This document shows, piece by piece, positions 1 through 64,000 of a DNA stretch of 64,000 nt (within the stretch, counting starts at the first letter, position 1; each line of letters opens with the position of its first letter). The notes under the pieces were generated by a model. The model did no database searches. It saw nothing but the letters and a program-made list of their open reading frames with translations, and was not told the origin of the DNA. Source of the stretch: Shigella phage SSG23; the sequence record PQ351811. One strand, given 5' to 3'. The translations under genes and the position numbers were made by a program.

Positions 1-2
1 AA

Positions 3-26
3 AGGGGGCTTTAAAGCCCCCTTTTC
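3..26 (+). terminator. rho-independent terminator ending a gene upstream of the window
   Basis: inverted repeat agggggct/agccccct followed by tttt. Confidence 0.55.
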
Positions 27-49
27 ATCCAACTATTGAGGATAATACT

Positions 50-355
50 ATGAAAGATATTACTTTTGAGTTTACCCGCGAAATTCTCCCAATGCTTCGA
101 AAGTCTCTACTTAAGCTAGAGAACAGTAATTATGATGTATATTTTTACATCACCGAAGACCTAGAGATCCTTTACGCTGATTATCCAGGTCCGATCCGTA
201 CCTTCGAAACCGCATCAAAATATAAAAATGTGCACGGTCACACGCACTGGTTACGAGAAAATTCAGTCAAGAAAGCACGCGTTAAAGTGATTGCGATTGA
301 CGTAACGCCGGAACATGCCGACCAGATTGCACAGAATGATTATCTGTCTAAATGA
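50..355 (+). CDS. hypothetical early protein (101 aa)
   Basis: ATG start with SD gagga upstream; terminator directly downstream; no recognisable motif. Confidence 0.6.
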   Translation: MKDITFEFTREILPMLRKSLLKLENSNYDVYFYITEDLEILYADYPGPIRTFETASKYKNVHGHTHWLRENSVKKARVKVIAIDVTPEHADQIAQNDYLSK

Positions 356-362
356 TTTTATT

Positions 363-387
363 AGCCGACCTTAGTGTCGGCTTTTTA
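363..387 (+). terminator. rho-independent terminator
   Basis: hairpin agccgac-ctta-gtgtcggct followed by ttttt. Confidence 0.65.
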
Positions 388-410
388 TTGCATAAAATTT
401 TAAAAAGTCA

Positions 411-439
411 TTGACACCAGAACACACCTATAGCATAAT
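411..439 (+). promoter_or_regulatory. PeSL-like early sigma70 promoter (TTGACA, 17-nt spacer, CATAAT) with conserved leader
   Basis: ttgaca 411-416, cataat 434-439, then cacacatcgaaacga..aggagaatcaaa leader shared with other copies. Confidence 0.65.
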
Positions 440-479
440 ACACACATCGAAACGAGATACTACTTAGGAGAATCAAACA

Positions 480-749
480 ATGGCACTGACTAAAACCACT
501 ACCAACTTTGCAAAACGCCACGGCTTCGACCTTGAAATCAACAGCTTTAATGATTACACTCTTCTGTGTGTATATGAAATCGAAAATGATTGCGAGTGGA
601 TGTTCAGCTATCGCGTAAACGAAGACGGGTCTTTCACTTGGAACGGAAATATCTATCTTGCGCAGGAAGTAAAAGAAGAACTTCCAGCGACTATCAAAGA
701 TGAGAAGCATTTACGTCAAGTTTTAAAATTTATTTCTGAAAATATCTAA
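480..749 (+). CDS. hypothetical early protein (89 aa)
   Basis: ORF behind PeSL-like promoter and SD aggaga. Confidence 0.65.
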   Translation: MALTKTTTNFAKRHGFDLEINSFNDYTLLCVYEIENDCEWMFSYRVNEDGSFTWNGNIYLAQEVKEELPATIKDEKHLRQVLKFISENI

Positions 750-756
750 AAAGTTG

Positions 757-785
757 TTGACACCAAAGTAAGAACATAGCATAAT
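757..785 (+). promoter_or_regulatory. PeSL-like early sigma70 promoter
   Basis: ttgaca 757-762, cataat 780-785, leader tacacccataccgaaacga. Confidence 0.65.
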
Positions 786-818
786 ACACCCATACCGAAA
801 CGAACTGGAGAGTCAAAA

Positions 819-1100
819 ATGAAATTCATCAAAGCAACCGAGATCCTGAACAACAAAGAAGCGTACATTGGCAACATCGTTGGTATGAACATTCGCGGCG
901 CTGGTAGCCAGTGGACCAAACTGGTTGATGTTAAAGCTAAAGGCGATAAAATCGAGTTCACTGTAAAAATGCTTACTCATAACGCACATATGGGTATCAA
1001 GACAAAAACGATGGCAGCAGATAAAAGCATCAACTATCAAGATCTGGGCGATTGGCTGAACTGGTGCAAAATGTACAATATCGAAACTAATCACGAATAA
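819..1100 (+). CDS. hypothetical early protein (93 aa)
   Basis: ORF behind PeSL-like promoter; SD ggagag. Confidence 0.65.
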   Translation: MKFIKATEILNNKEAYIGNIVGMNIRGAGSQWTKLVDVKAKGDKIEFTVKMLTHNAHMGIKTKTMAADKSINYQDLGDWLNWCKMYNIETNHE

Positions 1101-1113
1101 TTTTAAAAAGTTG

Positions 1114-1142
1114 TTGACGGGGATCGGGAGATCCCCTATAAT
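1114..1142 (+). promoter_or_regulatory. PeSL-like early promoter with spacer hairpin
   Basis: ttgacg 1114-1119, palindrome ggggatcgggagatcccc in spacer, tataat 1137-1142. Confidence 0.65.
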
Positions 1143-1175
1143 GCACACATACCGAAACGAAATAGGAGAATCAAA

Positions 1176-1343
1176 ATGTTCGAGACTAAAGCAGCATGTG
1201 AAGCATATATCATTGAAACCCACGGCGAAGATTATCTGAAATTTGACATTGTAGTAGCACAGAAGATTGTAGGGATGGTTGCGAAATACCTCGGAGTTAA
1301 AGAAGGTTACTATCCTAGCAACGCACCAGAAATTAACAAATAA
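1176..1343 (+). CDS. hypothetical small early protein (55 aa), not in ORF track
   Basis: ATG 1176 after leader aggagaatcaaa; stop taa 1341-1343; sits between two promoter cassettes. Confidence 0.55.
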   Translation: MFETKAACEAYIIETHGEDYLKFDIVVAQKIVGMVAKYLGVKEGYYPSNAPEINK

Positions 1344-1357
1344 TTTTATAAAAAGTG

Positions 1358-1386
1358 TTGACAGGGGAGGATAACTCCCCTACAAT
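1358..1386 (+). promoter_or_regulatory. PeSL-like early promoter with spacer hairpin
   Basis: ttgaca 1358-1363, palindrome ggggaggataactcccc, tacaat 1381-1386. Confidence 0.65.
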
Positions 1387-1426
1387 ACAACCATCAAGAC
1401 GAGATACCACTTAGGAGAATCAAACA

Positions 1427-1678
1427 ATGGCTAACATCGAAACCGCAAAGAAAATCGCTAAAGACCTGAACGTTAAAGGCTTCCGTAAACTGAAATTACA
1501 GCGTGTACGCTACACCGTCGGCAAACAGTGCTCTTTCATGAGCGAAGAAGTTGCTAACAGCCTCATTGATAACCTTATTGCGGCTGGCTGGGAAGTTGCG
1601 GATCTGAAAACTTGCCGCGAACTGGCTAACAAAGGTCTTTTAGATTCTGTTACTATCAAACCAATGGGGGCAGCGTGA
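1427..1678 (+). CDS. hypothetical early protein (83 aa)
   Basis: ORF behind PeSL-like promoter; SD aggaga. Confidence 0.65.
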   Translation: MANIETAKKIAKDLNVKGFRKLKLQRVRYTVGKQCSFMSEEVANSLIDNLIAAGWEVADLKTCRELANKGLLDSVTIKPMGAA

Positions 1679-1920
1679 AAAGAAAATTAATTAAACGAAA
1701 TAAGGAATTGTTGAATAACTGCATTAAGGACGCTAATGGTTGGCCTTTGTTCCTCTTCCTTTATGATCGACATTCTAAACAATCGGCTGAGGAAGCACGA
1801 CACTATAAGAAGATCAGAAAAGAATCATATACAAAACAAGGACGCATTAACGGAATTTACTTAATGTGGCACGGCAAAGAACCTTCTAAAATCTGTGTTG
1901 GGTTAAAGGGGCGTATATGA
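1675..1920 (+). CDS. hypothetical protein (81 aa), GTG start overlapping upstream stop
   Basis: only a GTG start is available (GTGA overlap), ggggg upstream; basic protein; translationally coupled position. Confidence 0.35.
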   Translation: MKRKLIKRNKELLNNCIKDANGWPLFLFLYDRHSKQSAEEARHYKKIRKESYTKQGRINGIYLMWHGKEPSKICVGLKGRI

Positions 1921-2633
1921 AACAAAAATTAATATTCTGCAACTTTGACGGATCGGGGATAATGGGGCTAGAATGGGCTAAAGCAGGTCATAAGGTGATC
2001 TGCTTTAATGCGGATGACGCCGACCACGGTACATACAAAAAGTATAATACCAGATTTGAACATCCAAACATTACCTATGTAAACACCTGGATTGATTTGA
2101 ACTGGCTGGAAAGAGCAATGGACCTTGAATGGGGGAAACCGGATATTATATTTGCATTCCCACCTTGCACCAATTTAGCTGTTAGTGGCGCTGCACACTT
2201 TGAACGAAAGAAAAGAGAGCAAGGACCATTAATTCAAGTTCATGATGTAAGGGCAGCTAAAATAACAGCTTATTTGGGCGAATGGTTAGGAGTTCCCTAC
2301 ATGATAGAGAATCCTGTAAGCGTTATCTCTAGCATGTGGCGTAAGCCTGATTACATGTTCCACCCGTGGGAATATGGCGGTTATTTGCCGGAAAATGATA
2401 TACATCCTACGTTTCCTGAGTATATTGCCGCCCGTGATATGTACCCGAAAAAGACTTGCTTATGGACCGGACAAGGCTTTATAATGCCAGAAAAGAAACC
2501 GTTGCCGATTAATAAAGGGTACAGTAAACAGCATTCTAAGCTAGGCGGGAAAGGAACCAGAACAAAGACTATCAGGTCACTTACCCCGCGAGGATTCGCA
2601 AAGGCAGTATTTGAAGCCAATAAGGATCTATGA
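1917..2633 (+). CDS. C5-cytosine methyltransferase-like protein (238 aa)
   Basis: motifs in C5-MTase order: FCNFDGSG (motif I-like), FPPCTNLAVSG (PC motif with catalytic Cys), MIENP (ENV-like); short region after the ENV motif. Confidence 0.5.
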   Translation: MKQKLIFCNFDGSGIMGLEWAKAGHKVICFNADDADHGTYKKYNTRFEHPNITYVNTWIDLNWLERAMDLEWGKPDIIFAFPPCTNLAVSGAAHFERKKREQGPLIQVHDVRAAKITAYLGEWLGVPYMIENPVSVISSMWRKPDYMFHPWEYGGYLPENDIHPTFPEYIAARDMYPKKTCLWTGQGFIMPEKKPLPINKGYSKQHSKLGGKGTRTKTIRSLTPRGFAKAVFEANKDL

Positions 2634-2962
2634 TGAGATTGTTTAAGTATTCGCTAACGTCAAATTATGACAAACAAGGTCATTGTATCCGTTGCCCTGA
2701 TTGCCATAGTCATAACATCGAAAGCAAGATCCGTGATCATATTGATGGACTTTGGTCGCCAGCAAGCGAGATAGAATACTATTGCGCTGATTGCGGAATT
2801 GTAGTAGCATATTGGGCATACGGATCATATGATCCCTACTTCCAGATGGGAGAGCGTTCAATCCCTGCGCTTATCTGGAGAATTAAGAACAATATCCGCC
2901 ATTCATGGGATGAGTTCTTAAAAGATATTGATTTACGTGATGATCCATTCAGGAGACTATAA
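2630..2962 (+). CDS. zinc-ribbon protein (110 aa), possibly HNH-like
   Basis: CxxCxxC..H..H then CxxC in translation; ATGA overlap with upstream gene. Confidence 0.55.
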   Translation: MMRLFKYSLTSNYDKQGHCIRCPDCHSHNIESKIRDHIDGLWSPASEIEYYCADCGIVVAYWAYGSYDPYFQMGERSIPALIWRIKNNIRHSWDEFLKDIDLRDDPFRRL

Positions 2963-2963
2963 C

Positions 2964-3482
2964 ATGAACCGTTTGACGCCTAAACGCCGTTACTATACCA
3001 ATACTAAAAACTTTGTCATCTCTGTTTATGAGGCATGGTTAGAAGATGGCTATATCAACATGAACCCAGATTATCAGCGTCCTTTGGTATGGGACACCGA
3101 AAACAAACGTATGTTTATCGAGAACATGATTAATGACTTTCCGGTCGGCGCTATCGCAATGGCTAAGATTGATGATGGCTCTCGCTATGAAATCGAAATC
3201 GTGGACGGCAAACAGCGTTTAAACGCAATATTCTCATTCATGAAGGATGAGTTTAGCATTGCGGGTAATGATGATTCTATGCTGTATTACAGCGATTTTA
3301 CGCCAGCAGAAAAGCGACGTTTCCGCAATCTAGGACTACCAGCGATCATGATGGAAGAGAGCACACGAGAAGATCGATTAGAATATTTCTACAAAACAAA
3401 CTTTTTCGGTGTGCCTCAATCAGAAGATCATCGCCAGCATGTGATTGCCCTATTGCAAGATGAGCAATTAAAAAATAACTAA
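2964..3482 (+). CDS. DUF262 (ParB-like / GmrS N-terminal type) domain protein
   Basis: PDYQRPLVW and IVDGKQRL motifs; start moved to ATG 2964 with SD aggaga 7 nt upstream. Confidence 0.6.
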   Translation: MNRLTPKRRYYTNTKNFVISVYEAWLEDGYINMNPDYQRPLVWDTENKRMFIENMINDFPVGAIAMAKIDDGSRYEIEIVDGKQRLNAIFSFMKDEFSIAGNDDSMLYYSDFTPAEKRRFRNLGLPAIMMEESTREDRLEYFYKTNFFGVPQSEDHRQHVIALLQDEQLKNN

Positions 3483-3489
3483 AAAGTTG

Positions 3490-3519
3490 TTGACAGGGGA
3501 TCATCGATCCCCCTATAAT
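3490..3519 (+). promoter_or_regulatory. PeSL-like early promoter with spacer hairpin
   Basis: ttgaca 3490-3495, palindrome ggggatcatcgatcccc, tataat 3514-3519. Confidence 0.65.
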
Positions 3520-3551
3520 GCACACATACCGAAACGAAAGGAGAATCAAAC

Positions 3552-3731
3552 ATGAAACACTTAACCATCGAATCAGCAATCATCGCAATCGCTAAAGTTC
3601 AAGCGGCTTATAATTGCACTGACCTTGAAGCAATTTCAAAAATGCAAGCGGCAGCAGCAAAAGCGGGTGATGAAAAATCTTTAGATGTTCTCTGCGAAAT
3701 CAAATCAGAATTAATTTCAAAAATGTTCTAA
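3552..3731 (+). CDS. hypothetical small early protein (59 aa), not in ORF track
   Basis: ATG 3552 after leader aggagaatcaaac; stop taa 3729-3731. Confidence 0.55.
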   Translation: MKHLTIESAIIAIAKVQAAYNCTDLEAISKMQAAAAKAGDEKSLDVLCEIKSELISKMF

Positions 3732-3737
3732 AAGTTG

Positions 3738-3766
3738 TTGACACGCGATAGGGTGTATAGCATAAT
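3738..3766 (+). promoter_or_regulatory. PeSL-like early promoter
   Basis: ttgaca 3738-3743, cataat 3761-3766, leader tacacccataccgaaaca. Confidence 0.65.
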
Positions 3767-3806
3767 ACACCCATACCGAAACACGAACCACTAAGGAGTA
3801 TCAAAA

Positions 3807-4019
3807 ATGGCTAACATCGAAATCATCATCACCGACGTAACTTATGACCGCATCAACGAAATCGGTACTGCATTACTAGAAGATGGAACAACCCGCACCA
3901 TCAACTATGCAGAATACGTTGAAATGCGCGGTTGTATTAAACGAGTAGGAAAATACATCCTGATTGAAAAAGACTATTCAGGATACACATTAGAGCAATT
4001 ACTTGCTGGTGCATTATAA
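3807..4019 (+). CDS. hypothetical early protein (70 aa)
   Basis: ORF behind PeSL-like promoter; SD aaggag. Confidence 0.6.
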   Translation: MANIEIIITDVTYDRINEIGTALLEDGTTRTINYAEYVEMRGCIKRVGKYILIEKDYSGYTLEQLLAGAL

Positions 4020-4022
4020 TTT

Positions 4023-4046
4023 AAGGGGGCGTCAAGCCCCTTTTTC
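4023..4046 (+). terminator. rho-independent terminator
   Basis: aagggggc..gcccctt hairpin followed by ttttt. Confidence 0.6.
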
Positions 4047-4086
4047 ATAAATATAGGTTTATAGGTTATCAACTAGAGGATATAAA

Positions 4087-6138
4087 ATGTTTAACTTAGA
4101 AATCGACGATCTAATGATTGAATCTTTCGAGAAATGGCTGTTAACGGAAGAGGAAGAAAACTTTGGCAGCATTGCTCCGGTACAGTGCTTAAAGCCTAAA
4201 CAGAATCCAAAACAGCTTTTTGCAGTACAGACACGCGATAAAGATGTAATTGTCCGTCTTTGTAACTTCACCAACAAAACACCTAAAATTATTCGTGTTG
4301 GCGATAAAACCGCACACGTTGTACTGTGTGAAATGAACAAAAGCGGTCGTATTGTACAGCTTAAAAATGGTCTAGGCGATAACCCGATTGCAGTTATGGC
4401 AAGTGCTTTTGATGTGGTTATGGAAACAGCCCGTAAAGCGCAATTAGATGCTGTTATGTTCCGTTTTAACGTGTCCCGCATGAAAGGTAAAACCGAACTG
4501 GTTAAACGCGTTATAGAGCGTTTAGTGCGTCGTACTCCTAAGTTTGAAGTATTCCAGCAGGAAGTAATGACCAGCAAAAAGATCGCTTTGGTTGTTGTCA
4601 AGCGTCGCGGGATGGCGATTGATAAGATTAAAGGGATTAAACTTGATGAATCCTTGTTCACTAAAGTAGAAAGTGATTTAGGTGATCGCTGGGTATCTAA
4701 GGCTACTGGTGAATCTCTGACTAAAGATGAGGCGTATGCGGCTAGTCTTGTGTCGGAAGAAGAACGAAACGCGGAAGCAGAACAACGCGTAGCGGCTAAA
4801 TCTCGTTTGACTAAAGAAGAAATGCTGAAAACTCAAGCGACCTATAACGGTGATTATGTTAATCATCCAGAAAAAATTAACCTTAAACCGGAAGAGGATA
4901 TTACCGAAGCCGAACCTAAGAAACAGTTTAATACTCTGATCGATCGTCAAGCCTTAGAACGTTCAACCGCCCGTTCTTTGAATGATTGGACAAATGATAT
5001 TATCACTCGCTATGGTTTCATGCGTACTATTTTTGAAAGCGAAGCCGATGCAAAATACGCAGTAAGCGAACTGGTAAAAGTTCAGGATCAATATGATCCG
5101 TTGTCTGCGGAAGTTATCGCAGCATCAATCAAACGCTTAAAAGAAATCATGAATGAAGAAGTGTTTGAAAACAAGATCACCGCCCTAGCAATGGATCGCG
5201 TCGACCAGTCTATGCCAGCAGATGTAAAAGCTGAAATGCTGCGTAGTCACATCACGCAGATTAAAACCGATGCCCTACGTAATGTTGCTTCCGGTATGTT
5301 TGAAGCGATTGCAAGTAACATGGGTGAAATGATGGCAGATATTGATCTTGACCTGCCTGGCGCGGAAGGTTTTGTGTTGAGCGAATATGCGGATGCAGCA
5401 TACATCAATATGAACAACTTCCTAACCGACCGTAAGTTGGAAGAGTTTGACGGTATTGCAGACCCAGAAGAATTGGTCAAGATGTGTGATGCACTGGATA
5501 ATGCCTTCGCTAACTATGGTGTTAAACTTGATCCAGGTACTATCTTGTATCGTGGTATGGACTTCCGTTCTCAAATGTGGGAAACTGCACGTAAGCAAAA
5601 AGCGTTTTACTTTAAAAACTATGTAAGCACTTCCCTTGCACCTAATATTTTTGGTGGCTGGAATGCAAACGTGGCTAGTGCCGTTGCTGGTGTTGATTCT
5701 ATGGCGGGATCTCGCGGTGAAGGTGGCGCTAATGTTGCTTTCTCCATTGCTGGCGCGGAAAACATCCCTGTATTGCCAGTAGGTAACAAAGCATTTGCGT
5801 ACAAAGAATGCGAGATTTTACTTCCTCGCGGTGTTGTGTTATCCTTTGATACGGTAACTCGTGCTACGGCATCGACGGATTCACAAGAAACTTATTACAT
5901 TGAGGCACATATTATGAACAAAAATGAACTGGCAGCATTACAAGAATCTGGTGAGATGATCGCGGACGGTGATGCATTCATCCGTGAAGGTGTTGTTAAA
6001 CCTGCTTCTGACCTGTCTTTCTCCAGCTTCATTACCGAAGCTAAAACCGAACGTAAGAAAGCAGATAAGGCAACTCTACGTCAGCTTATCGCTGATCTGG
6101 TATCTGTAGACGCTATGCCAGATAAATTTAAAATGTAA
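4087..6138 (+). CDS. alt: Alt-like ADP-ribosyltransferase (683 aa)
   Basis: R-S-ExE motifs (YRGMDFR, YVSTSLAP, ECEILLPRG); T4 Alt is about this size; lies next to gene 54 as in T4. Confidence 0.8.
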   Translation: MFNLEIDDLMIESFEKWLLTEEEENFGSIAPVQCLKPKQNPKQLFAVQTRDKDVIVRLCNFTNKTPKIIRVGDKTAHVVLCEMNKSGRIVQLKNGLGDNPIAVMASAFDVVMETARKAQLDAVMFRFNVSRMKGKTELVKRVIERLVRRTPKFEVFQQEVMTSKKIALVVVKRRGMAIDKIKGIKLDESLFTKVESDLGDRWVSKATGESLTKDEAYAASLVSEEERNAEAEQRVAAKSRLTKEEMLKTQATYNGDYVNHPEKINLKPEEDITEAEPKKQFNTLIDRQALERSTARSLNDWTNDIITRYGFMRTIFESEADAKYAVSELVKVQDQYDPLSAEVIAASIKRLKEIMNEEVFENKITALAMDRVDQSMPADVKAEMLRSHITQIKTDALRNVASGMFEAIASNMGEMMADIDLDLPGAEGFVLSEYADAAYINMNNFLTDRKLEEFDGIADPEELVKMCDALDNAFANYGVKLDPGTILYRGMDFRSQMWETARKQKAFYFKNYVSTSLAPNIFGGWNANVASAVAGVDSMAGSRGEGGANVAFSIAGAENIPVLPVGNKAFAYKECEILLPRGVVLSFDTVTRATASTDSQETYYIEAHIMNKNELAALQESGEMIADGDAFIREGVVKPASDLSFSSFITEAKTERKKADKATLRQLIADLVSVDAMPDKFKM

Positions 6139-6155
6139 TTTTTAAGAAATAATGG

Positions 6156-6196
6156 TTGACTCAAACGGGGACTAGTTTTATACTAGCCCCGTTTTC
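6156..6196 (+). promoter_or_regulatory. terminator hairpin overlapping a sigma70-type promoter
   Basis: ttgact 6156-6161, tatact 6179-6184; hairpin cggggactagt/actagccccg followed by tttt. Confidence 0.55.
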
Positions 6197-6216
6197 TGTT
6201 ATATGGGAGGTTTAAA

Positions 6217-7041
6217 ATGTTCAAGAAATTACAGGATTTTCGCCTTTCAGAAGAATCACGCGAATCAATGATGGAACGTATGGATAATTACATCGAAACA
6301 TATGGCATTGAGGGGATTAATGGTTACATGATCACTGAAATGATCAGCGATCATATTAACTTTGATGATTACGTGAAAGTTATCCGTTTCCTTGAGCGCG
6401 AGACGCAAGATTATGGATTTGTCAAGAAGATCATTAATGTTATGTACGAAGTGCAATCCGAAGACTTTGGAGACAGTGTATTCAAGCATTATGGTCATAC
6501 CAATCTTACACCAGCAGAATATAATGCAATCTGTGATTATGTGTCTGAACAATACGAATGGGTAAATGGTGCTCTCTTAGGGGAAGAAGACATGACCGAC
6601 GAGATATCAGAAATTGTTGATTTGATGGATTGCGTCATGGATAAAACCGAAAAGTTAAACGGTACTCTTTATCGCGGTCAACATCTTGACATTCAGACAA
6701 TAGAGCGTATTATTGAAGATAAGGAATTTACATTTAAAAACTTTGTATCGACCAGCATGACACCGATCATCTTTGGAGGCTGGCTTTCAAACAGCACTAG
6801 CCTTTATTGTGAGAATCGATATGAATCAATGACCGGAAAGATGCAACATTCTTGTAATGTATCATGGGTAATTGACGTAAAAGATCATAAAGGTTTTGTT
6901 GTTGGGTCAATTGCATGGAATCCTTGCGAATGTGAAGTAATTTTACCGCGCGGGACTTGCATCAAGGTAAACGACGTAGTAGAATCTTTCGGCGATGAGA
7001 ATCGTAGACAATTTACAATTTTCGGTGAGGTGACTAAATGA
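6217..7041 (+). CDS. second ADP-ribosyltransferase, short Alt/Mod-like paralogue (274 aa)
   Basis: R-S-ExE motifs (LYRGQHLD, FVSTSMTP, ECEVILPRG); SD gggagg. Confidence 0.7.
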   Translation: MFKKLQDFRLSEESRESMMERMDNYIETYGIEGINGYMITEMISDHINFDDYVKVIRFLERETQDYGFVKKIINVMYEVQSEDFGDSVFKHYGHTNLTPAEYNAICDYVSEQYEWVNGALLGEEDMTDEISEIVDLMDCVMDKTEKLNGTLYRGQHLDIQTIERIIEDKEFTFKNFVSTSMTPIIFGGWLSNSTSLYCENRYESMTGKMQHSCNVSWVIDVKDHKGFVVGSIAWNPCECEVILPRGTCIKVNDVVESFGDENRRQFTIFGEVTK

Positions 7042-7523
7042 AAATGGTTAAACTGATTGGTCTTGCGGCTGCATTCATGCTTACTGGTTGTGCTAACATG
7101 GAAGCTATGATGAATGCTAAATCAGATCCGGTTTTCTTGCTTCGTGAATGTAAAGCAGCATATGCAAGCGATGATCAGATCGAATCATGCTTTATTTCTA
7201 AAATGGAACGTCGAGACGTGGATCGCGTTAAAGTTGGTTTAGCACCACAAACGCAGATGTTCAAAGATGCAATCAAAGAAGCGCGGGAAGAGAAAGCACG
7301 AGAAGAAAAGAAGCGTCAAGAAGAATTGCGCAAGCAACAAGAAGAGTCTATACAACTTGAGAAGATGAAAGCAAGGGATCGTTGTATTATCATGTCTGAC
7401 ATGCAGATAGAACAAGAAGCTAGAAAGGCAGCATTGAACGGTGATTATGACCGTTATGAAGAACTTAACAGCGCAGAGTTTCAAGCTAAGGCACTAAAAT
7501 ATTGCAATGATTTAGCAAAATAA
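7038..7523 (+). CDS. lipoprotein with charged coiled-coil region (161 aa)
   Basis: signal peptide with lipobox LTGC; KEAREEKAREEKKRQEELRKQQEE tract; ATGA overlap with upstream gene. Confidence 0.6.
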   Translation: MKMVKLIGLAAAFMLTGCANMEAMMNAKSDPVFLLRECKAAYASDDQIESCFISKMERRDVDRVKVGLAPQTQMFKDAIKEAREEKAREEKKRQEELRKQQEESIQLEKMKARDRCIIMSDMQIEQEARKAALNGDYDRYEELNSAEFQAKALKYCNDLAK

Positions 7524-7550
7524 AAAGGCGGGGATTATCCCCGCCTTTCG
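7524..7550. terminator. bidirectional terminator between convergent genes
   Basis: ggcggggattatccccgcc hairpin flanked by A-run and T-run. Confidence 0.65.
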
Positions 7551-7554
7551 CTTA

Positions 7555-8487
7555 TCAGAACCAGTTAGTGACAGTATTCACCACACGCCCACCAACGCCA
7601 TTTAGACGCGATAAAGCATTACCAGCAGCAGATAACCCACTATCAAGTAAATTGTTGCCGAAAGTGTTTGTTATTGCGTTTATTGCCTTATCCTCAATCC
7701 ATTCCCGCGCGGCTTGCTCTCCTACAGCACCAGTTTGCATAGAACGATATGCAAAAGTAACATCGAATGTTGTGATTTCGTTGTTATTTTCATAGGTTAA
7801 TTCCGGTGCACTCACACCAACAGGAACACAACCATTAAACATCATGATCGTGTGAGGAACTCCCATTCGGTTATGCAAGTTGACCTGAATATCTGCTTCA
7901 ACGTCAACAGGAAGCGCACGAAGCCCTGTAACGGGGTCTTCTACTGAGTTAACCCAATCCTGCATTGCTCTATAGTTTGATGCGCTAGAGTCCATTCTAA
8001 AGCTCAATACAAGCGGATCAAAATCACGTCCGGTAATTCTAATGTTTGGCGCATTGTGGTTACGGTCCATTTCATAACTCAATCTGTTTTCTGGAACCTT
8101 AACAGCATACACCAGAAGACCGCTTGTCTTATATGCCATATTGAACCAGTCAAGCGCATATGTACCAACATCAAATTGTCCCAGAAGAGATTGAACTACA
8201 CGAGATGACATTGCACCCAAAAGATACTTTTTGACACCGGATGAATCAACAGCACGCCTAACACCCTGTACAGCAAGATTAGTTAATGCGTCAGTATAAT
8301 CACCGCGAGTAATCCCGAAATAGTCATTTAATGCATTTGGTATAATATCATATACCGCACCGCCCATACTTTCTAGGATCGCTTGTGTCTTATTACTTGG
8401 AGTGGTGGCAAATGCCACGCTGAATAAGTTAGATCGCTGAAAGTCAAGGTTAGCGGCTTGTTCGTTAAAATCATTTAAATCAAACAT
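7555..8487 (-). CDS. 54: baseplate tail tube initiator gp54
   Basis: size and position in 29-48-54 order as in T4; ATG verified. Confidence 0.75.
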   Translation of the reverse strand: MFDLNDFNEQAANLDFQRSNLFSVAFATTPSNKTQAILESMGGAVYDIIPNALNDYFGITRGDYTDALTNLAVQGVRRAVDSSGVKKYLLGAMSSRVVQSLLGQFDVGTYALDWFNMAYKTSGLLVYAVKVPENRLSYEMDRNHNAPNIRITGRDFDPLVLSFRMDSSASNYRAMQDWVNSVEDPVTGLRALPVDVEADIQVNLHNRMGVPHTIMMFNGCVPVGVSAPELTYENNNEITTFDVTFAYRSMQTGAVGEQAAREWIEDKAINAITNTFGNNLLDSGLSAAGNALSRLNGVGGRVVNTVTNWF

Positions 8488-9545
8488 TATGCCGCACTCC
8501 CAAATATAGTACCACGGGAAAGTGTCAAGATCTCTCTAAATGATACTTCCAGAACAAAGGTACTAGGCAAGTTAGGAGAAATAGCAAGACCATTAAACTT
8601 ACCATCAGGCGACTTGTCCAGACGTACACTTGAGATCTGAGCGGGACCAAACGCATCGCTACGCCCTTCGAATGATGTGCGCTTACCGAAGTTAGAGATC
8701 ATCCATATTGTCGGGTTAGATACAGTAATTACGTTTGATAGAAAATCGGTGATCCCTTCAAACAAAGTATCATTTTTCTTTGCCTCGGCTGGAGTGGATT
8801 TGCTCAATAGAGTATTTTTATACCACGCATCAACTTCCGCTTTTAATTCCTTTGCGGTGCTAGAAATGCCACTAGAACCATAAGACAATTCTAAAAATGT
8901 TTCGTATATGATCAGAATATTGCGAAGGTCTTCAATACTACGTGGGGTTAGATGCCACACGTAGTTTTTAGTTCGTGCGTCAGCACCAGCATACATGCTT
9001 CGCGCAGTATTATAAATCTGTTCACCGTGATCGGCAAGGTATCCACCAGTAATACTTTCGATACCACCAAAAACGGCAGTAGATGCCATATTAGAAAGAG
9101 CACCGCCTAAAGTACCACCACCGCGAGAAATGACAGATTCACCAACATCATTAAACTTATGGCTAGCAGCGTCAACGTCAGATTGACTACGAGGAAGAAG
9201 AATATTAGCAATTGCCTCGCGGTCAAATGCAGCATTTCTCCCTCCCAAATTTAAATCAAAACCAGCGATATTAACGCTACCACCAAAACCGCTAGCAACA
9301 TTTTTCTTTTTCCTGAAATCACGCAGCGATCCAGTAGTACGAGATGTATAATCGTATGCAGTGAATAACAGACCATTATTATATAAGTCGTTGATATAGT
9401 AACCGCTAGCATCATTACCGCTAGCACGTTCAGCGGGGAATTGAGCGGTTAATGTTTTCCCTTTATTTTTTGAGGTAAAACCAGCGGAGGTTTTAACCCC
9501 CGCTTTAAAGCTATCAACGGCATCATTGATAACACTAATTTTCAT
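8487..9545 (-). CDS. 48: baseplate tail tube cap gp48
   Basis: T4 gene order and size. Confidence 0.75.
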   Translation of the reverse strand: MKISVINDAVDSFKAGVKTSAGFTSKNKGKTLTAQFPAERASGNDASGYYINDLYNNGLLFTAYDYTSRTTGSLRDFRKKKNVASGFGGSVNIAGFDLNLGGRNAAFDREAIANILLPRSQSDVDAASHKFNDVGESVISRGGGTLGGALSNMASTAVFGGIESITGGYLADHGEQIYNTARSMYAGADARTKNYVWHLTPRSIEDLRNILIIYETFLELSYGSSGISSTAKELKAEVDAWYKNTLLSKSTPAEAKKNDTLFEGITDFLSNVITVSNPTIWMISNFGKRTSFEGRSDAFGPAQISSVRLDKSPDGKFNGLAISPNLPSTFVLEVSFREILTLSRGTIFGSAA

Positions 9546-11278
9546 TAAAAGTTCCCCATATTAATTGTACCGGGGGCATCAATTCTAGTTGTTGGTGCAC
9601 CCTGTTTAATAGTTCTATTGTTTGTTACAATCTGTGTATTATTTACGTTTGAGGTCTGATTTGTCGTTTGTTGCTGGATTGCAGCTTGTTTCTGCATTTG
9701 TTCAGTACGTTCCGCTTGTTTTGCTGTTTCCGTTTCAGTTGCCGGAACTGGCTGTGTTTGCACAACACCCTTAGTTTTATCAGCATACATCTCATCAAAT
9801 TTTTCAATAAGACGCTCTAACTGAGAACGATCACTTTCAACTAATGTAGGATCTTGAACTTTCTCACGGTAAACATCAATATCCTTTTTCAACTCTCCCA
9901 TTTTTTCTTTGTCATAATCACCGCTCAAGTTCTCCATAACTTCATTAATATTATTGATCGCGCCCTCGCTTTTAATTCTAAGTTTACGACTAGCAGATCG
10001 TTGTTCAGCAGAAACAGACTCATACTCCCCGCGCTTTAATTCTTCTTGTCGTTTCTCTTCGTCAACATCCTTTTGATCTCTCCAACCCAGACTAACAAGA
10101 CCTTCGTTAACTTTATCCTTAATAGAATCACCGATAGCTTCGCCAATATCACGGGCTTTTCCGGTCCAACCAGTACGCTCTCCGTATTTGTCCTCTTCGT
10201 GTTCAGACTCGACCTTATCCATTAATTCGAGTTCTCTTTCGTTTGGCGTATAGCCTTGAGCGACAGCAGATTTTAAAGCACCATATTCTAACTTATCGGC
10301 ATAATCACCCATACCAGGGATCATGCGAAGAATTTTAGCAATACCAGTAGTGATAATTCGATCAAGTTGGATAAAGGTTTTATAGAATGCATCACCAATA
10401 CCCATAACAAGAGATTTAATTAATTCTCCATATTCGCCTTTAGACCAATAATCTCGAACTTGACGAATAGTTGTTAGAATATCACTAATTGGTCCAGCCC
10501 ATTCTCCGGCCTTATCCATAAATTCATCGAATTTTGTTTCGAATAAATCACTCCAATATCTGAAATGAATCATCAGGGTATCAATGGCAAAAACAATACC
10601 CATCAAAATAGCGCCCCATTTTGCGGCTTCTGCCATAGCGGTCAAGGTGATCTTAAATAACATCCCTAAGACCTTATTAGAGATACCTATGGTTTCTTTA
10701 AATCCTCCACGAACAACTTTAAGAAGATTTTCCATAGAATCCGCATTACGCTTATCTGCGGCGTTCTTTTTCTTCCGTTCCTCAACATCTGGTTTTTTCT
10801 TTGGAAGACCTTGATAGTTGTCATTATTAGGCTGTTCCGGTACAGTAGGCAAAACTGGCTGAGGTGATGGCATTGTTTGCGGTTGTTCCGGTTTTTTCAG
10901 TGCTTCTTCAATCGCACCAATACCGCTAGCCATTTTACTGACAACACCAAATCTACGTTCCATCATAACACCAAAACCACGTAATTTCTCATTCATCTGA
11001 GAAGAGAAATTATTGAGTTTTTGCAATTCTTCATAAGTTTTTTGGGTATTGCCAGCGGTAGATTGGGTATTCTCTGCCGTCAATTCATTGGCTGCGGTGT
11101 TATCCTCTACCGCACCAACAACTTCATTAGATTTTTGTTCTACTGTCTCCGCCACCAATTCGGTAGCGGCTTGCAAATTATCAATAGAATCAAGTTTATC
11201 TAATTTGTTAAGTTTATCAATCGGGTTTTCTTCCGCTTCCTTGCGCATCCCGCGAAATGATGTTAATGCGTCATTCAT
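9545..11278 (-). CDS. 29: baseplate hub / tail length determinant gp29
   Basis: T4 gene order and size (577 aa). Confidence 0.75.
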   Translation of the reverse strand: MNDALTSFRGMRKEAEENPIDKLNKLDKLDSIDNLQAATELVAETVEQKSNEVVGAVEDNTAANELTAENTQSTAGNTQKTYEELQKLNNFSSQMNEKLRGFGVMMERRFGVVSKMASGIGAIEEALKKPEQPQTMPSPQPVLPTVPEQPNNDNYQGLPKKKPDVEERKKKNAADKRNADSMENLLKVVRGGFKETIGISNKVLGMLFKITLTAMAEAAKWGAILMGIVFAIDTLMIHFRYWSDLFETKFDEFMDKAGEWAGPISDILTTIRQVRDYWSKGEYGELIKSLVMGIGDAFYKTFIQLDRIITTGIAKILRMIPGMGDYADKLEYGALKSAVAQGYTPNERELELMDKVESEHEEDKYGERTGWTGKARDIGEAIGDSIKDKVNEGLVSLGWRDQKDVDEEKRQEELKRGEYESVSAEQRSASRKLRIKSEGAINNINEVMENLSGDYDKEKMGELKKDIDVYREKVQDPTLVESDRSQLERLIEKFDEMYADKTKGVVQTQPVPATETETAKQAERTEQMQKQAAIQQQTTNQTSNVNNTQIVTNNRTIKQGAPTTRIDAPGTINMGNF

Positions 11279-11793
11279 GATAGGCGATCCAATATGTTAA
11301 TTCCACCATAGATAGTACCTTCCGGTGTATCCAGTGCAATAGTTTTTCTTAATCCTGTAGCCCAATCCATAATAAAAGCGGGGAAATCATGGAAGTCTAC
11401 ACTAGGATCGTGATAATGATGACTCAAGAAATCAGCGTCATCGATAATGGGGTCAGAAGTATACATCGGATTTTTAAATTTAAATGTTTTGCCATTTAAA
11501 TCAAATTCAGTTTCTGTACAAATATACACATCAGATAGTTTAAGACCGTCTTTTTCTTCCAGACATTTACCATTAAACGCACAAAGATTAAGCATAACCA
11601 ATTCAGACTCGGCAGCGTTTAACCCAGGGCAGATTGAATCAAGAAGAATCTTTAATGTTTCATCGCAGCTACGAACATCTTTTAATAATCGATGTTGCTT
11701 AATACCCATTTTTGGGATCTTGATATGTTTCCCGTTTATCTCTAAAGTTTTTACAGGAACAACAAATTTTAACATAGGTTTAGTTTCTGTCAT
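11275..11793 (-). CDS. 28: baseplate hub distal subunit gp28
   Basis: T4 gene order and size. Confidence 0.7.
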   Translation of the reverse strand: MTETKPMLKFVVPVKTLEINGKHIKIPKMGIKQHRLLKDVRSCDETLKILLDSICPGLNAAESELVMLNLCAFNGKCLEEKDGLKLSDVYICTETEFDLNGKTFKFKNPMYTSDPIIDDADFLSHHYHDPSVDFHDFPAFIMDWATGLRKTIALDTPEGTIYGGINILDRLS

Positions 11794-12902
11794 TATATCT
11801 TACCTTCAAATTTGACTTCCTGTAATTCTTCGCTGTTACCGATCATATACAGGTGAGTTAATGATTGTTCTCGGCTAATTTCATGCACCACTTCATCAAC
11901 AATAAAATCATTGCGTGCTTGTTGCTTCTCATCAAAGAATCGAATAACCATGCCAGGGCGCAACGAAAAATTACCATGACACACGGCGGTAGCATATGAA
12001 TCATACTGTTCTATTGTGGCAAGTTTAGAACCTTCCAAAAATGCATTCTTATAAGTCAACTCCCCATAAGCGCCACCATGTGCAAAATGAGCAATGTTAT
12101 CCCCGTTACCAACGACAATTTTATTATACTGCTTAGTAACAAAATCAATGGTCGTGTATGTCACATTGTTAAACGAGTTTTTAACTTTAGCATTGCTCTT
12201 AGTCTGCCATTCGAAATTAAAAACCATCAGATTAGGTGACATATCAATAAATTGCCCCATGAGTCTAGGCTCACATATTATAGCTGGTATTGGCTCATTT
12301 TTTAATATTGTATCGTGTCCGGCTATAGTTATACCATCAAAATCTTCCCAGCAATACACGAAAGACTCGGTTTCTACGCTTTGCCCGTATGCCCTCACAA
12401 AATCCATATAGTCATTTATGGTACTAACCCACGGACAACGAGGAATAACAACGTTATCACCTTTTATGGTTGGTTTCCATAAAGGAACTTCTTTATAGAT
12501 AGCGTCAATCATGCTGGTTACATTATTAACAGCGTTATTTGTCAATGCGCGAGAAAATTTAAGGTTTAGTGTTTCGTGATAGCTCTTTAACTGGAATGTT
12601 AAAATGTTGTCAGATTTTTGGTCAATCGTTACATTACTATGAGAGATCCCATAGATTCGGTTGAACACTTCATCTGTGTTGGCAGTAGATAACGAAATCT
12701 GAATGATCTCTCTCCCGTTTAATTTTGTATGCATCGCTTTATTATCATAGAATTGCAACAATCCTTCGTTCACCCCACGAATCGAATCACGCAGAGTCAT
12801 TGTAACAAAGGTAGCACCCAATTCTATAAAGCGATGATTTAGAAACGCCTCATAATCCTGATAAAGTTTTATTGAGACATTAGGAAACCCCGTTCTTTGC
12901 AT
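11793..12902 (-). CDS. 27: baseplate hub subunit gp27
   Basis: N-terminus MQRTGFPNVSIKLYQDY resembles remembered T4 gp27; gene order. Confidence 0.8.
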   Translation of the reverse strand: MQRTGFPNVSIKLYQDYEAFLNHRFIELGATFVTMTLRDSIRGVNEGLLQFYDNKAMHTKLNGREIIQISLSTANTDEVFNRIYGISHSNVTIDQKSDNILTFQLKSYHETLNLKFSRALTNNAVNNVTSMIDAIYKEVPLWKPTIKGDNVVIPRCPWVSTINDYMDFVRAYGQSVETESFVYCWEDFDGITIAGHDTILKNEPIPAIICEPRLMGQFIDMSPNLMVFNFEWQTKSNAKVKNSFNNVTYTTIDFVTKQYNKIVVGNGDNIAHFAHGGAYGELTYKNAFLEGSKLATIEQYDSYATAVCHGNFSLRPGMVIRFFDEKQQARNDFIVDEVVHEISREQSLTHLYMIGNSEELQEVKFEGKI

Positions 12903-13650
12903 TGTTTGCCTCTTTTACGTCTTTCTCGACCAGTGTCAATGCAATGTTTCTCTCGACGGGTAACATTTCCATAAGATCACTGATAGAATAATTTGATTTT
13001 GCCAACAGATGATTTATTCGATAAAATATGAATAACTCATCTGGATTCAACAACAATTTGAATAATGGAAGAAGACCTATGTATTTCAGGTCATGACTTT
13101 CACAACAAGATATCTTTTGTTCGATCTTGATCGTGTGCATTTGCTTAACAACTTCTTCAAATTCAGCAAACGAGATTGAATCGATAACCTGTTCTCTAAC
13201 TTCTTCCGGTAATTCGGTCCACAGATAATCATTAACACCATCAGAGACACGCTCTATCGCATCTAGAAACGTTTTTGCATAGTCGGTTGATGGTTTCACA
13301 TACCGGAAAGTTATTTTAAGACCTGCGGCCTCCAGAACGATTGGTTTTAGTGCTTCGACCTGTAAGTTGAGCAACATTTTTCTTTCTTTGTTGCAAGTCG
13401 GGCAAGTAAAGCAAAGCGGTATCTTTGTTTTGCCTATTGAGCTAGTAAAAACGTTCAGGAAAATATATTCACGAAATGCAGGGTCTACGTCTGGATATAT
13501 TTCTTCTAGTAGCTCATCCAGGATAGTTTGTTCTTCTTCTGGATTCATCTTAATTTCAGTTGACACCAGAAGGAAATCTCTGTAATCTTTAACAGTGAAA
13601 GGTTTAAATCGCTGTACACCTTCCGGTAGTTTTATTCGGATAATATTCAT
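12880..13650 (-). CDS. 51: baseplate hub assembly catalyst gp51
   Basis: gene order and size; late promoter upstream. Confidence 0.7.
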   Translation of the reverse strand: MNIIRIKLPEGVQRFKPFTVKDYRDFLLVSTEIKMNPEEEQTILDELLEEIYPDVDPAFREYIFLNVFTSSIGKTKIPLCFTCPTCNKERKMLLNLQVEALKPIVLEAAGLKITFRYVKPSTDYAKTFLDAIERVSDGVNDYLWTELPEEVREQVIDSISFAEFEEVVKQMHTIKIEQKISCCESHDLKYIGLLPLFKLLLNPDELFIFYRINHLLAKSNYSISDLMEMLPVERNIALTLVEKDVKEANNAKNGVS

Positions 13651-13670
13651 GGTATAATCCCCCTTTCGGG

Positions 13671-13678
13671 TATTTATA
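13671..13678 (-). promoter_or_regulatory. T4-type late promoter TATAAATA for gp51
   Basis: tatttata on + strand, 21 nt upstream of the start. Confidence 0.6.
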
Positions 13679-13720
13679 AAATACTAAATAATTCTATGTG
13701 TTTATAAAGGGTGTTTTATT

Positions 13721-14350
13721 ATGCAATACTTTTTCAAGATCCAAATAGGCGAAAAGTTGATACACGCCCGTGCTTTCACCTTCGGCGAATTTCAAAAACT
13801 GGTAGCAGCAAAAGAGACTGGCAAGCTGTCAGATGTTGTTATAGAGATTATATACGAATGTACGGGGATCAATGCATTAGAGCTAGAGAAATGCGAAGCA
13901 GAATATATTTTTCTTCTCTTATGGTGTCACAGCCTCAATAAGATGAAAATTGATGCTACTTGGGTGTGTGGTGTATGCAATAAAGAGAAAGTATATTCTC
14001 TTGATGTTTCACGCACACAGATACCAGAAGTCGAACCGTATATTCTAGACTTAGGACAAGTAAAAATCAAGTTTCGTCAACCTAAGTTTACAGAAGATGT
14101 TGATATTATGCAGATGGTAATTGCATGTATCGAATATATCGTGATCGGCGATCAACAATTCAATATAGACGACCTGAACGCACAGGACTTTGACCGCGTG
14201 CTGGATATGCTTACCACGGATAAAGTGGAAGAAGTGATCGACGAGCTAACAAGAAATCAAATCACGCTGGCAGTACCGATCAAATGCGAATGCGGGGAAT
14301 CTGGTGTATATTCATTATCAGGTCTATCCAGTTTCCTTAAAATTCTTTGA
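13721..14350 (+). CDS. 26: baseplate hub subunit gp26
   Basis: gene order and size (209 aa). Confidence 0.7.
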   Translation: MQYFFKIQIGEKLIHARAFTFGEFQKLVAAKETGKLSDVVIEIIYECTGINALELEKCEAEYIFLLLWCHSLNKMKIDATWVCGVCNKEKVYSLDVSRTQIPEVEPYILDLGQVKIKFRQPKFTEDVDIMQMVIACIEYIVIGDQQFNIDDLNAQDFDRVLDMLTTDKVEEVIDELTRNQITLAVPIKCECGESGVYSLSGLSSFLKIL

Positions 14351-14358
14351 GGTATAAC

Positions 14359-14745
14359 ATGGCAACTATTAATCAGATGTATACTGATTTGGATCTCAAT
14401 ATATCCAGATCGTGGAATAACGACGTTAAAAAGAACATAGGAATTAAAGCGGTTAAGGATTCTATTCTACTGATCGTGACTACTCGCAAGGGGTCTCGTC
14501 CATTTGATCCACTGTTTGGATGTGATCTCAATAAATCACTGTTTGAGAACATGAACCCACTGACGGTGGATACCTTATCAAAAAACATCAATGAGGCGAT
14601 CCGAAACTATGAACCACGGGTCCGAAACCTGACAGTAGAAGTAACTCCGCAGTACGACGATAATTCAATCATAGTATCAATCTACTTTTCAGTAATAGAT
14701 AACCCGGATGATCTTGAACAACTACGCATAAGACTTGCAAAGTGA
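14359..14745 (+). CDS. 25: baseplate wedge protein gp25
   Basis: MATINQMYTDLD..TTRKGSRPFDP..RNYEPR resembles remembered T4 gp25; start moved from TTG to ATG 14359. Confidence 0.9.
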   Translation: MATINQMYTDLDLNISRSWNNDVKKNIGIKAVKDSILLIVTTRKGSRPFDPLFGCDLNKSLFENMNPLTVDTLSKNINEAIRNYEPRVRNLTVEVTPQYDDNSIIVSIYFSVIDNPDDLEQLRIRLAK

Positions 14746-14792
14746 TTTTGTGTGTGATATGATATAGGTCTTAGTGTGAATAAGGGGATATT

Positions 14793-15200
14793 ATGGACCT
14801 AAACGATTTGAAAGAACAATTAGAAGCTGACATGAAGATCGATGCGACTAAGTTGCAATGGGAGGCGCTGAATAATCCGGTAGTATACTCAAAGTGGTTA
14901 AGGATTTACAGCGAGGCGAAGCGAGAGACGATTGCACTTGAGGCTAAAAAGAAAAAGGCTATGAAAAATCGTCTTGACTTTTACACTAACCGTAGTGATG
15001 ACTGGTGTCGCGCTGAGTATGAGAAATCAGAATTGAAAGTTGTCATGGCAGCAGACGACGAGATCTTACCACTTGATACGAAAATTGCATATTACCAGAT
15101 GGTAATGGATTTCGCTGGTCGCGCACTTGATATCGTTAAATCTCGTGGCTTTGCGATCAAGAATGCAATAGAATTGCGTATGCTGGAATCTGGTCGCTAA
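14793..15200 (+). CDS. uvsY: recombination mediator UvsY
   Basis: size and position next to gene 25 as in T4. Confidence 0.75.
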   Translation: MDLNDLKEQLEADMKIDATKLQWEALNNPVVYSKWLRIYSEAKRETIALEAKKKKAMKNRLDFYTNRSDDWCRAEYEKSELKVVMAADDEILPLDTKIAYYQMVMDFAGRALDIVKSRGFAIKNAIELRMLESGR

Positions 15201-15221
15201 ATACATGCAGGAGGAATTTTT

Positions 15222-15398
15222 ATGAAAATCTGTATTTGTTGTAAACAACCTGTCGAGGATGCGTTAGCCGTCCAGACAGAAAACGGCGTTGTTCACACTG
15301 GCTACTGCTTACAGCTAGTAACAGAACGTTCGATTAGTGAAGATGCGAACGGCGAAGAACAAGAACAACTCGTAGAGCAAACAATGCTGTTAATGTAA
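15222..15398 (+). CDS. hypothetical Cys-rich small protein (58 aa), not in ORF track
   Basis: ATG 15222 after SD ggagg; CICCKQP..GYC motif. Confidence 0.45.
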   Translation: MKICICCKQPVEDALAVQTENGVVHTGYCLQLVTERSISEDANGEEQEQLVEQTMLLM

Positions 15399-15431
15399 TT
15401 TGTTGATAACCGATTTTAATTGGTTTATTTT

Positions 15432-15456
15432 GCCCCATCATTGATGGGGCTTTTTT
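15432..15456 (+). terminator. rho-independent terminator
   Basis: gccccatca-t-tgatggggc hairpin followed by tttttt. Confidence 0.7.
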
Positions 15457-15461
15457 ATATC

Positions 15462-15698
15462 TTAAAAATCCTCTTCCGGCTCCTCTTCTGGCTCGTTGTC
15501 CGCTTCCAGTTGCTTACGGCGTCCGGCGATGGCATCACGAATCGAAATATCATCAGCAGGTTTCAATTCTGTTTCTTTCTTGCGCTTCTCATAATATGCC
15601 TCAAGTTCATTCAATCCCTCGATAGTATTACAAGAATAAATCTTACTCATGAAACCGTCAATAGCGGCCTCAACCAAAAAACGTTTAAAGCTAATCAT
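15462..15698 (-). CDS. uvsW.1: UvsW.1-like small protein
   Basis: small ORF directly downstream of uvsW as in T4. Confidence 0.6.
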   Translation of the reverse strand: MISFKRFLVEAAIDGFMSKIYSCNTIEGLNELEAYYEKRKKETELKPADDISIRDAIAGRRKQLEADNEPEEEPEEDF

Positions 15699-15741
15699 TT
15701 TTAATCTCCGTAGAATAAAGGGGCATTAAAGCCCCTATTTA

Positions 15742-17244
15742 TTAAATCTCGATTGTTTTCGTGACATATTCGAATCGATCGGTGTTGTAAATTTTTATTC
15801 TTTCAAGGGCATGTTTAAGAGCATAATTAAGGTGGCTAAACTGTTTCTTAGCATTCTTGCTCTTTGTCTTAACCGCCAAATGATCTATAAGATCCCAAAC
15901 GGTAGCAATATCCTTAGAACCATGTTTACGCAATGCACGACCGATACTCTGACGAACGATAGTTGATTCCTTCACTGGATGACCGAAAATAACATGATGC
16001 AAGTTCTTGATGGAAACACCAGTAGAGAACACACCATAAGACGCAACACAGATTAAGCCAGTGTCACCTTCCGCCATTTTCTTAAATTCATCACGTTCTT
16101 CTGTCTTAACTCCACCGTCAATATAATAAACCTTGTCGTGTACCTTCTGTAACGCGTCATACATAAGTTTTCCGTGCTTAGTGTTACGGAACATCAGGAA
16201 TACGTTTTCGCCCTTCTTAGCGAGTTTTAGCGCCAAATTGCAAGCAAACTTATTACGTCGTGGGTTAGATGTAATATACTTGATCTCTTCCGCATATTCT
16301 CTCCCCTTAACCGCGCTACATTCCTCATCGGTATAACGAAGAAAAAGACAGTTAATTTTCAGTTTTGTCACTTGGCCTTCTTCCATCAGGCGGTCAATAC
16401 TCACGATCTTAGAAATATCACCGAAAAGCCCGACATACTGCATCATGTTAGCTTTCCCGTCACGAGGGGAACCAGTCATACCGATCTTAAATTGGCAATG
16501 ATCCATATCAGTAACGATGTTTAGCAGGTTTTTAGCAGTGGCCTTGTGACATTCATCAACAATTACCATCCCAAATTGCTGGAACCACTCACGAGGCTGT
16601 TTACATGCTGATTGCCACGTACTAACAACGATCAGGCGATCACCTACGTGTTTACTAGTACCGCTCATGATAGTATGAATTGCTTCATAAGGAAACTGGC
16701 GATAATCAACAAAGTCATCACGCATTTGCAGCACTAGCGACGTGGTAGGAACGATGATCAGCACTTTCCCTTCGTAGTTCTCTAAGTACCAGCGAGACAA
16801 CATACAAGCAATTGCAGATTTACCAGCGGACGTAGGCAAAACTAACATACGGCGTTTATGATGAATACCTTCAAATACAGCCTTTGATTGATACCAATGC
16901 GGGGTGATCCTGTTAGCACCGGAATATAATTCTAAGTCGTTACACCATTTTGTGATCTCTTCTTCTGTAACCTGTTCTTTCTCGAATAAGCGAGGGTCTA
17001 CCCAAACAGAATAACCCATATTTTTAGCGAAGATGCCAACGGTTTTAGTTAGGCCGATTGGCAACTTTCCATTGTAATCTAAAAGACGAATACGCCCATC
17101 CCATCCGCCATACTTAAATCTTTTTTGAAACCGTGCTCCCTCGACTTCAAAACTAAAATAATCTCGCATTTCTAATAAAATTGAATCGCTACATTCAATT
17201 TGAACGTGGGAGTAGTTCAGAAAGTGAATTTTAATATCTTGCAT
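15742..17244 (-). CDS. uvsW: DNA/RNA helicase UvsW
   Basis: MQDIKIHF..SHVQIEC N-terminus, Walker A LPTSAGKS and DECH box resemble remembered T4 UvsW; ORF-track start 17259 is a GTG extension. Confidence 0.9.
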   Translation of the reverse strand: MQDIKIHFLNYSHVQIECSDSILLEMRDYFSFEVEGARFQKRFKYGGWDGRIRLLDYNGKLPIGLTKTVGIFAKNMGYSVWVDPRLFEKEQVTEEEITKWCNDLELYSGANRITPHWYQSKAVFEGIHHKRRMLVLPTSAGKSAIACMLSRWYLENYEGKVLIIVPTTSLVLQMRDDFVDYRQFPYEAIHTIMSGTSKHVGDRLIVVSTWQSACKQPREWFQQFGMVIVDECHKATAKNLLNIVTDMDHCQFKIGMTGSPRDGKANMMQYVGLFGDISKIVSIDRLMEEGQVTKLKINCLFLRYTDEECSAVKGREYAEEIKYITSNPRRNKFACNLALKLAKKGENVFLMFRNTKHGKLMYDALQKVHDKVYYIDGGVKTEERDEFKKMAEGDTGLICVASYGVFSTGVSIKNLHHVIFGHPVKESTIVRQSIGRALRKHGSKDIATVWDLIDHLAVKTKSKNAKKQFSHLNYALKHALERIKIYNTDRFEYVTKTIEI

Positions 17245-17280
17245 AGCGAATAGCCTCACTCAATAAATACAGTATACAAA

Positions 17281-17288
17281 TATTTATA
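17281..17288 (-). promoter_or_regulatory. T4-type late promoter TATAAATA for uvsW
   Basis: tatttata on + strand, 37 nt upstream of ATG 17244. Confidence 0.55.
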
Positions 17289-17314
17289 CAAACACCCCCA
17301 ATCAGGAGAATAAC

Positions 17315-18040
17315 ATGTTTGATAAAGAATATTTCGAAGAACTCCGCGCTATTGCGGCGTCCGACGACAAAGAAGCACAGAAAACAGCTAAAACAGAATT
17401 AGCAGACTACGCAAAACAATTTGATATCAAGGTCAAAAAGACGCTCTCTCTAGAAAACATGATCGAGTTCGTAGAAACAGAATTAACTAAACTGGCGTCC
17501 GAAATGGAAGAAGAAACCCCAGCAGAAGGAACCAGTATTAACGACCTTATTCTGGCAGCAGACACCGCAGATGATAAAGTGGTATTCGACGAAGTTGATC
17601 CGTCTCTGGTTGAAGCAATGAAAGAACCTGAGATCGTCATTGAAGAAACAAAAGAAGAATCTCCAGCAGTTGAACCAGTGGTCGAAGAAGTTAAGTCAGA
17701 TGTTGAAGAAGCACCGGAAGTTAAAGTAGAATCTCCGGTAGCCAACATTTTCTCTGACGAAGCAGAGCATCGTTCTCCTGCGCATGACACTGATTCATTT
17801 TGCGATCTTACTGGTTTCCGTCCGACCATTTGTTTGATCGGTGGCGGTCGTGGTTACTACTCCTGCCCGTGGTGGATTTTCGACTGGATCGTTAATACTC
17901 CAGATTGGAAGAAGTATCCAGAACGTTTCCCGCACGCGTATGTACACGACACCCTCAAATCACTGATCTATTATATCAAACGCGATGGGTCTGTCAAGGT
18001 GCGAGAGACTAAACACAGCCAATTCCACACACTCAAGTAA
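17315..18040 (+). CDS. hypothetical acidic protein with Cys/Trp-rich C-terminus (241 aa)
   Basis: SD aggaga; acidic PxE-rich middle; C-terminal CDLTGFRPTICLIGGGRGYYSCPWW. Confidence 0.6.
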   Translation: MFDKEYFEELRAIAASDDKEAQKTAKTELADYAKQFDIKVKKTLSLENMIEFVETELTKLASEMEEETPAEGTSINDLILAADTADDKVVFDEVDPSLVEAMKEPEIVIEETKEESPAVEPVVEEVKSDVEEAPEVKVESPVANIFSDEAEHRSPAHDTDSFCDLTGFRPTICLIGGGRGYYSCPWWIFDWIVNTPDWKKYPERFPHAYVHDTLKSLIYYIKRDGSVKVRETKHSQFHTLK

Positions 18041-18119
18041 TTTGGGTGTGTAAAGTTGTGAAATATTTGTTATGTTTTTAATTGTAGTTCCGTTATGCAA
18101 TTAAAAAAGAGGATATTAC

Positions 18120-20660
18120 ATGTCTGATAAAATCAATATTTTACATCAAACTATGGGTCCGGTCTACGCGTCTGTAGGACATGAACTTGTTCTTAAGCTC
18201 GTAGTAAGTACCGCAGATTTTAAAGACTATATCGTAGAATGGAAGCTAAACGGTCAAAGCGTACCATCAGATCAGGTTGCAGAACCAGATCAATCTCTGT
18301 ATATTGCTGAAATGGCAGAAAATCAATTCGGCACATATACAGCGAAAGTTAAGCTGAAAGATAATCCGCTTGAATCGGTTGATATTAAGCCTATTCTTGT
18401 TGAACGTCGCACCTTCCTTGCGCCACATGATCAATCTCCGACCTACATTTACAAGCGGTTAGGCGAAGAATTGGATATTTTTGTTACTCCGTTTATCGAA
18501 GATGATAAAGAGTTTGATACTATTTGGTATAAAAACCATATTCAGTTAGATCAAAGCAAAATCCAACAAAAAAACGTGCATGTAGATCGAGTTGGTTATG
18601 AGGATTTTGGTAACTATACTTGTAAGGTATTTGTTACCGATGATGCACGTTCTCACTATTGGATCAGTCCTGTAGTAGTGGAACAAAATAAAGATGCTCC
18701 TAAAGTTCATATTCAGGAACATTACCCATCAGCGGTTACAGTGGCAGAGGACACGCGATTGGATCTTGAAGTGTCTGTTACGACCGACGACAAAACGCGA
18801 CCATTGTCTTACGTGTGGATTCATAATGACAGGATGGTACTGGATCAAGACGGGACCGCACTGATTATACCGCATGTTACAAAAAAAGATGAGGGTGTCT
18901 GGCGTCTTGAAGTTCGTCAAGCAGAAACTACGGTCTATTCAAAAGATTGTCATGTTACAATACAAGGACGAGCGTTTTTCCGCTTCACTAAACAACCACA
19001 ATCGTTAAATGTGGGTGCTGGTGCTTTAGGTTTGTTCAGTGTTGATTTTGCAACCAACTACGAACCGGTAAAAGTTCAATGGTACATCAAGAAAAATGGT
19101 GAAGATGAATTTAAACCAATTGTTGGCGCAACTAATAAAGATCTTCACATTACACCCGCTACGCAAGAATTAAATCAGGCGAAATATAAGGCTAAGGTGA
19201 CTTATGGTGATAATCAGGTCGCCGATTCAGCAGAAGCGGACCTTCTTGTAGGCGCAGCACCTACTATTAGAATCACTAAGCAACCACAACAGTTAAACAA
19301 TGTTCGAGTTAGTTCTTCACAAACTCTTATTTGTGAAGCAACAACTGATTATGAGCATTATAAACTTGATTATCAGTGGTATAAAAATAATGAGTTGATT
19401 CCTGGAAAAACATCTAAAACTTTGCATTTTTCCTCAATCACTAAAGCAGATGAGGGTCAATATAAATGTAGAGTTTCTATGGGTATTCAGAATCATCGAA
19501 TTACGGCGGATTCTAACGAAGTTCAGGTTACGGTAGACAACTCAAAGGCTAATCTTGAAATCACGGTACAGCCTAAAGCGGTAAAAGTTCGTTCGGGTGG
19601 ACAATGGTCGCTGACTATCACAGCAACGTCTAATGATGCTTTGCCAGTTCGTTACCGTTGGTTTAAAGATGGTGAGGATCTTTTCCCGGCAGGAATTGAA
19701 CAACGAAACGTATATGGCGAAGACCATGCACAATTAACATCTACTGGCGTTTATACATGCCGTGTATCGGCTGGATTCGGTGAACATCGAGTTTCTAAAA
19801 TGTCGGATGCTGTTCGTGTGCTGATCTCAGACGATGTAACGGTTGTTCCAAATGACCTAGAAATAACAACTCACCCACAAGATGCGCATGTAAAATATAA
19901 TGAAAAACTTATGCTACATGCTGCCGCACAAACATCTATTGGTATTAAACCATCATATCAATGGAAAAAAGACGGTGAGATTATCCCAGGTGCAAATTCA
20001 GATGTATTGATCATTGATCACGCAAAACCGTCTGACGTAGGCAGCTACACAGCGGTAATTACGGCGGGTGAGAATACCATTGAATCTAATCCTGCATTAG
20101 TGACCATGACTCATCATTCAAATATCAATATTCTGAAACATCCGGTGGATGTGGTTGCTAAAGAAGGTCAGAAACAGGATATTACCTTAGAAGCTCATGC
20201 CGAACACGTTGATGATGAAAAAGAAGTTCAATGGAAATGGCATAAAATTCAGGGCGGTAAGGATACTGTTATTCCTGGCGCGAATAGTAAGGTGTATACT
20301 ATTCCTAAAGAACAAATTAGCAAGAATGCACATCAAGCAACCTATTATGCAGAAATTACTGACGACGAAGGACATGTTAAACATAGTGAAAAAGTTCGTG
20401 TGGTGTTTACTACCGCGAAATTAAAACGCTATGTACACCCGATTCCGTGGCGTCGTACTTCGTTCCAGTATCAAGGCTATTGGGTACTTGATGAAATTGA
20501 CCGTTGCAACCGCGAAGGGCTTAACTGGCTTGAGGATTTTACCCACACCAAATATCCAGACGAGATCGAGACTATTGCAGCCTCGTTGCATCACTATTCT
20601 AATACTCATGTATTGGAATCTCGTAATGGTTATCTGGTTGATGGTACTCAACTATTTTAA
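18120..20660 (+). CDS. hoc: Hoc-like outer capsid protein with about 8 Ig-like domains
   Basis: repeating roughly 95-aa Ig-like units; C-terminal YVHPIPWRRTSF..ESRNGY module resembles the remembered T4 Hoc capsid-binding end. Confidence 0.8.
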   Translation: MSDKINILHQTMGPVYASVGHELVLKLVVSTADFKDYIVEWKLNGQSVPSDQVAEPDQSLYIAEMAENQFGTYTAKVKLKDNPLESVDIKPILVERRTFLAPHDQSPTYIYKRLGEELDIFVTPFIEDDKEFDTIWYKNHIQLDQSKIQQKNVHVDRVGYEDFGNYTCKVFVTDDARSHYWISPVVVEQNKDAPKVHIQEHYPSAVTVAEDTRLDLEVSVTTDDKTRPLSYVWIHNDRMVLDQDGTALIIPHVTKKDEGVWRLEVRQAETTVYSKDCHVTIQGRAFFRFTKQPQSLNVGAGALGLFSVDFATNYEPVKVQWYIKKNGEDEFKPIVGATNKDLHITPATQELNQAKYKAKVTYGDNQVADSAEADLLVGAAPTIRITKQPQQLNNVRVSSSQTLICEATTDYEHYKLDYQWYKNNELIPGKTSKTLHFSSITKADEGQYKCRVSMGIQNHRITADSNEVQVTVDNSKANLEITVQPKAVKVRSGGQWSLTITATSNDALPVRYRWFKDGEDLFPAGIEQRNVYGEDHAQLTSTGVYTCRVSAGFGEHRVSKMSDAVRVLISDDVTVVPNDLEITTHPQDAHVKYNEKLMLHAAAQTSIGIKPSYQWKKDGEIIPGANSDVLIIDHAKPSDVGSYTAVITAGENTIESNPALVTMTHHSNINILKHPVDVVAKEGQKQDITLEAHAEHVDDEKEVQWKWHKIQGGKDTVIPGANSKVYTIPKEQISKNAHQATYYAEITDDEGHVKHSEKVRVVFTTAKLKRYVHPIPWRRTSFQYQGYWVLDEIDRCNREGLNWLEDFTHTKYPDEIETIAASLHHYSNTHVLESRNGYLVDGTQLF

Positions 20661-20670
20661 TTAATTAAAC

Positions 20671-20694
20671 GCCGACCTTCGGGTCGGCTTTTCT
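20671..20694 (+). terminator. rho-independent terminator between hoc paralogues
   Basis: gccgacc-ttcg-ggtcggc hairpin followed by ttttct. Confidence 0.6.
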
Positions 20695-20709
20695 ATGGAG
20701 TGGCTTTAT

Positions 20710-21936
20710 ATGGCTTTCACAGTATCAATTAAATCAAACAAAAGATGTTTTCTTGCTGGAGATGGTTTCACATTAACAGCGACTGTAGCAGGTGACGAAC
20801 CATTACCCAGCAATTTGACCTATACATGGACAAAAGACAACAAACCGCATGAAAATAACACCGCTACGCTAACCGTAGAAGGTGCAACAAGTGAAAATGC
20901 GGGTAACTATAAAGTCACTGTACAAGATACCGACAGCGGGGAATCTGTAGAATCTGACGTTTTCCGCATGGAAGAAGCTGAATTAATCGTTAAGATCACC
21001 GAACCGCCGCAATTCTATGTTCCTACTCACACAGACGTAGAATTACACGCAACCGTCAAATTTTCTGGCGGGAAGACTCCAACAGACAACTATGAACTAC
21101 ATTATAGTTGGAGTAAGGGCGAAGAAGTTATAGACACAACACAGGATATCACGATCCAAGAATTTACAGCAGATAACAACGGTGTGTATACTGTAAAAGT
21201 ATGGGGAGAATCGGAAGATTCAGCCGATAGCGCATCGACTAAAATCATGCTAGCAACAATGAGCGTAGAACAGGATGTGGTGGCATCAAAGACCGTAGCA
21301 CTAGGTAAGGAGATCTTACTTAATTATGTTGTGTCAGAGGACATTGTAGGCGATTCTAGCGGTATGCCTAAATTGACTATCAAACATAACTGGTATTTGC
21401 AACGTGAAGGACAGCCGTCACCGACTCTGATCGGTAGTGAGGTCGGCGAAGCACTGGAAGGATTTTCTATCATGCCAGATGGTCATCTGTTCAAAGAGCG
21501 TGCTACTTACGACGATACAGCCAAATTCTGGTGTGTTGCTAAACTATATCAACAGATCGAAGACGCAACAGTAGAACTTGCAGCACGTACAAGCAGAAAA
21601 TGTTCAATGGAAGTTGTTGAATCTCTTCATAAAATGTTCCGTTATGTGCACCCGATCCCGTGGCGCAAAACTTCATTCATCTATATTGGATGGTGGGTAT
21701 TTGACGAGATTGTTAAATTCAATGAGGCTGGGTTAGAGTGGCGTCACCGAGAAGTTTATTCAACCAGCAAGTACGCCAAAGATCTGGAGACAATCGCGGC
21801 AGCGGAAGAAAAATATAGTGATTGCACTTGCATGGAATCTCGCAATGGTTTCATGTATCAGTCCAAAGAGTTCCATAAACTGGACCGAGAGACGTTAGAG
21901 CGAGTTCTACGCATTCGTGAAACGCCTCCTGCTTAA
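20710..21936 (+). CDS. hoc: Hoc-like outer capsid protein, T4-sized with 3 Ig-like domains
   Basis: MAFTVSIKS N-terminus resembles remembered T4 Hoc MTFTVDITP; C-terminal YVHPIPWRKTSF..ESRNGF; start moved from 20695 to ATG 20710. Confidence 0.85.
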   Translation: MAFTVSIKSNKRCFLAGDGFTLTATVAGDEPLPSNLTYTWTKDNKPHENNTATLTVEGATSENAGNYKVTVQDTDSGESVESDVFRMEEAELIVKITEPPQFYVPTHTDVELHATVKFSGGKTPTDNYELHYSWSKGEEVIDTTQDITIQEFTADNNGVYTVKVWGESEDSADSASTKIMLATMSVEQDVVASKTVALGKEILLNYVVSEDIVGDSSGMPKLTIKHNWYLQREGQPSPTLIGSEVGEALEGFSIMPDGHLFKERATYDDTAKFWCVAKLYQQIEDATVELAARTSRKCSMEVVESLHKMFRYVHPIPWRKTSFIYIGWWVFDEIVKFNEAGLEWRHREVYSTSKYAKDLETIAAAEEKYSDCTCMESRNGFMYQSKEFHKLDRETLERVLRIRETPPA

Positions 21937-21947
21937 TGAAATCTATC

Positions 21948-21973
21948 AGCCATCCTTCGGGGTGGCTTTTTTG
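21948..21973 (+). terminator. rho-independent terminator
   Basis: agccatcc-ttcg-gggtggct hairpin followed by tttttt. Confidence 0.65.
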
Positions 21974-21983
21974 TTTTTAGTGC

Positions 21984-22011
21984 TTGACAGCGTGATTTAG
22001 TGGCCTATAAT
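21984..22011 (+). promoter_or_regulatory. sigma70-type promoter
   Basis: ttgaca 21984-21989, 16-nt spacer, tataat 22006-22011. Confidence 0.6.
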
Positions 22012-22051
22012 GGCAAACATCAACAGGGCGTTACCCAATGAGGAAAATATT

Positions 22052-22123
22052 ATGAATATGGGGTTGAAAATGGCTTTAATAACTGTTACTGTCCTATTCG
22101 TTGTTGTGTTTATGAATGTATGA
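22052..22123 (+). CDS. possible 23-aa hydrophobic peptide
   Basis: ATG after SD gaggaaaa; translation MNMGLKMALITVTVLFVVVFMNV; stop 10 nt before next gene. Confidence 0.25.
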   Translation: MNMGLKMALITVTVLFVVVFMNV

Positions 22124-22131
22124 GGTGAAGT

Positions 22132-22329
22132 ATGAATGATATTGTACGACTGATCGAAGTTACACCGCTTTCGGTTTATATCCTAGTGCTGGTTGCAACA
22201 ATGTGCTACCAGCTAGCGGCGTGTAGTGTATGGAAGTCAGAAAACGCGTTTATCCGGTTTATTGGCACTATCATGATTCAGTTTCCGGTTATGATCACTA
22301 TCCTGTTAATCGTCAATGGGGCGAAGTGA
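22132..22329 (+). CDS. small membrane protein (65 aa)
   Basis: SD gaggtgaag; two hydrophobic segments. Confidence 0.5.
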   Translation: MNDIVRLIEVTPLSVYILVLVATMCYQLAACSVWKSENAFIRFIGTIMIQFPVMITILLIVNGAK

Positions 22330-22604
22330 TGGACAAGAAAACTGCGTTAATGGTTTACATGCTACGCGAAGACCACGGTCTTAATTTTGTTGATATTGCT
22401 AAGAAGATTGGCGGGATCAGCGGACAAGATGCGGCTAAGGCATGGTTGATGGTAAAAGACGCACGCGAGGCTTACGCCAACCGTGAAAAGGTTGTTTATC
22501 GTAAACACCACATCAACAAAAAATTTAAAAATAAAGTTCAAAAACGGGTTGACAAGCCAAATAACACTGTTATAATGGACGCATTCAAACGGGCAATGTC
22601 CTGA
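22329..22604 (+). CDS. small basic protein, possible HTH DNA-binding (91 aa)
   Basis: ATG 22329 overlaps upstream stop (TGATG); LNFVDIAKKIGGISGQDAAKAW helix-turn-helix-like segment; basic C-terminus. Confidence 0.45.
   Translation: MDKKTALMVYMLREDHGLNFVDIAKKIGGISGQDAAKAWLMVKDAREAYANREKVVYRKHHINKKFKNKVQKRVDKPNNTVIMDAFKRAMS
22549..22576 (+). promoter_or_regulatory. sigma70-type promoter inside the 3' end of the preceding gene
   Basis: ttgaca 22549-22554, 16-nt spacer, tataat 22571-22576. Confidence 0.55.
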
Positions 22605-22650
22605 TTTGTAATTAATATTCTGAATAACTAATCAATAGAGGTGACTAATT

Positions 22651-23088
22651 ATGAAATTCCGTAAAAACCACGTAGCAATGAAAAAAGCAATGTTCGAAGC
22701 GTTCAAAGCAGTTGATCATGGCGGTGTTACTCTGATTGAGCAAATTAATGTTGATGTTTGGCAATCTCCGGCGATCACTTGCTCACGTCTGGCGACGGCT
22801 GGTCTTCTGAACGTTCATAGCTCTACCGCATACGACGAAGCATTGCAAGTTATTAAGGCTTTCGCTGGCGACGTTACCAGTAAGTGGGTCTATGAGAATA
22901 AAGGTGAAATTGCGGTTGCTCATGTAGGCAACAATATCCAGATGGAAATCAAGATTAAGGAAGGGTCTAAACGCAATCAGATGCTTGTTCGCTTCCAGCC
23001 ATACAAAACTAACGTAGTGCCGGATGATCTGATCATCTCTAAGAGCAATGTTACCATTCGCCGAAATCAGATCGTTATCAACAAATAA
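22651..23088 (+). CDS. hypothetical protein (145 aa)
   Basis: SD agaggtga; terminator downstream. Confidence 0.6.
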   Translation: MKFRKNHVAMKKAMFEAFKAVDHGGVTLIEQINVDVWQSPAITCSRLATAGLLNVHSSTAYDEALQVIKAFAGDVTSKWVYENKGEIAVAHVGNNIQMEIKIKEGSKRNQMLVRFQPYKTNVVPDDLIISKSNVTIRRNQIVINK

Positions 23089-23096
23089 TTAACATT

Positions 23097-23121
23097 AGCC
23101 GTCCTTCGGGGCGGCTTTTTT
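23097..23121 (+). terminator. rho-independent terminator
   Basis: agccgtcc-ttcg-gggcggct hairpin followed by tttttt. Confidence 0.7.
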
Positions 23122-23175
23122 GTATCTATTATTGACATAATTTTAGTTTACATTTGGACAATATTAATACTGTTT

Positions 23176-23248
23176 GATTAAATTATGATCAAAACGAAGA
23201 AAGATCTTTAGAACATAGAAAATGTATCTTTGATTAATTATTAATCAC
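23176..23248 (+). repeat. copy A of a conserved AT-rich intergenic motif
   Basis: gattaaattatgatcaaaacgaagaaagatctttagaa... shared with copies at 23325 and 60751. Confidence 0.6.
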
Positions 23249-23324
23249 CACATAATGTAACACAAATGTTATACTCCGTAGGAGTTCGCGAAGCGATATC
23301 CTTTTGTGTAGTTTTTACATATAT

Positions 23325-23395
23325 GATTAAATTATGATCAAAACGAAGACTTATCTTATAGAATAATAAAAATTTGTTTCGAACATTTATTAATC
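23325..23395 (+). repeat. copy B of the same intergenic motif
   Basis: gattaaattatgatcaaaacgaaga identical to copy A over 25 nt, then agaataataaaaatttgtttcg shared with copy C. Confidence 0.6.
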
Positions 23396-23501
23396 AATTA
23401 CCGGAAGTGTTTTATTGCTCGCTGTGCTCGCTTCCGCTACGCGGATACTTGTATTTGTTATTAACTTGTAGTATGATATTGCTTTCTATGGAGGAAATAT
23501 T

Positions 23502-24089
23502 ATGTTTGACCAGTTACAAGATCTATTTGGAGTAAAACCACTTCGTAGATGTGCTTTAATAGGCTCTAGAAAAGCGCCTAGCGACATTTTGATAATGGCT
23601 AGTACCATTGGGAGGGTATTGTCAGAAAATCGCGTTGTAGCGCATTCTGGAGGGGCTTACGGTATGGACAATGCTTTCATGAAGTATTACGATCCAGATT
23701 ATAGAAAAATTTTCATTCCAAATTGGAAGTTTTACGACCATAAGCATAACGGTCATGATGTGATCGCATGGCAAACCTTAGAACAAAAAAATCTGGCGAT
23801 GGATGAATTAGAACACGTTTATGATAATCCTCGTTCTATACCGTTATACATGCAAAATCTGTTTTCTAGAAATGTTGCTCAAGTCTTAGGTGAGACACTT
23901 GATGATCCTGTAGATTGTGTGTTATTTTGGGCGAAAGAAGTTAATGGGATTGTTTCGGGCGGAACTCGAATTGCTGTTTACGTTGCTCGTAGACATGGGA
24001 TACCATGTTTTAACTTATATCATCAAGAAAATAGATCCGCCGTCGAAAAAATCTTGGGCGGATCTGACTTGTCTTGGTTAGATATTTAG
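23502..24089 (+). CDS. DprA/Smf-like (SLOG-fold) protein (195 aa)
   Basis: LIGSRKAP..VVAHSGGAYGMDNAFM and FSRNVAQVLG..IVSGGTRIA match DprA Rossmann-core motifs from memory; SD ggagg. Confidence 0.6.
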   Translation: MFDQLQDLFGVKPLRRCALIGSRKAPSDILIMASTIGRVLSENRVVAHSGGAYGMDNAFMKYYDPDYRKIFIPNWKFYDHKHNGHDVIAWQTLEQKNLAMDELEHVYDNPRSIPLYMQNLFSRNVAQVLGETLDDPVDCVLFWAKEVNGIVSGGTRIAVYVARRHGIPCFNLYHQENRSAVEKILGGSDLSWLDI

Positions 24090-25331
24090 TTAAGCGTTGT
24101 CGATCTCAAGTGGTGGCAGTTCGATACCTAAAATGTAGGACATTTCTGAACGTCCAGCAAGTTTAGCCCACTCGTCACCCTTGACGATCTGGTGTTCTTC
24201 CTGATCAACTTTTGCTGTGTATGGGTTGACAGAAAGTGAATAACGATTCATAATAGCTACATGGTGTTGGAAGCTGTTAGGGTCAATTACGCTCTTATAC
24301 GCTCCAGCGCCATCGGCTTCTGTGTATGGGGAGTAGAACAGAGAACCTACACTCTCCATATCACCGATCATGTGCTTACAACCAACGAGCATATAATCGA
24401 AAGGTGTTGTCGTGTCTGCGTACACTTCAAGACCGCAACGTAGACGACCTTCGCTTAGAGCGTTGTCGGTTTCTTCCATCCATCCGGTAGATTGCAGGAG
24501 GCCAACCACGCGAGAAGACGCCAAAACGTATGTACCAGCAAAGGAGGAAGTACGCAACATTTGATTGCTCATTTCGCAAGCATAGCGGTAAAGTTCGCGA
24601 GCTTGTTTTGGTGCATCCTGAACGCTAACTAGAGAAAGTACGCCATCAGGGGTGATCCCTTTAATTTTATAGCGAGTTGATACAGTGATCAACTTCTGTA
24701 TAATATCTTTGTTGATCTCTTCGGAAGCGACAGTAGCCAGAAGATCAATTACAGAGTTTTCAGAGTTGATTTGGCTTGCTTCAAGATCCTGCATTAATTC
24801 AGTGGTGAACGAGGTTTTCAGTTTACGAGAACCTACATTAACCTGCCACTTGTCAAACTGCATTGACGTTGATGAGATCTCTGTGTTTTTATCTTCAAAG
24901 TATTCTACAGGTGCACAGTCGCTATAGAAACGAATTTTGTTTGTCATCACGCCTTTGAAAATTGCAGCTTCCGGCGTAGCGGCATCTTCACCGACTGTAC
25001 CAGCGGTCACAACTTCGTATACAACATCGCCAGATTTGAACAATGCGCCTTCGTCATAGGATTTTTCTTTTGAAAACTCTTCGATCTCTGTGCGATCGCC
25101 AGCCGCGCCACCATAGGTTGCAGCGGACCGGAAAGTCATCTGACCATCACGGTTAAGATAGCGTAGGCCGTACAATGCAGACACTGGTTGATCCGTTGGC
25201 TGGATTGCTACCAGATCAGAGAAAATCAGGTTGTTTACCGCGCGAGTTAATGATAATAGTTGCGGTCGCGCTGTCTGGTTAGCTACTGAGGAAGTGGATT
25301 CCCGCAACAGTTCAGTAAAAATATGAGTCAT
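24090..25331 (-). CDS. 24: capsid vertex protein gp24
   Basis: MTHIFTELLRESTSS..RPQLLSLTRA..SDLVAIQPTDQPV resembles remembered T4 gp24; start moved to ATG 25331. Confidence 0.9.
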   Translation of the reverse strand: MTHIFTELLRESTSSVANQTARPQLLSLTRAVNNLIFSDLVAIQPTDQPVSALYGLRYLNRDGQMTFRSAATYGGAAGDRTEIEEFSKEKSYDEGALFKSGDVVYEVVTAGTVGEDAATPEAAIFKGVMTNKIRFYSDCAPVEYFEDKNTEISSTSMQFDKWQVNVGSRKLKTSFTTELMQDLEASQINSENSVIDLLATVASEEINKDIIQKLITVSTRYKIKGITPDGVLSLVSVQDAPKQARELYRYACEMSNQMLRTSSFAGTYVLASSRVVGLLQSTGWMEETDNALSEGRLRCGLEVYADTTTPFDYMLVGCKHMIGDMESVGSLFYSPYTEADGAGAYKSVIDPNSFQHHVAIMNRYSLSVNPYTAKVDQEEHQIVKGDEWAKLAGRSEMSYILGIELPPLEIDNA

Positions 25332-25368
25332 GTTTATGAATCCTGTATTTGCCTTAATGGATATATCA

Positions 25369-25376
25369 TATTTATA
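25369..25376 (-). promoter_or_regulatory. T4-type late promoter TATAAATA for gp24
   Basis: tatttata on + strand, 38 nt upstream of the start. Confidence 0.65.
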
Positions 25377-25377
25377 C

Positions 25378-25407
25378 AAAAAGAAAAGGGAATCCCGAAG
25401 GATTCCC
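25378..25407 (-). terminator. rho-independent terminator ending the accessory late operon
   Basis: gggaatcc-cgaa-ggattccc hairpin followed on the - strand by ttttcttttt. Confidence 0.65.
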
Positions 25408-25416
25408 AAATAAAAA

Positions 25417-25569
25417 TTACTTCTTCCTAGAAACATTATCAACGCTACGGTTAACTTTGTTTACCAGATTAATTGCATGATCAGAACGAATAATTGCATA
25501 AGCTAATGCTAACATCAATTCGTCGTATTCCTTACGAGTCATAACATAGCTGTTTTCTTTCTTACTCAT
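25417..25569 (-). CDS. hypothetical small protein (50 aa), not in ORF track
   Basis: ATG with SD aggagg upstream; lies inside the late operon before its terminator. Confidence 0.4.
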   Translation of the reverse strand: MSKKENSYVMTRKEYDELMLALAYAIIRSDHAINLVNKVNRSVDNVSRKK

Positions 25570-25579
25570 GCATTCCTCC

Positions 25580-26512
25580 TTATGGAGAATTTGGGGTTAA
25601 TTCAGGGAACAGCGTACCAAAACCAAAATTACCGCTAGCGTCACGCTGGAATGTCATAACAAGATCGACATAAACCGGATCTGTAAATCTATCAAATCTA
25701 TCCGACCCAATATCAACCATGAACGCTAATTTAATCTCATTGGAATTTGAGATCGCAGCGTCAGCACATGCACCAAAAATTACCTGAGTATCTTTTGCCG
25801 TATATGCATTGACCTGTATGTTGGTTGGTTTCATTACATCGTTAGACAAACCAGATAGTTCTACTCGTCCATTAAATGACGCCAGACTTTGACCACCACC
25901 TAGATAATGAATATGACCACCTTGTGAAGATTGTGTCCAGTCCATAAGCATAACCTTAAATCTAGCCTCAAAACGACCTTCCACGTAATATCGACCAGTT
26001 TCAAAGTTTTGTCTAATTGGTGTCCATGTTATATGTGGTTTTCCGCTTACAGGGTCGACAAGAGTTATGCCTACTGCTGGCGTAATACCTACACTATCAA
26101 ATGAACGTGATAGCCAGTTCCATGTTTGATTGTCTAGGTTTGGCAATTGTGGAATATTCAATCCATCTAATCGGCTGTGTGCTCGTGCTGCTTCCGATTC
26201 TGCGGTAGTCGCTTTAGTCAGTGCATCAGTTGCTTTGCTCATGGATTGCCCTGCCGTTCGATCCGCAACGTCAGCCGTATTTTTTGCGACTTCTGCCGTT
26301 CGGTGTGCCGAACTTGCTGTTTCTGATATTACGTCATCACACGCAATAACAAAATCAATTACAGGATCAATTAACTGAGTGTTGATTGAATTTGAAATTC
26401 TTTCAACATCACTTTCCATTAGAGCATTTGATTCGTTACCAGTGAAATGAGTAATTTCACCTTGAACAAAGTCATTTTGCAACTTACTGATCTTTGCTTT
26501 AATATCGGTCAT
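25580..26512 (-). CDS. hypothetical late protein, possibly structural (310 aa)
   Basis: Ala/Thr-rich helical N-terminal part and beta-rich C-terminal part; co-oriented with capsid genes. Confidence 0.55.
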   Translation of the reverse strand: MTDIKAKISKLQNDFVQGEITHFTGNESNALMESDVERISNSINTQLIDPVIDFVIACDDVISETASSAHRTAEVAKNTADVADRTAGQSMSKATDALTKATTAESEAARAHSRLDGLNIPQLPNLDNQTWNWLSRSFDSVGITPAVGITLVDPVSGKPHITWTPIRQNFETGRYYVEGRFEARFKVMLMDWTQSSQGGHIHYLGGGQSLASFNGRVELSGLSNDVMKPTNIQVNAYTAKDTQVIFGACADAAISNSNEIKLAFMVDIGSDRFDRFTDPVYVDLVMTFQRDASGNFGFGTLFPELTPNSP

Positions 26513-26529
26513 TGATCACCCCTCACTAA

Positions 26530-28260
26530 TTATTGCACTGGTTGCTGGCCTTCTTGCGGAGTTGCTTCAACGCTTTCGATGATAGCACCCCATTTAACCG
26601 CGTTAAGACGAGCTTTTTGTGCATCATCTTCCCCTACGGTCGCCGCAACGCCTTTTTTAGCTTGGAAGTTAGCCCATGTGTTATACGCCAATGCACCAAC
26701 TCTTTTTGCTGTGTCGTATTCTACTTCGTCGACCATCAGCATTGTACGGAATGGTACTAATGAAACATCTGGGTTATCGCTTGATGACCAACTACCACCA
26801 CTAAAGGTAACTTGCCATCGGAACATCTCACCGGATGGTATTTGATTTAATCTCAATTTTAGAGATTTGGTTTTTTGGTTTTTTGTTGCCACGTCAAAAC
26901 CGATATTATAACGCGCGGCTAAACGCTCGCTTCCGTCATTTGTCCTGTGCCACGCCGTTACTGTGAATAAAATAGGAATTGTTTGTGGCGTTTTTATAAA
27001 ACCAACATCAAAAAGCAATTCCATATCATAGCTACCAGATTTAGGCGCAACCCACCAATGATCGGCGTCATTTTGTCGGTTTGGCTCTTTTATTTGTGGA
27101 GTGCATCCATAGTTATCATGAATCACATATTTCCACGGAATATAAAATGAACCGCCACCAGTACCAACATTTGTTTCTTCTATCAGGTTTTGTGCAGTAG
27201 TAAACACGCTGGATACACGAGGAAACGCATAAATGGTAGCACCGCCAGTGTGATCGCTGATCTGCAACCATTCGGTCCATCGATCAGTTCTCTTTGTATA
27301 TGAGCGGTGATACATTACGCCATCAATGCTTGTTGCGATCTGCAATACATGATCTTTACATGCATGAACATCTACAGAACCATGTGTTTGTGTTCCATTT
27401 GGACGGTTTGCCGACCCCTCAAAGTAACAGAAACGGCCTTGTTTAGTCAAGGTGTTCAGGTCGCGGGTTTCTGGTGAAATTTCAGGCAGACGTTTACCCA
27501 GACTGGTTAACATTGCCTCCTGATCACCATTTAAACCACCGCCACCACTTCCTTCCCCGCTTTGAGAGTTCCACTCACGCCATGCACCATTGTGTCGGAT
27601 ACGAGAGTAAACACCACCATCAATAGAACGGACCACTTGAAGAATGCTACCATCGACGACATATACATCTGCGGACCCCTTATTCGCCATCATTGGAGGT
27701 TTGCCATAAGTTGCATCACCTACCGGATAGCGTCCGGGTGATGTGGTTACATCCAGATTATTAATTGGATTCGTCGTAGTCCATTTTACTTCAATTGCAG
27801 ATAGACGCTGCGCAACGTTCGCTAATACTTCTGGTACTGGAAATACAAGAGACTCCTGTGTTCCGTCTGAGTACGTGACTTCTAGAGTCCAGTTGCGATC
27901 GTCCTCGGACAAATTCGCTTCGATCCTAGCAATACCACGTCCATTTTCGCCCTTTTCTCCAGGAATACCCTGTTCACCCTGAATAACCCAGGTCATATCG
28001 ACCCATTTTGATTTATCGTAGGGAGATTGTGCTGTTTTACCAGTCCATAATTGGAGTTTATCACCACAAACAATAATTGTTTTTAGTCTCTCCAATTCTG
28101 GAAAATGTTCGGTAAAGTATGCGTCCCTAGCTTCTTCATTTTCGAAACGGTGAGTATTTTTAATTCCGCAAGGTACGTTAGTTCCGATCTGAATACCGCC
28201 ACCAGAACAACCACCACTCACGGAACCAGCATTAATGATAGCTTGTGGATTTAGCTTCAT
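26530..28260 (-). CDS. collagen-like, glycine-rich fibre-like protein
   Basis: GEQGIPGEKGENGRG triplets; Gly-rich tracts; two similar Y-x-R..W-x-E-W segments; start moved from TTG 28284 to ATG 28260 with SD gggggtaa. Confidence 0.6.
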   Translation of the reverse strand: MKLNPQAIINAGSVSGGCSGGGIQIGTNVPCGIKNTHRFENEEARDAYFTEHFPELERLKTIIVCGDKLQLWTGKTAQSPYDKSKWVDMTWVIQGEQGIPGEKGENGRGIARIEANLSEDDRNWTLEVTYSDGTQESLVFPVPEVLANVAQRLSAIEVKWTTTNPINNLDVTTSPGRYPVGDATYGKPPMMANKGSADVYVVDGSILQVVRSIDGGVYSRIRHNGAWREWNSQSGEGSGGGGLNGDQEAMLTSLGKRLPEISPETRDLNTLTKQGRFCYFEGSANRPNGTQTHGSVDVHACKDHVLQIATSIDGVMYHRSYTKRTDRWTEWLQISDHTGGATIYAFPRVSSVFTTAQNLIEETNVGTGGGSFYIPWKYVIHDNYGCTPQIKEPNRQNDADHWWVAPKSGSYDMELLFDVGFIKTPQTIPILFTVTAWHRTNDGSERLAARYNIGFDVATKNQKTKSLKLRLNQIPSGEMFRWQVTFSGGSWSSSDNPDVSLVPFRTMLMVDEVEYDTAKRVGALAYNTWANFQAKKGVAATVGEDDAQKARLNAVKWGAIIESVEATPQEGQQPVQ

Positions 28261-28267
28261 ATAATAA

Positions 28268-28576
28268 TTACCCCCGTTTAGCAAGATACACGGTTACAGT
28301 AGAATCATTGGAAACAGATTTTACTTTTGCCCTAATAAATGACCATAATGTTTCAAACGCTCCACCATCAGTTGCATATTCATTACCATCAGCTTTCAAT
28401 TCTGAAATAGTGAACCAACCTTTGCCATCTAGAGAACCTTCTAACGAGGCTTCCGCAATGACTTTTTGCCCTTCCCGTGCACCTTCTACGGTCATCTGTA
28501 CTGTCATATGTGTACTATGAACGCAGTTTACCGACGCGGAAACGGCTGGAGTTTTGGTCTTTATAAGTGTGTGCAT
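28268..28576 (-). CDS. hypothetical late protein (102 aa)
   Basis: ATG start with TATAAATA about 39 nt upstream; first gene of the accessory late operon. Confidence 0.6.
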   Translation of the reverse strand: MHTLIKTKTPAVSASVNCVHSTHMTVQMTVEGAREGQKVIAEASLEGSLDGKGWFTISELKADGNEYATDGGAFETLWSFIRAKVKSVSNDSTVTVYLAKRG

Positions 28577-28614
28577 CTAATTTTCGCTCCCCTTAGAATA
28601 TAGGCTTGCAACCT

Positions 28615-28622
28615 TATTTATA
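28615..28622 (-). promoter_or_regulatory. T4-type late promoter TATAAATA
   Basis: tatttata on + strand upstream of the 102-aa gene. Confidence 0.6.
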
Positions 28623-28635
28623 ACGGGATATAATA

Positions 28636-28667
28636 CGCAAAAAGGGAAGACCCTTTCGAGTCTTCCC
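28636..28667 (-). terminator. rho-independent terminator after gp23
   Basis: gggaagac-cctttcga-gtcttccc hairpin followed on the - strand by ttttt. Confidence 0.65.
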
Positions 28668-28737
28668 TTTGGAATTAACACTTTACACTGTCATAAGGTT
28701 TATGATAAGTCGGGCATTGCACCCGACCGGAGTTTAA

Positions 28738-30336
28738 TTAGCAACCTTTAACCCATACACGGCGGAAGTATGCGTTTTTACCTACGCTGTCTTTGCTCAA
28801 CATGCCGGAGGTGATGCGAGCGGAAGGTGCCTGGGTTTTGCTGTCTGCGAACGGGTTAATACCGATGCCGTAGCGAGTCTTAAAGCCCAGAACCGGGTGG
28901 AAAGACTGCGGATCGGTTGCACGCAGCGGAGTCAGAGCAACATACGGCGCATAGTAGATACCAGCATCCATTTCGTTATCGCCTTTGTAACCTACGGTGA
29001 AGTAGTCCTGACGAGCATACTGGTCGATGAATACTTTGTACTTACCAGCCAGAACACCAGCGAAAACAGCTTTAGTTGTGTCGGTATTCAGACCTTTTGC
29101 AGCACCCTGCATAGCAACACTGATCCCCTGATCAGCAGAAGCCAGAATGTTTACAACGTTACGGGAAGCGATAACAAAGTTACCAGCACCGCGACCAGTC
29201 TGACGAGCGATTTCAGCAGCTTCTTTGTCGATCTGGTAGATCAGAGATTTGAAGGATTCACCAGCCCAGCGAGCACCGCGAGTATCGATCGGGTCTTGCA
29301 GGTCAAATACACCAGCTTTAGAACCAACGGTCTGAGTCATGCCAGTCTTACCAACCTGAGCGGTAAAGTTGATTACGTCAACGATTTCACGGTTGATTTC
29401 CAGCAGAACTTCGTTAGCCAGAATAGCATTCAGTTCAGCGTCAGCGTCCATACCGTGTACAGCACGCAGATCCTGCGCAACTTCGATAGAGTAACGGGCT
29501 TTCAGTTGGCGAGATTTCGCTTCAACTACCTGTTTGTCAATACGCATTGACATTTCAGCCCACGGGTTATTGCTGGAACCGTTAAAGCCTTCCTGAATTT
29601 CCGCGATGGAAGTAGCCATACCGAAAGCGATTTCAGCCAGTTTACCTTCTTCCATCAGCTTCATTACTACTTCATCTTCGGATTCGTTGCTGGTTTTTTG
29701 CGGTGTTACTGCGTCAGTACCAACGTTTTGCAGATATGCAATTCCAGTTTCGGCGAAGATATGATACACAATATCACCTGCTTGGATCGCTTGGGACAGC
29801 TGGAGTTGTTGGAATGCAGTACCAGTAGGAGAACCAGTCGTTGCATTTTTTGCAGCCAGAGAGCTATGAAATGCATTCGGCGCATACATCGGGTGGAATG
29901 CTTCACGAACATTTTTAGGATTGCCACCTGCCAGCGGATCTGGACCGTATACAGAACGGATTGCAAAGATCTGGCTGGTCGGGGTGCTCATCGGCTGAAC
30001 GCCACAAATATCAAATGCGATCAGGTTAGGAATAGCACGACGAACCATACCGATAACAGCCGGACCTACGTTGGTGATTGCGCCAGTAGTCTGACCTGCG
30101 GCGATTTTGGATGCATCATAACCGTGGTCGCCAGCAACTTCTGCTTCGGTGATAAAGCCGCCAAATGCTTCAACAACTTTTTCATCCTTATAGATCGGGT
30201 CTACAGCAAAATCCGCTTCCTGAGATTCCAGAATTTTAGCAACCAGTTTCTGCTTAGACGCAGTTGCGATTTCCGGCAGTTTTTCGTTTTCCAGCAGCGG
30301 GGACCATTTTTCCATCAGTTCTTTGGTAGTTTTCAT
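28738..30336 (-). CDS. 23: major capsid protein gp23
   Basis: long collinear similarity to remembered T4 gp23 (MVRRAIPNLIAFDICGVQPM, DYFTVGYKG, NAYFRRV). Confidence 0.95.
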   Translation of the reverse strand: MKTTKELMEKWSPLLENEKLPEIATASKQKLVAKILESQEADFAVDPIYKDEKVVEAFGGFITEAEVAGDHGYDASKIAAGQTTGAITNVGPAVIGMVRRAIPNLIAFDICGVQPMSTPTSQIFAIRSVYGPDPLAGGNPKNVREAFHPMYAPNAFHSSLAAKNATTGSPTGTAFQQLQLSQAIQAGDIVYHIFAETGIAYLQNVGTDAVTPQKTSNESEDEVVMKLMEEGKLAEIAFGMATSIAEIQEGFNGSSNNPWAEMSMRIDKQVVEAKSRQLKARYSIEVAQDLRAVHGMDADAELNAILANEVLLEINREIVDVINFTAQVGKTGMTQTVGSKAGVFDLQDPIDTRGARWAGESFKSLIYQIDKEAAEIARQTGRGAGNFVIASRNVVNILASADQGISVAMQGAAKGLNTDTTKAVFAGVLAGKYKVFIDQYARQDYFTVGYKGDNEMDAGIYYAPYVALTPLRATDPQSFHPVLGFKTRYGIGINPFADSKTQAPSARITSGMLSKDSVGKNAYFRRVWVKGC

Positions 30337-30369
30337 GTTCTTTAAACCTTGTTTGTTGTTAACCTAAAG

Positions 30370-30377
30370 TATTTATA
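30370..30377 (-). promoter_or_regulatory. T4-type late promoter TATAAATA for gp23
   Basis: tatttata on + strand, 34 nt upstream of the start. Confidence 0.7.
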
Positions 30378-30395
30378 AAGTAGATTTGAATTACA

Positions 30396-31190
30396 TTAGA
30401 TGAAATTCAGGTAGCGGGATACGCCGGAATCTACAGTTGCCTTTTTCTCTGATTCTTCGACAGCTTCTGCAATAACATTCAGCTTGTCGGCATCAGTATT
30501 TAGTGATTCTTCAATCTTCGCTGGTTTGTCTTCTTTCTTAGAAACCATTTCGACAATTGCAGTTAATTTCTTATCGAAAGTTTCGCTATATTCCAGACCT
30601 TCAATCAGCGCGGTTACTTTTTCTTTCTGAGTATCGGAAAGATCACGAGTGCTTTCATTGATCGCTTGTTCGCGCTTCATGCCACGAATTTCGCTTTCAA
30701 GTTGCAGTTTGGCATCAAAGAGTTCAGAGGTTTTTTCTTTTTCTTCTTTGAGTGCTTCGTCCAGTTCAGCAACAACGTCTACAGATTCTTCCGGTACTAC
30801 AACATTGTGAGTAACGAAAACATCTTTCAGAGAACCAATCAGGGATTCGCACAGATCCGCTTTAATATTACGGGTAACGGCTTCTTTATTTTCTGCCAGC
30901 CATTTAGCGCCTAAGTGATTCAGGAATTTATCTGCATCTTCGTACAGTTTGGTTTCAATCTCGGTGCGTGCTTCTTCGACCTTTGATTCTACCAGTTCAT
31001 CGGCTTTAGCGGCGATTTTTTCAATGTGACTTTCTGCCAGTGCAAGAGCATTAGCTTTTACCGCCTGAGCGTAGATAGTACCAAAATTTTCTTTTACTTC
31101 CGGCGACAGTTCGACGGATTCAAACAGGTCATCGAGAGCAACGTCTACGGTGATCTGTTTTGCTTCTTCGAGCAGCATTTCTTTAAGCAT
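30396..31190 (-). CDS. 22: prohead scaffolding core protein gp22
   Basis: acidic coiled-coil protein between 21 and 23 as in T4. Confidence 0.8.
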   Translation of the reverse strand: MLKEMLLEEAKQITVDVALDDLFESVELSPEVKENFGTIYAQAVKANALALAESHIEKIAAKADELVESKVEEARTEIETKLYEDADKFLNHLGAKWLAENKEAVTRNIKADLCESLIGSLKDVFVTHNVVVPEESVDVVAELDEALKEEKEKTSELFDAKLQLESEIRGMKREQAINESTRDLSDTQKEKVTALIEGLEYSETFDKKLTAIVEMVSKKEDKPAKIEESLNTDADKLNVIAEAVEESEKKATVDSGVSRYLNFI

Positions 31191-31221
31191 GGTTATAACC
31201 TTCTTGTTGATAACGACGTTA

Positions 31222-31229
31222 TTATTTAT
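31222..31229 (-). promoter_or_regulatory. T4-type late promoter TATAAATA for gp22
   Basis: tatttata on + strand, 32 nt upstream of the gp22 start, overlapping the gp21 stop. Confidence 0.55.
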
Positions 31230-31917
31230 AGCGTTTAGATAACGCTTCTGCGAGCGCCATAAACGCGCTATTATTCGATTCTACGATGTTTTGTTGTGAG
31301 GCTGTAGGGTTAGTCACTTTTTCGGTTTTATCGCTTTCTGGTGCGTCTGACGCGCTAGAATCGCTATCCGTTGACTCAACCACCGGAGTTACCCACGCAT
31401 CTGGTGCGCTCGGACCCCATACAACATCAACACCAACCGTCAACACAAAACCTTCCTGTACAATATTGTATCCGCGACCAGAGTCTTTCAAACGACCCAA
31501 CCCACGGGATGAAACGCCAGGAATCCAGCCAGCGCGAATCAGTGCGGCAAGTTTATCACCTGCGCCTTTATCCCCTTCAATAACACGGGCTTTACCCATC
31601 ACGTTATTACCTTCCCACCATAATTTTTCAATTATGATGCAAGCATTAGATGGATCTGGCATTGCTCTTGCTGGGTGATTAAGTTCGCCTAGAGCTTGAT
31701 GTGTCTCAACTTGTTCATGTATGTATTTAGTAACCGCATTTTCTAGAACGCTGCGAGGATACCAGCGTTTATTACGGTTTACTGTTTCGGCTTGCAGGAA
31801 AATCCCTTGAATATAGAGATTTCCTGTAGCCTTATCATCGAATGATTCAAGCAATGACGAACTACCGCGAGCACAAGGAACGCCCCATTGTTCGATCAGT
31901 AATTCGTTCTTTTCCAT
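31222..31917 (-). CDS. 21: prohead core protease gp21
   Basis: gene order and size. Confidence 0.8.
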   Translation of the reverse strand: MEKNELLIEQWGVPCARGSSSLLESFDDKATGNLYIQGIFLQAETVNRNKRWYPRSVLENAVTKYIHEQVETHQALGELNHPARAMPDPSNACIIIEKLWWEGNNVMGKARVIEGDKGAGDKLAALIRAGWIPGVSSRGLGRLKDSGRGYNIVQEGFVLTVGVDVVWGPSAPDAWVTPVVESTDSDSSASDAPESDKTEKVTNPTASQQNIVESNNSAFMALAEALSKRYK

Positions 31918-31928
31918 GTTGTTTCCTG

Positions 31929-32336
31929 TTATAATCCTAACGCCTTACGTTTACGCATTGCTTTTTTGCGCTTACGTTCCGCATGACGTTCGATAGATGG
32001 ATTTGCGCGTTTGGTTTTTGCAGCACGACGGGCAATTTGACGGCGTTTAGCTTTGCTTAGGCCAGTAGTCATGTAAGCATTACGCTCACGGGTTTTGCGA
32101 TCTTTCTTACGTGCAACTTCCCCGCGTGCGTTTACATGTTTAACCATTGCTTCGTTTACGGTGATTCCGTCGATAATAGACAACATTGCTACAGCCAATT
32201 CTGGCTCATCTTCGGCGATACCTTCAACGATTTTCAATAGTTCTTCTGACTCAAACATAGCCAACATGTCCAATTTTTCCTGTGCTTCCGGCAGAAAAGT
32301 TTCCAAGTCAGCTTTAGGAGTAAAATCTTTAATCAT
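31929..32336 (-). CDS. 68: prohead core protein gp68
   Basis: gene order and size. Confidence 0.65.
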   Translation of the reverse strand: MIKDFTPKADLETFLPEAQEKLDMLAMFESEELLKIVEGIAEDEPELAVAMLSIIDGITVNEAMVKHVNARGEVARKKDRKTRERNAYMTTGLSKAKRRQIARRAAKTKRANPSIERHAERKRKKAMRKRKALGL

Positions 32337-32348
32337 GTTGGCTTCCTA

Positions 32349-32579
32349 TTATTCGTCGTCTTCTTTGTCTTTTTTATCGTCTTTGCGATCTTCGTCTTCG
32401 TCTTCATCGTCCTCATCATCGCGGTCTTTTTCTTCTTCACCTTCGATCATGACACTGGATGCGATTTCGACACGCTGGGATTCGATGATCTGGGCTTTTT
32501 TAGCCTCCATGATCTTATCAAATTCTTTTTCGATCAGCGTTAGATCGCGAGTTTTAATTGCTTCGATAAATTGTTTCAT
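32349..32579 (-). CDS. 67: prohead core protein gp67 (acidic)
   Basis: 76 aa with acidic DEDDEDEDEDRKDDKKDKEDDE tail; lies between 20 and 68. Confidence 0.7.
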   Translation of the reverse strand: MKQFIEAIKTRDLTLIEKEFDKIMEAKKAQIIESQRVEIASSVMIEGEEEKDRDDEDDEDEDEDRKDDKKDKEDDE

Positions 32580-34145
32580 TTAAAAATCCTCTATTTCATC
32601 GGGAGTTTGTTTAAAGCGCGGATCGTTCGCTTCTTCTTCGATCTGTTTCTTCTCGGTGTCCATCTGGTCATCGGTATATTTCAGAATGTCACGCATCACT
32701 GTCTGATTGGAGAAATACTTACCAATGTAAGGGGCGATACGTTCGATTAGACCGATTCGACGTTCTAAAATTTCCGCGTCTTTAACTTCTGTATAATAAG
32801 AGTCCCGATGGAAAACCACCTTGATATTATTTATTTCACGATCCCAATCGTCTTCCGTAATTACATTTTTAAGGATCAGATTATATTTAAGCGGATCGCG
32901 CAATACTTCCGAAAACTGTGATTGCAGAGTTCTAATGAATTTCGAAAATTCCAACTCATCGCGAGTAATTTCTGAACCGTCACCACCAATAACCATATTA
33001 GCATCGGAGAGATTGCTACGTGACAATGGTACACGCAACGCTTCATACAATTTACGGTTAAAGTAGCGAATATCATCGATATCACTCATACCAGATGCAC
33101 CGGGTAAAGTAGTAACATCGGTGATTGCTTTACCATCTCGACGCTGTAACCAGTAGTCCTCTGTCATTGATAGGTTTGCTTGCTGGTTTTTAAGTTTACC
33201 AGTCGATGCATCATAAACAACGCGGTTTTTAAAAGACTGTGCCACTGAGTTCATGTGCTGTGCAGCCTTGCGGTTGTTCATGTTTCCGGTATCAATAAAG
33301 AACACTCGGCGTTCCGGTGCACGAGTGATACGATAAACGACCATTGCGTCTTCCAACAATTTAAGCTGGTTTGCTGGCTTAACAGCCCGATGCAAATAAC
33401 CAATGATATATTTATCATCGCAATCCATCAAGCCGCTGTGAGCGTATGTAATGGCACTACGCGGGATTTTAACGCGACTATTAGGAGAGAATACTTGACC
33501 ACCTGCGCAATAAGAGCTATTGCCTACAGTGTAAATGAAATATTCTTTCGTTGCTTTATAAATTTTACCTTCCGGTGTGTCTTCTGTAATGATCTCGCGA
33601 ACATATTCAAGATTTCGCGGATCAAGCTGGCGTAATTCTACGATACCATCTTTTGGATTTTTACCGATGATCTTATGGAAGAAAATACGCGAATCGACAT
33701 ACCAGCGACGGAACATATCCTGACCGCGCTTATCAAACTGGATAGTGTTTAAAAGATCTTTAAATTCTTCATGAATGCGCTCTTTTACAGATTCACTAAA
33801 GCCAGTCGCCTCAAGATTTAATGAAACAACGTCATGACCGTCCTCAAATACAATCGCATCGTTAACGATATTTTGTACAGCGTTTTCGACTTCATGGTTA
33901 TTCATCAAACCGCGATATGTGTTAACTAATTGCTTAGTTGTACTGATTTTCTGGTCGGTGCTGTAAAATTGCTGGGTAAGAGAGTTCCACGCGCTAGCAG
34001 GTGAATTATCGTTAATTTCTACTTCCGTAGCACCATCATTGTTTTTAGGTGCGGCGATAGACTCTGCTTTATCTTTAATTTGTTCTTCGTATTTGTCGTT
34101 GTCAAAATCAGCCCAACGCGCAAGCATTTTTAATCTACTAAACAT
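32580..34145 (-). CDS. 20: portal protein gp20
   Basis: FRRWYVDSRIFFHKII, GYLHRAVKPANQLKLLEDA, MTEDYWLQRRDGKA resemble remembered T4 gp20. Confidence 0.95.
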   Translation of the reverse strand: MFSRLKMLARWADFDNDKYEEQIKDKAESIAAPKNNDGATEVEINDNSPASAWNSLTQQFYSTDQKISTTKQLVNTYRGLMNNHEVENAVQNIVNDAIVFEDGHDVVSLNLEATGFSESVKERIHEEFKDLLNTIQFDKRGQDMFRRWYVDSRIFFHKIIGKNPKDGIVELRQLDPRNLEYVREIITEDTPEGKIYKATKEYFIYTVGNSSYCAGGQVFSPNSRVKIPRSAITYAHSGLMDCDDKYIIGYLHRAVKPANQLKLLEDAMVVYRITRAPERRVFFIDTGNMNNRKAAQHMNSVAQSFKNRVVYDASTGKLKNQQANLSMTEDYWLQRRDGKAITDVTTLPGASGMSDIDDIRYFNRKLYEALRVPLSRSNLSDANMVIGGDGSEITRDELEFSKFIRTLQSQFSEVLRDPLKYNLILKNVITEDDWDREINNIKVVFHRDSYYTEVKDAEILERRIGLIERIAPYIGKYFSNQTVMRDILKYTDDQMDTEKKQIEEEANDPRFKQTPDEIEDF

Positions 34146-34172
34146 TATTCACCTCGAATTGGGAGAAATTAA

Positions 34173-34191
34173 GCGGGGAACTTCTCCCCGC
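34173..34191 (-). promoter_or_regulatory. intercistronic stem-loop between gp19 and gp20
   Basis: gcgggga-acttc-tccccgc perfect hairpin. Confidence 0.4.
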
Positions 34192-34203
34192 ATGATAATA
34201 TAT

Positions 34204-34698
34204 TTATTCTACCCAATCGATAGCAAAAGTAACTTCAAACGTTTCAACTTCGTTGTTTTGTTCCCAATCGAGGGTTACTTCACCAACGTTGGTCGGGAAA
34301 ATACCGTACAATGTTTTTTCGCTAGTTGATTCTGTGTTACGATTAAGTTGACGAACAATAGCTTGTTTCTTATATTGTGCCGGAGTTGCGCCAGTGATCG
34401 CCGATCCAGTGCCATGCGTCTGATCGCTCCATGCAACGATAGCATCACGGATCTTGTGCGCGTCATCGTTGAATACAGTGATGGTCCAGTCGTCGTATAC
34501 ACGGTCGCCAGCGATGTTAATTTTACGGTTTTGATAACCTATAGCGATTTTTTCTACGGTTGCAGCCGGGACAGTTGCCGCTTTACACATCAGCTTAAAG
34601 TTTTGCCCCAGATACGGGATCTCAACTTCAAACAGGTTAGGACGAGCAAAATCGCCAGACTCGAAACCGCGTGTAATATCATTCAAATCGAGTGCCAT
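34204..34698 (-). CDS. 19: tail tube protein gp19
   Basis: FESGDFARPNLFEVEI..KINIAGDR..YKKQAIVRQ resemble remembered T4 gp19. Confidence 0.95.
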   Translation of the reverse strand: MALDLNDITRGFESGDFARPNLFEVEIPYLGQNFKLMCKAATVPAATVEKIAIGYQNRKINIAGDRVYDDWTITVFNDDAHKIRDAIVAWSDQTHGTGSAITGATPAQYKKQAIVRQLNRNTESTSEKTLYGIFPTNVGEVTLDWEQNNEVETFEVTFAIDWVE

Positions 34699-34718
34699 AA
34701 TTGATATTCCTTAATAGA

Positions 34719-34737
34719 GCGGGGATTTTCTCCCCGC
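34719..34737 (-). promoter_or_regulatory. intercistronic stem-loop between gp18 and gp19
   Basis: gcgggga-ttttc-tccccgc hairpin with the same stem as the one at 34173. Confidence 0.4.
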
Positions 34738-34771
34738 TTGATTTAACTTTTAATCTATGCTAATTTACTGA

Positions 34772-36766
34772 TTATGCCTGGTTAGCTGGACCGATAATTT
34801 CGTCAAAATCAGCACCAGTTGCAACAGCAGTGAAATTGAGCATGATATAGTTGATCGATTTTGCTGGTTTGATGAACATACTAGCAACAAATTCGTTACG
34901 ATCAATTACATCCGGCGTGTTGTTCGTGGTGTCGCATTGTACTCGGAAGTCATAAATGCCACCCAGAGAGCGAATCGTGCTGAGGTATTGCGAAACCTCC
35001 ATACGGAAGGAAGCGCGAGTAAAGTTATCGTTGTTTTCAAACAGTTTGTATTTGCTTGAATCGCCGATATTCTTTTTCAGCATATTAAACAGACGACGAA
35101 CGTTAATGCGGTCAAACGGGCTAGGAACAGTCGTAGCGGTTTTATCACCCATCAGGATAAACCCTTCACCGCCAGCACCGATTACCGGGTTAATTGCGGC
35201 TTGATACAGACGATCACGGTGCGCCTTGCGAGGCTCAATTGCCAGCTTAACCACGTTCATGATCTGACCACGGTTATAACCTGCCGGACTCATCCACGGC
35301 TGCGATACAGCATCAGTACGAGCACACAAACCAGCGATATCAGCAGCCAACGGAATCCAACGGTTTACATCGTTATATTTGTCATACTGATATTTGTAGT
35401 TACCATCAATAACCGCGTAAGTGGTATTAATGTTCATGTTGTTTTCATTATAGTTTCCTGAACCTTCGCGCCATGCAATCAGGTTATCAATTGCAGTAGT
35501 CACCGGAATATTAACAACAGTGCTACGCGGCGGAGAAACCATTACTAAGCAATCCTGACGCTCATCACCGATAGAAACAGCATGTTTCTGTACGGTAGAG
35601 AATGCATCACCTTCACCAGCACATGCACCAGCGATCAGAAGGTTTACGTGAATAGATTCACGTTCAGCAAACAGATCCCAGCCTTGCATCATCGCACTAA
35701 CAAACGGATCAGCACCAACACCAGCGGTTGCTTCGTTGGCAGAAACACCACCAGCAAGAGAAATAATGCCACTGAAACCATCTACCCAACCCTGAGCGGT
35801 TGCATAAATGTACTGGCTAGCACCACGAGCAAAGAAGTCGTCCATATAGATAGAATTGCCGTAGACGTCTTTATCTCCTTTCAGAGTAGACAGTACATAG
35901 GATTCTACCACAACACCATCGCGACGAACAATAAACGCATATTGATTATCATTCTGCGGCGCATATGGAATCAGGTTGCGTGCTGCGGTGCGCTCGCCAC
36001 CATAAGGATACATGGTCAGATCCGGTGCAGTATTCTTAAACGCACTACGTGCCAGAATTTCAACTTCCAGCGAGTTGCCAATCTCACCAGCATAGATCGC
36101 GCTTACAGCTGGCATATCATACTTCTTGAGTTTAGTCAAGAAAGTTTGATTCGTGATATTGGCGCGGGAAGTTTCCATGTCAGTTAACAGAAGACCGGAG
36201 TCGACCACAATTCCAGATACAGTGATCGATGCACCTGAGTTACCGCTATCAGAAATGATTTCTACAGTGTATCCTTCCAGTTTTGGATATGCCCCGATTG
36301 TTTTTGCGTGTGCAATCAGCTTACCAGTTGGAATAAAAATACCTTTGATCTTACCTTCCGACGAAATTTTTGTAACCTTTCCGCCAGTTTCAATTTCAGA
36401 ACTTTTGTATTTTACTTTAATTGTATCGCCAACCTTATAGTTTGAACCTTCGTTTGTGATTTCAAACTCGACGTTACCAGCTAGGGTAGTTGCGTTTTTT
36501 GCTTTTTCTTTATTCAGTACACGAACAACACGCAGGTCATTACCGTACTGGAGGAAGTTAGCCCCGCTCATGAAATAGTCTGCGGTGTTATTATCCGGCT
36601 GACCAAATTTATTAACTAATTCAACTTCATTAGTTACTTGAATAATCTGGAAAGCTGGACCCCATTGGAATTTACCTACCAGTGCCGCGCGACCAGTCGC
36701 AGATTGCACAATGGTAGTGGAGAGAGTAGTTTCTTTCGTTTCGAAACCCGGTGATAATAGAGTCAT
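34772..36766 (-). CDS. 18: tail sheath protein gp18
   Basis: size and position between 17 and 19; late promoter upstream. Confidence 0.9.
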   Translation of the reverse strand: MTLLSPGFETKETTLSTTIVQSATGRAALVGKFQWGPAFQIIQVTNEVELVNKFGQPDNNTADYFMSGANFLQYGNDLRVVRVLNKEKAKNATTLAGNVEFEITNEGSNYKVGDTIKVKYKSSEIETGGKVTKISSEGKIKGIFIPTGKLIAHAKTIGAYPKLEGYTVEIISDSGNSGASITVSGIVVDSGLLLTDMETSRANITNQTFLTKLKKYDMPAVSAIYAGEIGNSLEVEILARSAFKNTAPDLTMYPYGGERTAARNLIPYAPQNDNQYAFIVRRDGVVVESYVLSTLKGDKDVYGNSIYMDDFFARGASQYIYATAQGWVDGFSGIISLAGGVSANEATAGVGADPFVSAMMQGWDLFAERESIHVNLLIAGACAGEGDAFSTVQKHAVSIGDERQDCLVMVSPPRSTVVNIPVTTAIDNLIAWREGSGNYNENNMNINTTYAVIDGNYKYQYDKYNDVNRWIPLAADIAGLCARTDAVSQPWMSPAGYNRGQIMNVVKLAIEPRKAHRDRLYQAAINPVIGAGGEGFILMGDKTATTVPSPFDRINVRRLFNMLKKNIGDSSKYKLFENNDNFTRASFRMEVSQYLSTIRSLGGIYDFRVQCDTTNNTPDVIDRNEFVASMFIKPAKSINYIMLNFTAVATGADFDEIIGPANQA

Positions 36767-36797
36767 TAGAATTTCCTCATCTTTTTATGCATTATCG

Positions 36798-39118
<2,321 letters not shown>

Positions 39119-39131
39119 GATAAATTACCTC

Positions 39132-39965
39132 TTAAAATTCTTTTACAATACGTGGACCCGGTGGAGTCGGTGCAACTGGTACAGGAATATCACTAGAATA
39201 TGATTCTTTGATTGTTCCGTCCCATTCTTCTTGCTCAACATCACGTTTAACGACCTCATGATCCACGGATTCAAAATTGCCACTAGGATTTAATTCACGA
39301 GAATTAGCATGAAAATCAAGATAAATCGTTCTAATTTCCCCCTTAACGTCGGTAGCTGGAGGATAGATAAACCCGATAAATTCAAACATAATGGTCCATT
39401 CAAGACGGCGACGAGAAAACTTATCTTCGCCTACCTGTTCATCTGGAGTAATAGAACTAATCGTGACCTGAATATCTCGATCAATCCATACATCATTACC
39501 GTGTAGTTCTTTAATCTTACAGTTAAAATGAGGCTGGAAGTAAGGAAGAATCTGCTCAATTATCTGAAACATATCATCCTCGTTACGCGTATAAATCCCC
39601 AACTCGAAAGTAAACTTATATGGTACAGGATTATATTGTGTTACGCTCCTGATTCCATCAGCCGTATATTTTGGTGCTGTCTTATTTGCGATATTGGTTT
39701 TAAAGTTCTGGGCGTATGTCATATCAATCAAAGAAAGACACATGCGCGGTAAAATAGTTTCTACCTTTGCTACGTCTTCCTCACTTGAGATATTGTTATA
39801 TTTGTCCAGACTCATCATGAATTTTTCTTTCTTTGCGTAGGTGATAGGAACTTTAATAAAACGCTCACCGTCACTACGCACCCTTTTAATTTGTACGCCG
39901 GAGAATAAATTACCCAGCAATACAATATACCGTCTAATTGACGAATTATAGTGCCAACCGAACAT
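39132..39965 (-). CDS. 15: tail sheath stabiliser / tail terminator gp15
   Basis: MFGWHYNSSIRRY resembles remembered T4 gp15 MFGYFYNSSFRRY; start moved to ATG 39965 from the TTG-extended ORF. Confidence 0.9.
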   Translation of the reverse strand: MFGWHYNSSIRRYIVLLGNLFSGVQIKRVRSDGERFIKVPITYAKKEKFMMSLDKYNNISSEEDVAKVETILPRMCLSLIDMTYAQNFKTNIANKTAPKYTADGIRSVTQYNPVPYKFTFELGIYTRNEDDMFQIIEQILPYFQPHFNCKIKELHGNDVWIDRDIQVTISSITPDEQVGEDKFSRRRLEWTIMFEFIGFIYPPATDVKGEIRTIYLDFHANSRELNPSGNFESVDHEVVKRDVEQEEWDGTIKESYSSDIPVPVAPTPPGPRIVKEF

Positions 39966-39991
39966 TTGACCCCCTTGTTTATGAGTATTTA

Positions 39992-40732
39992 TCAAAAATC
40001 GGCGAAAGGTGAACCCTTGCCATTAATAGGATCAAATGGGTCAATAAAATCTTGTCCTTCGCTTCTGAATTGCTTATCTTCTTTGTACTGATCTAAGTTG
40101 ATATCTGTTAACCCGTCCAGATTAGTGATCGGTGCAAGATCCAGATCCGCGAACTCATCAACATTAATTCCCTCATTGCGTTGTAATTCTGGTCGCAATT
40201 CCTCACCGCTATACACGAATTTCTCTGCAATAATTTTACGCATGGCATTTTTTCCAGCCTGAAAAAACGGCTGATATGGCTCGACGTAATTTATTTCAAA
40301 GAGATCATTACTCATTGGAATATAAATCAAGTCACCTGATTTTGGCTCTTGATCATCTACTTGATGCTTGAATAGGTTGGGGTTAACCGTAAAAGTTAGT
40401 TCATCATTGGCTTGATAACCGAAACTAGAGAAGAAATTACCCGCTCCTTCATACCCATCAAATGAGTTAATATAAGCCGCAAATTTCCATGCTTTAGTAA
40501 ATTTGCTTTGAACATCCTCGCCAAAGATCATGTCTGGTTTGACAAATTCACGAGGGATGTAATATAATTCTACACCTCGCATCTGAATAGCTTCGGCGAC
40601 CATAACGTCGGCTAACGTCTGAGTATTTGTATATTTGTGAAAGTTCACATAAGGATTAAGAATCTCTGTTTGTCGTGTATTCTCATAATCCTTTTGCGAT
40701 TCAAGTCGAGCAAAAAGAGTGTTGTTAAACAT
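39992..40732 (-). CDS. 14: neck protein gp14
   Basis: [28 protein letters not shown] resemble remembered T4 gp14. Confidence 0.9.
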
Positions 40733-40768
40733 ATGTTACTCCAAATGGGGGAATACTCCCCCAATAAA

Positions 40769-41701
40769 TCAAATCATGAGGATGCCGAACGGAGGATCTA
40801 ATAATTCTAGTTCTTGTCGCAATTTCTCAATATCGGCGCGTGCTTCTTCAATGATTCGGATACCATCCACGGTAACACCGCCGGGCAATTGCAGACCTTG
40901 ATGTTTAGCCATGATGGACCCCCACACTTCCTTAGTGAAAGCGGTTGCCATGTCTTTAACCCAGCGGTTATTATATGCGCCCTGCCTGTTCTCGCTGATC
41001 GGTCCCATGCCAGCAACAATCCCGCTTAAACCAGCAGTAGGATTATCATAAACGGCGCTAATCCCGCCAGCGGTAGAACACCCTCCTGCATGAGCATAAC
41101 CAGCAACCGCCCCCATCATGTCCGGTACATCAACATAACTTTTAACATACAATTCAACAACAATGAGATCTCCTTCTCGGAAGTTTCCTGTGATCTTAAG
41201 TTGTCCATTTGCGCTATTATACCAATAATCTGGCAGCGGATTGAGCATATTTTGCATAGTGGCTCGATAGCTCATAAGCTGTTCGAAATATCCCAGATCA
41301 CCGCCCATTGCATTTGGACCATAAAATTTACTACAGCCAGATCCTAAACCGCCATTTACACCCGCTAAACCCAACAGAAAGTCGGTAAACCACGGATAAA
41401 CGGCAGTACCATCCATCGTAGCCGCGCTACCTACGTTTGTTCGAATTATTTTAGTTACTGCGAATACTCCAGAATCGCTTAAATCAAATACCCCGTGTTG
41501 TGCTTGCTCTGCACTAACACGAAATACTTTATATCCTTTATTCACACCATCGAAATGATATTCCCCATAGAGTTCTAGTGCTCTCTGAATACAATCGTAA
41601 ATCTGGTCTTCTGTGACTTCGACGTTAATCACTGGTGCGCCTAAACGACGCAGAATAGCGTCTTTTAATTCTCTTGGGTTATTGGTTACATATCCTGACA
41701 T
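40769..41701 (-). CDS. 13: neck protein gp13
   Basis: gene order and size. Confidence 0.75.
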
Positions 41702-41721
41702 AATATCACCTATAAACGAAA

Positions 41722-41740
41722 AAGGGGCTTAACGCCCCTT
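41722..41740 (-). promoter_or_regulatory. stem-loop between wac and gp13, possible partial terminator
   Basis: aaggggc-ttaac-gcccctt hairpin with a weak U-tract on the - strand. Confidence 0.4.
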
Positions 41741-41747
41741 TAATTTC

Positions 41748-43517
41748 TTATACCGGAGAAATCCCAAAGAGGAACTCTTTAATTTGTACTGGCTGTGCTA
41801 CTGCTTCGGCAGATACACCCTTAATACGGATGTTAATCTGATCGCCCTTTTCAATATTTAGGAAAGCACTGGTAGAATAGCTGATCAATTCGTCTGTGCC
41901 GTAATGACCATTTTTCGCTTCATATACCATCTGTCCATTTTTGAAAATCGCAACAATGAATGTTGCATTATGTTGAGCGTGTACAGCGCAACGGAATACA
42001 CAACGGAATAAACCCTTGTCCTGAACGGTAACAACAGATTCACTTTTCACCATTTGACGCACATTAACTTCCGACGCCATGTCGTTAAGCGGAATCGGTT
42101 TATAAACATCCTGTTCGTTAAGTTCAACCGTAATGTCTGCGGTATTTTTAAATGCTCCAGCAGCATATGCAACTTGCACCCATTCGCCGTGCTTACGCAG
42201 ATAATGAAAACCGTCATCAGGAACATCATCTACTTTGTTTTCGTTAGATGTTTGTAACTCTTTGACGATTTTAATCACGCCTTTCTGAGTAAATGGATCA
42301 TCTGAACCATCATCACCATAGATATCACTTGACAGTTTAATAACGCCAGCGGTCAAACCTGATTCGCGATCACCTACAAGCTGTTCCATGTCCTGTACGC
42401 TTGCTTCTAACCGACCCTGAGTGTTTTCTACAACTTTAAGACGTCCGGCTAGAGTATGTCGATCTCTGTCAGTACCAATCTCATTGGAAAGTCGAGCAAC
42501 TTCACCGCGCAAACCGTCAGCACCGCTTACGCCAACAACCTGTTTAAGATCTAAAAATTCTCGCTCTGTGTTGGTTAATCGATAATCAAGGCTTCCCGCC
42601 GATTGAGGCGTTCCGATCTTGTTTTCAACTGCCAGAAGACGAGGACGAATACCAGAATCTACACCATTAACATCATCGTTTAGACGTTCATAATTAGTGC
42701 CTAGCGTAGTGACTTTAGTCCCGATATCAGGGATTGAATCAAACAAAATTGCTTTCTTGACTTCTAGAACTTCATTTGATAAGTTAGCAATGTTTCTTGC
42801 GTTGGTGCGGAGACGAACATACACATTTTCTTGTGTTGCAAGAGATGTGTCGCCGATCTCGCTGCGCATTTTGTTAACTTGTTTTGTTAACTCGCCTACG
42901 TCAGAATCTTGCCAGTCGTTTTCTAGCTGAACGATTCGGCGACCGTGGTCATTTAATGCTGCGGTATTCTGGATAACTCGGTATTTGATGCCGGAACCGG
43001 AATTACCCGCATCAGGAGAACCATTAATATTGAAGTTAGGATAAGAACCCATTTCTTGTTTGATGAAAGAAATATCATCATAGATTGTTCTTGTGCTCGG
43101 ATCGGCAGCGGGGCGATCACCAATCTTGATGTTAAGTTCTGATACAGCGTCTACCGTTGTTTGCAGCGTTTTTGCTGTTTCTCCTAAGTTCTCTTCGACG
43201 GATTCAACTTTTGCGACAGTCTGGTTAACCACATCAATGATACTTCCGTCAGAAATTGCCCCTAAAGTTGTTTTAATATCGTTAACCGCCGTTACAACTT
43301 CGTTAACTTTAGCGACGGTTGATTTTGCGTTTTCGTTTACGCGTGCAACGTTTTCTTGAATTGCAACCGGGGCGCGGTTAAGCGTCCCGTCATTGCCAGT
43401 CTGTGTCGTTGCTGCGCTTAAACATTCGCCATTCTTGATCCAATTAATCCGGTGCTGTCCTTCGCCTGGTACACCGTCAACATTTGGGATCTCGTGGATG
43501 TTTAATTGTTCAATCAT
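41748..43517 (-). CDS. wac: fibritin (neck whisker) Wac
   Basis: long coiled-coil protein between 12 and 13. Confidence 0.75.
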   Translation of the reverse strand: MIEQLNIHEIPNVDGVPGEGQHRINWIKNGECLSAATTQTGNDGTLNRAPVAIQENVARVNENAKSTVAKVNEVVTAVNDIKTTLGAISDGSIIDVVNQTVAKVESVEENLGETAKTLQTTVDAVSELNIKIGDRPAADPSTRTIYDDISFIKQEMGSYPNFNINGSPDAGNSGSGIKYRVIQNTAALNDHGRRIVQLENDWQDSDVGELTKQVNKMRSEIGDTSLATQENVYVRLRTNARNIANLSNEVLEVKKAILFDSIPDIGTKVTTLGTNYERLNDDVNGVDSGIRPRLLAVENKIGTPQSAGSLDYRLTNTEREFLDLKQVVGVSGADGLRGEVARLSNEIGTDRDRHTLAGRLKVVENTQGRLEASVQDMEQLVGDRESGLTAGVIKLSSDIYGDDGSDDPFTQKGVIKIVKELQTSNENKVDDVPDDGFHYLRKHGEWVQVAYAAGAFKNTADITVELNEQDVYKPIPLNDMASEVNVRQMVKSESVVTVQDKGLFRCVFRCAVHAQHNATFIVAIFKNGQMVYEAKNGHYGTDELISYSTSAFLNIEKGDQINIRIKGVSAEAVAQPVQIKEFLFGISPV

Positions 43518-44917
43518 TAGCGCACCCTTATGATATAGTTTAATGCCAGACTCTTGACGCGAGTCTCGTTAGCCGTTCTTACGGATCTTCCTGAGTCAAA
43601 GTTAACAGTAGAACCCCAATCATCCCCCTTACCGTTTTTATAGTTCGTGCTCCATTGACCGCGCTGTGCAGTAAATGCGCCACCATACCAACCGCGCCAG
43701 CGGTCAGCTACAGGGAATTTACCAGTAATTCTCTGCATTGCGTCTTCTTGATAAGAACCAAATCGACGGCCTGGATCAAAGTTTCGTCCATGATCGCAAC
43801 CACGAGCAACTAAACCGCGCATATCAGGAAGGTTAAAATTGTTACCTGACCCACCAAAGGTATAACCAATCGCAGAAAATAATTGCGGATATTGATTTTT
43901 ATTCAGTGAACGACCATTACAGATCAGAAAGTCGCCTCGATCAGCATTGAATCCAGAAAGGATAATACCACCAATTGGCATTGCGTGACTCGCTAATTCA
44001 TTTTTAGTAACAAACTGGTTGCCGTCTGAGTTAGAACCTTTATAGACGTTTCCGCTTACCGTACCGCCAGTGCTAGGAAGAACCTTAGCATTTGCTGATA
44101 GTGCAGCGTTAGCCTCACTTCCTACGGTGTCTCGTAGTTTAACAATACCGTATTGAGACGTTGTTGCCTTAGTGCTTGCAAACTTCTTAGCAGAAACAAC
44201 TACAGTATCATCAGAACCAGCATTCATCTGTGACTGGTTGGCGATCTTAACAGTACCCGCCTGATTCTCATTGGCGCGAGCATTTGCAAATGCATAAGGG
44301 CTAATTGCAAAACCTTCTCGAATCTGGCCTTGTAAAACTTGCGCATTGGTTGCTAACTGAACTAAACCTTGTGCGCTTTCGGTTGCTGTGTTTTGCTCTG
44401 GAATTAATCCCGGTACAATCTGTGCAATGGCAGTGTGCATCTTTTTCGGTGTTACTGCCATTGTGTCATCACTGCCAATCTTTGCTGCCTCAAGAGAACA
44501 TATCTTAATAGTCCCCTGAACGCTCTCTGACGCCTTTTTAGTGGTGAAGTAATGGTTTAGTGTGTCTGGACCGATTGCCATGTTCTCGTTGCTCTCTTGC
44601 AGCGATTCTTCCATCGTGGCAAATCGGGTGATGCCCTTTACTTCTTTTGTAGCATCTGGGCGTGACATTTTAACAGCCAGTGTTTTTGGAGTCACGATCT
44701 TATTATCTACAGTACCGTCGTTTACTTCTTCCTGAGTTGCGATTGCAGCGATCCCGGCTGTATCTTCCGTAGCGTCCGGTAATCCATTTACAGCAAAGCC
44801 GTTAATAGCGGCTAAAGCCGCTTGTACGTTGGTAATGCTTTGAGGCCAATCATTTACAGGGTTAAACTTGACGTATTGAGCATCGTCTTTTACGTGGTTA
44901 ATAGTATTGTTTGCCAT
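43517..44917 (-). CDS. 12: short tail fibre protein gp12
   Basis: MANNTINHV N-terminus and C-terminal LPDMRGL..ETR.K...LNYIIRV resemble remembered T4 gp12. Confidence 0.9.
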   Translation of the reverse strand: MANNTINHVKDDAQYVKFNPVNDWPQSITNVQAALAAINGFAVNGLPDATEDTAGIAAIATQEEVNDGTVDNKIVTPKTLAVKMSRPDATKEVKGITRFATMEESLQESNENMAIGPDTLNHYFTTKKASESVQGTIKICSLEAAKIGSDDTMAVTPKKMHTAIAQIVPGLIPEQNTATESAQGLVQLATNAQVLQGQIREGFAISPYAFANARANENQAGTVKIANQSQMNAGSDDTVVVSAKKFASTKATTSQYGIVKLRDTVGSEANAALSANAKVLPSTGGTVSGNVYKGSNSDGNQFVTKNELASHAMPIGGIILSGFNADRGDFLICNGRSLNKNQYPQLFSAIGYTFGGSGNNFNLPDMRGLVARGCDHGRNFDPGRRFGSYQEDAMQRITGKFPVADRWRGWYGGAFTAQRGQWSTNYKNGKGDDWGSTVNFDSGRSVRTANETRVKSLALNYIIRVR

Positions 44918-44928
44918 TATACATCACC

Positions 44929-45573
44929 TTATGCAATACGTTTGAAATAATATAGGGTAGTTCCAAATTTCTCTTCTGTACCCATTCGAGACCATGAACC
45001 ATAACCAACACGGGCAGGGGAATCAACATTTCCTGTGACTGTAATTCCGTACTTGTTGATATCGGTTGGTGGATGTTCAAGAGAATCGATATAATGAATT
45101 TCTAATTGGTCGTTGCTACTTCCTTTTCTTTTTACTTCCTTGAACATAATGTTTTTATTCATTAGTTCGGTAAATTTTTCCGTTACTTTCTCACATAGAG
45201 AAACGCCGGAAGACCCAACATCAACAATAAATGGATAACCCAAAACATCAATTAATACTTTCTTTGCTTCTGGGTTATGTTGACTATTAACACTTCCTGC
45301 AAATGTTAATGTTTCAATTTGCCCTGCCGATTGTGGTGCAGTTGAATTTGTTGTTACTAAAACGTCACCAATTCGGATCATTGACAATGAATAAAGGTCA
45401 TCAATTGCCGATTGAACGTTGTTTACATAGGAACCTTTTCTTGATTGATCGACATTAACGCCACCAATAGGACGAGAACCACCGATAACAGGATCTTTCG
45501 ATCCTGGATCGTATGAAATAAACGCCGCATCGCTGGAAAATACACTAGCTTTTGAACGTGTTTTCGAAATCAT
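44929..45573 (-). CDS. 11: baseplate wedge / short-fibre attachment protein gp11
   Basis: gene order and size. Confidence 0.8.
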   Translation of the reverse strand: MISKTRSKASVFSSDAAFISYDPGSKDPVIGGSRPIGGVNVDQSRKGSYVNNVQSAIDDLYSLSMIRIGDVLVTTNSTAPQSAGQIETLTFAGSVNSQHNPEAKKVLIDVLGYPFIVDVGSSGVSLCEKVTEKFTELMNKNIMFKEVKRKGSSNDQLEIHYIDSLEHPPTDINKYGITVTGNVDSPARVGYGSWSRMGTEEKFGTTLYYFKRIA

Positions 45574-45574
45574 A

Positions 45575-47377
45575 TTAACCTACCCTTAGCCAACGATAGA
45601 CAGTTCTGTATGGAGGAAGAATACCCATCATTGATGGGTCAGTATTTCCCTGATTAACTTTTACGGTATCCTCGCGGTATTTGGTAAATGCTGGACCTAC
45701 TGCATCAGGGTCTACCTGACAACCGCCGATAATAATATTTCCGTTATCGTCTTTTACAAGAACTCGATCGTTGCTCTGTAATTCAGGAATCATATTTTTC
45801 TTGATCTGATATGCAACATCACCACCATTACCACCTGCGGTGTGTGTAGGTTGACCATGTGTATCGAGATCGTTGTTGTTTATTGCGAAGTTTTGATCGC
45901 TTGCATCGGATGACCAACCAGCCAGAAATTCACCTTCCGCATACCGTACCCATGTACCAAATCCCATATAGGTCGCTGGGTTGGCTGGGTTATGCGCATT
46001 TTCATAAATTGTACCTACAGGATGGAAAATGTCGAATATGGAATAGATATCCATCACACGACCTGTATAATCCTCCATTGGACGTTTAGTCGCTTGGCTT
46101 GGATTCAGGAAATCGGTATATTCAATTCGATTTGTCAGAGTAACTTCATCTTCGTTATTGAGATAAATTTTATCTGCTTTCTCTTTAATACCGCCTACAC
46201 CGTCCCATTCCATTAATGTTCCGATATCATTATTAAACCAGCGAATTGTGATAGTGTCTCGGTTATCCAGTGCTTTAGATAATTTAATACCAGTCACTAC
46301 ACTGTTTTCGTCAAACATTAATGAATAATCTTCGCCAGATTCCACCCATTGACCGCCAGCAAGCGCACAAGTTTCTTCTGTTTCGCCATCAGCACCCTCA
46401 CACACAAAAGAAGGTAAATCCGCGTCACCAGCTTTAATCATTTGCGTGCCGTTGATCAGCAATTCAAATGAATTTGGATTAATAAGATCTCGCTTACTTA
46501 CTCCCAATTCAGAATTGGTAAATTCTTTCTTATTCGCAAGTTCCCCAACCCAAACTTCACCGGGGATAGATTCCAAAGTGGTCATTCCGGTTTCATAAAC
46601 TCGGATTGTGTGGGTAATATAACTTGACCGGAAGGATGCGATCCCGTCCATATAAGTGATGATTTGAATGGTATCACCTGCCGAGCAAGGGAAGCGTAAT
46701 TTAATGCTTTTACCGTCCAGTGGGACAATATCACCGTTTTCACCGATAGAACCGTAGTTAGAATCATCGGTCAGATCCTTACCATAATAAAGCAAGTTAC
46801 CGCGATAATATACTTCAACATTTCGAATATTGTAAGTATTGGAACCAAACACATTGGGGAAGTCTGTTTGTCCTTCGGTTGCGATATAAACTTCTTTGGC
46901 GACGGTGCTTAAATCGGAAGTTGTTATAGTGTCAACTCGTTTATTTTCGACATATTCCCACCGACCGGGTGCACAATAAACCAATTCAACATCCATGAAA
47001 TCTTTATATAATTCACGGTTGATTGGCGACCCTTTAATGGTATCACCTTGTGCTGGCTTCAATGTTACGTTATGTGCAGCCCATGAGCGCCAAACATCAC
47101 GAAGTTTAATTGTTTTATTATAATCACTCGCGCTTCCTTTAGGCAATTCAACAGAAACAGCGTTGTTCGTTGTATTAATCGCCCATGCATCACCAAAATT
47201 TGGTTTTAATACTGGTTGTGTGTGAGTTTTCCACGCGCCGGATGCATGAGGGATATCACCATCCCCCAGCTTAGTATAAAGTTCAGAAAAGTTGTCATTA
47301 ATCTTTTGACCACCTTTTCTTAGATAATCACCTGTACCGTCATCAACAACGTTACCGATATTAATTAATTGTTTCAT
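45575..47377 (-). CDS. 10: baseplate wedge protein gp10
   Basis: gene order and size. Confidence 0.8.
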   Translation of the reverse strand: MKQLINIGNVVDDGTGDYLRKGGQKINDNFSELYTKLGDGDIPHASGAWKTHTQPVLKPNFGDAWAINTTNNAVSVELPKGSASDYNKTIKLRDVWRSWAAHNVTLKPAQGDTIKGSPINRELYKDFMDVELVYCAPGRWEYVENKRVDTITTSDLSTVAKEVYIATEGQTDFPNVFGSNTYNIRNVEVYYRGNLLYYGKDLTDDSNYGSIGENGDIVPLDGKSIKLRFPCSAGDTIQIITYMDGIASFRSSYITHTIRVYETGMTTLESIPGEVWVGELANKKEFTNSELGVSKRDLINPNSFELLINGTQMIKAGDADLPSFVCEGADGETEETCALAGGQWVESGEDYSLMFDENSVVTGIKLSKALDNRDTITIRWFNNDIGTLMEWDGVGGIKEKADKIYLNNEDEVTLTNRIEYTDFLNPSQATKRPMEDYTGRVMDIYSIFDIFHPVGTIYENAHNPANPATYMGFGTWVRYAEGEFLAGWSSDASDQNFAINNNDLDTHGQPTHTAGGNGGDVAYQIKKNMIPELQSNDRVLVKDDNGNIIIGGCQVDPDAVGPAFTKYREDTVKVNQGNTDPSMMGILPPYRTVYRWLRVG

Positions 47378-48228
47378 GTAGCAACCCCGATTTTAATAGT
47401 GTCTACGGCTTTAACTGCTAAACGAATATTTTCGCCAGTAGCCTTATACTCTGCATATACTTTATCGCCGGAACCGATGAAATAACGAACCGTGTATAGT
47501 TCATCTTCTGTCTTCTGCAAAACTGTATATTCCGTCGCATAAACTTTTCCGGCTTTAGAATCAATCATCAGTAGCGTTTCACTTGAACGCATTTTTGAAC
47601 CGGATATATTGCTAGCGGTAGTTAATAATTTGATGGAAACATATTCTGTTTTTGCGGCAATAGCAACGTTTGTTGCTACTCCAGTTACGTTAACTGTTTT
47701 ATCTAATGGCGTTGTTGTATCGGTAAACATACTTTCGATACCCAATCGCCATGTTACGCGACTACCTTCAACGGCAGTACACCAAACGGTGACTTTTGAA
47801 AATGGTTGTGTTATTGTAGCATCACCGGAATACCCGCTAATAGAATCACCTGCTTGAGTTCGAATATTGAGCGGTGTCGTCGTTGAAAGGCTACCGTTAC
47901 TATTTATGAATACAACACCCTCACCAACCTTTGCTTTAGGGAGGATAGCAATAAGTGCGCCTTGAGTTGTATCGATATCGTGTAGACTCCCAATCTCAAC
48001 AGCGGAACCAGCGTAGCTTTGGCGTGGATGCTTCTGATAGTATCCGGTTGCATGAATAACCATTCTTCCTACACCGTGGTCTACGTCTTTAAACCGTTGA
48101 TCAGCAAATGCGTCATATATTGAATCAAAGTTATCGTTAATTTTATTACCGCCATCATATAAGATATCGCCAGTCGATGGATTGCCGACCGTACCTGTGT
48201 CTATTCTTTTCTTTGGAACTTGTGCCAT
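47374..48228 (-). CDS. 9: baseplate wedge / long-fibre connector gp9
   Basis: gene order and size; own late promoter. Confidence 0.8.
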   Translation of the reverse strand: MAQVPKKRIDTGTVGNPSTGDILYDGGNKINDNFDSIYDAFADQRFKDVDHGVGRMVIHATGYYQKHPRQSYAGSAVEIGSLHDIDTTQGALIAILPKAKVGEGVVFINSNGSLSTTTPLNIRTQAGDSISGYSGDATITQPFSKVTVWCTAVEGSRVTWRLGIESMFTDTTTPLDKTVNVTGVATNVAIAAKTEYVSIKLLTTASNISGSKMRSSETLLMIDSKAGKVYATEYTVLQKTEDELYTVRYFIGSGDKVYAEYKATGENIRLAVKAVDTIKIGVAT

Positions 48229-48255
48229 TGTTTAATTCCTCATGTTATGATGTAT

Positions 48256-48263
48256 TATTTATA
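48256..48263 (-). promoter_or_regulatory. T4-type late promoter TATAAATA for gp9
   Basis: tatttata on + strand, 28 nt upstream of the start. Confidence 0.65.
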
Positions 48264-48273
48264 AAATACATAC

Positions 48274-48299
48274 AAAAAAGCCGCCCACAAGGACGGCTT
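48274..48299 (-). terminator. terminator closing the inserted three-gene cassette
   Basis: agccgtcc..ggcggct hairpin followed on the - strand by ttttt. Confidence 0.55.
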
Positions 48300-48303
48300 A
48301 TAA

Positions 48304-49143
48304 TTAAATGTCAAACAAGTCTGAGAGCGTCCCAGACGCTGTTTCTTGTTCTGGTAAGGTAATCTCCTTACTTTCTTCTATTTGTTCGTTAGGACGCGAT
48401 TTAGGCGCTTCTACGGCTTCTTTCTCGTAATACCTAACCTCAACCACTTCTGTTAAAACGTTGGTACTGTGCCATTCATCGCGATAGATTGATGTATCGA
48501 TCCCACATCCGGCATAAGTCACCAAACCAGTTTGTTTGCTCCATTTTAGATATTTATTAGACTTCATTGTTCCGTCATAATAAGGTCTACCGGAATAAGC
48601 AAAACCAGCAGAACCAGCAGGAACAATAAAGTAACCAACATCAGCAAACTTCTGGCCTAATGTCATAACCTTAAATTCAAACTCACCGCCAGTATATTCA
48701 AATACATCCTTTGTGTCGGTTGTATTGATTTTCCCGAAAGGTGGATTGCTAATTACAACATCAAATTTTTCGTTTGATTCAAATTCGAATACATCGCTGG
48801 TGATCCATTCTGCTTCCGGTAATAGTCGTTTACCGATCCGCGCAAATTCTGGATTGAGTTCGACGCATACGATCTTTTCTGGCTTACAACGATGCAACAT
48901 ACAGAAAGATAAACGACCGATCCCAGCACACAAATCTAATACTTTTCCGGTGCAGTGTGCGTCAATGGTAAAATCCCATGCAAGACCCTCTGGAGTAAAG
49001 AATGCACCGGAACCACCTAGACCATCTCCATGATAGTTATTATAGCAAAACTCCTTTTCTTCATATGTCAATGGGCGATCTGAATTGATTAGCTCCATTG
49101 CCCGATCGTGTAATTTTTGTTCTTGTTTGGAAAGTCGTGCCAT
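48304..49143 (-). CDS. SAM-dependent amino-methyltransferase, HsdM/gamma-class N6-MTase-like core (279 aa)
   Basis: FFTP, then VLDLCAGIGRL (motif I), then VISNPPFG (motif IV), in gamma-class order; no obvious target-recognition domain. Confidence 0.65.
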   Translation of the reverse strand: MARLSKQEQKLHDRAMELINSDRPLTYEEKEFCYNNYHGDGLGGSGAFFTPEGLAWDFTIDAHCTGKVLDLCAGIGRLSFCMLHRCKPEKIVCVELNPEFARIGKRLLPEAEWITSDVFEFESNEKFDVVISNPPFGKINTTDTKDVFEYTGGEFEFKVMTLGQKFADVGYFIVPAGSAGFAYSGRPYYDGTMKSNKYLKWSKQTGLVTYAGCGIDTSIYRDEWHSTNVLTEVVEVRYYEKEAVEAPKSRPNEQIEESKEITLPEQETASGTLSDLFDI

Positions 49144-49472
49144 TATTTAACCTTTGCTGTTACGGTAACGCTATGCCCCAAATAAACATGAGACATAAAG
49201 AACACAAAGTTTTTAAATTGCGGATTCTTTCGAATAAACCGTTTCAATTTTCGAATACAAGTAATGCTATGGTCATAATTAGAGTAATTAAATTTGATAC
49301 CCTGTTCCATCATCACATTAACTTCATCTTGAGAATGCCACTTCTTATCATGGTCACAAAACCAATAGTTATCATGCCATTTTTCTTGAAGATGCAAGCC
49401 CCAAAACACTTTATACATTGGATGTTTTGGTTTACCCATTGTGTAATGCAGTTTAATATTTACGCGTGCCAT
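49143..49472 (-). CDS. hypothetical His/Trp-rich protein (109 aa)
   Basis: ATG start; stop overlaps the MTase start. Confidence 0.5.
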   Translation of the reverse strand: MARVNIKLHYTMGKPKHPMYKVFWGLHLQEKWHDNYWFCDHDKKWHSQDEVNVMMEQGIKFNYSNYDHSITCIRKLKRFIRKNPQFKNFVFFMSHVYLGHSVTVTAKVK

Positions 49473-49717
49473 TTTCTATCACTCCACATACCGAAAGTTG
49501 GATTATACACAAAATGTATAGCTTCATCAATAGTCTTGAATCGTTTAGTTACGTTAGCGCAATTGATACCCTCCCATAGTTCATCGGTGTAATCGGCTAG
49601 TGATGAATGAGTATGATCGATGAGTTCCCCGATCTTCTCACCGTTCGCGATCACCTCCCAACCGCAAGGGGATACCTGAATTGCTTCACAATTATCTGTA
49701 AATTTACGACGTGCCAT
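49460..49717 (-). CDS. hypothetical protein (85 aa), first gene of the cassette
   Basis: ATG with SD ggagg; sigma70-type promoter upstream. Confidence 0.55.
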   Translation of the reverse strand: MARRKFTDNCEAIQVSPCGWEVIANGEKIGELIDHTHSSLADYTDELWEGINCANVTKRFKTIDEAIHFVYNPTFGMWSDRKWHA

Positions 49718-49746
49718 AATTTATCCTCCGTTGTTTATATGTGTGT

Positions 49747-49774
49747 ATTATACCTTACCAAATAAGATTGTCAA
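49747..49774 (-). promoter_or_regulatory. PeSL-like early sigma70 promoter on the - strand inside the late baseplate cluster
   Basis: - strand reads ttgaca, 16-nt spacer, tataat, then acacacatataaacaacggaggataaattATG. Confidence 0.6.
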
Positions 49775-49786
49775 CACCCAAAATAG

Positions 49787-49816
49787 AAAAAGCCAACTCT
49801 CTCGAATTGGCTTTTA
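49787..49816 (-). terminator. terminator-like hairpin after gp8
   Basis: agccaa..ttggct hairpin with a T-rich tract on the - strand. Confidence 0.45.
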
Positions 49817-49827
49817 AAATCATACAC

Positions 49828-50823
49828 TTAGAACTCAAACAACACAGAAACAAGCTCTGTTTGATCTAATGACCGAACGATAGGTTGTCGGTTTTCCATG
49901 TAGATCATTTCTCCTGAGTGTGGCTCTAAATCCTGTGGTTGATATTTGTCTTTAATCGCTTTAACGTCTGGGTCGCTAGGACGTGCTTTCTTCTCTAATG
50001 GATTAAGGATAATACTTAACTGACGGAAGCCAGTATTACCCACTAACGCTGACGTTGGGAATTGTGCGGAATCCATATAAGCCTGAAAACGCAAAGTTAC
50101 TACTTTCAGCCGATAAAGCAGATTATAGTCATTATACCAGGTGATCACATTGTCATAGCCCCAACGCGCCGGATCTTGTCGCAGTTCATCAGGGAACGGC
50201 ACAACAATATGCTCGTTGGTGCAACGGTTGATCGCCGCATCAGGCGGAATTGTGTACAAATATTCCCAACGATATCCGTCACCCATATCAATAGAATCGC
50301 CTTTCCCTACTGGTGGCGCGATTGATTCATGCGTAGGGGTCCATTTTCCACCCAATTTCAAACACTCTACTTTAGCGTCAATGCTTGAAATAGAACAATA
50401 ACCGCGATCAGGAACATCTGTCACTCGATACACCATCCAACCACTACCAACATCTGTACGGTTATATGGTGCAGAGTTTACGACAACAATGTCATTGATA
50501 AAGAACGTGCGCGGGTTATCCTGTCCGGTATCACCCCAATCTTTACGGGGGATAACCGCATCAAGAAGTGATTTGTTAATCTTAACCGCCCCCATCATAT
50601 GGGTCCACATATCAACAACGCCAGCCGTTGAATCGGTCGGATAAGGTGGGGCAAAGCCCACCTCTTTTTCGTTTTCTGACCACGGCTCCGAACGTCCAAA
50701 CGTTCCATAAATTGTAATTTGATTTGCCCCATCGCCTACAGAATTATAGAAATTCAGAAGTTTTTCTGTTCTGAATTTACTAGTAATGATTGAGCGATAG
50801 ATCACACTATTTTCATTAGCCAT
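49828..50823 (-). CDS. 8: baseplate wedge protein gp8
   Basis: gene order and size. Confidence 0.8.
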   Translation of the reverse strand: MANENSVIYRSIITSKFRTEKLLNFYNSVGDGANQITIYGTFGRSEPWSENEKEVGFAPPYPTDSTAGVVDMWTHMMGAVKINKSLLDAVIPRKDWGDTGQDNPRTFFINDIVVVNSAPYNRTDVGSGWMVYRVTDVPDRGYCSISSIDAKVECLKLGGKWTPTHESIAPPVGKGDSIDMGDGYRWEYLYTIPPDAAINRCTNEHIVVPFPDELRQDPARWGYDNVITWYNDYNLLYRLKVVTLRFQAYMDSAQFPTSALVGNTGFRQLSIILNPLEKKARPSDPDVKAIKDKYQPQDLEPHSGEMIYMENRQPIVRSLDQTELVSVLFEF

Positions 50824-53800
50824 TAATTTTCCTCTGTGTCGGATTCTTCGGATCGCGTGGATTCCCTATATTATCCTTCAACCGTTTGTCTACAAGTTCA
50901 CGGAACATAGAGAATGTTACCGCCGACTGGTCAAACAGTGGACTCATTGCAAATCTTCGTTCGCTTGCTTTAAGTCCGTGGAACAATTCGCTGTTCTCCT
51001 GATCATATTCAGGAGGAACCGGAAATTCATCACCAATTAAAGGTGAAGTCAAATATAATGCTTTTCCGGTAAGCGGGTCTTTCTTAATGTTTCCGTCAAC
51101 GTCAAGGTCTGCCACCCGATCAGGATACACGCTAGGCAATCCGCTGTCAAACTTATAGTTTTTCAGAGATTGAATTATAGTCTCGGTGTGCTTCATGCTT
51201 AACCCGCTGTTAATGAACATCGTAAGCAGGGTAACACCGATAAACCCAAAGCCGACAGGATGAACGAATCGCATTACATCATTTGCATAGCGCGAAACTG
51301 GCAATGCACTTTTAATCTTCATGGTGTATTGACTTCGTGAGCGGTTGATATAGTCGATTGAACTACTTAACAACTCTTTACCACGTACACCAACAAGGAT
51401 CATCCCCTCAAACGCTGTTTTCTCTGATTTGATCAATTGACCTTCTTCGAACCGCCCGATCAGGTTATGAATGGTTACTCGCCAGCGTAGGCGACCACCT
51501 TCATATTCCCTTTCAAGATACGTCACGTTAGCCCGTCCGGTTGGAGTATAGATCGTGCGACCTACGATATCCTCGTCAATGTTCGTTGAACTAACAACAA
51601 TATCATACTCTAGTCCGGCTTGTGATTCAACCTCAATTTCCACATCTTCATTATAAAGTAACTTAAACAAGAACTTATAAGAAGCCTCCACGCCCTTAGT
51701 GGAATAAAAATCCGATTTGCGGGATTCAAAGAATCTTACTACCGCATCTCGCTTGTTTTTATCTGCATAGATGTTTCGTTTGTTCATCTCTGACCAAAGA
51801 TACTCATATGCATCTTGCTCGCGTGGGTATTTGTTTTTAATCAGATTTTTTAGTTTATTATAATATGTTCCTGAACCATCACTTAAGAATTGCAGATAAT
51901 ATTCAGAGAATTTTCTGAAATTTTCGTTCTCAAGCAAAAAGCTATCCGGCGTCATCTTATTCAGTAAAGGCCGCAAATCTGGGTCTTGCTCTCTGTCATA
52001 ATGAACAGGAACCCAGGGAACCTCTCGGACCTGATTTTGCAGTTCAGCAACAAATGCAACATTTGTAGGCTTCCAATATACACCAACCTGATCACGAACA
52101 CGATAATTAAATTGATAAAATCCTATGATCTCCCCTGTGTTTTTATGGAACATTACACCGGATGCATATTGTTTGAATCCTTCAAATTTAACATTGTTCA
52201 GATAACAGGTCACTGTCCCCTTATCATAAACCTCTCGGTTAACCCTGTTTTGGTCAAGAATGCCGGAAGTATCAACTTCCTGAGTATAGATAACCTCTGG
52301 ATAAACAACCAACGGGCGATTATCATTTGTGATCCATACACGAACACCGTTTCGACGCATCCATGTATAATCAGCCTCATTATAATATGCTTGTGGTCCT
52401 AACTCCCAGATACGCAAATCATCATAACTTGCTCTGAAAGTCGTTTGATGTATTTTCTTATCAGTTAGATAAGTTGGCTCCTGAGAATATTTTACAGCTT
52501 CGCTTAATTCATATTTCGCGGCTGTTTCTGGATCTGGTAAAATGCTTTCGAAATGATGATTATAATGGCTTATGAACACCTCATCACCGTTTGTTGACAT
52601 ATTACTAAATCCGTGCTGAATATATTCTCTTTCTTGCGGAGTATTACCAAATACACGCTGAAAAGACAGACCATCACTCCCGATTAAGTATACACCCGCA
52701 TCATCTGACGGAACAACGTTTTCTGGTTTGGTCGGATCTTGATAACGCTGTTTAACTTCACCCGTAACAAATACCAGTAATTTTCCGTCAACAACATCCA
52801 TTTTCTGAATAACAGCTTTGTCATTTCCTGTTACTCGGATAATATCAGGGTCAAATATCTTTTCCCCAAATGTAGGCGAACCCTGAACGGTATCAACTGG
52901 AGTATTCTTAAGGCGAATCCGGCGAATAACATCCTTAGCACCAACCCACAAATAGTCATCACTGCACGCCATAGCTTCGGCGTATTTTGTGGTATCACCT
53001 GTTAATCTGGAAAATACACCAAAGACCTCAACATCAAACCCTAAGTCGTTTTCGTCACCAACCTTTGCAAAAGTGATCGTATCATCACTAAATCGAACAT
53101 CGTCCGCGCTCCATCGAGTATCGCTCGCTTGTCGTCCGTAAAAGATTCGGTCATATCCTAAAACGTAAGTAGTGGTTTTAGACTGATAAACGCATGTACG
53201 GGAAACCGGATTGCCTACACGGTCATTAAAAGCCTTGTATGCTTTCCATGATTGACCTTTATCATTTGACACTTTCACGATCGGCTGGAACCGTTCGAAA
53301 AGGTACAAAACACCGTTCATTTCCGCTAACATCGTGCGGTTTATATCAGTACAAACTTTTTCTATGTGGTCCTGTATTTCATGAAAGTTCTCATCAACTA
53401 CAATGTAGTTTGAGATATTTGTCATGTTTGCATATTCAGGGCTAAAGACAAAATCTTCCTTCATCAATGACGCTTGAATCAGGTCAGTATTAAACTTGAC
53501 ATACTCTCTGTTATCGTATGTAAATTTTTCCTTTATAAACTCGTTTGCAAGGTTGAACTCGCGCATCATAGAAAAATTATATGCGTTTGTTTTAAATGTC
53601 TGAAACTCTTCTGTCTCGACCCATTTACTTTGTTCAAATCCTTCTGCGGCTACTGCTACACGAAACTTGTAATAATATTCTGGAAAAAGGTTTTTATCCT
53701 CAAACCAGTTTTGATCGGCAGTATATCCCAGGTTTACCCAGCTTAACTCATCGACGGGGATGATCTCCCCGTCTCGCGTTCTGGTTTCGGCTAACTCCAC

Positions 53801-53902
53801 AAAATAAAAGAAGTTTTCGCCTACGTCATCCCATGTGATATACGCCTGATTAGCAGACAATTTTTCTATTGTCAAGCTAGTTACACTAGGCGCTTTAATC
53901 AT
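50816..53902 (-). CDS. 7: baseplate wedge protein gp7
   Basis: gene order and size (1028 aa). Confidence 0.85.
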   Translation of the reverse strand: MIKAPSVTSLTIEKLSANQAYITWDDVGENFFYFVELAETRTRDGEIIPVDELSWVNLGYTADQNWFEDKNLFPEYYYKFRVAVAAEGFEQSKWVETEEFQTFKTNAYNFSMMREFNLANEFIKEKFTYDNREYVKFNTDLIQASLMKEDFVFSPEYANMTNISNYIVVDENFHEIQDHIEKVCTDINRTMLAEMNGVLYLFERFQPIVKVSNDKGQSWKAYKAFNDRVGNPVSRTCVYQSKTTTYVLGYDRIFYGRQASDTRWSADDVRFSDDTITFAKVGDENDLGFDVEVFGVFSRLTGDTTKYAEAMACSDDYLWVGAKDVIRRIRLKNTPVDTVQGSPTFGEKIFDPDIIRVTGNDKAVIQKMDVVDGKLLVFVTGEVKQRYQDPTKPENVVPSDDAGVYLIGSDGLSFQRVFGNTPQEREYIQHGFSNMSTNGDEVFISHYNHHFESILPDPETAAKYELSEAVKYSQEPTYLTDKKIHQTTFRASYDDLRIWELGPQAYYNEADYTWMRRNGVRVWITNDNRPLVVYPEVIYTQEVDTSGILDQNRVNREVYDKGTVTCYLNNVKFEGFKQYASGVMFHKNTGEIIGFYQFNYRVRDQVGVYWKPTNVAFVAELQNQVREVPWVPVHYDREQDPDLRPLLNKMTPDSFLLENENFRKFSEYYLQFLSDGSGTYYNKLKNLIKNKYPREQDAYEYLWSEMNKRNIYADKNKRDAVVRFFESRKSDFYSTKGVEASYKFLFKLLYNEDVEIEVESQAGLEYDIVVSSTNIDEDIVGRTIYTPTGRANVTYLEREYEGGRLRWRVTIHNLIGRFEEGQLIKSEKTAFEGMILVGVRGKELLSSSIDYINRSRSQYTMKIKSALPVSRYANDVMRFVHPVGFGFIGVTLLTMFINSGLSMKHTETIIQSLKNYKFDSGLPSVYPDRVADLDVDGNIKKDPLTGKALYLTSPLIGDEFPVPPEYDQENSELFHGLKASERRFAMSPLFDQSAVTFSMFRELVDKRLKDNIGNPRDPKNPTQRKING

Positions 53903-55803
53903 TGAGCAATTGCCTCCAGACTAATAGTTGTGTACTGAGGACGGAGATCGTTTTCAAACACGATCAACGAACCGTCTTTAGTAAAAATGTTATCAGCAAT
54001 CGGTTTAGCTGTCAACTCAATATATGAACCAGTAAAGCGATCGCTATTGATATTCAGTTTACCCAGATCCCATGAAATAAGGTCTTCATAATGCTTAACT
54101 TCTCCAACCTCAAAGTATAGGTCCGCACCGTCGATAATCTCTTTATCAAAATCAGTGCCGGAATAGTGCGGTAAAGCGATTGTAGAACCAACAGGGAAAG
54201 GTCCAACCAGCAATTTAGCTAAACCTGATTCTTTGTTCATCTCTGTACTTACATAATGGATCGGGTATTGTTTACCGTCCTTTTCGAAGTTGAACGAACT
54301 AGACTTGATTCCGCTCTTATACTGGTTTAAAAACTTGATTCCAGCCATAGGTGCTTTATAGAAGTTGTCGATCTCTCGCACCATCTCGATTTCTGCACTA
54401 GAACCTATCACAGATACATCAGCTTTGTCAATACGCGCAAGCATTTTAGACTTACTAAAGGTCTGGTTAAAAATTTCCACTTCATCGGTATAATATGCAT
54501 CAATCTGATCAATAACAGCACCGCGCAACCACTGCTCTGATTCTGATAAGTCATTGATTGAATAGGAAACTTTAATATTCTGTTTAATATACAGATAGCT
54601 AGGGTCAATGATGCTCGGTGTGATGGGGGCAAGATTATATTTTGCCAGATAATCACGCATATCTTCTTTTTGAACAGTTGTCAAGCGCAAGCCCGATTTA
54701 GGCTTAACAGCAACAAAAGCATAACCTGGTTTCTCTCGGTCGGTGAAACATTGTACCGCCTGAACAATACTACCAAAACGGCTAGAAACAAAAGCCTCGT
54801 AGTCGGAAGCAGTTACACAACGACGCTGAGATTCACGCATTACCGGAGCAAGTTCACGGATACGTTCGATTGATTCAGGATCACCACCACCATCTGCACC
54901 GACATAATCACGATCATTTGTCGGATTCTCAATAATTTTAACAATAGAGATAGATGCAAGGGTATCCGCATATGTAAAATTAACTGAACCGTTTGCTTCC
55001 GCGCCCTTAGTGCTGATATATTCGATAACAATATTAGCACCAGTTGACGGCTTAAGGCCACCAATATAATTTGCTTCCAGTGCCCCGCCAGCCGCAGATA
55101 AGGTTGATTCACCTTCACCAAAGAAAATTTCTGTATGTCCGTCTACGGTTTCACGCATATAGAAAATATTGCTTGCGCCAGTTGCATTAACAATACTTTC
55201 TCGTGTCCAGTCTTTCCATTCAGCACCGTCCACCCACAATTTAACCTGAGAGCGGTCAATATCAGGGTCACGGATCAGAATTTGTTTCTTCGGATCAAAT
55301 AACATTTCTGTACGAACAATACGACCTTGTGCGACTTTAAGCATAGGTGTATATAAACCATTTGAACCTAAAACGCTCACAACGTCTTCTGTAGTAACAA
55401 ATGGGTAAGAAGTCTGGCGATCCACACTTGCAATAAATTTAGTTCCTCGTGGGATTCGAATACTTGCCGGATTTCGTGGATGGGAAACATGCAACATAAT
55501 TGTAGTTGATGCACTAGTTTTACTCGCTGGCAAATATCCTAAATCTTGCGCAGCTTGAACAACTGAACTACGCTTAATTGCCGTTCTGATAAAAGATTCA
55601 TATAGCGCGGCGTTGGCGAATTGCTGAATATACAGAGTGTTATATGCGAGCAAGTCCATCAATACGTTAATGCCAGCACCATTAAAATCAAAATCTTTAA
55701 ATTCTTCCTGGTTTCTCATCCAGTCGGTTAATGCGCTTTTAATTTCATCGAATGTAGCAGCATTAAAAATATCAGGAATTTGTGTAATCTTTTGCTTTGT
55801 CAT
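53899..55803 (-). CDS. 6: baseplate wedge protein gp6
   Basis: gene order and size. Confidence 0.85.
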
Positions 55804-56093
55804 TTTATGAATACCTTCGGTGATGCCATAGCGACGGTATCGCCACAGCTAATACGATCTGCCATTTGAATTGCTTTCTTTCCGGTAACAAATACTTTCG
55901 GGGTACTGGCGACCGTAGTTCCCCCGTGTGTATCATAAGGTTTTGTTGTTTTTGTATGTGGTGTAATTGGGTCTCCTTCGACTAATACAGGGATACCCTC
56001 AACAAATACCTTAGATTGAGTTGCATTAATTACCGTAGGTGGGTAGTTTCCGTGCCCTGTAGTTTTAGCTTTATCGTAGGATAATCCAGCCAT
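55800..56093 (-). CDS. 5.4: PAAR-type spike tip protein gp5.4
   Basis: 97 aa with PAAR-like repeats (PTVINA..PVLVEGD..TVASTP); lies between 5.1 and 6. Confidence 0.85.
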
Positions 56094-56659
56094 TAAACAC
56101 CCCTATGTACATAATCTCTTAGTTGCTGCGCCCACACATCCCAATTTCCAAAAACAGTTTGGGTATACACTTTTTCTATCGTGTGTTCGGTTACTACTGG
56201 AGGCGGATTAGTTTCACCAGCACCCTCTCGACTGTTAGAACCACCACTATTTCCTTCACCGGAACCACCAGAAGACTCTGAAACAGATTGGATATAGGTT
56301 AGGGTTACTTTATAAGTATAAACCTCCTGTAGACGTGTAGGAGCGTTAAAATAATATAGATCTGCTGTAGTTGGATCTGGTAAATCATCAAAACTTCCGG
56401 CAGATTTTTTAATTCGATCTTTCGTTATATATTTAAGAGAATCCGCGCCAAGCGAAAAACTATCCCGATACTCACCAGATATTTTAGTTTCTTCAACGGT
56501 AACGCCCTTATTGGGGCGATACTCGCTGATCTTAAACTCTTTAATCGTGTATGTGGTATTTGCATCAGGTGGCGTTGCTTTATAAGAGAACACCACCTCA
56601 AAGATTTCTCGCTCGCTGATATCCTCCAATTTTGAACTCATAGGAAGAATTTCAACCAT
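56093..56659 (-). CDS. 5.1: gp5.1-like protein, assigned by position
   Basis: lies between gp5 and gp5.4; start moved from TTG to ATG 56659. Confidence 0.55.
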
Positions 56660-56667
56660 CAATTACC

Positions 56668-58467
56668 TCACCCAAGATCAATACGGCTACCATCAATTTT
56701 AACTGTACCCGATGCAATATCTTTAACGCTTGCACCACAATTACGGGACCAGTCACCATTAACCTGATCTGATTTAGTACCATTGACGGTCATGTTAAAA
56801 TTACCCTCAACGGTTAAATCATAGTTACCTTTAATTGTCTCGGTAGTATTACCCTCGATCATTAATTCAGCATTGCCCTTGACGTTAGCCGTCAAATTAG
56901 CGTCAAGTTGTGCGGTAACATCACCGACAACATGCATATTAGCTGTACCTTCAACTGTCTGATTAACATTGCCACGAATAAATTCAGTGACGTTACCATC
57001 AACGGTTTGCATCACATTACCCATATAATAAACTTGCGCGTCACCTTCAACAACAACTTGCAGATTGCCTTTAACGTTGACTTTGCGGCCTTGCTTAACG
57101 ATCAAATAATCATCACCTTCAATCTTTTCTACCCTCGTTCCGTCCGGTCTGGTTTCTTCAAATGTACCAGAAGGATGTTTGCGATGATAACGCTCGTGAG
57201 AAGGAGTATCATCAATCTCGATAATATGACCGCTCTCTGATTCGTATACGTGGTTATATGGATACCTTGCAGAATACGAACTCTTAGGCTCTTTAAACAT
57301 GATTCGTGTGTCTTGTGGGGTAAACGGTGCTTCTGGGTCTTCTTCTGCTCTCTGCGTCTTATAGGCAGCAATACGGGCGTTTCTCAAACGTGCTCGCGGA
57401 TCATCAGAAACAGATTCCTCTTTCTTAGGAGCAATTACGCCATATGATTCTAAGTTACCAGTTAAAATAATTTTAGATACACGGCTTGAACGTCCTGGAG
57501 TTTGATTAGCCCATACTGATTGACGTAATCCATCATAGGCTTGTTTCCATTCTTCCGCCAGCATTGCAGCAAGACTATTCTTAAATTTACCCAATCCGCC
57601 AACACCCATTTGAAACGCCATATTTTCTAATGCCATACGACGCGAGGCATTACATTTATTATAGACAGGTGCAATTCGTGGATGTTTGCGCATATCACGA
57701 CGAGTCTTTTCTATATCGTCAGCAAATACTTTACTAACTTCTTCGGCGGTAAGTCTTCCGTTTGTAACTTCACGCCCTACCAGCTTAGAAAGTTCATTAT
57801 TGATAATACCCAGATCACTGGTTTTCTTATAAATGATCAAATGCCCGATGCCTATTGTCGGATATCCTTCTGAATCAAGATACCATTTCTCGCGATATCC
57901 CTCATCGCCCCGCAGCATTTTTTCTATTGTGTATTCTGGGTTATCGTCAACCGGAATTTGATCTAATGGCTCGTCGTCTGGATTTACGGCAACTCCAGTG
58001 TTTTCATCTCGAATATAGACACTATCAGGTTTTGTTGTTTGTCCGGTTTCTGGGTTAATACCGCCACGGGCAAGAATATTAACATCATTACCAATATAGC
58101 GCGGGTATGCACCAGAAGGGTCGCAAAAACCTTCTGTAGTGAGTGGTTTCTCTGTATATTGTCCGGCAATAGTACCCAGAATAACGCAGTTTAAATAACG
58201 TTCATCTAAGGCCAAACCAAATACCATTGAACCTTCAACAATACCAGTAGGGCTTTGACCTATACCGGAGATCGCCGCGCTTGTAATATCTTGTACTGGC
58301 GTAATCCATAATAGATCTTCGGTTGGAAGACCTTGAATGTCACCGTGTGCGGATAGCGAAGGATGTATACCATGAATCCTAACCTGAACTCGGCCTAACA
58401 TTAATGGGTCTTCCCTGTTTTCTACAATTCCGGTAAACCATTTAACGGAGTTATTAAACATTAGCAT
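56668..58467 (-). CDS. 5: baseplate hub and tail lysozyme gp5
   Basis: VKWFTGIVE N-terminus, lysozyme core GYPTIGIGHLI, C-terminal VxGxxxxxx beta-helix repeats. Confidence 0.9.
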   Translation of the reverse strand: MLMFNNSVKWFTGIVENREDPLMLGRVQVRIHGIHPSLSAHGDIQGLPTEDLLWITPVQDITSAAISGIGQSPTGIVEGSMVFGLALDERYLNCVILGTIAGQYTEKPLTTEGFCDPSGAYPRYIGNDVNILARGGINPETGQTTKPDSVYIRDENTGVAVNPDDEPLDQIPVDDNPEYTIEKMLRGDEGYREKWYLDSEGYPTIGIGHLIIYKKTSDLGIINNELSKLVGREVTNGRLTAEEVSKVFADDIEKTRRDMRKHPRIAPVYNKCNASRRMALENMAFQMGVGGLGKFKNSLAAMLAEEWKQAYDGLRQSVWANQTPGRSSRVSKIILTGNLESYGVIAPKKEESVSDDPRARLRNARIAAYKTQRAEEDPEAPFTPQDTRIMFKEPKSSYSARYPYNHVYESESGHIIEIDDTPSHERYHRKHPSGTFEETRPDGTRVEKIEGDDYLIVKQGRKVNVKGNLQVVVEGDAQVYYMGNVMQTVDGNVTEFIRGNVNQTVEGTANMHVVGDVTAQLDANLTANVKGNAELMIEGNTTETIKGNYDLTVEGNFNMTVNGTKSDQVNGDWSRNCGASVKDIASGTVKIDGSRIDLG

Positions 58468-58478
58468 AATTAATCACC

Positions 58479-59033
58479 TTACACATCAGCCTTTTCCATT
58501 TCTCGAATGAATGCGTTAATAAATTGTTTAATTTGTGTAGGATCTATGATCTTGATCTTGCGTCGTTCCTCGTTGCGGAGGATCGCATCTTCCAGTGTGT
58601 CTACCGCCGACAGTGCACCATGAAACTGCAAATGACGGTGATGAATATCCCCTTTGTCATACCAATTGCTTGAGCCTTTCGGATACTCGGTAAGATTCCA
58701 ATACTTGTTTCCGTCAATATCAACGTGGTATAATACTTGATTTCCTCCTACATTTGCATATCGTTGTTCGGCTGATTCATATGCTGTCTCTTGATCGGTG
58801 ATCCAGTCATGAAACGGATCGTATACGTCATTAAGCATCAGCAAGATCCAATAAAGTTGCTGGTTTCCGTATACTTCATATGCAACTTGTTCCGGTCGTG
58901 GACTACCTTGAATGTAATATGTTTGTATGTTATAATCAGAAATTATTGCGTTGAAATATGCGCGGTAATTGCGCACAATGTCAGTAATCATCTTGCCGTT
59001 GTATTCTATGGCAGGGAAGAAAGAAAAGAGCAT
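58479..59033 (-). CDS. 53: baseplate wedge protein gp53
   Basis: gene order; late promoter upstream. Confidence 0.7.
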   Translation of the reverse strand: MLFSFFPAIEYNGKMITDIVRNYRAYFNAIISDYNIQTYYIQGSPRPEQVAYEVYGNQQLYWILLMLNDVYDPFHDWITDQETAYESAEQRYANVGGNQVLYHVDIDGNKYWNLTEYPKGSSNWYDKGDIHHRHLQFHGALSAVDTLEDAILRNEERRKIKIIDPTQIKQFINAFIREMEKADV

Positions 59034-59065
59034 TTTAGCACCCTCAATTGATAAATAGTATTATG

Positions 59066-59073
59066 TATTTATA
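59066..59073 (-). promoter_or_regulatory. T4-type late promoter TATAAATA for gp53
   Basis: tatttata on + strand, 33 nt upstream of the start. Confidence 0.65.
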
Positions 59074-59088
59074 ATAAAGGGTGCTAAA

Positions 59089-59562
59089 ATGGGAGGATCT
59101 AACACTTATAAGGGCAAGTATGTTCCTGAGAATAAGGAAAAGTATAAAGGGGATATACGGAAAATCACATACCGTTCAAGTTGGGAAAGATGGATCATGC
59201 AGTGGCTAGACCGCAATCCTAGAGTTGCGAAATGGGGATCTGAGACCGTAGTAATTCCTTATGAGTCATCAACAGACGGAAAAAGACACAGATACTTTAT
59301 GGATTTTTACGTTAAGTTTGATGATGGCAAGGAGCATTTATGGGAAGTTAAACCAGCTAAAGAGACAAGGCCACCGGAAAAGCCAAAAAGAATGACCGCG
59401 AAGACAAAGCAACGGTATATGCATGAAGTATGGACGTACACAAAAAATACCGAAAAATGGTTAGCTGCCGTGAAATTATGCCAAAAGCATAACATGGAGT
59501 TTAAGATCATAACCGAACATGCATTAAAGAAAGTATTTGGCTTTAAAGGGCTTAACAAATAG
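59089..59562 (+). CDS. 4: head completion protein gp4
   Basis: position between 53 and 2 and size as in T4. Confidence 0.65.
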   Translation: MGGSNTYKGKYVPENKEKYKGDIRKITYRSSWERWIMQWLDRNPRVAKWGSETVVIPYESSTDGKRHRYFMDFYVKFDDGKEHLWEVKPAKETRPPEKPKRMTAKTKQRYMHEVWTYTKNTEKWLAAVKLCQKHNMEFKIITEHALKKVFGFKGLNK

Positions 59563-59573
59563 AGGATAATATT

Positions 59574-60395
59574 ATGAGCGTATTTGAAATAATCACAGAA
59601 GACGAAAAGCCGTCTCCCCAAAAACGAAAGTCTAAACAGTGGGTCGAATTGGGTGTAGAATTTGCAAAAGCAAAAGCCAAAGGCATGACAGCTAAAGCAT
59701 TTGCAGATTCTAAGGGAATAGCCTATGCGACTTTCACTAAAAGTATGTCTCGTTATGCCAGCGAAATTAAAACAGCAATAGAAGTTGAAAAACTAAAAGG
59801 GAAAGGTGCAAAGGGTCTCAATAAGCAGCAACGCGCAATGATGATGATTAATGATTTTCGTGCGTCTATGCGTGCTGTATCAAAGAGTCGTCCTAAAGAA
59901 AAATCACAGGAATGGTTTACTAAAACAATAAAAGCGGGAATAAAGGGACACCAGATTGTAAAACCGCAAGTAGGGCGAATCTATACTTTTATGTATGATG
60001 CGAAGTATAAAGACACTTTGCCATATTGGGATGTTTTCCCGCTGATCATTTGTCTGGGTGATTCTAAGACAAAGGCGGGTAATACTGTAATGTTGGGTCT
60101 TAACTTACACTATGTAACGCCTAAAGCCCGTCAGCAGTTTCTGGAAGCACTTTTAAAGCAATATGCATCTACTCCTACCTTGAGCAATAAAACACGCTTG
60201 AAGATTAAATGGAGCGATGTAAAAGGTATGCGTGGTAGTGATCACATGATCAAAGCATACTTACCGGGACACATTAAAACAAAACTTGTGGAGATTAGCC
60301 CGAAAGACTGGAGCAATATTATCTATATGCCAACATATCAGTTTATGTCAAAAGGCAAGAAATACGACGCAAGGAAAGTTTGGAAGGATGCATAA
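59574..60395 (+). CDS. 2: DNA end protector protein gp2
   Basis: 273 aa (T4 gp2 about 274 aa); gene order. Confidence 0.7.
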   Translation: MSVFEIITEDEKPSPQKRKSKQWVELGVEFAKAKAKGMTAKAFADSKGIAYATFTKSMSRYASEIKTAIEVEKLKGKGAKGLNKQQRAMMMINDFRASMRAVSKSRPKEKSQEWFTKTIKAGIKGHQIVKPQVGRIYTFMYDAKYKDTLPYWDVFPLIICLGDSKTKAGNTVMLGLNLHYVTPKARQQFLEALLKQYASTPTLSNKTRLKIKWSDVKGMRGSDHMIKAYLPGHIKTKLVEISPKDWSNIIYMPTYQFMSKGKKYDARKVWKDA

Positions 60396-60400
60396 GATTA

Positions 60401-60426
60401 AGCCCGTCGTTGACGGGCTTTTTTAT
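60401..60426. terminator. bidirectional rho-independent terminator
   Basis: agcccg-tcgttga-cgggct hairpin followed by tttttt. Confidence 0.7.
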
Positions 60427-60680
60427 TATAGATCGATAGCATGAGCATAACCATGTAAGAAGTCTTTTAATTCTTCCTTATTGGTAACACGCTGTAAAAT
60501 CTCTAATGCCTTGTCGCGATCACGTAATGCACCTGAAAGGGATTTTATTTGATCATCCCTTTCTGCAATCTGCTTAAGCAGATCTGTATTGCATTTAGAC
60601 AAATAGAGAACTTCACCCCGCAATGTTGCTAATTCGTTATCCAAACGATCATAGAGTTTTAACAAAATGTCTTCTGTCAT
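60426..60680 (-). CDS. hypothetical coiled-coil protein (84 aa), antisense to its neighbours
   Basis: ATG with SD gagga; heptad-like sequence; ends at the bidirectional terminator. Confidence 0.5.
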   Translation of the reverse strand: MTEDILLKLYDRLDNELATLRGEVLYLSKCNTDLLKQIAERDDQIKSLSGALRDRDKALEILQRVTNKEELKDFLHGYAHAIDL

Positions 60681-60750
60681 AAGAAGTCCTCGTATAGTAC
60701 CCGTTTTATTTATTACTGTATAAAAATATAGTTATTGGTTAAAACATAAC

Positions 60751-60793
60751 CAAAACGAAGAAAGATCTTTAGAATAATAAAAATTTGTTTCGG
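60751..60793 (+). repeat. copy C of the conserved intergenic motif
   Basis: caaaacgaagaaagatctttagaataataaaaatttgtttcg matches copies A and B at 23176 and 23325. Confidence 0.6.
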
Positions 60794-60869
60794 TTAAAAA
60801 GTAGTCAGTGCCTCCGGCACGTCGCAAAGCGACAATTGTTAATAAATATTTTCATTTGAGGAATCGAAA

Positions 60870-61460
60870 ATGTCCAATCTCTTTAATTATGCTAACCCTA
60901 GCAACTGGCAGATTGCCATTCCAGATGGTCAACTAACAAAAGGCTTTACTTTAAATGCTCAAGGTGTTACACTTCCGGCTATAACCATTCCACCGACTAA
61001 ACAAGTTGCTGGTCAATATGGTTTGGCGGTCGCTGATTATCCTTCCAGTCATGTAGAGTTTGACCCGTTGGTAGTCCGGTTTATTGTCGATGAGCATTTG
61101 GAAAGCTATCTAAATCTTTACACATGGATGCTTTCTATAGTAGACTACAATAACGGTAACTCCACCGCGTGGAAGGATTCAATGCCGGAAGCCGTTCAAG
61201 TTCACATGATGGACAATGAACGCCGTAACATTGTATGCACCTTTAACTTTTATGGTTGTTGGTGTTCACAATTGGGGGAACTTGAGTTAACATACACCGA
61301 TGATATGCATGAATCTCTGGTGTGTACTGCAATTCTTCCATTTAAAACAATGAGCATTGAACGTGATGGTCAACTGATCGTTCCTCGCCCAGCAATTCAG
61401 GCGGCGGATCGTCAGCGAGTGGAAGGAATTAAAGCTATGCACCCTGCTTTTAGAAAGTAA
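60870..61460 (+). CDS. 3: tail completion / sheath stabiliser gp3, assigned by position
   Basis: lies between gene 2 and gene 1 as in T4; size close. Confidence 0.65.
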   Translation: MSNLFNYANPSNWQIAIPDGQLTKGFTLNAQGVTLPAITIPPTKQVAGQYGLAVADYPSSHVEFDPLVVRFIVDEHLESYLNLYTWMLSIVDYNNGNSTAWKDSMPEAVQVHMMDNERRNIVCTFNFYGCWCSQLGELELTYTDDMHESLVCTAILPFKTMSIERDGQLIVPRPAIQAADRQRVEGIKAMHPAFRK

Positions 61461-61475
61461 CAAGAGGCTTATATT

Positions 61476-62132
61476 ATGAAATTGATTGCACTTTGTGGTA
61501 AAAAACGCGTAGGAAAAGACACTGCCGCGTTAATCATTGATGGACACAGTTATCAACTGGCAGCACCGATCAAAGAAATCTTATGCGAATGTCAACCAGA
61601 CTTAGGTCTGACTTATCTTGACTTTGACGGGTTGGGGCGTGACAGAGAAGCCGATCTAGGTATTGATACCTACACCGCGCACAAGTGGTTTATTCAGTGT
61701 CTTCTTATGCTAGATTCGAAGTATGGCGGTAGCTCTTTTACTTGTGATCGTCTGGCTGAGATTTACAAGGTCGTTAATGAGATCGGAGAAAAACATAATA
61801 ACGTCTGGTCTATTCGTCTCATGTTAACCACTCTCGGTACTGACATAATGGTTAACTTGATTAATCCGCTTTATTGGTGTAATCTCTTCGTGAATGAGTT
61901 TATGAAGCGCAAAAATGAAGAAGGGTATTTTGTAGTAGTTGATGTGCGTCAGCCTATTGAAATTGCTCTCATGCGTACTATGGGTGCTAAGGTGTTGCAT
62001 ATTCAGCGTGATACTGGTATTGTATCGACTCACTCCACCGAAAAAGGAATTTTGCCTATTGACGGTGAAACCATTATCATAAATAATGGTACATTAGAAG
62101 AATTTGAAAGCGCGATTCTCGCGAACCTTTAA
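61476..62132 (+). CDS. 1: deoxynucleoside monophosphate kinase (gene 1)
   Basis: MKLIALCGKKRVGKDT P-loop; LGTDIMVN and other segments resemble remembered T4 gp1. Confidence 0.9.
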   Translation: MKLIALCGKKRVGKDTAALIIDGHSYQLAAPIKEILCECQPDLGLTYLDFDGLGRDREADLGIDTYTAHKWFIQCLLMLDSKYGGSSFTCDRLAEIYKVVNEIGEKHNNVWSIRLMLTTLGTDIMVNLINPLYWCNLFVNEFMKRKNEEGYFVVVDVRQPIEIALMRTMGAKVLHIQRDTGIVSTHSTEKGILPIDGETIIINNGTLEEFESAILANL

Positions 62133-62164
62133 TAAAAAGTTATCAACAAGTAGGAGATGTGAAT

Positions 62165-62425
62165 ATGTCCAATCAGCATGAACAAATGATTAATGTCCTG
62201 AAAGTACGTCTGTTTGACACTCAAGAAAAAGCCGCATTCTTAGAAGGCCAACTGAAAGATCGTGAGCGTGTCTTGATGGAACTGGTACGCATTCTGGGTA
62301 TTCAGCCAGACGAAAACGGCACTGTTTCCCTTGATGCTATTGTCGAAGAAGTAAAAGCACTTCTCCCTAAAGACGAAGCAGCGGAAGACGATAAAGAGGA
62401 AGTAGAACTGATCACGGAGGCTTGA
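62165..62425 (+). CDS. 57A: gp57A-like tail fibre assembly chaperone, assigned by position
   Basis: small coiled-coil acidic protein downstream of gene 1; start ATG 62165 with SD aggag. Confidence 0.5.
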   Translation: MSNQHEQMINVLKVRLFDTQEKAAFLEGQLKDRERVLMELVRILGIQPDENGTVSLDAIVEEVKALLPKDEAAEDDKEEVELITEA

Positions 62426-62427
62426 TT

Positions 62428-62892
62428 ATGACCCCGTTTCGAGAATCCGTTAAAGGTACATATGCGGCGGTTAAATTCACTGAGGATACACTAGACCGCA
62501 TTGAAAAATTGCAGGAGTTCTACAATCTGCCTAATGCCGTTCCTCGTGATAAACTTCATAGTACGATCTTATATTCTCGTGTTTATGTTCCGTTTATCCC
62601 AGAAGATGGTGAAAAGTTTTTAGGCTCTCTATGCCATCTGAAAGTGTTTGAAACTCAATCCGGTACTAATGCACTTGTGCTGGCATTTGAAAGCGACTAC
62701 ATGCAATTCAGACACGATATCGGCACTGCTTTAGGTGCGACGTGGGATTATCCTGAATATGTACCGCATATCACGCTTTCTTATGATGTTGGTGCGCGTA
62801 AATTTGGCACTGACCTAGAGTTCGATTTAGAGATTGTCCGATCTCATGAATATGTCGAAGATCTAGACCTGGAGTGGACGACCAAACTGTAA
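62428..62892 (+). CDS. 57B: gp57B-like protein, assigned by position
   Basis: size near T4 57B; start moved from TTG to ATG 62428 with SD cggagg. Confidence 0.5.
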   Translation: MTPFRESVKGTYAAVKFTEDTLDRIEKLQEFYNLPNAVPRDKLHSTILYSRVYVPFIPEDGEKFLGSLCHLKVFETQSGTNALVLAFESDYMQFRHDIGTALGATWDYPEYVPHITLSYDVGARKFGTDLEFDLEIVRSHEYVEDLDLEWTTKL

Positions 62893-62900
62893 TTCTATAC

Positions 62901-62930
62901 CCCGAAATTTTTTCGGGGTTTTTTGTTTTT
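62901..62930 (+). terminator. rho-independent terminator
   Basis: ccccgaaa-ttt-tttcgggg hairpin followed by a long T-run. Confidence 0.75.
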
Positions 62931-62935
62931 ATGTG

Positions 62936-62964
62936 TTGACAACCATAAACGACTATAGCATAAT
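62936..62964 (+). promoter_or_regulatory. PeSL-like early promoter
   Basis: ttgaca 62936-62941, cataat 62959-62964, leader gcacacatcgaaacga..aggagaatcaaa. Confidence 0.65.
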
Positions 62965-63004
62965 GCACACATCGAAACGAAACACACTTAGGAGAATCAA
63001 AAAA

Positions 63005-63382
63005 ATGATGATGATGTTTAAAGATAAATTCGAATGTCACTATACCCGTAACTTTGACTTAGTATCCCGCTACTACATTCATAAAGAAACTGGCACGCAA
63101 GTAGTTCTTGAATCTCACAGCGAAGTCGGATTCGATTCAACGAAAGTAGCAATTAGTGCTCGCTTCTGGGATAACGGAAAATTTGCTTATATTGCCTGGA
63201 ACGACGACGAAAATGTAATTACAGTAGCTTTCGGTGATGACTACTACACTAAAAAGACTTTTGATAGCAAGCCATCAAATGAATACCTGAAAGCGTATGT
63301 TCAGCACATGTTCCAACGTGTTCTGACCGGAATGGAAATCAATGTCATGAAAGACATTGTAGACGAAGTAAAATATTCTTAA
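63005..63382 (+). CDS. hypothetical early protein (125 aa)
   Basis: ATG 63005 right after the PeSL leader; the longer ORF-track start 62933 would overlap the promoter. Confidence 0.6.
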   Translation: MMMMFKDKFECHYTRNFDLVSRYYIHKETGTQVVLESHSEVGFDSTKVAISARFWDNGKFAYIAWNDDENVITVAFGDDYYTKKTFDSKPSNEYLKAYVQHMFQRVLTGMEINVMKDIVDEVKYS

Positions 63383-63388
63383 AAACAG

Positions 63389-63417
63389 TTGACAACATGA
63401 AACGGGGGTAGTAAGAT
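63389..63417 (+). promoter_or_regulatory. PeSL-like early promoter with spacer hairpin
   Basis: ttgaca 63389-63394, palindrome gggggtagtaagataccccc, taagat 63412-63417. Confidence 0.55.
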
Positions 63418-63448
63418 ACCCCCACAAACAAACGAAAGGAGAATCAAA

Positions 63449-63607
63449 ATGAAATTTATCGGTAAAACTTTTATGTTCGTAGCTGGTACTCTGTTTACTG
63501 CAACTCTGATAGCTGGTGGGTTGGATATCTTTACTGCCTTTGAAACTTTCGGGTATACTGTAGCGTCGGGTGCTCTCTTCGGATTAGGTTTAGCGATTAG
63601 CAAATAA
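63449..63607 (+). CDS. small hydrophobic protein (52 aa), not in ORF track
   Basis: ATG after leader aggagaatcaaa; two predicted transmembrane segments. Confidence 0.5.
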   Translation: MKFIGKTFMFVAGTLFTATLIAGGLDIFTAFETFGYTVASGALFGLGLAISK

Positions 63608-63616
63608 GGTGATAAT

Positions 63617-63811
63617 ATGGAATTGGATATGGTTAACGCAAAATTTATGGGTAAAGATAAGAAAGGTACAACATTTGTTATTAACAAAACATTGCTTCGC
63701 TCTGACCTTAAGTGGGTAACACAACAATTTGCGGAAGTCAATGAGGCTGTAGTGACCTGCTTTGTCGGTGATAAGAAAGTTTTTGAAATTGACCGTCGTG
63801 GGGGTGTCTAA
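63617..63811 (+). CDS. hypothetical protein (64 aa)
   Basis: SD aaggtga; translationally coupled to the next ORF (TAATG). Confidence 0.5.
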   Translation: MELDMVNAKFMGKDKKGTTFVINKTLLRSDLKWVTQQFAEVNEAVVTCFVGDKKVFEIDRRGGV

Positions 63812-64000
63812 TGATCACTAAACTGTTTAGCAATACTTTGTTTCTGATTGCATTTGTTTTCTTTCTGTGTCTGATCATCGGTGTGATTGCAGTCGGTAGT
63901 TATTCCGGTATTACACTAGATGATTTTTGTACATTGGTTTTCTTCTCAAGTGTTCCTACACTCCTGATCGCTGTATGTGGTGCTTTTAGATGGATCTGTG
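63811..64000 (+). CDS. hydrophobic membrane protein, 3'-truncated by the window end
   Basis: ATG overlaps upstream stop; hydrophobic translation MITKLFSNTLFLIAFVFFLCLIIGVIAV... Confidence 0.4.
   Translation, partial: MITKLFSNTLFLIAFVFFLCLIIGVIAVGSYSGITLDDFCTLVFFSSVPTLLIAVCGAFRWIC

Follow-up and report, generated by a model that had tools for sequence, protein, structure and literature searches.

What kind of gene unit follows hoc in Shigella phage SSG23, and do the small genes within it belong together? We analysed a 64,000-nt stretch of this genome (record PQ351811; the whole stretch is called the window below), which is 100% identical in sequence to Shigella phage SFHK24 and comes from a phage of the RB49-like group, Krischvirus. 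An initial annotation of positions 21948-23088, made from the letters alone, had described a hairpin, promoters and four ORFs encoding 23, 65, 91 and 145 aa, and each of these elements was recovered at its position. The region was present in 58 Krischvirus genomes, and RB49 has an identical layout, in which RB49p166 is annotated as gp24.3. Comparison of codon variants among relatives placed all four ORFs under purifying selection. In three divergent relatives (L005, L006 and L013), the core pair of genes, for the 91-aa and 145-aa proteins, was kept together with the internal promoter and the terminators. On these sequence comparisons, the region is probably a cluster of accessory genes that an RB49-like phage of the T4 type expresses early, and the ends of the cluster are promoter/terminator cassettes already known for this group.

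Transcription signals of the unit

All features described here lie on the plus strand. The hoc gene is followed by an intrinsic terminator at 21948-21974 (8-bp stem, UUCG loop and T-run; hairpin at 21948-21967, -13.5 kcal/mol, z -4.46), behind which stands the putative early promoter P1 at 21984-22011, a 12/12 match to TTGACA-16-TATAAT. A second, internal early promoter, P2, was predicted at 22549-22576 in the 3' end of the 91-aa gene; it likewise matched at 12/12 positions and carries a TG extension (TTGACA-16-TGnTATAAT) as well as an A-rich tract upstream. An intrinsic terminator at 23097-23123 (8-bp stem with 6 GC pairs, UUCG loop and T-run; hairpin at 23097-23116, -16.2 kcal/mol, z -4.8) closes both predicted transcription units. 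The two terminators are 27-nt near-identical direct repeats that flank the unit, and the copies differ at two paired positions, A-U in one and G-C in the other, with the stem preserved. Only six 12/12 promoter matches occurred on both strands of the whole 64-kb window, against a chance expectation of about 0.02 by our own arithmetic. With two of these matches in the unit, the view that it has consensus promoters of its own was borne out.

Both promoters and both terminators were positionally conserved in related genomes, the sole exception being P1 in L005, where no recognisable copy was found. P1 was 12/12 in RB49, TB34, ECD7 and the metagenomic relatives L006 and L009-L015, and the P2 position scored 11-12/12 in all relatives, the divergent L005, L006 and L013 included. 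The second terminator occupied the same position in L005, L006 and close relatives. An Rfam search of 21800-23600 at a permissive E-value returned chance-level sRNA matches only, and these sat on the terminators. Shortly downstream, a conserved 25-nt box (TGATTAAATTATGATCAAAACGAAG) is repeated at 23175-23199 and 23324-23348.

A strong sigma-70 promoter joined to an effective terminator has been described in RB49 and phi1 as a PeSL, and hoc is listed among the PeSL-associated genes (Arbiol et al. 2010, PMC2839356). The near-consensus sigma-70 promoter of a PeSL (TTGACA-N16-18-TATAAT) was found in both P1 and P2, and the stem-loop was found at P1, where the hairpin ends 16 nt upstream of the -35 element. 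P2 has no stem-loop, and is thus a plain early promoter rather than a full PeSL. Judged by sequence, the terminator at 21948-21974 together with P1 is the published PeSL cassette of RB49/phi1: a near-perfect TTGACA-N16-TATAAT stands beside a GC-rich stem-loop terminator ahead of uncharacterised ORFs, the arrangement is associated with the plastic region at hoc, and a small group of genes lies between repeated stem-loops. The promoter-plus-terminator design is therefore not peculiar to the unit downstream of hoc. The present unit differs from the RB49/phi1 cassettes in that P2 is without a stem-loop of its own and lies inside coding sequence, and in that the core of the cargo (24.3 and its partner gene) appears ancestral and syntenic instead of being shuffled ORFan material.

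The 91-aa protein as a homologue of T4 gp24.3

The 91-aa ORF (22329-22604) overlaps the end of the 65-aa ORF in the sequence TGATG. Its product matched Pfam DUF2774 (PF11242) over residues 6-68 with 101 bits (cut-off 29.2, E 4.2e-29), a match also obtained for 13/13 diverse homologues, and was 38% identical to T4 gp24.3. Homologues were detected by tblastn in 902 phage records, as a single copy in each. The gene order in T4 is hoc, 24.3, 24.2 and rnlB, followed by 24 on the opposite strand, and the DUF2774 gene lies downstream of hoc, on the same strand and before gene 24, in T4, CC31, Mineola, HX01, WG01, Moon, STP4-a and VPA32. The initial annotation had recognised no T4 gene at this position; by profile match and synteny, however, the 91-aa protein is a homologue of T4 gp24.3 that occupies the syntenic post-hoc slot.

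Likeness to T4 gp24.3/DUF2774/PHROG 1566 comprises the family HMM score well above threshold, the post-hoc position, an invariant EK(V/I)VYRK motif, an F..IA helix and one copy per genome. The T4 protein differs in length, with 56 aa compared with 91 aa here, and in its third helix, which is longer here and lacks about 12 residues in T4. A further difference is the 25-30-residue tail of the protein here, which doubles as P2. The earlier description of the protein as basic holds only with this qualification, as much of the basic tail is the translated A-rich UP element, -35 and -10 of P2. The next genes differ as well: 24.2 and rnlB follow in T4, whereas the 145-aa gene follows here.

The predicted structure of the 91-aa protein contained a three-helix HTH that superposed on sigma-70 region 4, which suggests a sigma-region-4/LuxR-type HTH fold over approximately residues 1-50 and agrees with the HTH-like segment noted initially. 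DUF2774 nevertheless differs from sigma-70 region 4 and LuxR (GerE) in showing no sequence-level membership. The 91-aa protein had no match to Pfam Sigma70_r4 or GerE at E up to 1, and sub-threshold matches among DUF2774 homologues were to GerE (one, E 0.005), HTH_38 (four, E 0.019 or weaker) and GcrA. Since sigma regions 2 and 3 are not present, the 91-aa protein cannot be a sigma factor.

Matches to BurrH repeats, returned when PDB sequences were searched with the 91-aa protein and a profile of 13 DUF2774 members, were discounted as motif-level only. The label 'anti-TA protein alt3' carried by the DUF2774 homologue of Klebsiella phage Roth77 was also set aside, because CC31 alt.-3 is an unrelated DUF5498 protein and no supporting paper was found. 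When the genomes of 185,579 bacterial and archaeal species were scanned for the DUF2774 motif, no relative was found; a scan of viral contigs yielded 3 loci only. A literature search on DUF2774, gp24.3 and 24.3 found nothing on function. In T4, knock-down of 24.3 carries no fitness cost in the laboratory (scored 'Not Fit', -0.52, p 0.86; PMC11879866, supplement file 15).

A putative partner family encoded after 24.3

The 145-aa ORF (22651-23088) encodes a homologue of RB49p165 that belongs to PHROG 15652 and has a predicted alpha+beta fold, weakly winged-helix-like. Sequence searches returned almost only Krischvirus, and the 145-aa profile HMM, run exhaustively against 1.84 billion representatives, gave 2 matches only, both Krischvirus-like. 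The wider family was reachable only through structure and local profile comparison. Against 604 ORFs, the 145-aa family HMM matched beyond itself only Mineola gp227, SJ_136 and SJ_137 (E 3e-4 to 1e-3, with noise from E ≥1.1), each of which is encoded directly after a DUF2774 gene. In the reverse search, an HMM built from nine 24.3-adjacent proteins had as its only extra matches 12/12 members of the 145-aa family (E 5e-6 to 5e-3, with noise from E ≥0.15). Alignment of the two families by hhalign gave 89.7% (E 1.8e-6), and Foldseek comparison of the predicted folds gave E 1e-5 to 3e-3. The similarity between the two families, which amounts to 13-22 bits in small search spaces and would not be significant in a large database, suggests that the 145-aa protein is a distant member of a family whose genes immediately follow 24.3 in at least six T4-like genera besides Krischvirus.

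The partner gene adjoins the DUF2774 gene with a 1- or 4-nt overlap in Jiaodavirus, Karamvirus, Moonvirus, Gelderlandvirus, Roskildevirus and Bragavirus (seven phages), which suggests translational coupling in these genera. In the window, 46 nt separate the 91-aa gene from the 145-aa gene, and the Krischvirus arrangement thus differs from the Mineola gp227 type in having this gap and a promoter of its own for the second gene. With proteins of the Mineola gp227/Cronus gp238/Moon gp255 type, the 145-aa protein shares reciprocal remote profile similarity, a similar predicted fold and the slot after DUF2774, but those proteins are shorter (94-118 aa) and only about 23-29% identical to it. Because T4, HX01 and WG01 have 24.3 but no partner gene, the HTH protein is able to function by itself.

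Homology of the 145-aa protein to T4 gp24.2 was rejected (hhalign probability 0.1%), and the 24.2 family (T4, HX01_290, Mineola_228 and CC31p181) clustered apart. CC31 gp24.3 appears as a fusion of DUF2774 with the partner domain. We did not accept this fusion as Rosetta-stone evidence, as it depends on one extra A, in an A5/A6 run, relative to VPA32, and this A may be a sequencing error.

These comparisons bear on another reading of the locus, in which the unit is PeSL-bounded cargo made of unrelated ORFans that were shuffled by PeSL-repeat recombination, so that its four genes are functionally unlinked. In RB49 and phi1, ORFan cassettes are cut out and inserted as mini-circles when PeSLs recombine (PMC2839356; Comeau et al. 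2014, PMC4122927). The 27-nt repeats on either side of the unit would fit such traffic, as would the presence or absence of the membrane ORFs among relatives and the very narrow 65-aa and 145-aa families. However, the gp24.3 gene is syntenic after hoc family-wide and in seven genera the gene downstream of it comes from a single family, which argues for a core that is ancestral and linked rather than recently shuffled. The membrane ORFs, moreover, have P1 before them and the HTH gene after them but no PeSL on the 3' side, and simple PeSL-PeSL exchange therefore does not explain their gain and loss. We regard shuffled cargo as unlikely, and keep to an early accessory cluster built on a linked core.

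Small hydrophobic ORFs between P1 and the core

The 23-aa micro-ORF (MNMGLKMALITVTVLFVVVFMNV, 22052-22123) has a GAGGA Shine-Dalgarno upstream and encodes a peptide with one hydrophobic span (Kyte-Doolittle mean 2.86, 15-residue window). No family match was found among Pfam and PHROG profiles. Its pN/pS was 0.12 (9 genomes), and its frame held 11 synonymous against 3 non-synonymous codon variants (binomial P ~1e-5), compared with 5/9 and 1/13 (synonymous/amino-acid variants) in the other two frames; the 3 amino-acid changes were conservative. With frame-specific substitutions and this pN/pS, what had been offered as a possible peptide behaves as real coding sequence. GenBank gives a 37-aa version in SFHK24, whose ATG lies within the -10 hexamer and whose extension is not conserved in RB49 or ECD7, so the 23-aa reading is better. 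It could still be argued that the ORF is a translated leader or a chance ORF whose sole role is ribosome loading for the 65-aa gene: the ORF is tiny, its stop codon runs into the Shine-Dalgarno of that gene, it is without a family match, and it was left out of the RB49 annotation. Against this stand the frame-specific, conservative substitutions, the low pN/pS and the Shine-Dalgarno that the ORF has for itself, as well as a hydrophobic 18-aa ORF that holds the matching position in the divergent L005. We consider this possibility very unlikely.

The 65-aa ORF (22132-22329) encodes a protein with two hydrophobic segments (Kyte-Doolittle 2.06 and 2.39, 19-residue windows), predicted to be a hairpin membrane protein, in keeping with its initial description. 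In the 23-aa peptide and the 65-aa protein alike, the hydrophobic stretches are of sufficient length for a membrane crossing. It matched phrog_16558 (E 8e-42), a PHROG of unknown function, had 8 close clusters only among 5.8 billion proteins, and showed a pN/pS of 0.39. Both hydrophobic ORFs are missing from L006 and L013, where the 91-aa and 145-aa genes are kept. At the matching place L005 has, next to the 18-aa ORF, a two-segment 61-aa ORF with no detectable similarity to the 65-aa protein. Judged from these comparisons, the 23-aa and 65-aa ORFs are specific to one lineage, where they were added between P1 and the core; their products are most likely small proteins of the inner membrane that are synthesised early. 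In size, in the early-type promoter and in having one or two hydrophobic segments, these products resemble T4 Imm, Sp and RI, from which they differ in having no detectable sequence or profile similarity, the sole match being PHROG 16558.

The initial annotation had paired the small membrane proteins with the HTH protein as one module for superinfection exclusion, lysis timing or defence/anti-defence, in which the HTH protein would regulate or cooperate with the membrane effectors. In T4, some small membrane proteins made early, Imm and Sp among them, do act in exclusion. Such a module is consistent with the predicted co-transcription of the 23-aa, 65-aa and 91-aa ORFs from P1, with the TGATG overlap of the latter two, with the membrane character of the first two, upheld by the Kyte-Doolittle values, and with the other pair of hydrophobic ORFs in L005. 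In L006 and L013, however, P1 is followed at once by the HTH and 145-aa genes, the membrane ORFs being absent; a membrane gene between hoc and 24.3 is likewise lacking in every other T4-like genus examined, and the 61-aa ORF of L005 is not similar to the 65-aa protein. Because the membrane ORFs are absent from divergent relatives that keep the core pair, the proposed pairing is not a conserved unit; the partner conserved alongside the HTH gene is the 145-aa family. The proposed functions found no matching family either: PADLOC gave 0 matches for all four proteins, Pfam and NCBIfam returned no exclusion or holin family, and all PHROG matches were to families of unknown function. A joint membrane/HTH module is therefore quite unlikely, and we favour a core of the HTH and 145-aa genes to which the membrane ORFs were added in one lineage.

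Discussion

The explanation that we propose, and judge rather probable from the sequence comparisons, is a pre-replicative accessory operon of Krischvirus with standard regulatory cassettes and a core formed by a gp24.3-like HTH protein and a 145-aa partner. Judged from sequence and conservation, transcription by host sigma-70 RNA polymerase would begin from P1, near 22018, and the transcript would cover the 23-aa, 65-aa and gp24.3-like HTH genes and run on into the 145-aa gene. From P2, a second start near 22583, still within the end of the HTH gene, would supply extra transcripts of the 145-aa gene alone. Transcripts from P1 and P2 would both end at the hairpin 23097-23116, and the hairpin 21948-21967 would shield the unit from hoc transcription. 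The early timing assigned to the unit is read from promoter sequence only. Krischvirus is not known to have a MotA middle-mode system.

By sequence comparison, the ancient part of the unit is the DUF2774/gp24.3 protein with the 145-aa protein, the local version of a post-hoc pair found across T4-like phages. The two proteins probably act jointly as a small nucleic-acid- or RNA-polymerase-binding factor. This predicted factor would be of use under certain conditions, in host take-over or against a host factor, while growth would not depend on it. A more specific proposal, drawn from the predicted folds and speculative enough that we think it improbable, is a conserved two-subunit early factor of Straboviridae. 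Its HTH protein would mimic or compete with sigma-70 region 4, at -35 elements or at the RNA polymerase flap, and a further contact with nucleic acid would come from the winged-helix-like partner. Jointly, the two would turn off or re-target early transcription by sigma-70, or inactivate a host defence that senses DNA. On this proposal, the pair would have been uncoupled in Krischvirus and given a dedicated second promoter, and the 25-nt box at 23175-23199 and 23324-23348 could be a candidate binding site.

For a specialist there is little surprise in PeSL-flanked early ORFs, which are the expected content of RB49-type plastic regions, and 24.3 is already a known T4 gene. A useful outcome is the coding evidence, from sequence comparison, for a 23-aa hydrophobic micro-protein that is omitted (RB49) or over-extended (SFHK24) in the database records consulted, and corrections to the SFHK24 annotation follow from the analysis. 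The analysis also gives a predicted fold assignment, a sigma-region-4/LuxR-type HTH, to DUF2774, which occurs once in each of about 900 sequenced T4-like genomes. A second family that appears to travel with DUF2774 in at least seven genera provides a concrete two-protein hypothesis for a gene pair without literature. If it is true that the pair acts on host RNA polymerase or on host defence, a widely conserved, dispensable early factor would be added to T4 biology.

Organisation of the gene cluster downstream of hoc

The window was 100% identical to Shigella phage SFHK24 and shared 94-95% identity with a further 57 Krischvirus (RB49-like) genomes. The terminator, two promoters and four ORFs that the initial annotation had placed downstream of hoc were all found. 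The terminator after hoc, with a UUCG loop (21948-21967), is followed by the sigma-70 promoter P1 (21984-22011, 12/12 match) and by ORFs of 23 aa (22052-22123), 65 aa (22132-22329) and 91 aa (22329-22604), the last two overlapping at TGATG. A second sigma-70 promoter, P2 (22549-22576; 12/12 match, TG extension, A-rich tract upstream), precedes an ORF of 145 aa (22651-23088) and a closing terminator (23097-23116). Sigma-70 promoters with a 12/12 match numbered six in the whole window, both strands included, against about 0.02 expected by chance (our own arithmetic). The two terminators form a 27-nt direct repeat and differ only at the two positions of a single base pair.

This regulatory design is already known. 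RB49 and phi1 carry about 50 promoter-early stem-loops (PeSLs) per genome, in which near-perfect sigma-70 promoters are joined to stem-loops whose termination equals that of rrnB T1; PeSLs lie ahead of ORFs of unknown function, and hoc is one of the few known genes that they accompany (Arbiol et al. 2010, PMC2839356). They were extended to other T4-like phages by Comeau et al. 2014 (PMC4122927). A typical PeSL is formed by P1 together with its hairpin; P2 is a bare early promoter within coding sequence. Further PeSL-type early promoters of the same layout were observed in the window at 411-3766, 49747-49774 (minus strand) and 62936-62964, with a common upstream AAAAAGT(T/G)G tract and a conserved leader, ATAAT-(G/A)CAC(A/C)CAT(A/C)(C)GAAACGA...AGGAG(A/T)ATCAAA, ahead of short ORFs. 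Exact T4-type late-promoter motifs (TATAAATA) were all on the minus strand in the whole window (9/9), with none ahead of the plus-strand hoc genes.

In the deposited SFHK24 record (GenBank PQ351812, CDS0273 and CDS0274, window 22010-22604), the 23-aa ORF is annotated in a 37-aa form, the start codon of which lies inside the P1 -10 hexamer and the extension of which is out of frame in RB49 and ECD7. The annotation omits the conserved 65-aa ORF and over-extends the 91-aa HTH gene to 124 aa, an extension that is interrupted in five relatives.

The 91-aa protein is a homologue of T4 gp24.3

The 91-aa protein is a T4 gp24.3 homologue, with a Pfam DUF2774 score of 101 bits (cut-off 29.2) and 38% identity to gp24.3 in alignment. 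It shares PHROG 1566 with T4 24.3 (PMC11879866 supplement). In T4, the genes hoc, 24.3, 24.2 and rnlB converge on gene 24; in the window, hoc, the cluster and a DprA-like gene converge on gene 24, and the 91-aa gene occupies the 24.3 slot, although no T4 gene had been recognised there initially. The homologue occurred as a single copy per record in 902 phage records (tblastn), and the DUF2774 family motif was found in none of 185,579 bacterial and archaeal species genomes. Conservation is highest at F20, I23 and A24 of the HTH and in the invariant EK(V/I)VYRK motif that immediately follows it. The C-terminal 25-30 residues had low confidence in the structure model. Because the tail (KKFKNKVQKR-VDK-...-VIM) is encoded by the A-tract, -35 and -10 of P2, the basic character of the protein is partly a by-product of promoter sequence; T4 gp24.3 is only 56 residues long and has no such tail.

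The DUF2774 homologue of Klebsiella phage Roth77 (1274-1501 of its locus) carries the GenBank label 'anti-TA protein alt3'. Our literature search found no paper backing this label and none discussing DUF2774 or gp24.3. The alt.-3 gene annotated in Enterobacter phage CC31 is Pfam DUF5498, unrelated to DUF2774.

A protein family encoded directly after 24.3

Searches with the 145-aa protein returned Krischvirus-like sequences only, both word-based (11 clusters) and by exhaustive HMM (2 representatives in 1.84 billion proteins). Foldseek against viral models matched uncharacterised T4-like phage proteins from Cronus (113 aa, E 1e-5), CF1 (117 aa), CC31 ('24.3', 193 aa) and phiP4-3 (94 aa). In the inspected genomes, the matched genes sit directly 3' of the DUF2774 gene, as seen in Jiaodavirus (Mineola, Roth77), Karamvirus (VPA32), Moonvirus (Moon), Gelderlandvirus (STP4-a), Roskildevirus (Cronus) and Bragavirus (SJ_PmiM), and the two genes overlap by 1 or 4 nt in these genera (TAATG or ATGA). 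In a search of 604 ORFs drawn from every retrieved locus, the 145-aa family HMM matched, besides itself, only Mineola gp227, SJ_137 and SJ_136 (E 3e-4 to 1e-3; following match 1.1). The reverse HMM, from nine 24.3-adjacent proteins, recovered all twelve 145-aa homologues and no others (E 5e-6 to 5e-3; next 0.15), and hhalign gave 89.7% probability across 78 columns between the two families. Bit scores were low, and the assignment of the 145-aa protein to a hidden family encoded after 24.3 draws on reciprocity, fold and position jointly.

The partner gene is missing from T4, HX01 and WG01. T4 24.2 was rejected as the counterpart of the 145-aa protein; it falls in a different family. A single 193-aa 'gp24.3' in CC31 (11752-12333 of its locus) joins DUF2774 and the partner domain, through either a genuine fusion by frameshift or a sequencing error in a homopolymer. 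We discounted it as evidence because a single additional A, in an A5/A6 run, separates CC31 from VPA32.

Putative membrane ORFs vary among relatives

By Kyte-Doolittle analysis, the 23-aa peptide has a single hydrophobic span and the 65-aa protein has two, which agrees with the membrane character proposed for the small ORFs. Across nine genomes, codon variants in the 23-aa frame were 11 synonymous and 3 conservative amino-acid changes (other frames 5/9 and 1/13), giving a pN/pS of 0.12 and a binomial P of ~1e-5, uncorrected for phylogeny. The 65-aa ORF had a pN/pS of 0.39 and belongs to PHROG 16558 (function unknown), with only eight close clusters. Three metagenomic relatives with ~57-70% protein identity (L005, L006 and L013) retain the HTH gene, P2 (11/12), the 145-aa gene and both terminators. 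In L006 and L013, P1 lies directly ahead of the HTH gene and neither membrane ORF is present; in L005, which has no recognisable P1, this place is taken by an unrelated hydrophobic ORF of 18 aa and a two-segment ORF of 61 aa. The membrane ORFs, variable among these relatives, are therefore an optional addition rather than the HTH gene's partner, and the initially suggested membrane-HTH pairing is not kept.

Neighbouring loci

A 385-nt non-coding gap (23117-23501) separates the closing terminator from the DprA-like gene (23502-24089, PHROG 768), which adjoins gene 24. The 53-aa CDS annotated within this gap in SFHK24 is probably spurious. Within the gap lie two direct repeats of 73 nt (23175-23247 and 23324-23396), each starting with an exact 25-nt box, TGATTAAATTATGATCAAAACGAAG, found nowhere else in the window, and ending in TTAATCA, the inverse of TGATTAA. 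After the first repeat comes a GCGAAGC mini-hairpin, and after the second a terminator-like hairpin (23433-23445); two copies of the box are retained even in the divergent L005 and L006. The gap had no Rfam match and RNA-fold z-scores of only -1.3 to -2, and the repeat region could be a candidate protein-binding site or small-RNA locus. In CC31 and Mineola, the DprA-like gene lies beside rnlB; the Krischvirus locus has neither rnlB nor 24.2.

Upstream, two Hoc-type genes lie in tandem (18120-20660 and 20695-21936). The first encodes an 846-aa protein, Ig-like according to relatives' precomputed Pfam hits, and its C-terminus is that of the 413-aa Hoc (YVHPIPWR.TSF...ESRNG). At this place, RB49 has no more than a remnant ORF of 65 aa (RB49p168.2); the long gene is present in L005, L006 and two further metagenomic loci, L012 and L014.

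Functional interpretation

Profile and family searches matched none of the four proteins to defence, exclusion, holin or toxin families, leaving the exclusion, lysis-timing or defence role initially suggested with no matching family. The initial annotation is confirmed in its observations and supported in part in its interpretation. In a genome-wide CRISPRi-ART screen, T4 24.3 could be knocked down at no cost in fitness (score -0.52, p 0.86, 'Not Fit'; PMC11879866 supplement), which fits an accessory, condition-dependent role. The sequence data show the layout of the cluster, its homologies, synteny, fold class and selection, while early timing, joint action of the two core proteins, their binding activity and insertion into the membrane are inferred. 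In the best-supported reading, the cluster would be an early operon whose promoters are nested; the 91-aa and 145-aa proteins, its conserved core, may act jointly as a two-protein factor with nucleic acid or RNA polymerase as binding target; and the cluster would carry a lineage-specific pair of small, putative inner-membrane proteins. The cluster belongs to known kinds, the early cassette bounded by PeSLs and the gp24.3 family, and what is new here is modest: the link of gp24.3 to a co-travelling protein family.

Follow-up and report, generated by a model that had tools for sequence, protein, structure and literature searches.

The analysed window, a stretch of 64,000 nucleotides from Shigella phage SSG23 (sequence record PQ351811), belongs to a Krischvirus (RB49-like T4-type phage) and is 100% identical to Shigella phage SFHK24. 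Between ORF165 and the DprA-like gene lies a non-coding gap that the initial annotation had described as unusually long (Table 1). We confirmed its coordinates and found it to be the longest gap in the SFHK24 annotation tables, ignoring a doubtful 53-aa ORF called within it. The intrinsic terminator of ORF165, which is annotated as such in several Krischvirus records, is the left limit of the non-coding region and lies outside the repeat described here. The sole TTGACA in the gap, at 23133, is particular to this strain and has no -10 element.

The gap contains two modules, A (23175-23301) and B (23324-23445), which belong to a single family together with copy C (60735-60833). A 25-mer had been reported in two direct copies. 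It occurs exactly twice, at 23176-23200 and 23325-23349, while 0 occurrences were expected (100 shuffles); the identical stretch is a 26-mer starting at 23175 and 23324, and the 73-nt copies of A and B are 73% identical. The third copy proposed earlier is real, although it had been drawn too short and in fact includes two GC hairpins. Its description as a hybrid of A and B is apt, since C has 24 nt in common with A and 23 nt with B. Beyond the window, at SFHK24 110663-110761 on the minus strand, there is a fourth copy, D, which is located between the tail-fibre genes 35 and 36 and is 92% identical to copy C across 99 nt.

Judged by its sequence, the repeat is a previously undescribed, evolutionarily conserved non-coding cassette composed of an AT-rich, palindrome-flanked, promoter-like core and small GC hairpins. 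In each copy, the core of ~73 bp is followed by one or two GC-rich hairpins with 5-bp stems and triloops. A 17-bp dyad of the form TGATTAA-N3-..ATCA stands at either end of the core, whose elements follow the order dyad, invariant CAAAACGAAGA box, -10-like TAGAAT and second dyad. Module A carries an additional insert with an extended -10-like TGTTATACT (23267-23275), which might function as a promoter judging from its letters; 3 of 37 columns between 23248 and 23284 are variable in an alignment of 11 Krischvirus genomes. For the hairpin of module A, 0 of 13 columns vary, and its 14-mer TCGCGAAGCGATAT is identical in copy D. In module B, the arms form a 31-nt imperfect palindrome, and 3 of the 49 columns at 23397-23445 vary in the same alignment. 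A coding role was rejected: the modules have no conserved ORF and the reading frames are broken. The three small GenBank ORFs annotated across them are probably spurious.

Table 1. Features of the gap upstream of the DprA-like gene (modules A and B) and of the region upstream of gene 3 (module C). Column variation refers to the alignment of 11 Krischvirus genomes.
Feature	Position	Strand	Description
Non-coding gap	23089-23501		413 bp, between ORF165 (stop 23088) and DprA-like gene (ATG 23502)
Intrinsic terminator of ORF165	23097-23116	+	8-bp stem with 6 GC pairs, then TTTTTT
Module A, AT-rich core	23175-23247	+	4/73 columns vary
Module A, dyad 1	23175-23191		TGATTAAATTATGATCA
Module A, invariant box	23190-23200		CAAAACGAAGA
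Module A, -10-like hexamer	23209-23214		TAGAAC
Module A, dyad 2	23231-23247		TGATTAATTATTAATCA
A-specific insert, core to hairpin	23248-23280	+	Sequence reading and alignment with D
Module A, hairpin	23281-23305	+	GGAGTTCGCGAAGCGATATCC; inner TCGC-GAA-GCGA 23286-23296, then TTTT; RNA fold
Module B, AT-rich core	23324-23396	+	3/73 columns vary
Module B, dyad 1	23324-23340		
Module B, box	23339-23349		
Module B, -10-like hexamer	23359-23364		TAGAAT
Module B, dyad 2	23380-23396		CGAACATTTATTAATCA
Module B, GC-rich hairpins	23402-23445	+	Long stem 23402-23409 with 23429-23436; RNA fold; scored terminator-like
Module B, alternative hairpin	23433-23445		TCCGC-TAC-GCGGA, then T-rich tract
Module C, AT-rich core	60735-60807	+	
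Module C, dyad 1	60736-60752		TGGTTAAAACATAACCA
Module C, box	60751-60761		
Module C, -10-like hexamer	60770-60775		TAGAAT
Module C, dyad 2	60791-60807		CGGTTAAAAAGTAGTCA
Module C, tandem hairpins	60808-60833	+	GTGCC-TCC-GGCAC 60808-60820; GTCGC-AAA-GCGAC 60821-60833
Late-promoter-like site	60841-60848	+	AATAAATA, 7/8 match to TATAAATA; just 5' of gene 3 (ATG 60870)

Genome comparisons establish a single family of constant copy number that is under purifying selection, keeps its architecture in diverged lineages, covaries in its hairpins and has been shared horizontally with a prophage. The copy number per genome is exactly four (nhmmer E values from 1e-13 to 1e-18, next match 0.74; A 2e-16, B 3e-13, C 8e-17). 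Conservation in related genomes, the check set beforehand, was found in all 58 Krischvirus records, each with four copies, as well as in uncultured relatives and in a prophage. The four copies occupy three fixed loci beside core genes (24/DprA-like, 2/3 and 35/36) in the 58 genomes and in distant relatives, and every copy is oriented toward the downstream gene. In SFHK24, the loci are at about 32, 111 and 163 kb. No true match was found in a one-genome-per-species scan, in the plasmids or in the phages outside Krischvirus that we searched, and a metagenome scan returned nothing beyond two lineages and chance matches.

Across the 11 aligned genomes, variation is four to eight times lower in the modules than in the intervening spacers: variable columns account for 0-6% of the modules, compared to 19% and 35% of the flanking non-module spacers and 7-12% of the neighbouring coding sequence. 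Uncultured relatives, in which the DprA-like protein is 49-70% identical, carry two to three tandem modules in the same gap. The diverged relatives include Logan SRR29026054 contig 4852 and the ENA contigs ERZ27235406 and ERZ27260015. Their interior is replaced, while the dyads, TATAAT or TAGAAT at fixed spacing and compensated hairpins are retained. The initial annotation had also pointed to palindromic cores. One of them, AAAGATCTTT, is not conserved and is missing in B and in the prophage copy. TGATTAATTATTAATCA reads TGGTTAATTATTAATCA in 8 of the 11 aligned genomes, although a near-perfect form of it recurs in distant relatives. The earlier reading had overlooked the -10-like hexamer at fixed spacing, copy D and the prophage copy, and had not recognised that the compensated GC hairpins belong to the unit itself.

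We consider it most likely that the cassette is a regulated start site for short non-coding transcripts. The specific form that we tentatively put first, without giving it even chances, is an operator-flanked sigma-70-type promoter making a short hairpin-ended RNA. Each copy would be self-contained and cis-regulatory, acting mainly at the DNA level. The predicted promoter, of moderate intrinsic strength, would consist of a -35-like TGATCA or TAACCA and a -10 TAGAAT (TATAAT in relatives), with an invariant spacer beginning AAACG, and would be flanked by two dyad-symmetric sites of 17 bp, the first over the -35 region and the second at about +10 to +25. These sites may serve as operators for a dimeric protein, and because the dyad core fits a degenerate Fis pattern, that protein may be a nucleoid protein of the host or one encoded by the phage. 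A transcript in the sense of the downstream gene would extend across ~35-45 nt of AT-rich sequence before the one or two hairpins end or attenuate it, and the product would be a non-coding RNA of ~55-85 nt. Promoter activity, protein binding and transcript ends are what we infer from these features, and the short transcript might act as primer or R-loop, small RNA or attenuated leader.

Several lines of evidence bear on the promoter. In relatives, TA(T/G)AAT lies 16-18 nt past a TGATCA-like hexamer in 13 of 15 modules; most of the diverged lineages have a perfect TATAAT, and one module reads TTGAAC-17-TATAAT. In close variants, TAGAAT is substituted at the third position only, giving TATAAT or TAAAAT. 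The upstream half of the core has ~25 invariant columns of 42, compared to ~11 of 34 in the putatively transcribed half (counted from the conservation line of one alignment), which fits DNA recognition. That the copies follow terminators or divergent genes, places not expected to be transcribed otherwise, also favours a promoter cassette. Against it, copy A (TAGAAC) lacks the critical final T, the hexamer is missing at the expected spacing in a type-2 lineage (L160/L162) and in one module of L171, and TAGAAT is deleted in one prophage variant. The spacing of the dyads is variable as well (~56 bp in SFHK24, ~59 and ~64 bp in L171). A strong unaided sigma-70 promoter was ruled out by weight-matrix ranking: with hexamers TGATCA, TAACCA or TAGCCA combined with TAGAAT or TAGAAC, the modules reach 3.3-9.2 bits in a simple sigma-70 matrix, a score equalled, depending on the copy, by 308 to 15,652 genome sites, while 89 sites score at least 12 bits. 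The palindromic core also yields promoter-like matches on the opposite strand (TTGATC-17-TATAAT-like), so that the direction of transcription is only putative.

A dimeric DNA-binding site at the dyads, as the initial annotation had proposed, is plausible from their sequence. A Fis-type 15-bp pattern (G-N2-Y-A-N5-T-R-N2-C with an AT-rich centre) matches all eight dyads in the four modules of SFHK24, which is a pattern match only, and the module dyads are the genome's only four pattern pairs spaced 54-57 bp apart (0.6 pairs expected). The pattern is degenerate (125 matches genome-wide), and each of the prophage sites misses one key position. Dyad 2 is retained in relatives with a changed interior; dyad 1 is not strictly symmetric in some variants, and its reading as a strict hairpin or symmetric site was rejected, since PHB13 and prophage variants disrupt it. 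Consensus sites for IHF, DnaA and CRP were rejected, giving scattered one-mismatch matches that are not conserved between copies. The E. coli fis promoter, which is autoregulated, is an example of an operator-flanked promoter of the Fis type. The cassette resembles such promoters in having two 15-bp G...C sites with AT-rich centres, over the -35 region and just past the start, but differs in that its pattern is degenerate and the sites could suit another dimeric protein.

The GC-rich dyad segments noted earlier exist, and the final hairpin scores as terminator-like in three of the four copies (B, C and D; in C, the second hairpin), with 0.2-0.4 such sites expected per region. Module A has a hairpin followed by TTTT. 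By terminator criteria, the stems have just 5 bp and the T tracts are interrupted; the hairpins of the prophage copy lack a U tract, which speaks against the promoter-terminator arrangement. Perfect 5-bp/triloop hairpins are rare, with 13 genome-wide, four of which lie within modules. In seven sequences from seven lineages, 100% of the hairpin cells are paired and four pairs are compensated on both sides; 0 or 1 of 500 shuffles matched the observed values for these seven sequences. The G-T pairs in the stems are compatible with pairing in the plus sense only, which supports a plus-sense transcript. The folding and covariance check suggested by the initial annotation thus favoured the GC hairpins and gave no support for the AT-rich core. 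The RNAalifold covariation term of the core was +0.25, with hairpin 1 broken in several variants, and its outer stem was 90% paired with one-sided changes and no excess over shuffles. The core was accordingly ruled out as a structured cis-RNA for lack of covariation. Rfam families were also rejected: the best matches in the gap were far below the gathering score and fell on the upstream terminator, not the modules. The prophage copy region had no Rfam match either.

The modules do not fit T4 early, MotA-box or late consensus promoters, in agreement with the earlier reading. They lack the TGCTT of the MotA box (a/t)(a/t)(a/t)TGCTTtA, centred at -30 in T4 middle promoters, and RB49 has been reported to have neither motA nor a middle consensus (PMC1524935). 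A genome-wide search for a broader promoter class, composed of any box plus a -10 element, found only the four modules. The late -10 element TATAAATA is absent from all modules; canonical or 7/8 boxes adjoin D and C outside the repeat, namely AATAAATA at C and, before gene 36, a perfect TATAAATA following D. Exact TATAAATA occurs nine times in the window, always on the minus strand. 

Promoter-early stem-loop (PeSL) cassettes of RB49 and phi1 (Arbiol et al. 2010, PMC2839356; Comeau et al. 2014, PMC4122927) come from the same phage group and likewise combine a repeated intergenic AT-rich promoter-type sequence with a stem-loop; in both families, recombination or gene conversion between copies is possible. 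PeSLs, however, have a near-perfect TTGACA-N17-TATAAT and G(n)-loop-C(n) stems, are numerous and clustered in hyperplastic regions by ORFans, and their stem-loop acts as a terminator within or 5' of the promoter. The present cassette instead has a poor -35, TAGAAT, the invariant box, two 17-bp dyads and four copies at fixed core loci, and its mixed-sequence 5-bp/triloop hairpins (GTGCC/GGCAC, GTCGC/GCGAC, TCCGC/GCGGA) lie 0-40 nt 3' of the core. Promoter consensus, stem type, copy number and location rule out that it is a PeSL. RB49-type phages lack MotA as well as recognised middle promoters, and none of their replication origins has been mapped. A selected four-copy non-coding cassette that is neither an early, middle or late promoter nor a PeSL is therefore a candidate for a missing control element, which may be a replication origin, a unit of regulated non-coding transcription or the operator of a further factor. 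Phages of the RB49 group have been isolated for, or are under test in, phage therapy (phi1).

One copy of the repeat resides in an E. coli prophage that is integrated at hicB, is unrelated to Krischvirus and carries a Krischvirus-like uvsW, 79% identical to that of the phage. The copy adjoins a 1.4-kb non-coding region with ~10 iterons and lies 50-150 bp 5' of a leftward promoter-like site. A search for a DNA-binding protein common to phage and prophage found no recognisable repressor or activator; the shared proteins were UvsW, a tail fibre, one of LprI-like type and one of 83 aa without assigned function (SFHK24 CDS0248, phrog_14908). The presence of the copy together with uvsW, tail-fibre and other segments documents that exchange between lytic T4-type phages and prophages extends beyond genes to regulatory DNA.

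The prophage copy is also relevant to the alternative that we rank first, while regarding it as unlikely: by analogy with T4 oriF and oriG, the cassette may be a transcription-primed replication origin, with a promoter followed by AT-rich DNA that melts readily. In this scenario, the short transcript would serve as a primer or R-loop, and the unwound region would be delimited by the very stable GC mini-hairpins, folded on the strand that is displaced. An origin module of RB49-like phages, with a host-polymerase promoter framed by protein-binding dyads, would then have passed between these phages and a temperate E. coli phage, which has gained the R-loop helicase UvsW as well and in which the module would sit beside the iteron region; this we likewise regard as unlikely. 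UvsW removes the R-loops of T4 origins, so the joint occurrence of the copy, the iterons and uvsW favours this scenario; yet the prophage shares further Krischvirus segments, and the co-occurrence may therefore be plain mosaicism. In L164, one of the relatives, 11-bp-periodic iterons occupy the gene 2/gene 3 junction, the place of module C here. Three loci per genome, in or beside late-gene regions and strand-switch points, are of the order of magnitude and in the type of location known for T4 origins, which are few per genome (PMC3016281). Copy D, promoter-like and without coding role within the late tail-fibre cluster, recalls oriG in gene 34. For windows of 60 and 75 bp, the lowest duplex stability of the whole genome is found in the A/B gap, and for windows of 40 and 75 bp the C locus takes first or second place, while copy D is not exceptional (top 0.5-3.6% of windows). 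A conserved promoter side with freely changing downstream sequence would also fit a DNA-unwinding element, reported to act without sequence specificity. The T4 units (oriF in uvsY, oriG in gene 34) are similar in comprising ~100 bp with an ordinary -10 followed by AT-rich DNA, but they use a MotA box, for which RB49-type phages lack the activator, have neither dyads nor GC hairpins and share no sequence with the cassette. Furthermore, the predicted transcript would be rich in U and A and not in purines, a composition unfavourable to stable RNA-DNA hybrids.

Next in rank, and improbable, is the alternative that the dyads are architectural or operator DNA without a promoter of their own, putatively bound by Fis or a phage protein. 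Bound dyads would bend the DNA or control neighbours, namely the late promoters by C and D and the leftward promoter of the prophage. The eight Fis-like matches and the four unique pairs agree with this, as do the conservation of primary sequence without RNA covariation, the weak intrinsic promoter score, the late-promoter-like boxes 0-18 nt past the hairpins at C and D, and the position of the prophage copy relative to its leftward promoter-like site. However, the distance to the downstream promoter is not fixed, with a 600-bp endonuclease gene inserted between them in phiS, and the A/B locus has no late promoter. The degeneracy of the pattern and the missed key position in the prophage sites weaken it as well, and it leaves the compensated hairpins and the conserved -10-like hexamer unexplained.

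Less probable still is that the cassettes are genes for a trans-acting sRNA of 55-85 nt with an AU-rich 5' region, terminal hairpins and dyad 2 (UGAUUAAUUAUUAAUCA) within the RNA. The promoter-like and terminator-like signals share a strand and are separated by 50-80 nt, tandem paralogues are common among sRNAs, the dyad 2 segment is conserved in distant lineages, and hairpin covariation and plus-sense G-U pairs point to an RNA. Conversely, conservation is higher on the untranscribed than on the transcribed side, the interior turns over completely across lineages, the 5-bp stems are short and several lack a proper U tract; neither an Rfam match nor a target was identified.

We regard it as very unlikely that the repeats are a recombination or mobility cassette, kept for homologous exchange as proposed for PeSLs and without further role. 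Repeat-mediated shuffling has a precedent in RB49 and phi1 (PMC2839356). The interiors of C and D are nearly identical in L160/L162 yet differ from SFHK24, and such greater likeness of copies within a genome than to orthologues of a diverged lineage indicates gene conversion. Additionally, the element moved between a lytic phage and a prophage, and in phiS a homing-endonuclease gene is inserted beside C. Nevertheless, the copies stay at three syntenic core loci in all genomes and distant relatives, without flanking variable ORFans, and exchange between C and D, which are mutually inverted, would flip a segment of 78 kb. A sequence-specific function is indicated by the purifying selection on particular blocks and by the compensated hairpins. 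A MITE-like element was rejected, since the terminal 6-bp inverted repeats come without a target-site duplication.

Extra-stable mini-hairpins of the d(GCGAAGC) type and the hairpin promoters of phage N4 provide another point of comparison. To our knowledge, RB49-type phages have no N4-type virion RNA polymerase. The hairpins of the cassette resemble the d(GCGAAGC) type in their 5-bp GC stems and 3-nt loops, and the exact GCGAAGC is present in A, in D and in relatives.

Over 22600-24200, the window matches Shigella phage SFHK24 (PQ351812.1), an RB49-like T4-type phage of the genus Krischvirus, at 100% identity, and a further 57 Krischvirus records at 96-98%; genome position 140035 corresponds to window position 1. 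The gene order is hoc, 24.3, ORF165, the gap, the DprA-like gene (ORF164), and gene 24 on the opposite strand. The repeated 25-mer noted in this gap by the initial annotation occurs exactly twice, compared to no occurrence expected from 100 shuffles, and the two copies A and B are 73% identical over 73 nt. Copy C upstream of gene 3, previously described as a hybrid of the two, indeed shares sequence with both (24 nt of A, 23 nt of B). Searching the whole SFHK24 genome, we additionally found a fourth copy, D, beyond the window. A genome search with a profile of all variants identified just A to D (E 3e-13 to 7e-18); the best match after them had an E-value of 0.74. All of them face the downstream gene (DprA-like, gene 3, or gene 36); strong terminators of the upstream genes precede A and D, and C lies between divergent genes. 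Three small ORFs in the SFHK24 GenBank record overlie modules B, C, and D. These are probably spurious annotations, because their strands are inconsistent and their reading frames are not conserved.

Coordinates of the modules and of features associated with them in the window, in SFHK24, and in other carriers.
Feature	Window	SFHK24	Other record or locus	Strand	Remark
Gap before DprA-like gene	23089-23501				413 bp
Copy A	23175-23247				73 nt
Copy B	23324-23396				73 nt
Copy D		between gene 35 and gene 36 (tail-fibre genes)		minus	92% identical to C over 99 nt
CDS0276	23374-23535				overlies module B
CDS0033	about 60732-60827			minus	overlies module C
CDS0191		110698-110787			overlies module D
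AATAAATA box toward 84-aa gene	60707-60714			minus	7/8 late-promoter match
AATAAATA box toward gene 3	60841-60848			plus	7/8 late-promoter match
hicB prophage			E. coli NZ_CP062211.1, about 2210300-2249160		loci L083, L125, L151
Prophage non-coding region			L083:5885-7263		1.4 kb
uvsW	about 15742-17244	155776-157278	prophage L151:8806-10296
83-aa protein (phrog_14908)	about 1427-1678	141461-141712	prophage L151:14744-15130
Iterons of an uncultured relative			L164:2560-2720		Logan SRR29026054, 152.8-kb contig
phiS cassette	inserted at equivalent of about 60838		PP449093.1, L126:760-1352		roughly 600 bp

The sequences of A to D and their alignment revealed a common order of parts. Each unit opens with a 17-bp dyad (TGATTAAATTATGATCA or TGGTTAAAACATAACCA), followed by an invariant CAAAACGAAGA box, ATCTT and then TAGAAT, for which copy A has TAGAAC. 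An AT-rich stretch leads to another 17-bp dyad, whose end reads TTAATCA or TAGTCA; 0-40 nt beyond it, there are one or two GC-rich hairpins with 5-bp stems and 3-nt loops (GTGCC-TNC-GGCAC, GTCGC-RAA-GCGAY, TCCGC-TAC-GCGGA). The genome contains few perfect hairpins of this type (13, about chance level), four of them within modules; the final hairpin scored as terminator-like in three of four copies. All eight Krischvirus dyads carry a degenerate Fis core pattern of the G-N2-Y-A-N5-T-R-N2-C type, which is a pattern match and no evidence of binding, and only the module dyads form pairs of it spaced 54-57 bp genome-wide.

Among 11 Krischvirus genomes aligned over 22651-24089, variable columns make up 5.5% of the AT-rich core of A, 4.1% of that of B, and 0% of the A hairpin, compared to 18.6% in the spacer 23089-23174, 34.6% in the A-B linker, and 7-12% in the neighbouring genes. 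Given this low variability relative to the spacers, the modules are under constraint. A TTGACA at 23133-23138 was rejected as a conserved early promoter, since it is strain-specific (present in SFHK24, TAAACA in 9 of the 11 genomes) and lacks a matching -10 element 16-18 nt away.

Uncultured relatives, retrieved via homologues of gp3 and of the DprA-like protein, keep the synteny, and in all of them two to three tandem modules occupy the large gap that precedes the DprA-like gene. The interior sequence is swapped between lineages, for example CAAACGTCATGTGATCTCTATAAT...ATGACGAATGATTAATTATTAATCA instead of the SFHK24 interior, and copies within one genome are alike, with nearly identical C and D interiors in L160/L162. 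This likeness indicates that the copies undergo gene conversion or co-evolve with a shared partner. The relatives retain dyad 1, a TGATCA-like hexamer with A(A)ACG after it, and, 16-18 nt past this hexamer in 13 of 15 modules, TATAAT or TAGAAT (TTGAAC-17-TATAAT in one module); dyad 2, often as a near-perfect TGATTAATNATTAATCA, and the GC hairpins persist as well. When seven hairpin sequences taken between genes 2 and 3 and between genes 35 and 36 were aligned, every position paired and four pairs showed compensatory double changes (e.g. GTCGC/GCGAC to TCTGC/GCAGA); the observed pairing values were matched by none or one of 500 shuffles. Conservation in related genomes, a question raised by the initial annotation, is therefore seen both in Krischvirus records and in diverged relatives. 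The element is real, non-random, and under selection, and its architecture is conserved across deep divergence.

The suggested covariance analysis gave a divided answer: the compensatory changes speak for conserved pairing in the GC hairpins, whereas RNAalifold on 13 variants yielded weak structure and no covariation in the AT-rich core, with hairpin 1 broken in several variants. Pairing reaches 90% in the outer 6-bp inverted repeat, with one-sided changes only, and Rfam scans of the gap and of the prophage copy gave no relevant match. By manual count in the 13-variant alignment, about 25 of 42 columns are invariant in the upstream half of the core and about 11 of 34 in the downstream half. 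The stronger conservation upstream, together with the lack of covariation, points to recognition of the core as duplex DNA. The dyads kept in the relatives lend limited support to the idea that the palindromic cores are dimeric binding sites.

Scored by a simple sigma-70 weight matrix, the putative module promoters based on TAGAAT obtain 3.3-9.2 bits; depending on the copy, 308 to 15,652 genome sites score as well, and 89 sites reach at least 12 bits. A promoter is thus not convincing from the SFHK24 genome alone, but conservation in the diverged relatives restores it as a candidate. Both substitutions of TAGAAT in close variants affect the third position, the least critical of the hexamer. 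Against a promoter, copy A has TAGAAC, the hexamer is missing at that spacing in two lineages and deleted in one prophage variant, and the palindromic core gives promoter-like matches on the opposite strand, too. We tentatively propose, at somewhat less than even confidence, that two 17-bp dyads, acting as operators, would flank an intrinsically modest sigma-70-type promoter, one of them over the -35 region and the other at about +10 to +25, and that this promoter would produce a 55-85-nt transcript ended or attenuated at the GC hairpins.

The initial annotation could not fit the repeats to T4 early, MotA-box middle, or late promoters, and our tests of known classes agree. PeSLs, the repeated promoter/stem-loop cassettes of RB49 and phi1, have as defining features a near-perfect TTGACA-N17-TATAAT, stems of the G(n)/C(n) kind, and a location among ORFans in hyperplastic regions (PMC2839356, PMC4122927); the module fits none of these. 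RB49 is devoid of MotA and has no known middle promoters (PMC1524935). No MotA box lies inside the modules, and a wider "box plus -10" promoter class is absent from the genome. Late promoters were dismissed, as no module contains TATAAATA, of which the window has nine exact occurrences, all on the minus strand. No description of the cassette was found in the literature searched; it belongs with the intergenic promoter/stem-loop cassettes of T4-type phages.

In the phage collection, the element was confined to Krischvirus. A pattern scan of viral contigs uncovered a second carrier, about 30 prophage-like contigs in which TTGATTAAATCATCATCAAAACGAAGAAGTATCTTTAGAAT...AATCAGG precedes GCAACCGAAGGTTGC and ATCCCGAAGGGAT; no further carrier lineage emerged when plasmids, metagenomes, and one genome per species were scanned. 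The prophage-type element is present in 53 of 5,426 complete E. coli genomes, carried by a 39-kb prophage that a large serine recombinase integrated in hicB. It lies at the edge of an unannotated non-coding region that contains some ten TTTCAGGGGCAAAAAT iterons, a repeated unit TCTAGAATCATCTAGTAACCAGTT, and numerous GC triloop hairpins; this region looks like an origin or control region and has no match in plasmids. The prophage uvsW (UvsW_N domain, true UvsW helicase) shows 79% amino-acid and 79.5% nucleotide identity to that of Krischvirus, and tail-fibre segments (41-70%), an LprI-like gene (60%), and a small protein are also common to both. This sharing indicates repeated exchange between a lytic T4-type and a temperate phage. 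A repressor-like protein common to phage and prophage was not found. The only common small protein is phrog_14908, whose family has no assigned function (prophage homologue 43% identical, with a weak, sub-threshold Rho_N-like motif match, E 0.045). Among 50,697 phage records it is restricted to Krischvirus; its distribution, including the hicB prophage, thus equals that of the module, making it a possible partner protein, as a lead only.

Regarding the role of the short transcript, an origin-type function would parallel T4 oriF and oriG, which combine a promoter with an unwinding element, are few per genome, and include one unit that lies in the tail-fibre cluster and is non-coding. Windows at the A/B and C loci rank among the lowest of the genome in duplex stability, the prophage copy adjoins iterons in a uvsW-bearing element, and 11-bp-periodic iterons occur in one relative where genes 2 and 3 meet. 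We nevertheless regard this function as unlikely: the module sequences lack similarity to T4 origins, locus D is unremarkable in duplex stability, and the putative transcript is U/A-rich. An attenuated leader for downstream genes is possible at C, where gene 1, an early enzyme, comes after gene 3, although weak promoter-like sites also occur within gene 3. Action of the transcript as a small RNA fits the promoter-then-hairpin layout but is slightly more doubtful than an origin, the untranscribed side being the more conserved.

Further observations concern the surroundings of module C, which is bracketed by two divergent AATAAATA boxes. At the equivalent position, the gene 2/gene 3 junction, one relative (gp3 73% identical) carries at least seven 11-bp-periodic iterons, (A/G)TGAATCGCTAG, that recall those reported at T4 oriE and are followed by the GC triloop hairpins GCCGC-GCA-GCGGC and GTCCC-TAC-GGGAC. 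In phage phiS, an inserted cassette separates the second hairpin of module C from the promoter region of gene 3, leaving the module intact; the endonuclease gene of this cassette, annotated as "endonuclease" only, has its own TTGACA promoter and looked HNH/AP2-type. Finally, the match of the window to the circularised SFHK24 record breaks at window 28787, the wrap point of the record. Past it, positions are offset by ~161 nt (window 60681 equals record 32022, not 31861), which means that PQ351812.1 and the source assembly are slightly different at the ends of the record.

Follow-up and report, generated by a model that had tools for sequence, protein, structure and literature searches.

What a DprA-like protein might do in a T4-like phage is the question raised by a gene of Shigella phage SSG23, whose genome belongs to the Krischvirus group (RB49/Phi1/JSE). 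In the 64,000-nucleotide stretch that we analyzed (record PQ351811; here called the window), positions 23502..24089 of the plus strand encode a 195-amino-acid (aa), stand-alone DprA-type SLOG (Rossmann) domain protein, which is the equivalent of Phi1 ORF164 and falls in family PHROG 768. The first-pass annotation of this DNA had described a 195-aa open reading frame (ORF) with GSR, SGGAxGxD, and FSRN-type motifs, and the ORF and every motif quoted are real. The "DprA-like" profile of PHROG 768 matched residues 15 to 187 of the SLOG protein over profile positions 4 to 181 of 191 (E value, 2e-60). The basic DprA-like call is not new, because several GenBank/RefSeq records, along with Pharokka records, already use the name "DprA-like DNA recombination-mediator protein," and a bare annotation that is already public adds little alone. 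The literature that we searched described no experimentally characterized member of PHROG 768.

Two motifs have been proposed by Wang et al. to be diagnostic of the DprA domain and were shown to bind single-stranded DNA (ssDNA) (PMC3950713). In HpDprA, motif 1 is G50 to R52, with Arg52 as the ssDNA "switch," and motif 2 is F140 to N144, with F140, R143, and N144 making the base pocket (PMC3950713); Gly164 of the HpDprA "SGS" element touches the inserted base. Each of these elements has a counterpart in the SLOG protein. Motif 1 (G-S/T/A-R) corresponds to G21-S22-R23 (codons at 23562..23570, plus strand), with the glycine present in 119, the serine in 117, and the arginine in 118 of the 119 family members aligned. 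Motif 2 (F/L/Y-x-x-R-N/D) corresponds to L120-F-S-R123-N124 (23859..23873, plus strand), where the arginine and asparagine are present in all 119 members and the leucine in 115. The counterpart of SGS is G153-G154-T155 (23958..23966, plus strand; 119/119), which aligned with KSGSMSSA of HpDprA. The SLOG/DprA glycine-rich nucleotide loop (SGGAxGxD) is S49-G-G-A-Y-G-M-D56 (23646..23669, plus strand), aligned with SGGALGVD of HpDprA, and its residues S49, G50, G54, and D56 are invariant in the family. As judged from this alignment, both ssDNA-pocket motifs of DprA are invariant or nearly so across the 119 members.

The predicted model of the SLOG protein is a single domain with the three-layer alpha/beta Rossmannoid fold, glycine-rich loop, and GxD element of the SLOG superfamily. 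The nearest solved relatives of its Rossmann core are DprA structures, while the LOG and PpnN phosphoribohydrolases and the ThsA SLOG sensor domain are structurally more distant. The earlier proposal of a DprA/SLOG fold is borne out by the model and by the pocket motifs, and no unrelated fold gave a better match in place of the DprA/SLOG profiles. We rejected LOG-type catalysis: the PGGxGTxxE motif is absent, the sequence reads ...IVSGGTRIAV..., and the position of the catalytic Glu is Ala158 (Ala in 116 of 119 members). The Pfam Lysine_decarbox profile gave no match.

The profile comparison with DprA that the first-pass annotation had called for supported the fold and the pocket but not membership in the DprA family. 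The SLOG protein scored 22.3 bits against PF02481, below the gathering threshold of 29.6 and over residues 15 to 60 only, and 14.4 against TIGR00732, for which the cutoff is 191.15. An hhalign comparison with an enterobacterial DprA alignment gave a probability of 15.5% (E value, 0.0017) over the first 66 columns. Sequence searches of the PDB were marginal (E values of 0.7 with the single sequence and 0.01 with a profile) and insufficient alone for family membership. Within the family, 103 of the 119 members matched PF02481 at an E value of <0.01, the best at 2.3e-7. DprA/Smf proteins have several domains (PF25317, PF02481, and PF17782 in Escherichia coli Smf), whereas the phage protein has neither the SAM nor the winged-helix domain; the two share about 20% identity, and ∼60 residues (aa ∼60 to 115) cannot be superposed. 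DprA/Smf is also cellular and has no clamp-type tail, unlike the viral protein, which ends in a tail of the phage clamp-binding type described below. The DprA-like label therefore overstates what is known, because the protein falls short of every curated DprA threshold and has no more in common with DprA than the fold and the nucleotide pocket. The SLOG protein is not an orthologue of DprA, although it would work in the manner of DprA's ssDNA-binding core.

A word-indexed search with the single protein recovered only 6 relatives, and exhaustive profile searches and alignment-seeded searches were needed to obtain the family. PHROG 768 comprises 4,315 clusters at 50% identity, which are overwhelmingly viral and mostly of ∼180 aa, and the phage SSG23 protein is of the same viral stand-alone class as the viral SLOG domains of Iyer et al. 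(2021/2022). The family divides into two. Subfamily B, the main one, has the signature LRSGGA/HPAW/LHTRN, in which R48, H107, P108, W110, and H121 are near-invariant. Subfamily A, the minority that includes the phage SSG23 protein, has replaced all five of these residues; its members that we found all came from Straboviridae or from metagenomic sequences without assignment. Every NADAR, DUF4326, RecJ, and helicase fusion and every Macro or NadV neighbor belongs to subfamily B; we found no NADAR, DUF4326, or RecJ fusion in subfamily A. NADAR was fused in 5 of the 10 long family proteins scanned, and the other fusions were to DUF4326, to further SLOG domains in polyvalent proteins of ∼1,480 aa, and to the ssDNA enzymes RecJ and a Dda-like SF1 helicase, the latter within a polyvalent protein of 4,523 aa. 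Inferences from NADAR and Macro need care when applied to the T4-like version because the subfamilies differ in conserved residues and in genomic company.

The C terminus of the SLOG protein resembles a clamp-binding tail, a feature that the first-pass annotation had overlooked and that we rate as the most informative of all. The protein ends in ...ILGGSDLSWLDI*, and its final 15 residues, where the pLDDT drops from 79 to 61, are the sole low-confidence part of the model. The codons for L185-GGSD-LSWLDI195 (24054..24086, plus strand) specify a flexible linker followed by a hydrophobic and acidic peptide, a putative gp45 sliding-clamp-binding motif (SCBM). The T4 gp43 and gp33 tails are experimentally defined SCBMs for gp45, and the C termini of gp43, gp55, and gp33 are described in the literature as highly similar, hydrophobic, acidic, and interchangeable gp45 ligands on flexible linkers. 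The SLOG protein has the same layout as these three T4-family clients, with a folded body from which a short flexible linker leads to a hydrophobic/acidic C-terminal peptide; T4 ligase, also a gp45 client, differs in having its SCBM elsewhere than at the C terminus. Within phage SSG23, gp43 ends in ...SLTDLFDI, gp33 in ...TNTLDI, the SLOG protein in ...SDLSWLDI, and a DNA methyltransferase in ...LSDLFDI, while gp55 has no DI ending. Among the 975 ORFs that span 40 aa or more across the entire genome, only 5 have an [LF]DI ending, each of them a likely gene. A small protein encoded next to nrdA bears the same type of tail. The SLOG and gp43 octapeptides agree at S(−8), in the hydrophobic positions −4/−3, and in the terminal D-I, and nowhere else. 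Duplication at the DNA level was considered as the source of the shared tails: the SLOG codons differ from those of gp43, and near-identical DNA was seen just between gp43 and the methyltransferase.

We compared the two tails in other genera. In Jiaodavirus, gp43 ends in ...LLDMFDF and the SLOG protein in ...RFDIFSL; in Slopekvirus (phiKp_13), the endings are ...LNDLFGDW and ...TLDFLW; and in Biquartavirus 44RR, they are ...LFDMFDI and ...KEFLDL. Two metagenomic SLOG relatives end in ...SPSLDFLF and ...SSLEDLFG, compared to ...ASLDFLFG for T4 gp43. Going by these endings, the SLOG tail varies along with the gp43 tail in Krischvirus and three further genera, the two being alike in type and not in sequence. 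A strict form of the tail motif was present in 16 of 27 subfamily A proteins versus 3 of 136 in subfamily B, with about a third of subfamily A showing no clear motif. A loose hydrophobic/acidic pattern was found at the C termini of 30 of the 136 subfamily B proteins, and such C termini are not rare. The clamp literature that we searched lists neither a DprA-like nor a SLOG protein as a ligand of gp45. The resemblance to the gp43 and gp33 clamp-binding tails suggests that the SLOG tail is a putative SCBM, with the reservation that the motif is short.

The best reading of the pocket together with the tail, to which we give slightly less than an even chance, is that the SLOG protein binds single-stranded nucleic acid at forks or gaps while tethered to the gp45 clamp. 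The tail would dock the protein on DNA-loaded gp45, and the pocket would then hold an exposed base and phosphate of ssDNA or single-stranded RNA at primer-template junctions, gaps, or recombination intermediates. Bound there, the protein would shield or mark ssDNA or deliver it to enzymes of repair or recombination, perhaps UvsX; alternatively, it would help to rescue damaged ssDNA, such as ADP-ribosylated ssDNA. The fusions of family members to the ssDNA enzymes RecJ and the Dda-like helicase accord with this reading, and RecJ is also pulled down by ShosA, which is DprA-like as well. If the tail holds, a DprA-type ssDNA binder would be placed on the phage replisome, and a family of thousands of proteins without a known function would gain a hypothesis that can be tested in one step. 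Searching T4-like genomes for clamp-binding tails may then also bring further replisome clients to light. A wider version of this proposal is possible, though we find it doubtful: the protein may be an unrecognized replisome accessory of the Straboviridae, a DprA-type module on gp45 that patrols forks and gaps and protects or rescues single-stranded phage DNA, for example against ssDNA-targeting defenses such as DarT ADP-ribosylation or through hand-off to UvsX, as part of a gp45 "tool-belt" that includes the methyltransferase and the nrdA-adjacent protein. If so, this tool-belt would be wider and more evolvable than the textbook set of gp43, gp33, gp55, and ligase.

A counterpoint to the clamp-based reading is that the NADAR fusions and the Macro, NadV, or Prs neighbors in 17 of 74 viral loci point, at the family level, to NAD+/ADP-ribose chemistry. 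The first-pass annotation had offered a SLOG-type nucleotide-binding protein as an alternative, and Iyer, Burroughs, Anantharaman, and Aravind (2022) predicted a counter-defense role for viral SLOG domains, in which the protein would bind or cleave soluble molecules derived from NAD+ or ADP-ribose (for example, Thoeris-type cADPR) alongside phage Macro and NADAR proteins. The nucleotide-binding idea finds support at the family level, in the fusions to NADAR, DUF4326, and other SLOG domains and in the 74 viral loci, where Macro lay near the gene in 10 (within 3 kb in 7), NadV in 9, Prs in 6, and NADAR in 3. Among 26 bacterial loci, NADAR was found in 5 and Macro in 3. The PaoP5 gene order is Prs-NadV-x-Macro-x-x-SLOG, and phage SSG23 itself encodes a gp30.3-type NADAR (PF08010; E value, 1e-38) and a Macro protein. 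However, these family-level associations, including Macro and NadV, all come from the other subfamily, whose five signature residues the phage SSG23 protein lacks, and in phage SSG23 the NADAR and Macro genes lie tens of kilobases from the SLOG gene. Phage NADAR acts on ADP-ribosylated DNA and not on a soluble signal, contrary to this scheme; the alanine at the LOG catalytic position also argues against it, and a clamp-binding-type tail is hard to account for in an enzyme of soluble metabolites. We consider a soluble-metabolite role unlikely, at about one chance in a handful.

The closeness of the fold to DprA and the retention of its pocket motifs would also fit a true DprA-style mediator that dimerizes, coats ssDNA, and loads UvsX or host RecA, adding to UvsY in recombination-dependent replication. 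ShosA is a precedent for a DprA-like protein outside competence that binds ssDNA and RecA, the phage encodes UvsX, UvsY, gp32, gp59, and UvsW, and clamp tethering would put the SLOG protein at recombination intermediates. However, the DprA dimer and RecA-interface residues are not recognizable, because the sequence match ends after ∼60 residues; the dimer-interface region of HpDprA, which follows the last strand, corresponds to helix 175 to 184 plus the tail and is not conserved in the family. The SAM domain, which ShosA requires for stability, is absent. In addition, UvsY already fills the mediator role in the phage, T-even phages do without the SLOG gene, and none of the phages examined has the SLOG gene closer than about 5 kb to either uvsX or uvsY; in Phi1, uvsY is ∼6 kb away, with nine genes between. 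A mediator linked to UvsX/UvsY, as suggested in the first-pass annotation, gained no direct support from the analysis, and we regard a mediator of this kind as somewhat less probable still than the soluble-metabolite enzyme.

ShosA and PsyrA are also DprA-type Rossmann proteins in phage-host conflict, and R23 and R123 are the counterparts of ssDNA-binding arginines that are equivalent between HpDprA and ShosA. By analogy with AdfN, an orphan NADAR antitoxin against DarTG1, the SLOG protein might replace unstable ShosA or PsyrA and so block abortive infection by ShosTA or PsyrTA. In PADLOC, however, the matches to PsyrA (20.8 bits) and ShosA (17.9 bits) covered only the generic N-terminal ∼45 residues. 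ShosA differs in being ∼310 aa long and host encoded, in having a SAM domain that the SLOG protein lacks, and in being paired with a PRTase toxin, whereas no PRTase-type toxin gene lies beside the SLOG gene, whose neighbors are ORF165 and gene 24. The ShosA/PsyrA literature that we searched does not mention phage homologues, and the clamp-type tail would have no role in antitoxin mimicry, which we think very improbable.

Genomic context bears on a further proposal, that the SLOG protein is a nucleic acid repair partner of RNA ligase 2 (RnlB) and binds RNA or the RNA-DNA junctions that Rnl2 seals. The subfamily A gene usually adjoins rnlB, which directly precedes it in the same orientation in Jiaodavirus and Gelderlandvirus (with stop/start overlap), Pseudotevenvirus, and Slopekvirus-like phages. 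However, a local search showed that the phage SSG23 Krischvirus genome lacks rnlB and retains the SLOG gene, and T6, a T-even phage, has rnlB and no SLOG gene. Each gene is thus dispensable for the other, and we rejected rnlB as an obligate partner; the adjacency may be just synteny passed down within a plastic region, and the repair-partner role is, if anything, marginally less credible than antitoxin mimicry. Unbiased ORF clustering across 80 viral loci gave no conserved partner gene, the neighbors being mostly variable small ORFs. The commonest neighbor, PhoH (17 loci; median distance, 5.3 kb), is a gene widespread in phages and was discounted for that reason.

An intrinsic terminator with an 8-bp GC-rich stem and a T-run (23097..23122, plus strand) closes the upstream transcription unit, so the SLOG gene needs its own promoter. 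Two 26-nucleotide (nt) repeats in the upstream gap do not match sigma-70 spacing and are absent elsewhere in the window. A candidate sigma-70-type (early) promoter, TTGTAT-17 nt-TATGAT (23449..23477, plus strand), scored below the scan threshold and is weak evidence. A small GC stem-loop at 23433 to 23445 precedes it, and the two together have a layout like that of the PeSLs described for RB49/Phi1 (PMC2839356). A Shine-Dalgarno sequence, GGAGG (23490..23494, plus strand), can be read 7 nt before the ATG. These signals make it probable that an early-type promoter of its own drives the SLOG gene.

The ORF at 23502-24089 (+) is real, with an ATG start, a 195-aa product, and a GGAGG ribosome-binding site 7 nt before the start, and every peptide that the first-pass annotation had quoted from it was found in place. 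The 413-bp gap reported before the gene (23089-23501) was also correct, with the preceding gene ending at 23088. Inside this gap, a strong intrinsic terminator (23097-23116) closes the upstream transcription unit. Two exact 26-nt direct repeats, TGATTAAATTATGATCAAAACGAAGA, lie at 23175 and 23324, 149 bp apart, with no further copy in the window; we rejected them as sigma-70 promoter parts because their spacing does not fit. A perfect TTGACA (23132-23137) has no -10 element at the proper spacing. Between 25 and 50 nt upstream of the start codon is a TTGTAT-17-TATGAT element with a small GC stem-loop before it, an arrangement that resembles the PeSL cassettes (early promoter plus stem-loop) known from RB49 and Phi1 (PMC2839356); the element scores under the scan threshold, which makes this weak evidence for a promoter.

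Over 2 kb around the SLOG gene, the sequence matches Shigella phage SFHK24 at 100% identity and 56 further Krischvirus genomes (RB49/Phi1/JSE group) at ~97%. The gene corresponds to Phi1 ORF164, is the last of the block inh-hoc-ORF167-24.3-ORF165, and converges on the head-vertex gene 24 (24090-25442, -). The mechanical ORF of gene 24 has 450 aa from a TTG, and since the Phi1 annotation has 413 aa, the true start is probably an internal ATG near 25331.

The first-pass annotation, which had called the product a DprA-like SLOG protein, was partly supported: the likeness to DprA and the SLOG assignment hold, but the protein is not itself a DprA. PHROG 768 matches it over almost its full length (E 2e-60) and is the source of the name "DprA-like DNA recombination-mediator protein" found in RefSeq and Pharokka-annotated records, so the basic identification was already public. 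By curated sequence criteria, the protein is not a DprA: Pfam PF02481 scored 22.3 bits, short of its gathering score of 29.6, and covered only residues 15 to 60, and the TIGR00732 equivalog reached 14.4 bits against a cut-off of 191. With a profile of 119 family sequences, DprA chains in the PDB came up no better than E 0.01 and aligned only across the first ~47 residues, and hhalign against an enterobacterial DprA alignment gave 15.5% probability over 66 columns. Unlike Escherichia coli Smf, which has three Pfam domains (PF25317, PF02481, and PF17782), the SLOG protein has a single domain.

The modeled structure clearly resembles DprA. An AlphaFold2 model built from the family alignment was very confident (pLDDT 94.5, pTM 0.90), and its best nine Foldseek matches in the PDB were all HpDprA. 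Wang et al. (PMC3950713) proposed two motifs as identifiers of the DprA domain, G-S/T/A-R (Arg52) and F/L/Y-x-x-R-N/D (Phe140, Arg143, Asn144), which together build the ssDNA base pocket, as established by structure and mutagenesis. Both are present in the SLOG protein, as G21-S22-R23 and L120-F-S-R123-N124. Across the 119 family members, G21, R123, and N124 are invariant and S22, R23, and L120 nearly so; S49-G50, G54, D56, Q127, G153-G154-T155, and N171 are also invariant. The position of the LOG catalytic glutamate is an alanine. We conclude that the SLOG protein combines a SLOG core of the DprA type with DprA's nucleotide pocket and is not a DprA orthologue.

An exhaustive profile search recovered 4,315 clusters (50% identity) at E<=1e-3, mostly ~180-aa proteins that stand alone, and tblastn detected homologues in 1,342 phage records spanning many host genera. 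Viruses hold the overwhelming majority of the family, since a prokaryote scan (one genome per species, 185,579 species) confirmed only 26 loci, versus 505 of the first 600 pattern matches in viral contigs. A BFVD fold search likewise returned many viral relatives (TM ~0.75), either named "DprA-like" or unnamed. The family falls into two subfamilies. In the main one (112 of the 119 aligned sequences), R48, H107-P108-x-W110, and H121 are near-invariant (consensus LRSGGA...HPAW...LHTRN). The corresponding residues in the window protein and its relatives (P0001-P0006; Gelderlandvirus, Jiaodavirus, Slopekvirus-like phages, and Pseudotevenvirus) are H/Y48, Y/C/S107, D108, P110, and F121.

The last ~15 residues, ...EKILGGSDLSWLDI, are the sole low-confidence part of the SLOG model. 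The protein ends ...SDLSWLDI; other endings in SSG23 are ...KVASLTDLFDI for the DNA polymerase gp43 and ...DEPTNTLDI for the late co-activator gp33. In T4, gp43, gp33, and gp55 carry C termini described as "highly similar hydrophobic and acidic" peptides; these bind the sliding clamp gp45, can replace one another, and connect to the body of the protein through flexible linkers (PMC2988020; PMC7892883). In a six-frame scan of the reconstructed 168.8-kb genome, the ending [LF]DI occurred in only 5 of the 975 ORFs with 40 aa or more, each of them a likely gene: gp43, gp33, the SLOG protein, a DNA methyltransferase (phrog_3820), and a 100-aa protein encoded between td and nrdA. The SLOG tail varies with the polymerase tail between genera. 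Alongside the Krischvirus pair, Jiaodavirus has gp43 ...SSLLDMFDF and SLOG ...SPRFDIFSL, Slopekvirus (phiKp_13) has ...ASLNDLFGDW and ...PPTLDFLW, and Biquartavirus (44RR) has ...NNLFDMFDI and ...LKEFLDL. In Tequatrovirus, T4 gp43 ends ...ASLDFLFG, and the rnlB-gene 24 locus of T6 lacks a SLOG gene. The endings in metagenomic relatives are ...SPSLDFLF, ...SSLEDLFG, ...PTLDFLYD, and ...STVLDI. A strict tail pattern was found in 16 of 27 proteins of the window protein's subfamily versus 3 of 136 in the main subfamily. Because its codons differ from those of gp43, the SLOG tail did not arise by copying of a gene end.

The reading with the best support is a DprA-type module tethered to the sliding clamp. 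In this model, the tail would attach the protein to gp45 already loaded on DNA, and at junctions, gaps, or recombination intermediates the conserved pocket would hold a nucleotide exposed in single-stranded nucleic acid. Downstream, the protein might protect ssDNA, pass it to UvsX or repair enzymes, or rescue ssDNA that has been ADP-ribosylated. With the subfamily split and a putative tail for clamp binding, an uninformative label becomes a mechanism that can be tested directly. Our literature search found no paper linking gp45 with DprA-like proteins. The first-pass proposal of a true UvsX/RecA mediator comes second in probability among four alternatives. A mimic of the ShosA/PsyrA antitoxin comes third, its PADLOC matches scoring only 18 to 21 bits.

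Gene contexts bear on the other two. Unbiased ORF clustering of 80 viral loci showed mostly variable, small, same-strand neighbors. Recurrent, close neighbors were a Macro-domain protein (10 viral loci, 7 within 3 kb), nicotinamide phosphoribosyltransferase (9), PRPP synthetase (6), and NADAR (3); together these four occurred at 17 of 74 viral loci. Among the 26 bacterial loci, NADAR was present in 5 and Macro in 3. These neighborhoods match a published prediction of cooperation among viral SLOG, Macro, NADAR, and DUF4326 domains in acting on ADP-ribose derivatives (PMC9503650). A binder or enzyme for a soluble NAD+/ADPr derivative is the most probable of the four alternatives, but its family-level evidence stems from the main subfamily. 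All informative fusions found are in that subfamily: NADAR-SLOG (P0047, P0125, P0148), DUF4326-SLOG (P0137), RecJ-SLOG (P0138), polyvalent proteins of ~1,480 aa with SLOG, YAcAr, LDcluster4, and NADAR (P0017, P0019), and a 4,523-aa polyvalent protein with a Dda-like SF1 helicase downstream of SLOG (L040, 29-13597, IMG/VR contig). Another giant polyvalent ORF (1,865 aa; L027, 48-5642, IMG/VR contig) embeds a main-subfamily SLOG domain, and both giant ORFs lack a Pfam match over most of their length. A phage NADAR (T4 gp30.3, AdfN) was later found to strip ADP-ribose from guanine in DNA and defeat DarTG1, so the NADAR, RecJ, and helicase fusions can all be read as centered on single-stranded DNA. 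The Krischvirus genome encodes a gp30.3-type NADAR (PF08010, E 1e-38) adjoining DNA ligase and a Macro protein (PF01661), both genes being distant from the SLOG gene.

In Jiaodavirus and Gelderlandvirus, the SLOG gene comes after rnlB (RNA ligase 2), its start codon overlapping the rnlB stop codon, at a gene-24-adjacent locus, as here; Pseudotevenvirus and Slopekvirus-like phages likewise have rnlB before the SLOG gene, and NadV lies 1 to 2 kb downstream. A role as an Rnl2 partner is the least probable of the four alternatives. In T6, rnlB directly abuts gene 24 without a SLOG gene, and Krischvirus keeps the SLOG gene with rnlB absent from the whole genome, where searches for rnlB, NadV, and Prs found none. 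We therefore take the rnlB-SLOG pair for ancestral synteny, with no dependence of either gene on its neighbor.

Beyond gp43, gp33, and the SLOG protein with its putative clamp tether, two other proteins share the [LF]DI ending. The methyltransferase (279 aa; 48304-49143, -; phrog_3820, E 2e-116), encoded between baseplate genes 8 and 9, ends ...SGTLSDLFDI, almost identical to gp43 (17 of the last 18 nt), and may be clamp tethered, a phage analogue of DNMT1-PCNA. Its gene lies 127 nt off the position predicted from the SFHK24 mapping (100% identity around the SLOG gene), so either there is an indel somewhere between the window and the SFHK24 record or the window is from a very close relative. 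The 100-aa protein (phrog_464; outside the window, SFHK24 record ~122779-123081, L090:37780-38082, +) ends ...TPENTLDI, much as gp33 ends ...EPTNTLDI, and is a candidate fifth clamp client of SSG23.

Two further regions of the window differ from Phi1. Between inh and hoc, where Phi1 has only a 54-aa ORF, an 846-aa ORF (18120-20660, +) with multiple Ig domains (Ig_3, E 9e-40) and a PKD-like domain appears to be a second, giant Hoc-like decoration protein specific to the strain. Between head genes 24 and 23, where Phi1 has just two tiny ORFs, a 310-aa ORF (25580-26512, -) with a weak alanine-zipper/coiled-coil match and a 584-aa ORF (26530-28284, -) without a match in a Pfam search form an insertion within the late capsid gene block.

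Follow-up and report, generated by a model that had tools for sequence, protein, structure and literature searches.

A probable late-expressed accessory-fibre cassette between gp23 and gp24 of Shigella phage SSG23 and related Krischvirus phages

What is encoded between the major capsid gene and the vertex gene of Shigella phage SSG23? The window analyzed here, a stretch of 64,000 nucleotides from sequence record PQ351811, is 100% identical to Shigella phage SFHK24, a Krischvirus. Between gp23 and gp24 it holds a cassette on the (-) strand that is preceded by a terminator and consists of a TATAAATA promoter, four tightly packed ORFs and a second terminator. The initial annotation, made from the letters alone, read this interval as a late unit encoding fibre-like, virion-associated proteins. 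Our search for an already characterized module found none: every GenBank copy is labeled "hypothetical protein," and in the literature on SFHK24, UPWr_E1, Krischvirus and T4-like gp23/gp24 with collagen we found no functional, genetic, proteomic or electron microscopy report.

The upstream flank, gp23 (28738..30336, (-) strand), was assigned from the ORF call and from the annotation in Brandy, Phi1 and JK32, and the presence of PF07068 in related loci supports its identity. It is followed on the same strand by an intrinsic terminator at 28639..28667, read from the sequence as GGGAAGAC-loop-GTCTTCCC and then TTTTT; a predicted terminator site partly overlaps this stem-loop, and an equivalent hairpin was found in all related loci. 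The T4-type late promoter of the cassette, identified by a motif scan, lies at 28615..28622 (-). The motif occurs at the matching position in seven loci (JK32, Brandy, Phi1, L007, L008, L014 and L017) and is degenerate in L004 and L005. Nine copies of TATAAATA are present in the window, all on the (-) strand, a count that is not above chance (shuffled mean, 5.6; 11 of 100 shuffles reach 9).

The promoter is followed, on the (-) strand throughout, by ORF102 (28268..28576; 102 aa), ORF576 (26530..28260; 576 aa, initially given as about 575, with an ATG served by a GGGGG ribosome-binding site), ORF310 (25580..26512; 310 aa) and ORF50 (25417..25569; 50 aa), so that all four ORFs of the initial annotation were recovered. 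An alternative mechanical start of ORF576, TTG at 28284, gives 584 aa. An intrinsic terminator at 25378..25407 (-) closes the cassette after ORF50, with an 8-bp stem containing five GC pairs (stem-loop 25407-25388) and a T-run to about 25378. Directly past it, a second TATAAATA at 25369..25376 (-) is the late promoter of the downstream flank, gp24 (24090..25331, (-) strand; true ATG at 25331), which is annotated as gp24 in Phi1 and Brandy. Every element of the proposed late-strand unit, including its own promoter and terminator, was found in place, and these observations support the cassette as an autonomous late transcription unit.

Searching 50,697 phage records by tblastn with ORF576 recovered the complete module, with full-length ORF576, in only five, all Krischvirus, in agreement with the suggestion that it is missing from T4. 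Phi1, JSE, GEC-3S and most other matching Krischvirus records carry the flanks with the module gone, and the remnants in Phi1 are deletion scars. The genus had the module ancestrally, and Phi1-type phages have deleted it; it is not an insertion peculiar to SSG23. Because Phi1 retains scars of it, the module is dispensable for growth on laboratory hosts. ORF50 is retained even in phages from which the fibres have been deleted. Comparison with JK32 gave dN/dS values of 0.10-0.13 across ORF102, ORF576 and ORF310 (0.12 for ORF102), and full-length ORFs remain intact down to 46% identity with synteny kept. These values, together with the full-length homologues found for ORF102 (n = 5), ORF576 (n = 21) and ORF310 (n = 17), indicate real genes rather than chance ORFs. 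In Brandy, ORF576 is frameshifted by a 1-bp deletion at T TTA AAT. A programmed frameshift at this site was considered and rejected: the Leu-Asn codon pair is apparently not conserved in JK32, and a -1 shift ends after three codons.

ORF576 is modular, comprising a conserved N-terminal domain, five Gly-X-Y triplets, two knob domains and a C-terminal TNF/C1q-like jelly roll. The N-terminal domain, a presumed anchor (aa 36-94; 27979..28155, (-)), forms with aa 1-35 the most conserved part of the protein: mean pairwise identity is 0.71-0.81, and mean identity is 0.81 at the N-terminus versus 0.5-0.6 distally. Many fibre-like proteins that otherwise differ, including those of L014, L016, L017 and L019, also begin with this domain or have it close to the N-terminus. 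Reading the N-terminus (…SGGC…) as that of a lipoprotein was rejected, as a hydrophobic leader is missing and homologues do not conserve the Cys. The triplets that follow (GEQGIPGEKGENGRG, aa 95-109; 27934..27978, (-)) are presumed to form a short collagen-like triple helix. Four of the glycines (G95, G98, G101 and G107) do not vary among homologues, the fifth, G104, is conserved in at least 90% of them, and the homologue P0021 is shorter by exactly one triplet, an indel in a multiple of three residues. The collagen-like triplets noticed initially are thus real, but they number only five and fall below the Pfam Collagen threshold, with no match to PF01391 at E values up to 1; N-domain relatives with longer Gly-X-Y runs do reach that family.

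Two related segments had also been noticed in this protein, and they form a genuine internal repeat (31% identity over 65 aa, E 6e-12) corresponding to knob 1 (aa 166-232; 27565..27765, (-)) and knob 2 (aa 265-336; 27253..27468, (-)), which AlphaFold2 modeled with pLDDT of about 70-82. Foldseek against the PDB matched the knobs to the R1 pyocin fibre 6cl5_A (E 2.9e-8); the profile of knob 1 aligned with the R2 pyocin fibre region (6cl6, 6ct8) at E 0.9-1.3, which is not significant, in a collinear motif alignment. Multi-copy knob matches were found in proteins with Peptidase_S74, YadA_head, GDPD or Gp53-like_C. PF27308 is a precomputed match on three homologues.

By Foldseek, the C-terminal domain of ORF576 (aa 345-561; 26578..27228, (-)) has the fold of a TNF/C1q-like jelly roll, with a helix after it. 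Structures of the TNF family (more than 30) and a C1q domain matched it at E values from 1e-5 to 2e-4 and target TM-scores of 0.5-0.67; no Pfam C1q/TNF match was found. Other Foldseek PDB matches of ORF576 included phi812 baseplate chains and the P68 tail fibre, and its named BFVD matches were mostly tail-fibre, minor-tail, baseplate, BppU, C1q ("C1q domain containing" phage proteins) or collagen proteins. A sialidase reading, with Foldseek TM-scores of 0.13-0.15, was discarded as enzyme evidence.

The AlphaFold2 model of ORF310 (pLDDT 76) has a long helix at aa 30-117 (26162..26425, (-)), presumed to be a trimeric Ala-zipper coiled coil, and strands at aa 136-291, as expected from the helical N-terminal half and beta-rich C-terminal half described initially. 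Conservation is again highest at the N-terminus, with distal identity of 0.6-0.7. Scores lay below the cut-offs of Pfam Alanine_zipper PF11839 (21.9 against 23.1 bits) and NCBIfam Ala_zip_lipo NF040598 (21.5 against 43), and a profile match to the Lpp-56 trimer 1jcc was obtained at E 0.005. The aligned region, aa 63-118, corresponds to the trimeric Ala-zipper coiled coil of Braun lipoprotein Lpp (PF11839; 1JCC); ORF310, however, is just under the Pfam cut-off and is not a lipoprotein, its sequence having no signal peptide, hydrophobic leader or lipobox, and the similarity may reflect coiled-coil composition. The beta-sandwich head (aa 136-305; 25598..26107, (-)) ends in the motif NFGFGTLFP and, as modeled, may resemble phage receptor-binding heads such as lactococcal 2FSD and AP22 gp53 4MTM. 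Homology between ORF576 and ORF310 was considered and rejected (hhalign probability 0.2%). All models are of monomers, and the trimeric state of the fibres is a prediction.

The two small proteins match families with no function assigned, phrog_16217 for ORF102 (E 2e-21) and phrog_16600 for ORF50 (E 8e-38; counterpart, Phi1 ORF162). ORF50 is a small basic protein, probably helical. ORF102 is small and probably beta-rich, with no more than weak hints of F5/8-type-C or CBM32 motifs (E 0.02-0.5). Its homologues are confined to the gp23-gp24 slot, including the variant cassettes of L014 (36% identity, E 5e-17) and L017, and within T4-like phages it always accompanies the N-domain of the first fibre; it is a candidate adaptor or base for that fibre. 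Against curated libraries (Pfam, PHROGs, NCBIfam and PADLOC) and PDB sequences, none of the four proteins matched a functional family at threshold, and the check for non-structural families found no enzyme, defence or membrane signatures. Sub-threshold matches to FlgD-Tudor, FlgE, JetC, Cas6, KdsC and beta-propeller repeats were treated as noise.

A comparison of the gp23-gp24 interval across T4-like phages, which the initial annotation had proposed, showed that, judged by gene content, this slot is a recurrent site of variable fibre cassettes. N-domain genes occupy it in the window, L004, L007, L014 and L017; one is found at the hoc/inh locus in L016, and another, in a Vibrio phage of about 48 kb, is flanked by the genes for the head-tail adaptor and for tail completion. 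In other T4-like contigs, L014 and L017, the slot contains a homologue of ORF102 and a first fibre whose N-domain and collagen start are joined to other shafts, with further large ORFs downstream of the variant fibre that have no family matches on record. Outside T4-like phages, the 87-aa proteins encoded upstream of N-domain fibres in L018 and the Vibrio phage have no detectable homology to ORF102.

Distal modules recur farther afield. Homologues of the ORF576 C-domain are free-standing proteins of ~300 aa in T7-like phages (E 2e-13), and in T7-like gut phages homologues of this domain and probable homologues of the ORF310 head are encoded by an adjacent gene pair, which closely follows the T7-type tail-fibre gene; XkdX lies nearby. 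The ORF310 head and the short T7-like proteins share a C-terminal motif and align by hhalign at E 3e-4 with a probability of 39%, so that their homology is only probable.

With moderate confidence, we interpret the interval as a dispensable, late-expressed accessory-fibre cassette whose fibres would decorate the virion. The fibre or adhesin architecture suggested initially is borne out by structure prediction and by fold and profile matches to R-pyocin fibres, phage tail fibres, receptor-binding heads and TNF/C1q domains. From these data we infer the association with the virion, the attachment site (head or neck versus tail), the trimer state, the ligand and any interaction between ORF576 and ORF310. 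ORF576 would be a trimeric fibre anchored by its conserved N-terminal domain, with the short collagen-like triple helix setting the trimer register, two knobs like those with which pyocin and phage fibres bind saccharides, and, beyond them, a trimeric head of TNF/C1q-like fold. ORF310 would be a second trimeric fibre, beginning with a conserved N-terminal peptide and continuing as an Lpp-like coiled-coil stalk that carries a beta-sandwich head similar to phage receptor-binding heads. Since the pair of C-domain and head recurs adjacently in unrelated phages, ORF576 and ORF310 probably act together, and ORF310 may be docked on ORF576. ORF102 would serve as the adaptor or base of the first fibre on the particle. 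The fibres would mediate reversible primary adhesion to a surface glycan, adding to the long and short tail fibres.

Several known systems offer partial parallels. Proteins with a collagen stalk and a C1q/TNF head, of the BclA type, resemble ORF576 in their Gly-X-Y triplets and C-terminal TNF-like jelly roll, whereas ORF576 has only five triplets and carries two knobs between the collagen run and the head. In known cases, heads of this type trimerise and bind ligands. A catalogue of eCIS tail-fibre receptor-binding domains reportedly mentions C1q. Like the trimeric receptor-binding fibres of R-type pyocins and P2-like phages (6CL5, 6CL6), ORF576, itself predicted to be trimeric, has two tandem knobs and, beyond them, a distal domain that would serve for binding. 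However, the distal domain is a TNF/C1q-like jelly roll in ORF576 and a lectin-like foot in the pyocin, the N-terminal part is a different domain plus collagen triplets rather than a helical shaft, the ORF576 gene lies among head genes rather than in a tail cluster, and the sequence match has an E value of about 1. The pyocin fibre structures are those of Buth et al. 2018, as represented in the papers that cite them (PMC7296036 and PMC11871291), and knob domains are common in saccharide-binding fibres (PMC11871291).

In RcGTA, the N-terminus of the head fibre Rcc01080 docks on the base Rcc01079 on capsid pentamers and the spikes bind the capsule reversibly (PMC7296036). The cassette is analogous in pairing a small protein with a fibre gene, here beside the capsid genes and next to gp24, with ORF102 covarying with the N-domain; the likeness is one of gene arrangement and an analogy only, and the cassette fibre is predicted to be trimeric and multidomain. 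Hoc and the whiskers formed by fibritin (wac) are non-essential, late, surface-exposed fibrous or elongated decorations of T4-type virions. By analogy, the cassette proteins may be likened to them as non-essential late surface decorations. The window encodes its own Hoc-like proteins at 18120-21936, and a 589-aa ORF at 41748-43517 may, at a guess from its position, be wac. When the cassette proteins were compared with both Hoc-like proteins by BLASTP, nothing was found at E 0.01 or better, and, in contrast to Hoc, the cassette proteins have neither the C-terminal capsid-binding block nor Ig Pfam matches.

The gene neighborhoods favour a head- or neck-proximal attachment of the fibres rather than the baseplate. 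An unlikely alternative is that the proteins are tail-borne auxiliary receptor-binding fibres, mounted on the baseplate or on existing fibres and directly extending host range, as lambda side tail fibres or the additional fibres and spikes of multivalent myophages do. The nearest folds are those of phi812, P68, R-pyocin, AP22 gp53, a lactococcal receptor-binding head and PSA gp15, the knob modules are found together with hallmarks of tail fibres, and the paired C-domains lie just downstream of a T7-type tail-fibre gene with XkdX near; that the structural relatives are overwhelmingly tail fibres and the T7-like pair adjoins a tail-fibre gene argues against a head location. In T4 itself, moreover, a homing-endonuclease gene occupies the gp23-gp24 gap, which would then be a permissive insertion site, so that proximity to capsid genes may say nothing about attachment. 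However, among the loci examined no N-domain gene lies in a baseplate or tail-fibre block, the proteins are not similar to known T4 fibres in the N-terminal regions that serve for attachment, and Pfam gave no match to a tail-fibre N-domain. T4-type baseplates also have defined fibre sockets, which are already occupied.

It is improbable that the products are late non-virion proteins, such as soluble lectin-like proteins that are freed at lysis and mask receptors or bind debris, or factors that help to assemble other structures. Dispensability of the module would fit such a role, as would the retention of ORF50 in all relatives, which shows a fibre-independent function for part of the unit. However, highly conserved N-termini with variable distal parts are the signature expected of virion-anchored fibres, and the proteins have no signal peptide or transmembrane segment and no similarity to chaperone or enzyme families. 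A decaying remnant or a selfish moron with no current function, already disfavoured, is very improbable: deletion in most sequenced Krischvirus genomes and the Brandy frameshift are consistent with decay, but dN/dS is about 0.1 in ORF102, ORF576 and ORF310, full-length ORFs and synteny persist to 46% identity, and the promoter and terminators are conserved.

A stronger form of the accessory-fibre reading can be put forward with considerable doubt. T4-like phages would carry a swappable head-borne fibre system analogous to GTA head spikes, with ORF102 as the base seated on the capsid, plausibly at the vertices of gp24, whose gene is the neighbor of the cassette; the N-domain and collagen start of ORF576 would plug into this base, and ORF310 would be a tip adhesin docked on the ORF576 C-domain. 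The slot would in that case determine host range as a second locus that does not depend on the tail fibres, lost in laboratory strains and exchanging binding modules with T7-like gut phages.

Krischvirus and other T4-like phages are under development against Escherichia coli and Shigella. An unrecognized, dispensable set of fibres that a few isolates carry and that references such as Phi1 and JSE have deleted could explain differences in adsorption or host range beyond the canonical gp37/gp38 fibres. The conserved pairing of distal domains across T4-like and T7-like phages points to an uncharacterized two-protein binding module worth solving. The gp23-gp24 slot behaves as a hotspot in which fibre cassettes can be exchanged while their anchor is conserved, and it offers engineering a place to start and metagenome surveys a marker.

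Reading along the minus strand, gp21 and gp22 are followed by gp23 (28738-30336), a hairpin terminator (about 28639-28667) and a T4-type late promoter, TATAAATA (28615-28622), which serves the cassette. The four genes, all on the minus strand, are ORF102 (28268-28576), ORF576 (26530-28260, its ATG preceded by GGGGG), ORF310 (25580-26512) and ORF50 (25417-25569), each named by product length in amino acids, and a strong terminator (25407-25388 plus a T-run) closes the unit. A second copy of TATAAATA (25369-25376, minus strand) is the late promoter of gp24, which runs on the same strand from its true start, ATG 25331, to 24090. A mechanically called gp24 ORF (24090-25442, minus strand, TTG start at 25442) would extend across the terminator of the cassette and the late promoter of gp24. 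The sequence features quoted in the initial annotation, which had described a late unit encoding a collagen-like, fibre-like protein, were all found in the window. All nine copies of TATAAATA in the window lie on the minus strand, a count not beyond chance (at least nine copies in 11 of 100 shuffles). The motif recurs at the matching position, preceded by the post-gp23 hairpin, in JK32, Brandy, Phi1 and four metagenomic relatives. Its significance lies in placement rather than in number of copies. Over 25300-28750 the window matches Shigella phage SFHK24 (PQ351812), a Krischvirus, at 100% identity; Phi1 and JSE belong to the same genus.

Homologues were recovered for ORF576 (n = 21; 555-576 aa, except for two shorter partial entries; identity down to 46%), ORF310 (n = 17; 299-311 aa) and ORF102 (n = 5), and the ORF576 family has many invariant Trp, Cys and Gly positions. 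Relative to JK32, dN/dS was 0.12 for ORF102, 0.13 for ORF576 and 0.10 for ORF310, and dN of the cassette genes was about three times that of gp23. These data indicate that ORF102, ORF576 and ORF310 are real genes, faster-evolving than gp23 yet clearly constrained. None of the four cassette products contains a transmembrane-like segment, and every known copy of the cassette proteins is annotated as "hypothetical."

ORF576 had no match at threshold in any sequence library searched. An AlphaFold2 monomer model built from a 20-sequence alignment, of moderate confidence (pLDDT 64), resolved separate domains: an N-terminal alpha/beta domain (the N-domain, aa 36-89); a Gly-X-Y stretch, whose disorder is to be expected in a monomer model; a small beta unit (aa 110-141); two beta knobs, at aa 166-230 and aa 265-334, with a Gly-rich linker and a helix in between; and a C-terminal jelly roll (aa 350-512) followed by a helix (together the C-domain). 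The top Foldseek matches in the PDB were phi812 baseplate chains, the R1 pyocin fibre (6cl5, E 2.9e-8) and the P68 tail fibre, and the C-domain matched dozens of TNF-family and C1q-domain structures (target TM-score 0.55-0.67). Named matches in BFVD were mostly tail-fibre, minor-tail, baseplate, BppU, "C1q domain" or collagen proteins. Knobs 1 and 2 are a genuine internal duplication (E 6e-12). In a family profile comparison, knob 1 aligned with a region of the R2 pyocin fibre at an E value of about 1, with a collinear motif (NLD..G.., a hydrophobic strand, Q, DG..Y.R.R....W..W). Precomputed annotation of three homologues (P0003, P0005 and P0006) carries Pfam accession PF27308.1, which probably covers the knob-2 variant. 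The Gly-X-Y run comprises five triplets and fell below the Pfam Collagen threshold; its glycines are conserved, with a difference of exactly one triplet in one homologue. This pattern fits a short triple helix that would set the register of a trimer.

The ORF310 monomer model (AlphaFold2, pLDDT 76) consists of a single helix of 88 residues (aa 30-117) and a beta-sandwich predicted with confidence (aa 136-291). The helix matched the Lpp-56 trimer (E 0.005), and its match to the Ala-zipper of Braun lipoprotein fell just under the cut-off. The possibility that ORF310 is itself a lipoprotein was rejected.

The four-gene module is also found in metagenomic T4-like contigs (product lengths 100-102, 561-564, 303-309 and 43-49 aa), in every case between gp23 and gp24. 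A full-library profile search returned only four full-length representatives, together with about 280 proteins sharing single modules, among them two variant cassettes at gp23-gp24. One (L017) reads gp23, 102 aa, 675 aa (N-domain plus Pfam Collagen), 828 aa, gp24; the other (L014) reads 99 aa, 869 aa, 1322 aa, 298 aa, gp24. The 99-aa protein of L014 is 36% identical to ORF102, and residues 1-105 of its 869-aa protein are 37% identical to ORF576, with a different shaft. In these variants, therefore, what stays constant is the small protein together with the N-domain-plus-collagen start, and the distal parts are exchanged. The N-terminal parts are also the best conserved of both ORF576 and ORF310 (mean pairwise identity within family, 0.81). 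A constant start with swapped distal parts is the pattern seen in receptor-binding fibres anchored on the virion. Proteins sharing the knobs also bear Peptidase_S74, YadA_head, GDPD or Gp53-like_C domains, which are characteristic of fibres and spikes.

Among deposited phage records, the only distant match to ORF576 was MT835695, an unannotated gut contig. Its 290-aa protein is homologous to ORF576 aa 348-549 (E 2e-13) and is encoded directly downstream of a 189-aa protein ending in NFGLGNMFP, where ORF310 ends in NFGFGTLFP. Four further loci from T7-like human-gut contigs encode the same adjacent pair, of 170-199 aa and then 295-304 aa (L006, 5099-6546; L009, 2748-4222; L011, 3910-5308; L013, 4457-5888). 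The contigs bear a T7 terminase, a T7-type DNA-packaging protein or a T7 tail-fibre N-terminal domain, and the pair lies 3' of the tail-fibre gene, where this was seen, and 5' of nrdD. XkdX-family genes were observed close to the pair in two of these loci, and in L013 (6419-10162) nrdD is apparently in three pieces, split by two HNH/NUMOD4 homing-endonuclease ORFs. Across 156 columns, the aligned short proteins matched the head of ORF310 (hhalign E 3e-4, probability 39%), and both share an N-terminal (V/L)M(D/E)SD motif; homology of the short proteins to the ORF310 head is probable. The recurrence of the adjacent pair implies that the ORF310 head and the ORF576 C-domain, the distal parts of the two proteins, probably cooperate. 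In Krischvirus, both would be mounted on long stalks.

We consider it reasonably probable that ORF576 and ORF310 are virion-borne accessory adhesin fibres, attached either to the head or neck or to the tail. The structural relatives of the cassette fibres are tail fibres, and the paired C-domain genes of T7-like phages adjoin a tail-fibre gene, both of which argue for the tail. So does the T4 gp23-gp24 gap, which holds segD and which we take to be merely a permissive insertion site. N-domain genes with a readable neighbourhood, on the other side, all lie within head or neck blocks: in the gp23-gp24 slot, at a hoc/inh locus and in a ~48-kb Vibrio phage. The hoc/inh locus, L016, is from another T4-like phage; there, a 391-aa protein made of N-domain, collagen and coiled coil comes after two Hoc-like proteins and Inh. 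In Vibrio phage 489E54-1 (L019, 7627-10674), a 1015-aa N-domain protein is encoded between head-tail adaptor and tail-completion genes, and its placement there resembles that of a neck-passage structure; the 87-aa ORF preceding it showed no detectable relation to ORF102. From gene neighbourhood alone, we lean toward attachment at the head or neck. Also counted for this site was the precedent of the RcGTA head spike, in which a fibre on a small base sits at capsid vertices and mediates reversible capsule binding (PMC7296036).

The window also encodes two adjacent Hoc-like proteins on the plus strand, of 846 aa (18120-20660) and 413 aa (20695-21936). Because both end in one conserved C-terminal block (YVHPIPWR…TSF.Y.G.WV.DEI…ESRNG), they appear to be Hoc paralogues; the same pair is also found in loci L004, L007 and L016.

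Full-length ORF576 was present in only 5 of 50,697 phage records (SFHK24, Brandy, UPWr_E1, vB_EcoM_G2248 and JK32); most of about 50 other matching records, including Phi1, JSE and GEC-3S, align with the flanks only. The Phi1 gp23-gp24 interval (L002, EF437941, 3001-3745) holds deletion scars, not a clean absence, and corresponds to window segments 28568-28760, 26922-27036 and 25300-25743. It retains the terminator, promoter, ribosome-binding site and initial codons of ORF102, a 115-bp internal piece of ORF576 (window 27036-26922, 77% identity) and the final ~160 bp of ORF310, annotated as "ORF161.1" (45 aa); this 3' remnant accounts for the phrog_20809 match. The ORF50 homologue (ORF162) is intact, and the retained late promoter presumably now drives it. 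These scars indicate that the cassette is ancestral in Krischvirus, was later deleted in the lineage giving the reference strains, and is dispensable on laboratory hosts. In Brandy (L001), a 1-bp deletion at about window 27527-27537 (GGTTTAAATGG) splits ORF576 into two annotated CDS at a slippery-type heptamer, T TTA AAT. Since the site is apparently unconserved in JK32 (protein alignment), programmed frameshifting is a less likely cause than sequencing error or real inactivation. JK32 (L003, 1136-2980) has a fifth cassette gene between its ORF310 and ORF50 homologues, whose 614-aa coiled-coil product, annotated as "tropomyosin-like," is probably a third coiled-coil fibre.

Each part of the cassette is of a familiar kind: the knobs are pyocin-type, the triplets collagen-like, one head of TNF/C1q type and the other of receptor-binding type, and the stalk an Ala-zipper. 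The cassette proteins reached no curated family. The combination of these parts, the late cassette of four genes within the capsid block, its recurrent variability, the scars that deletion left in reference strains, and the gene pair common with T7-like gut phages all appear to be undescribed. In general kind, the cassette is a set of phage accessory fibres; it would be a bolder and rather unlikely step to see in it a two-segment fibre system, head-borne and swappable, that would serve as a second locus of host range.
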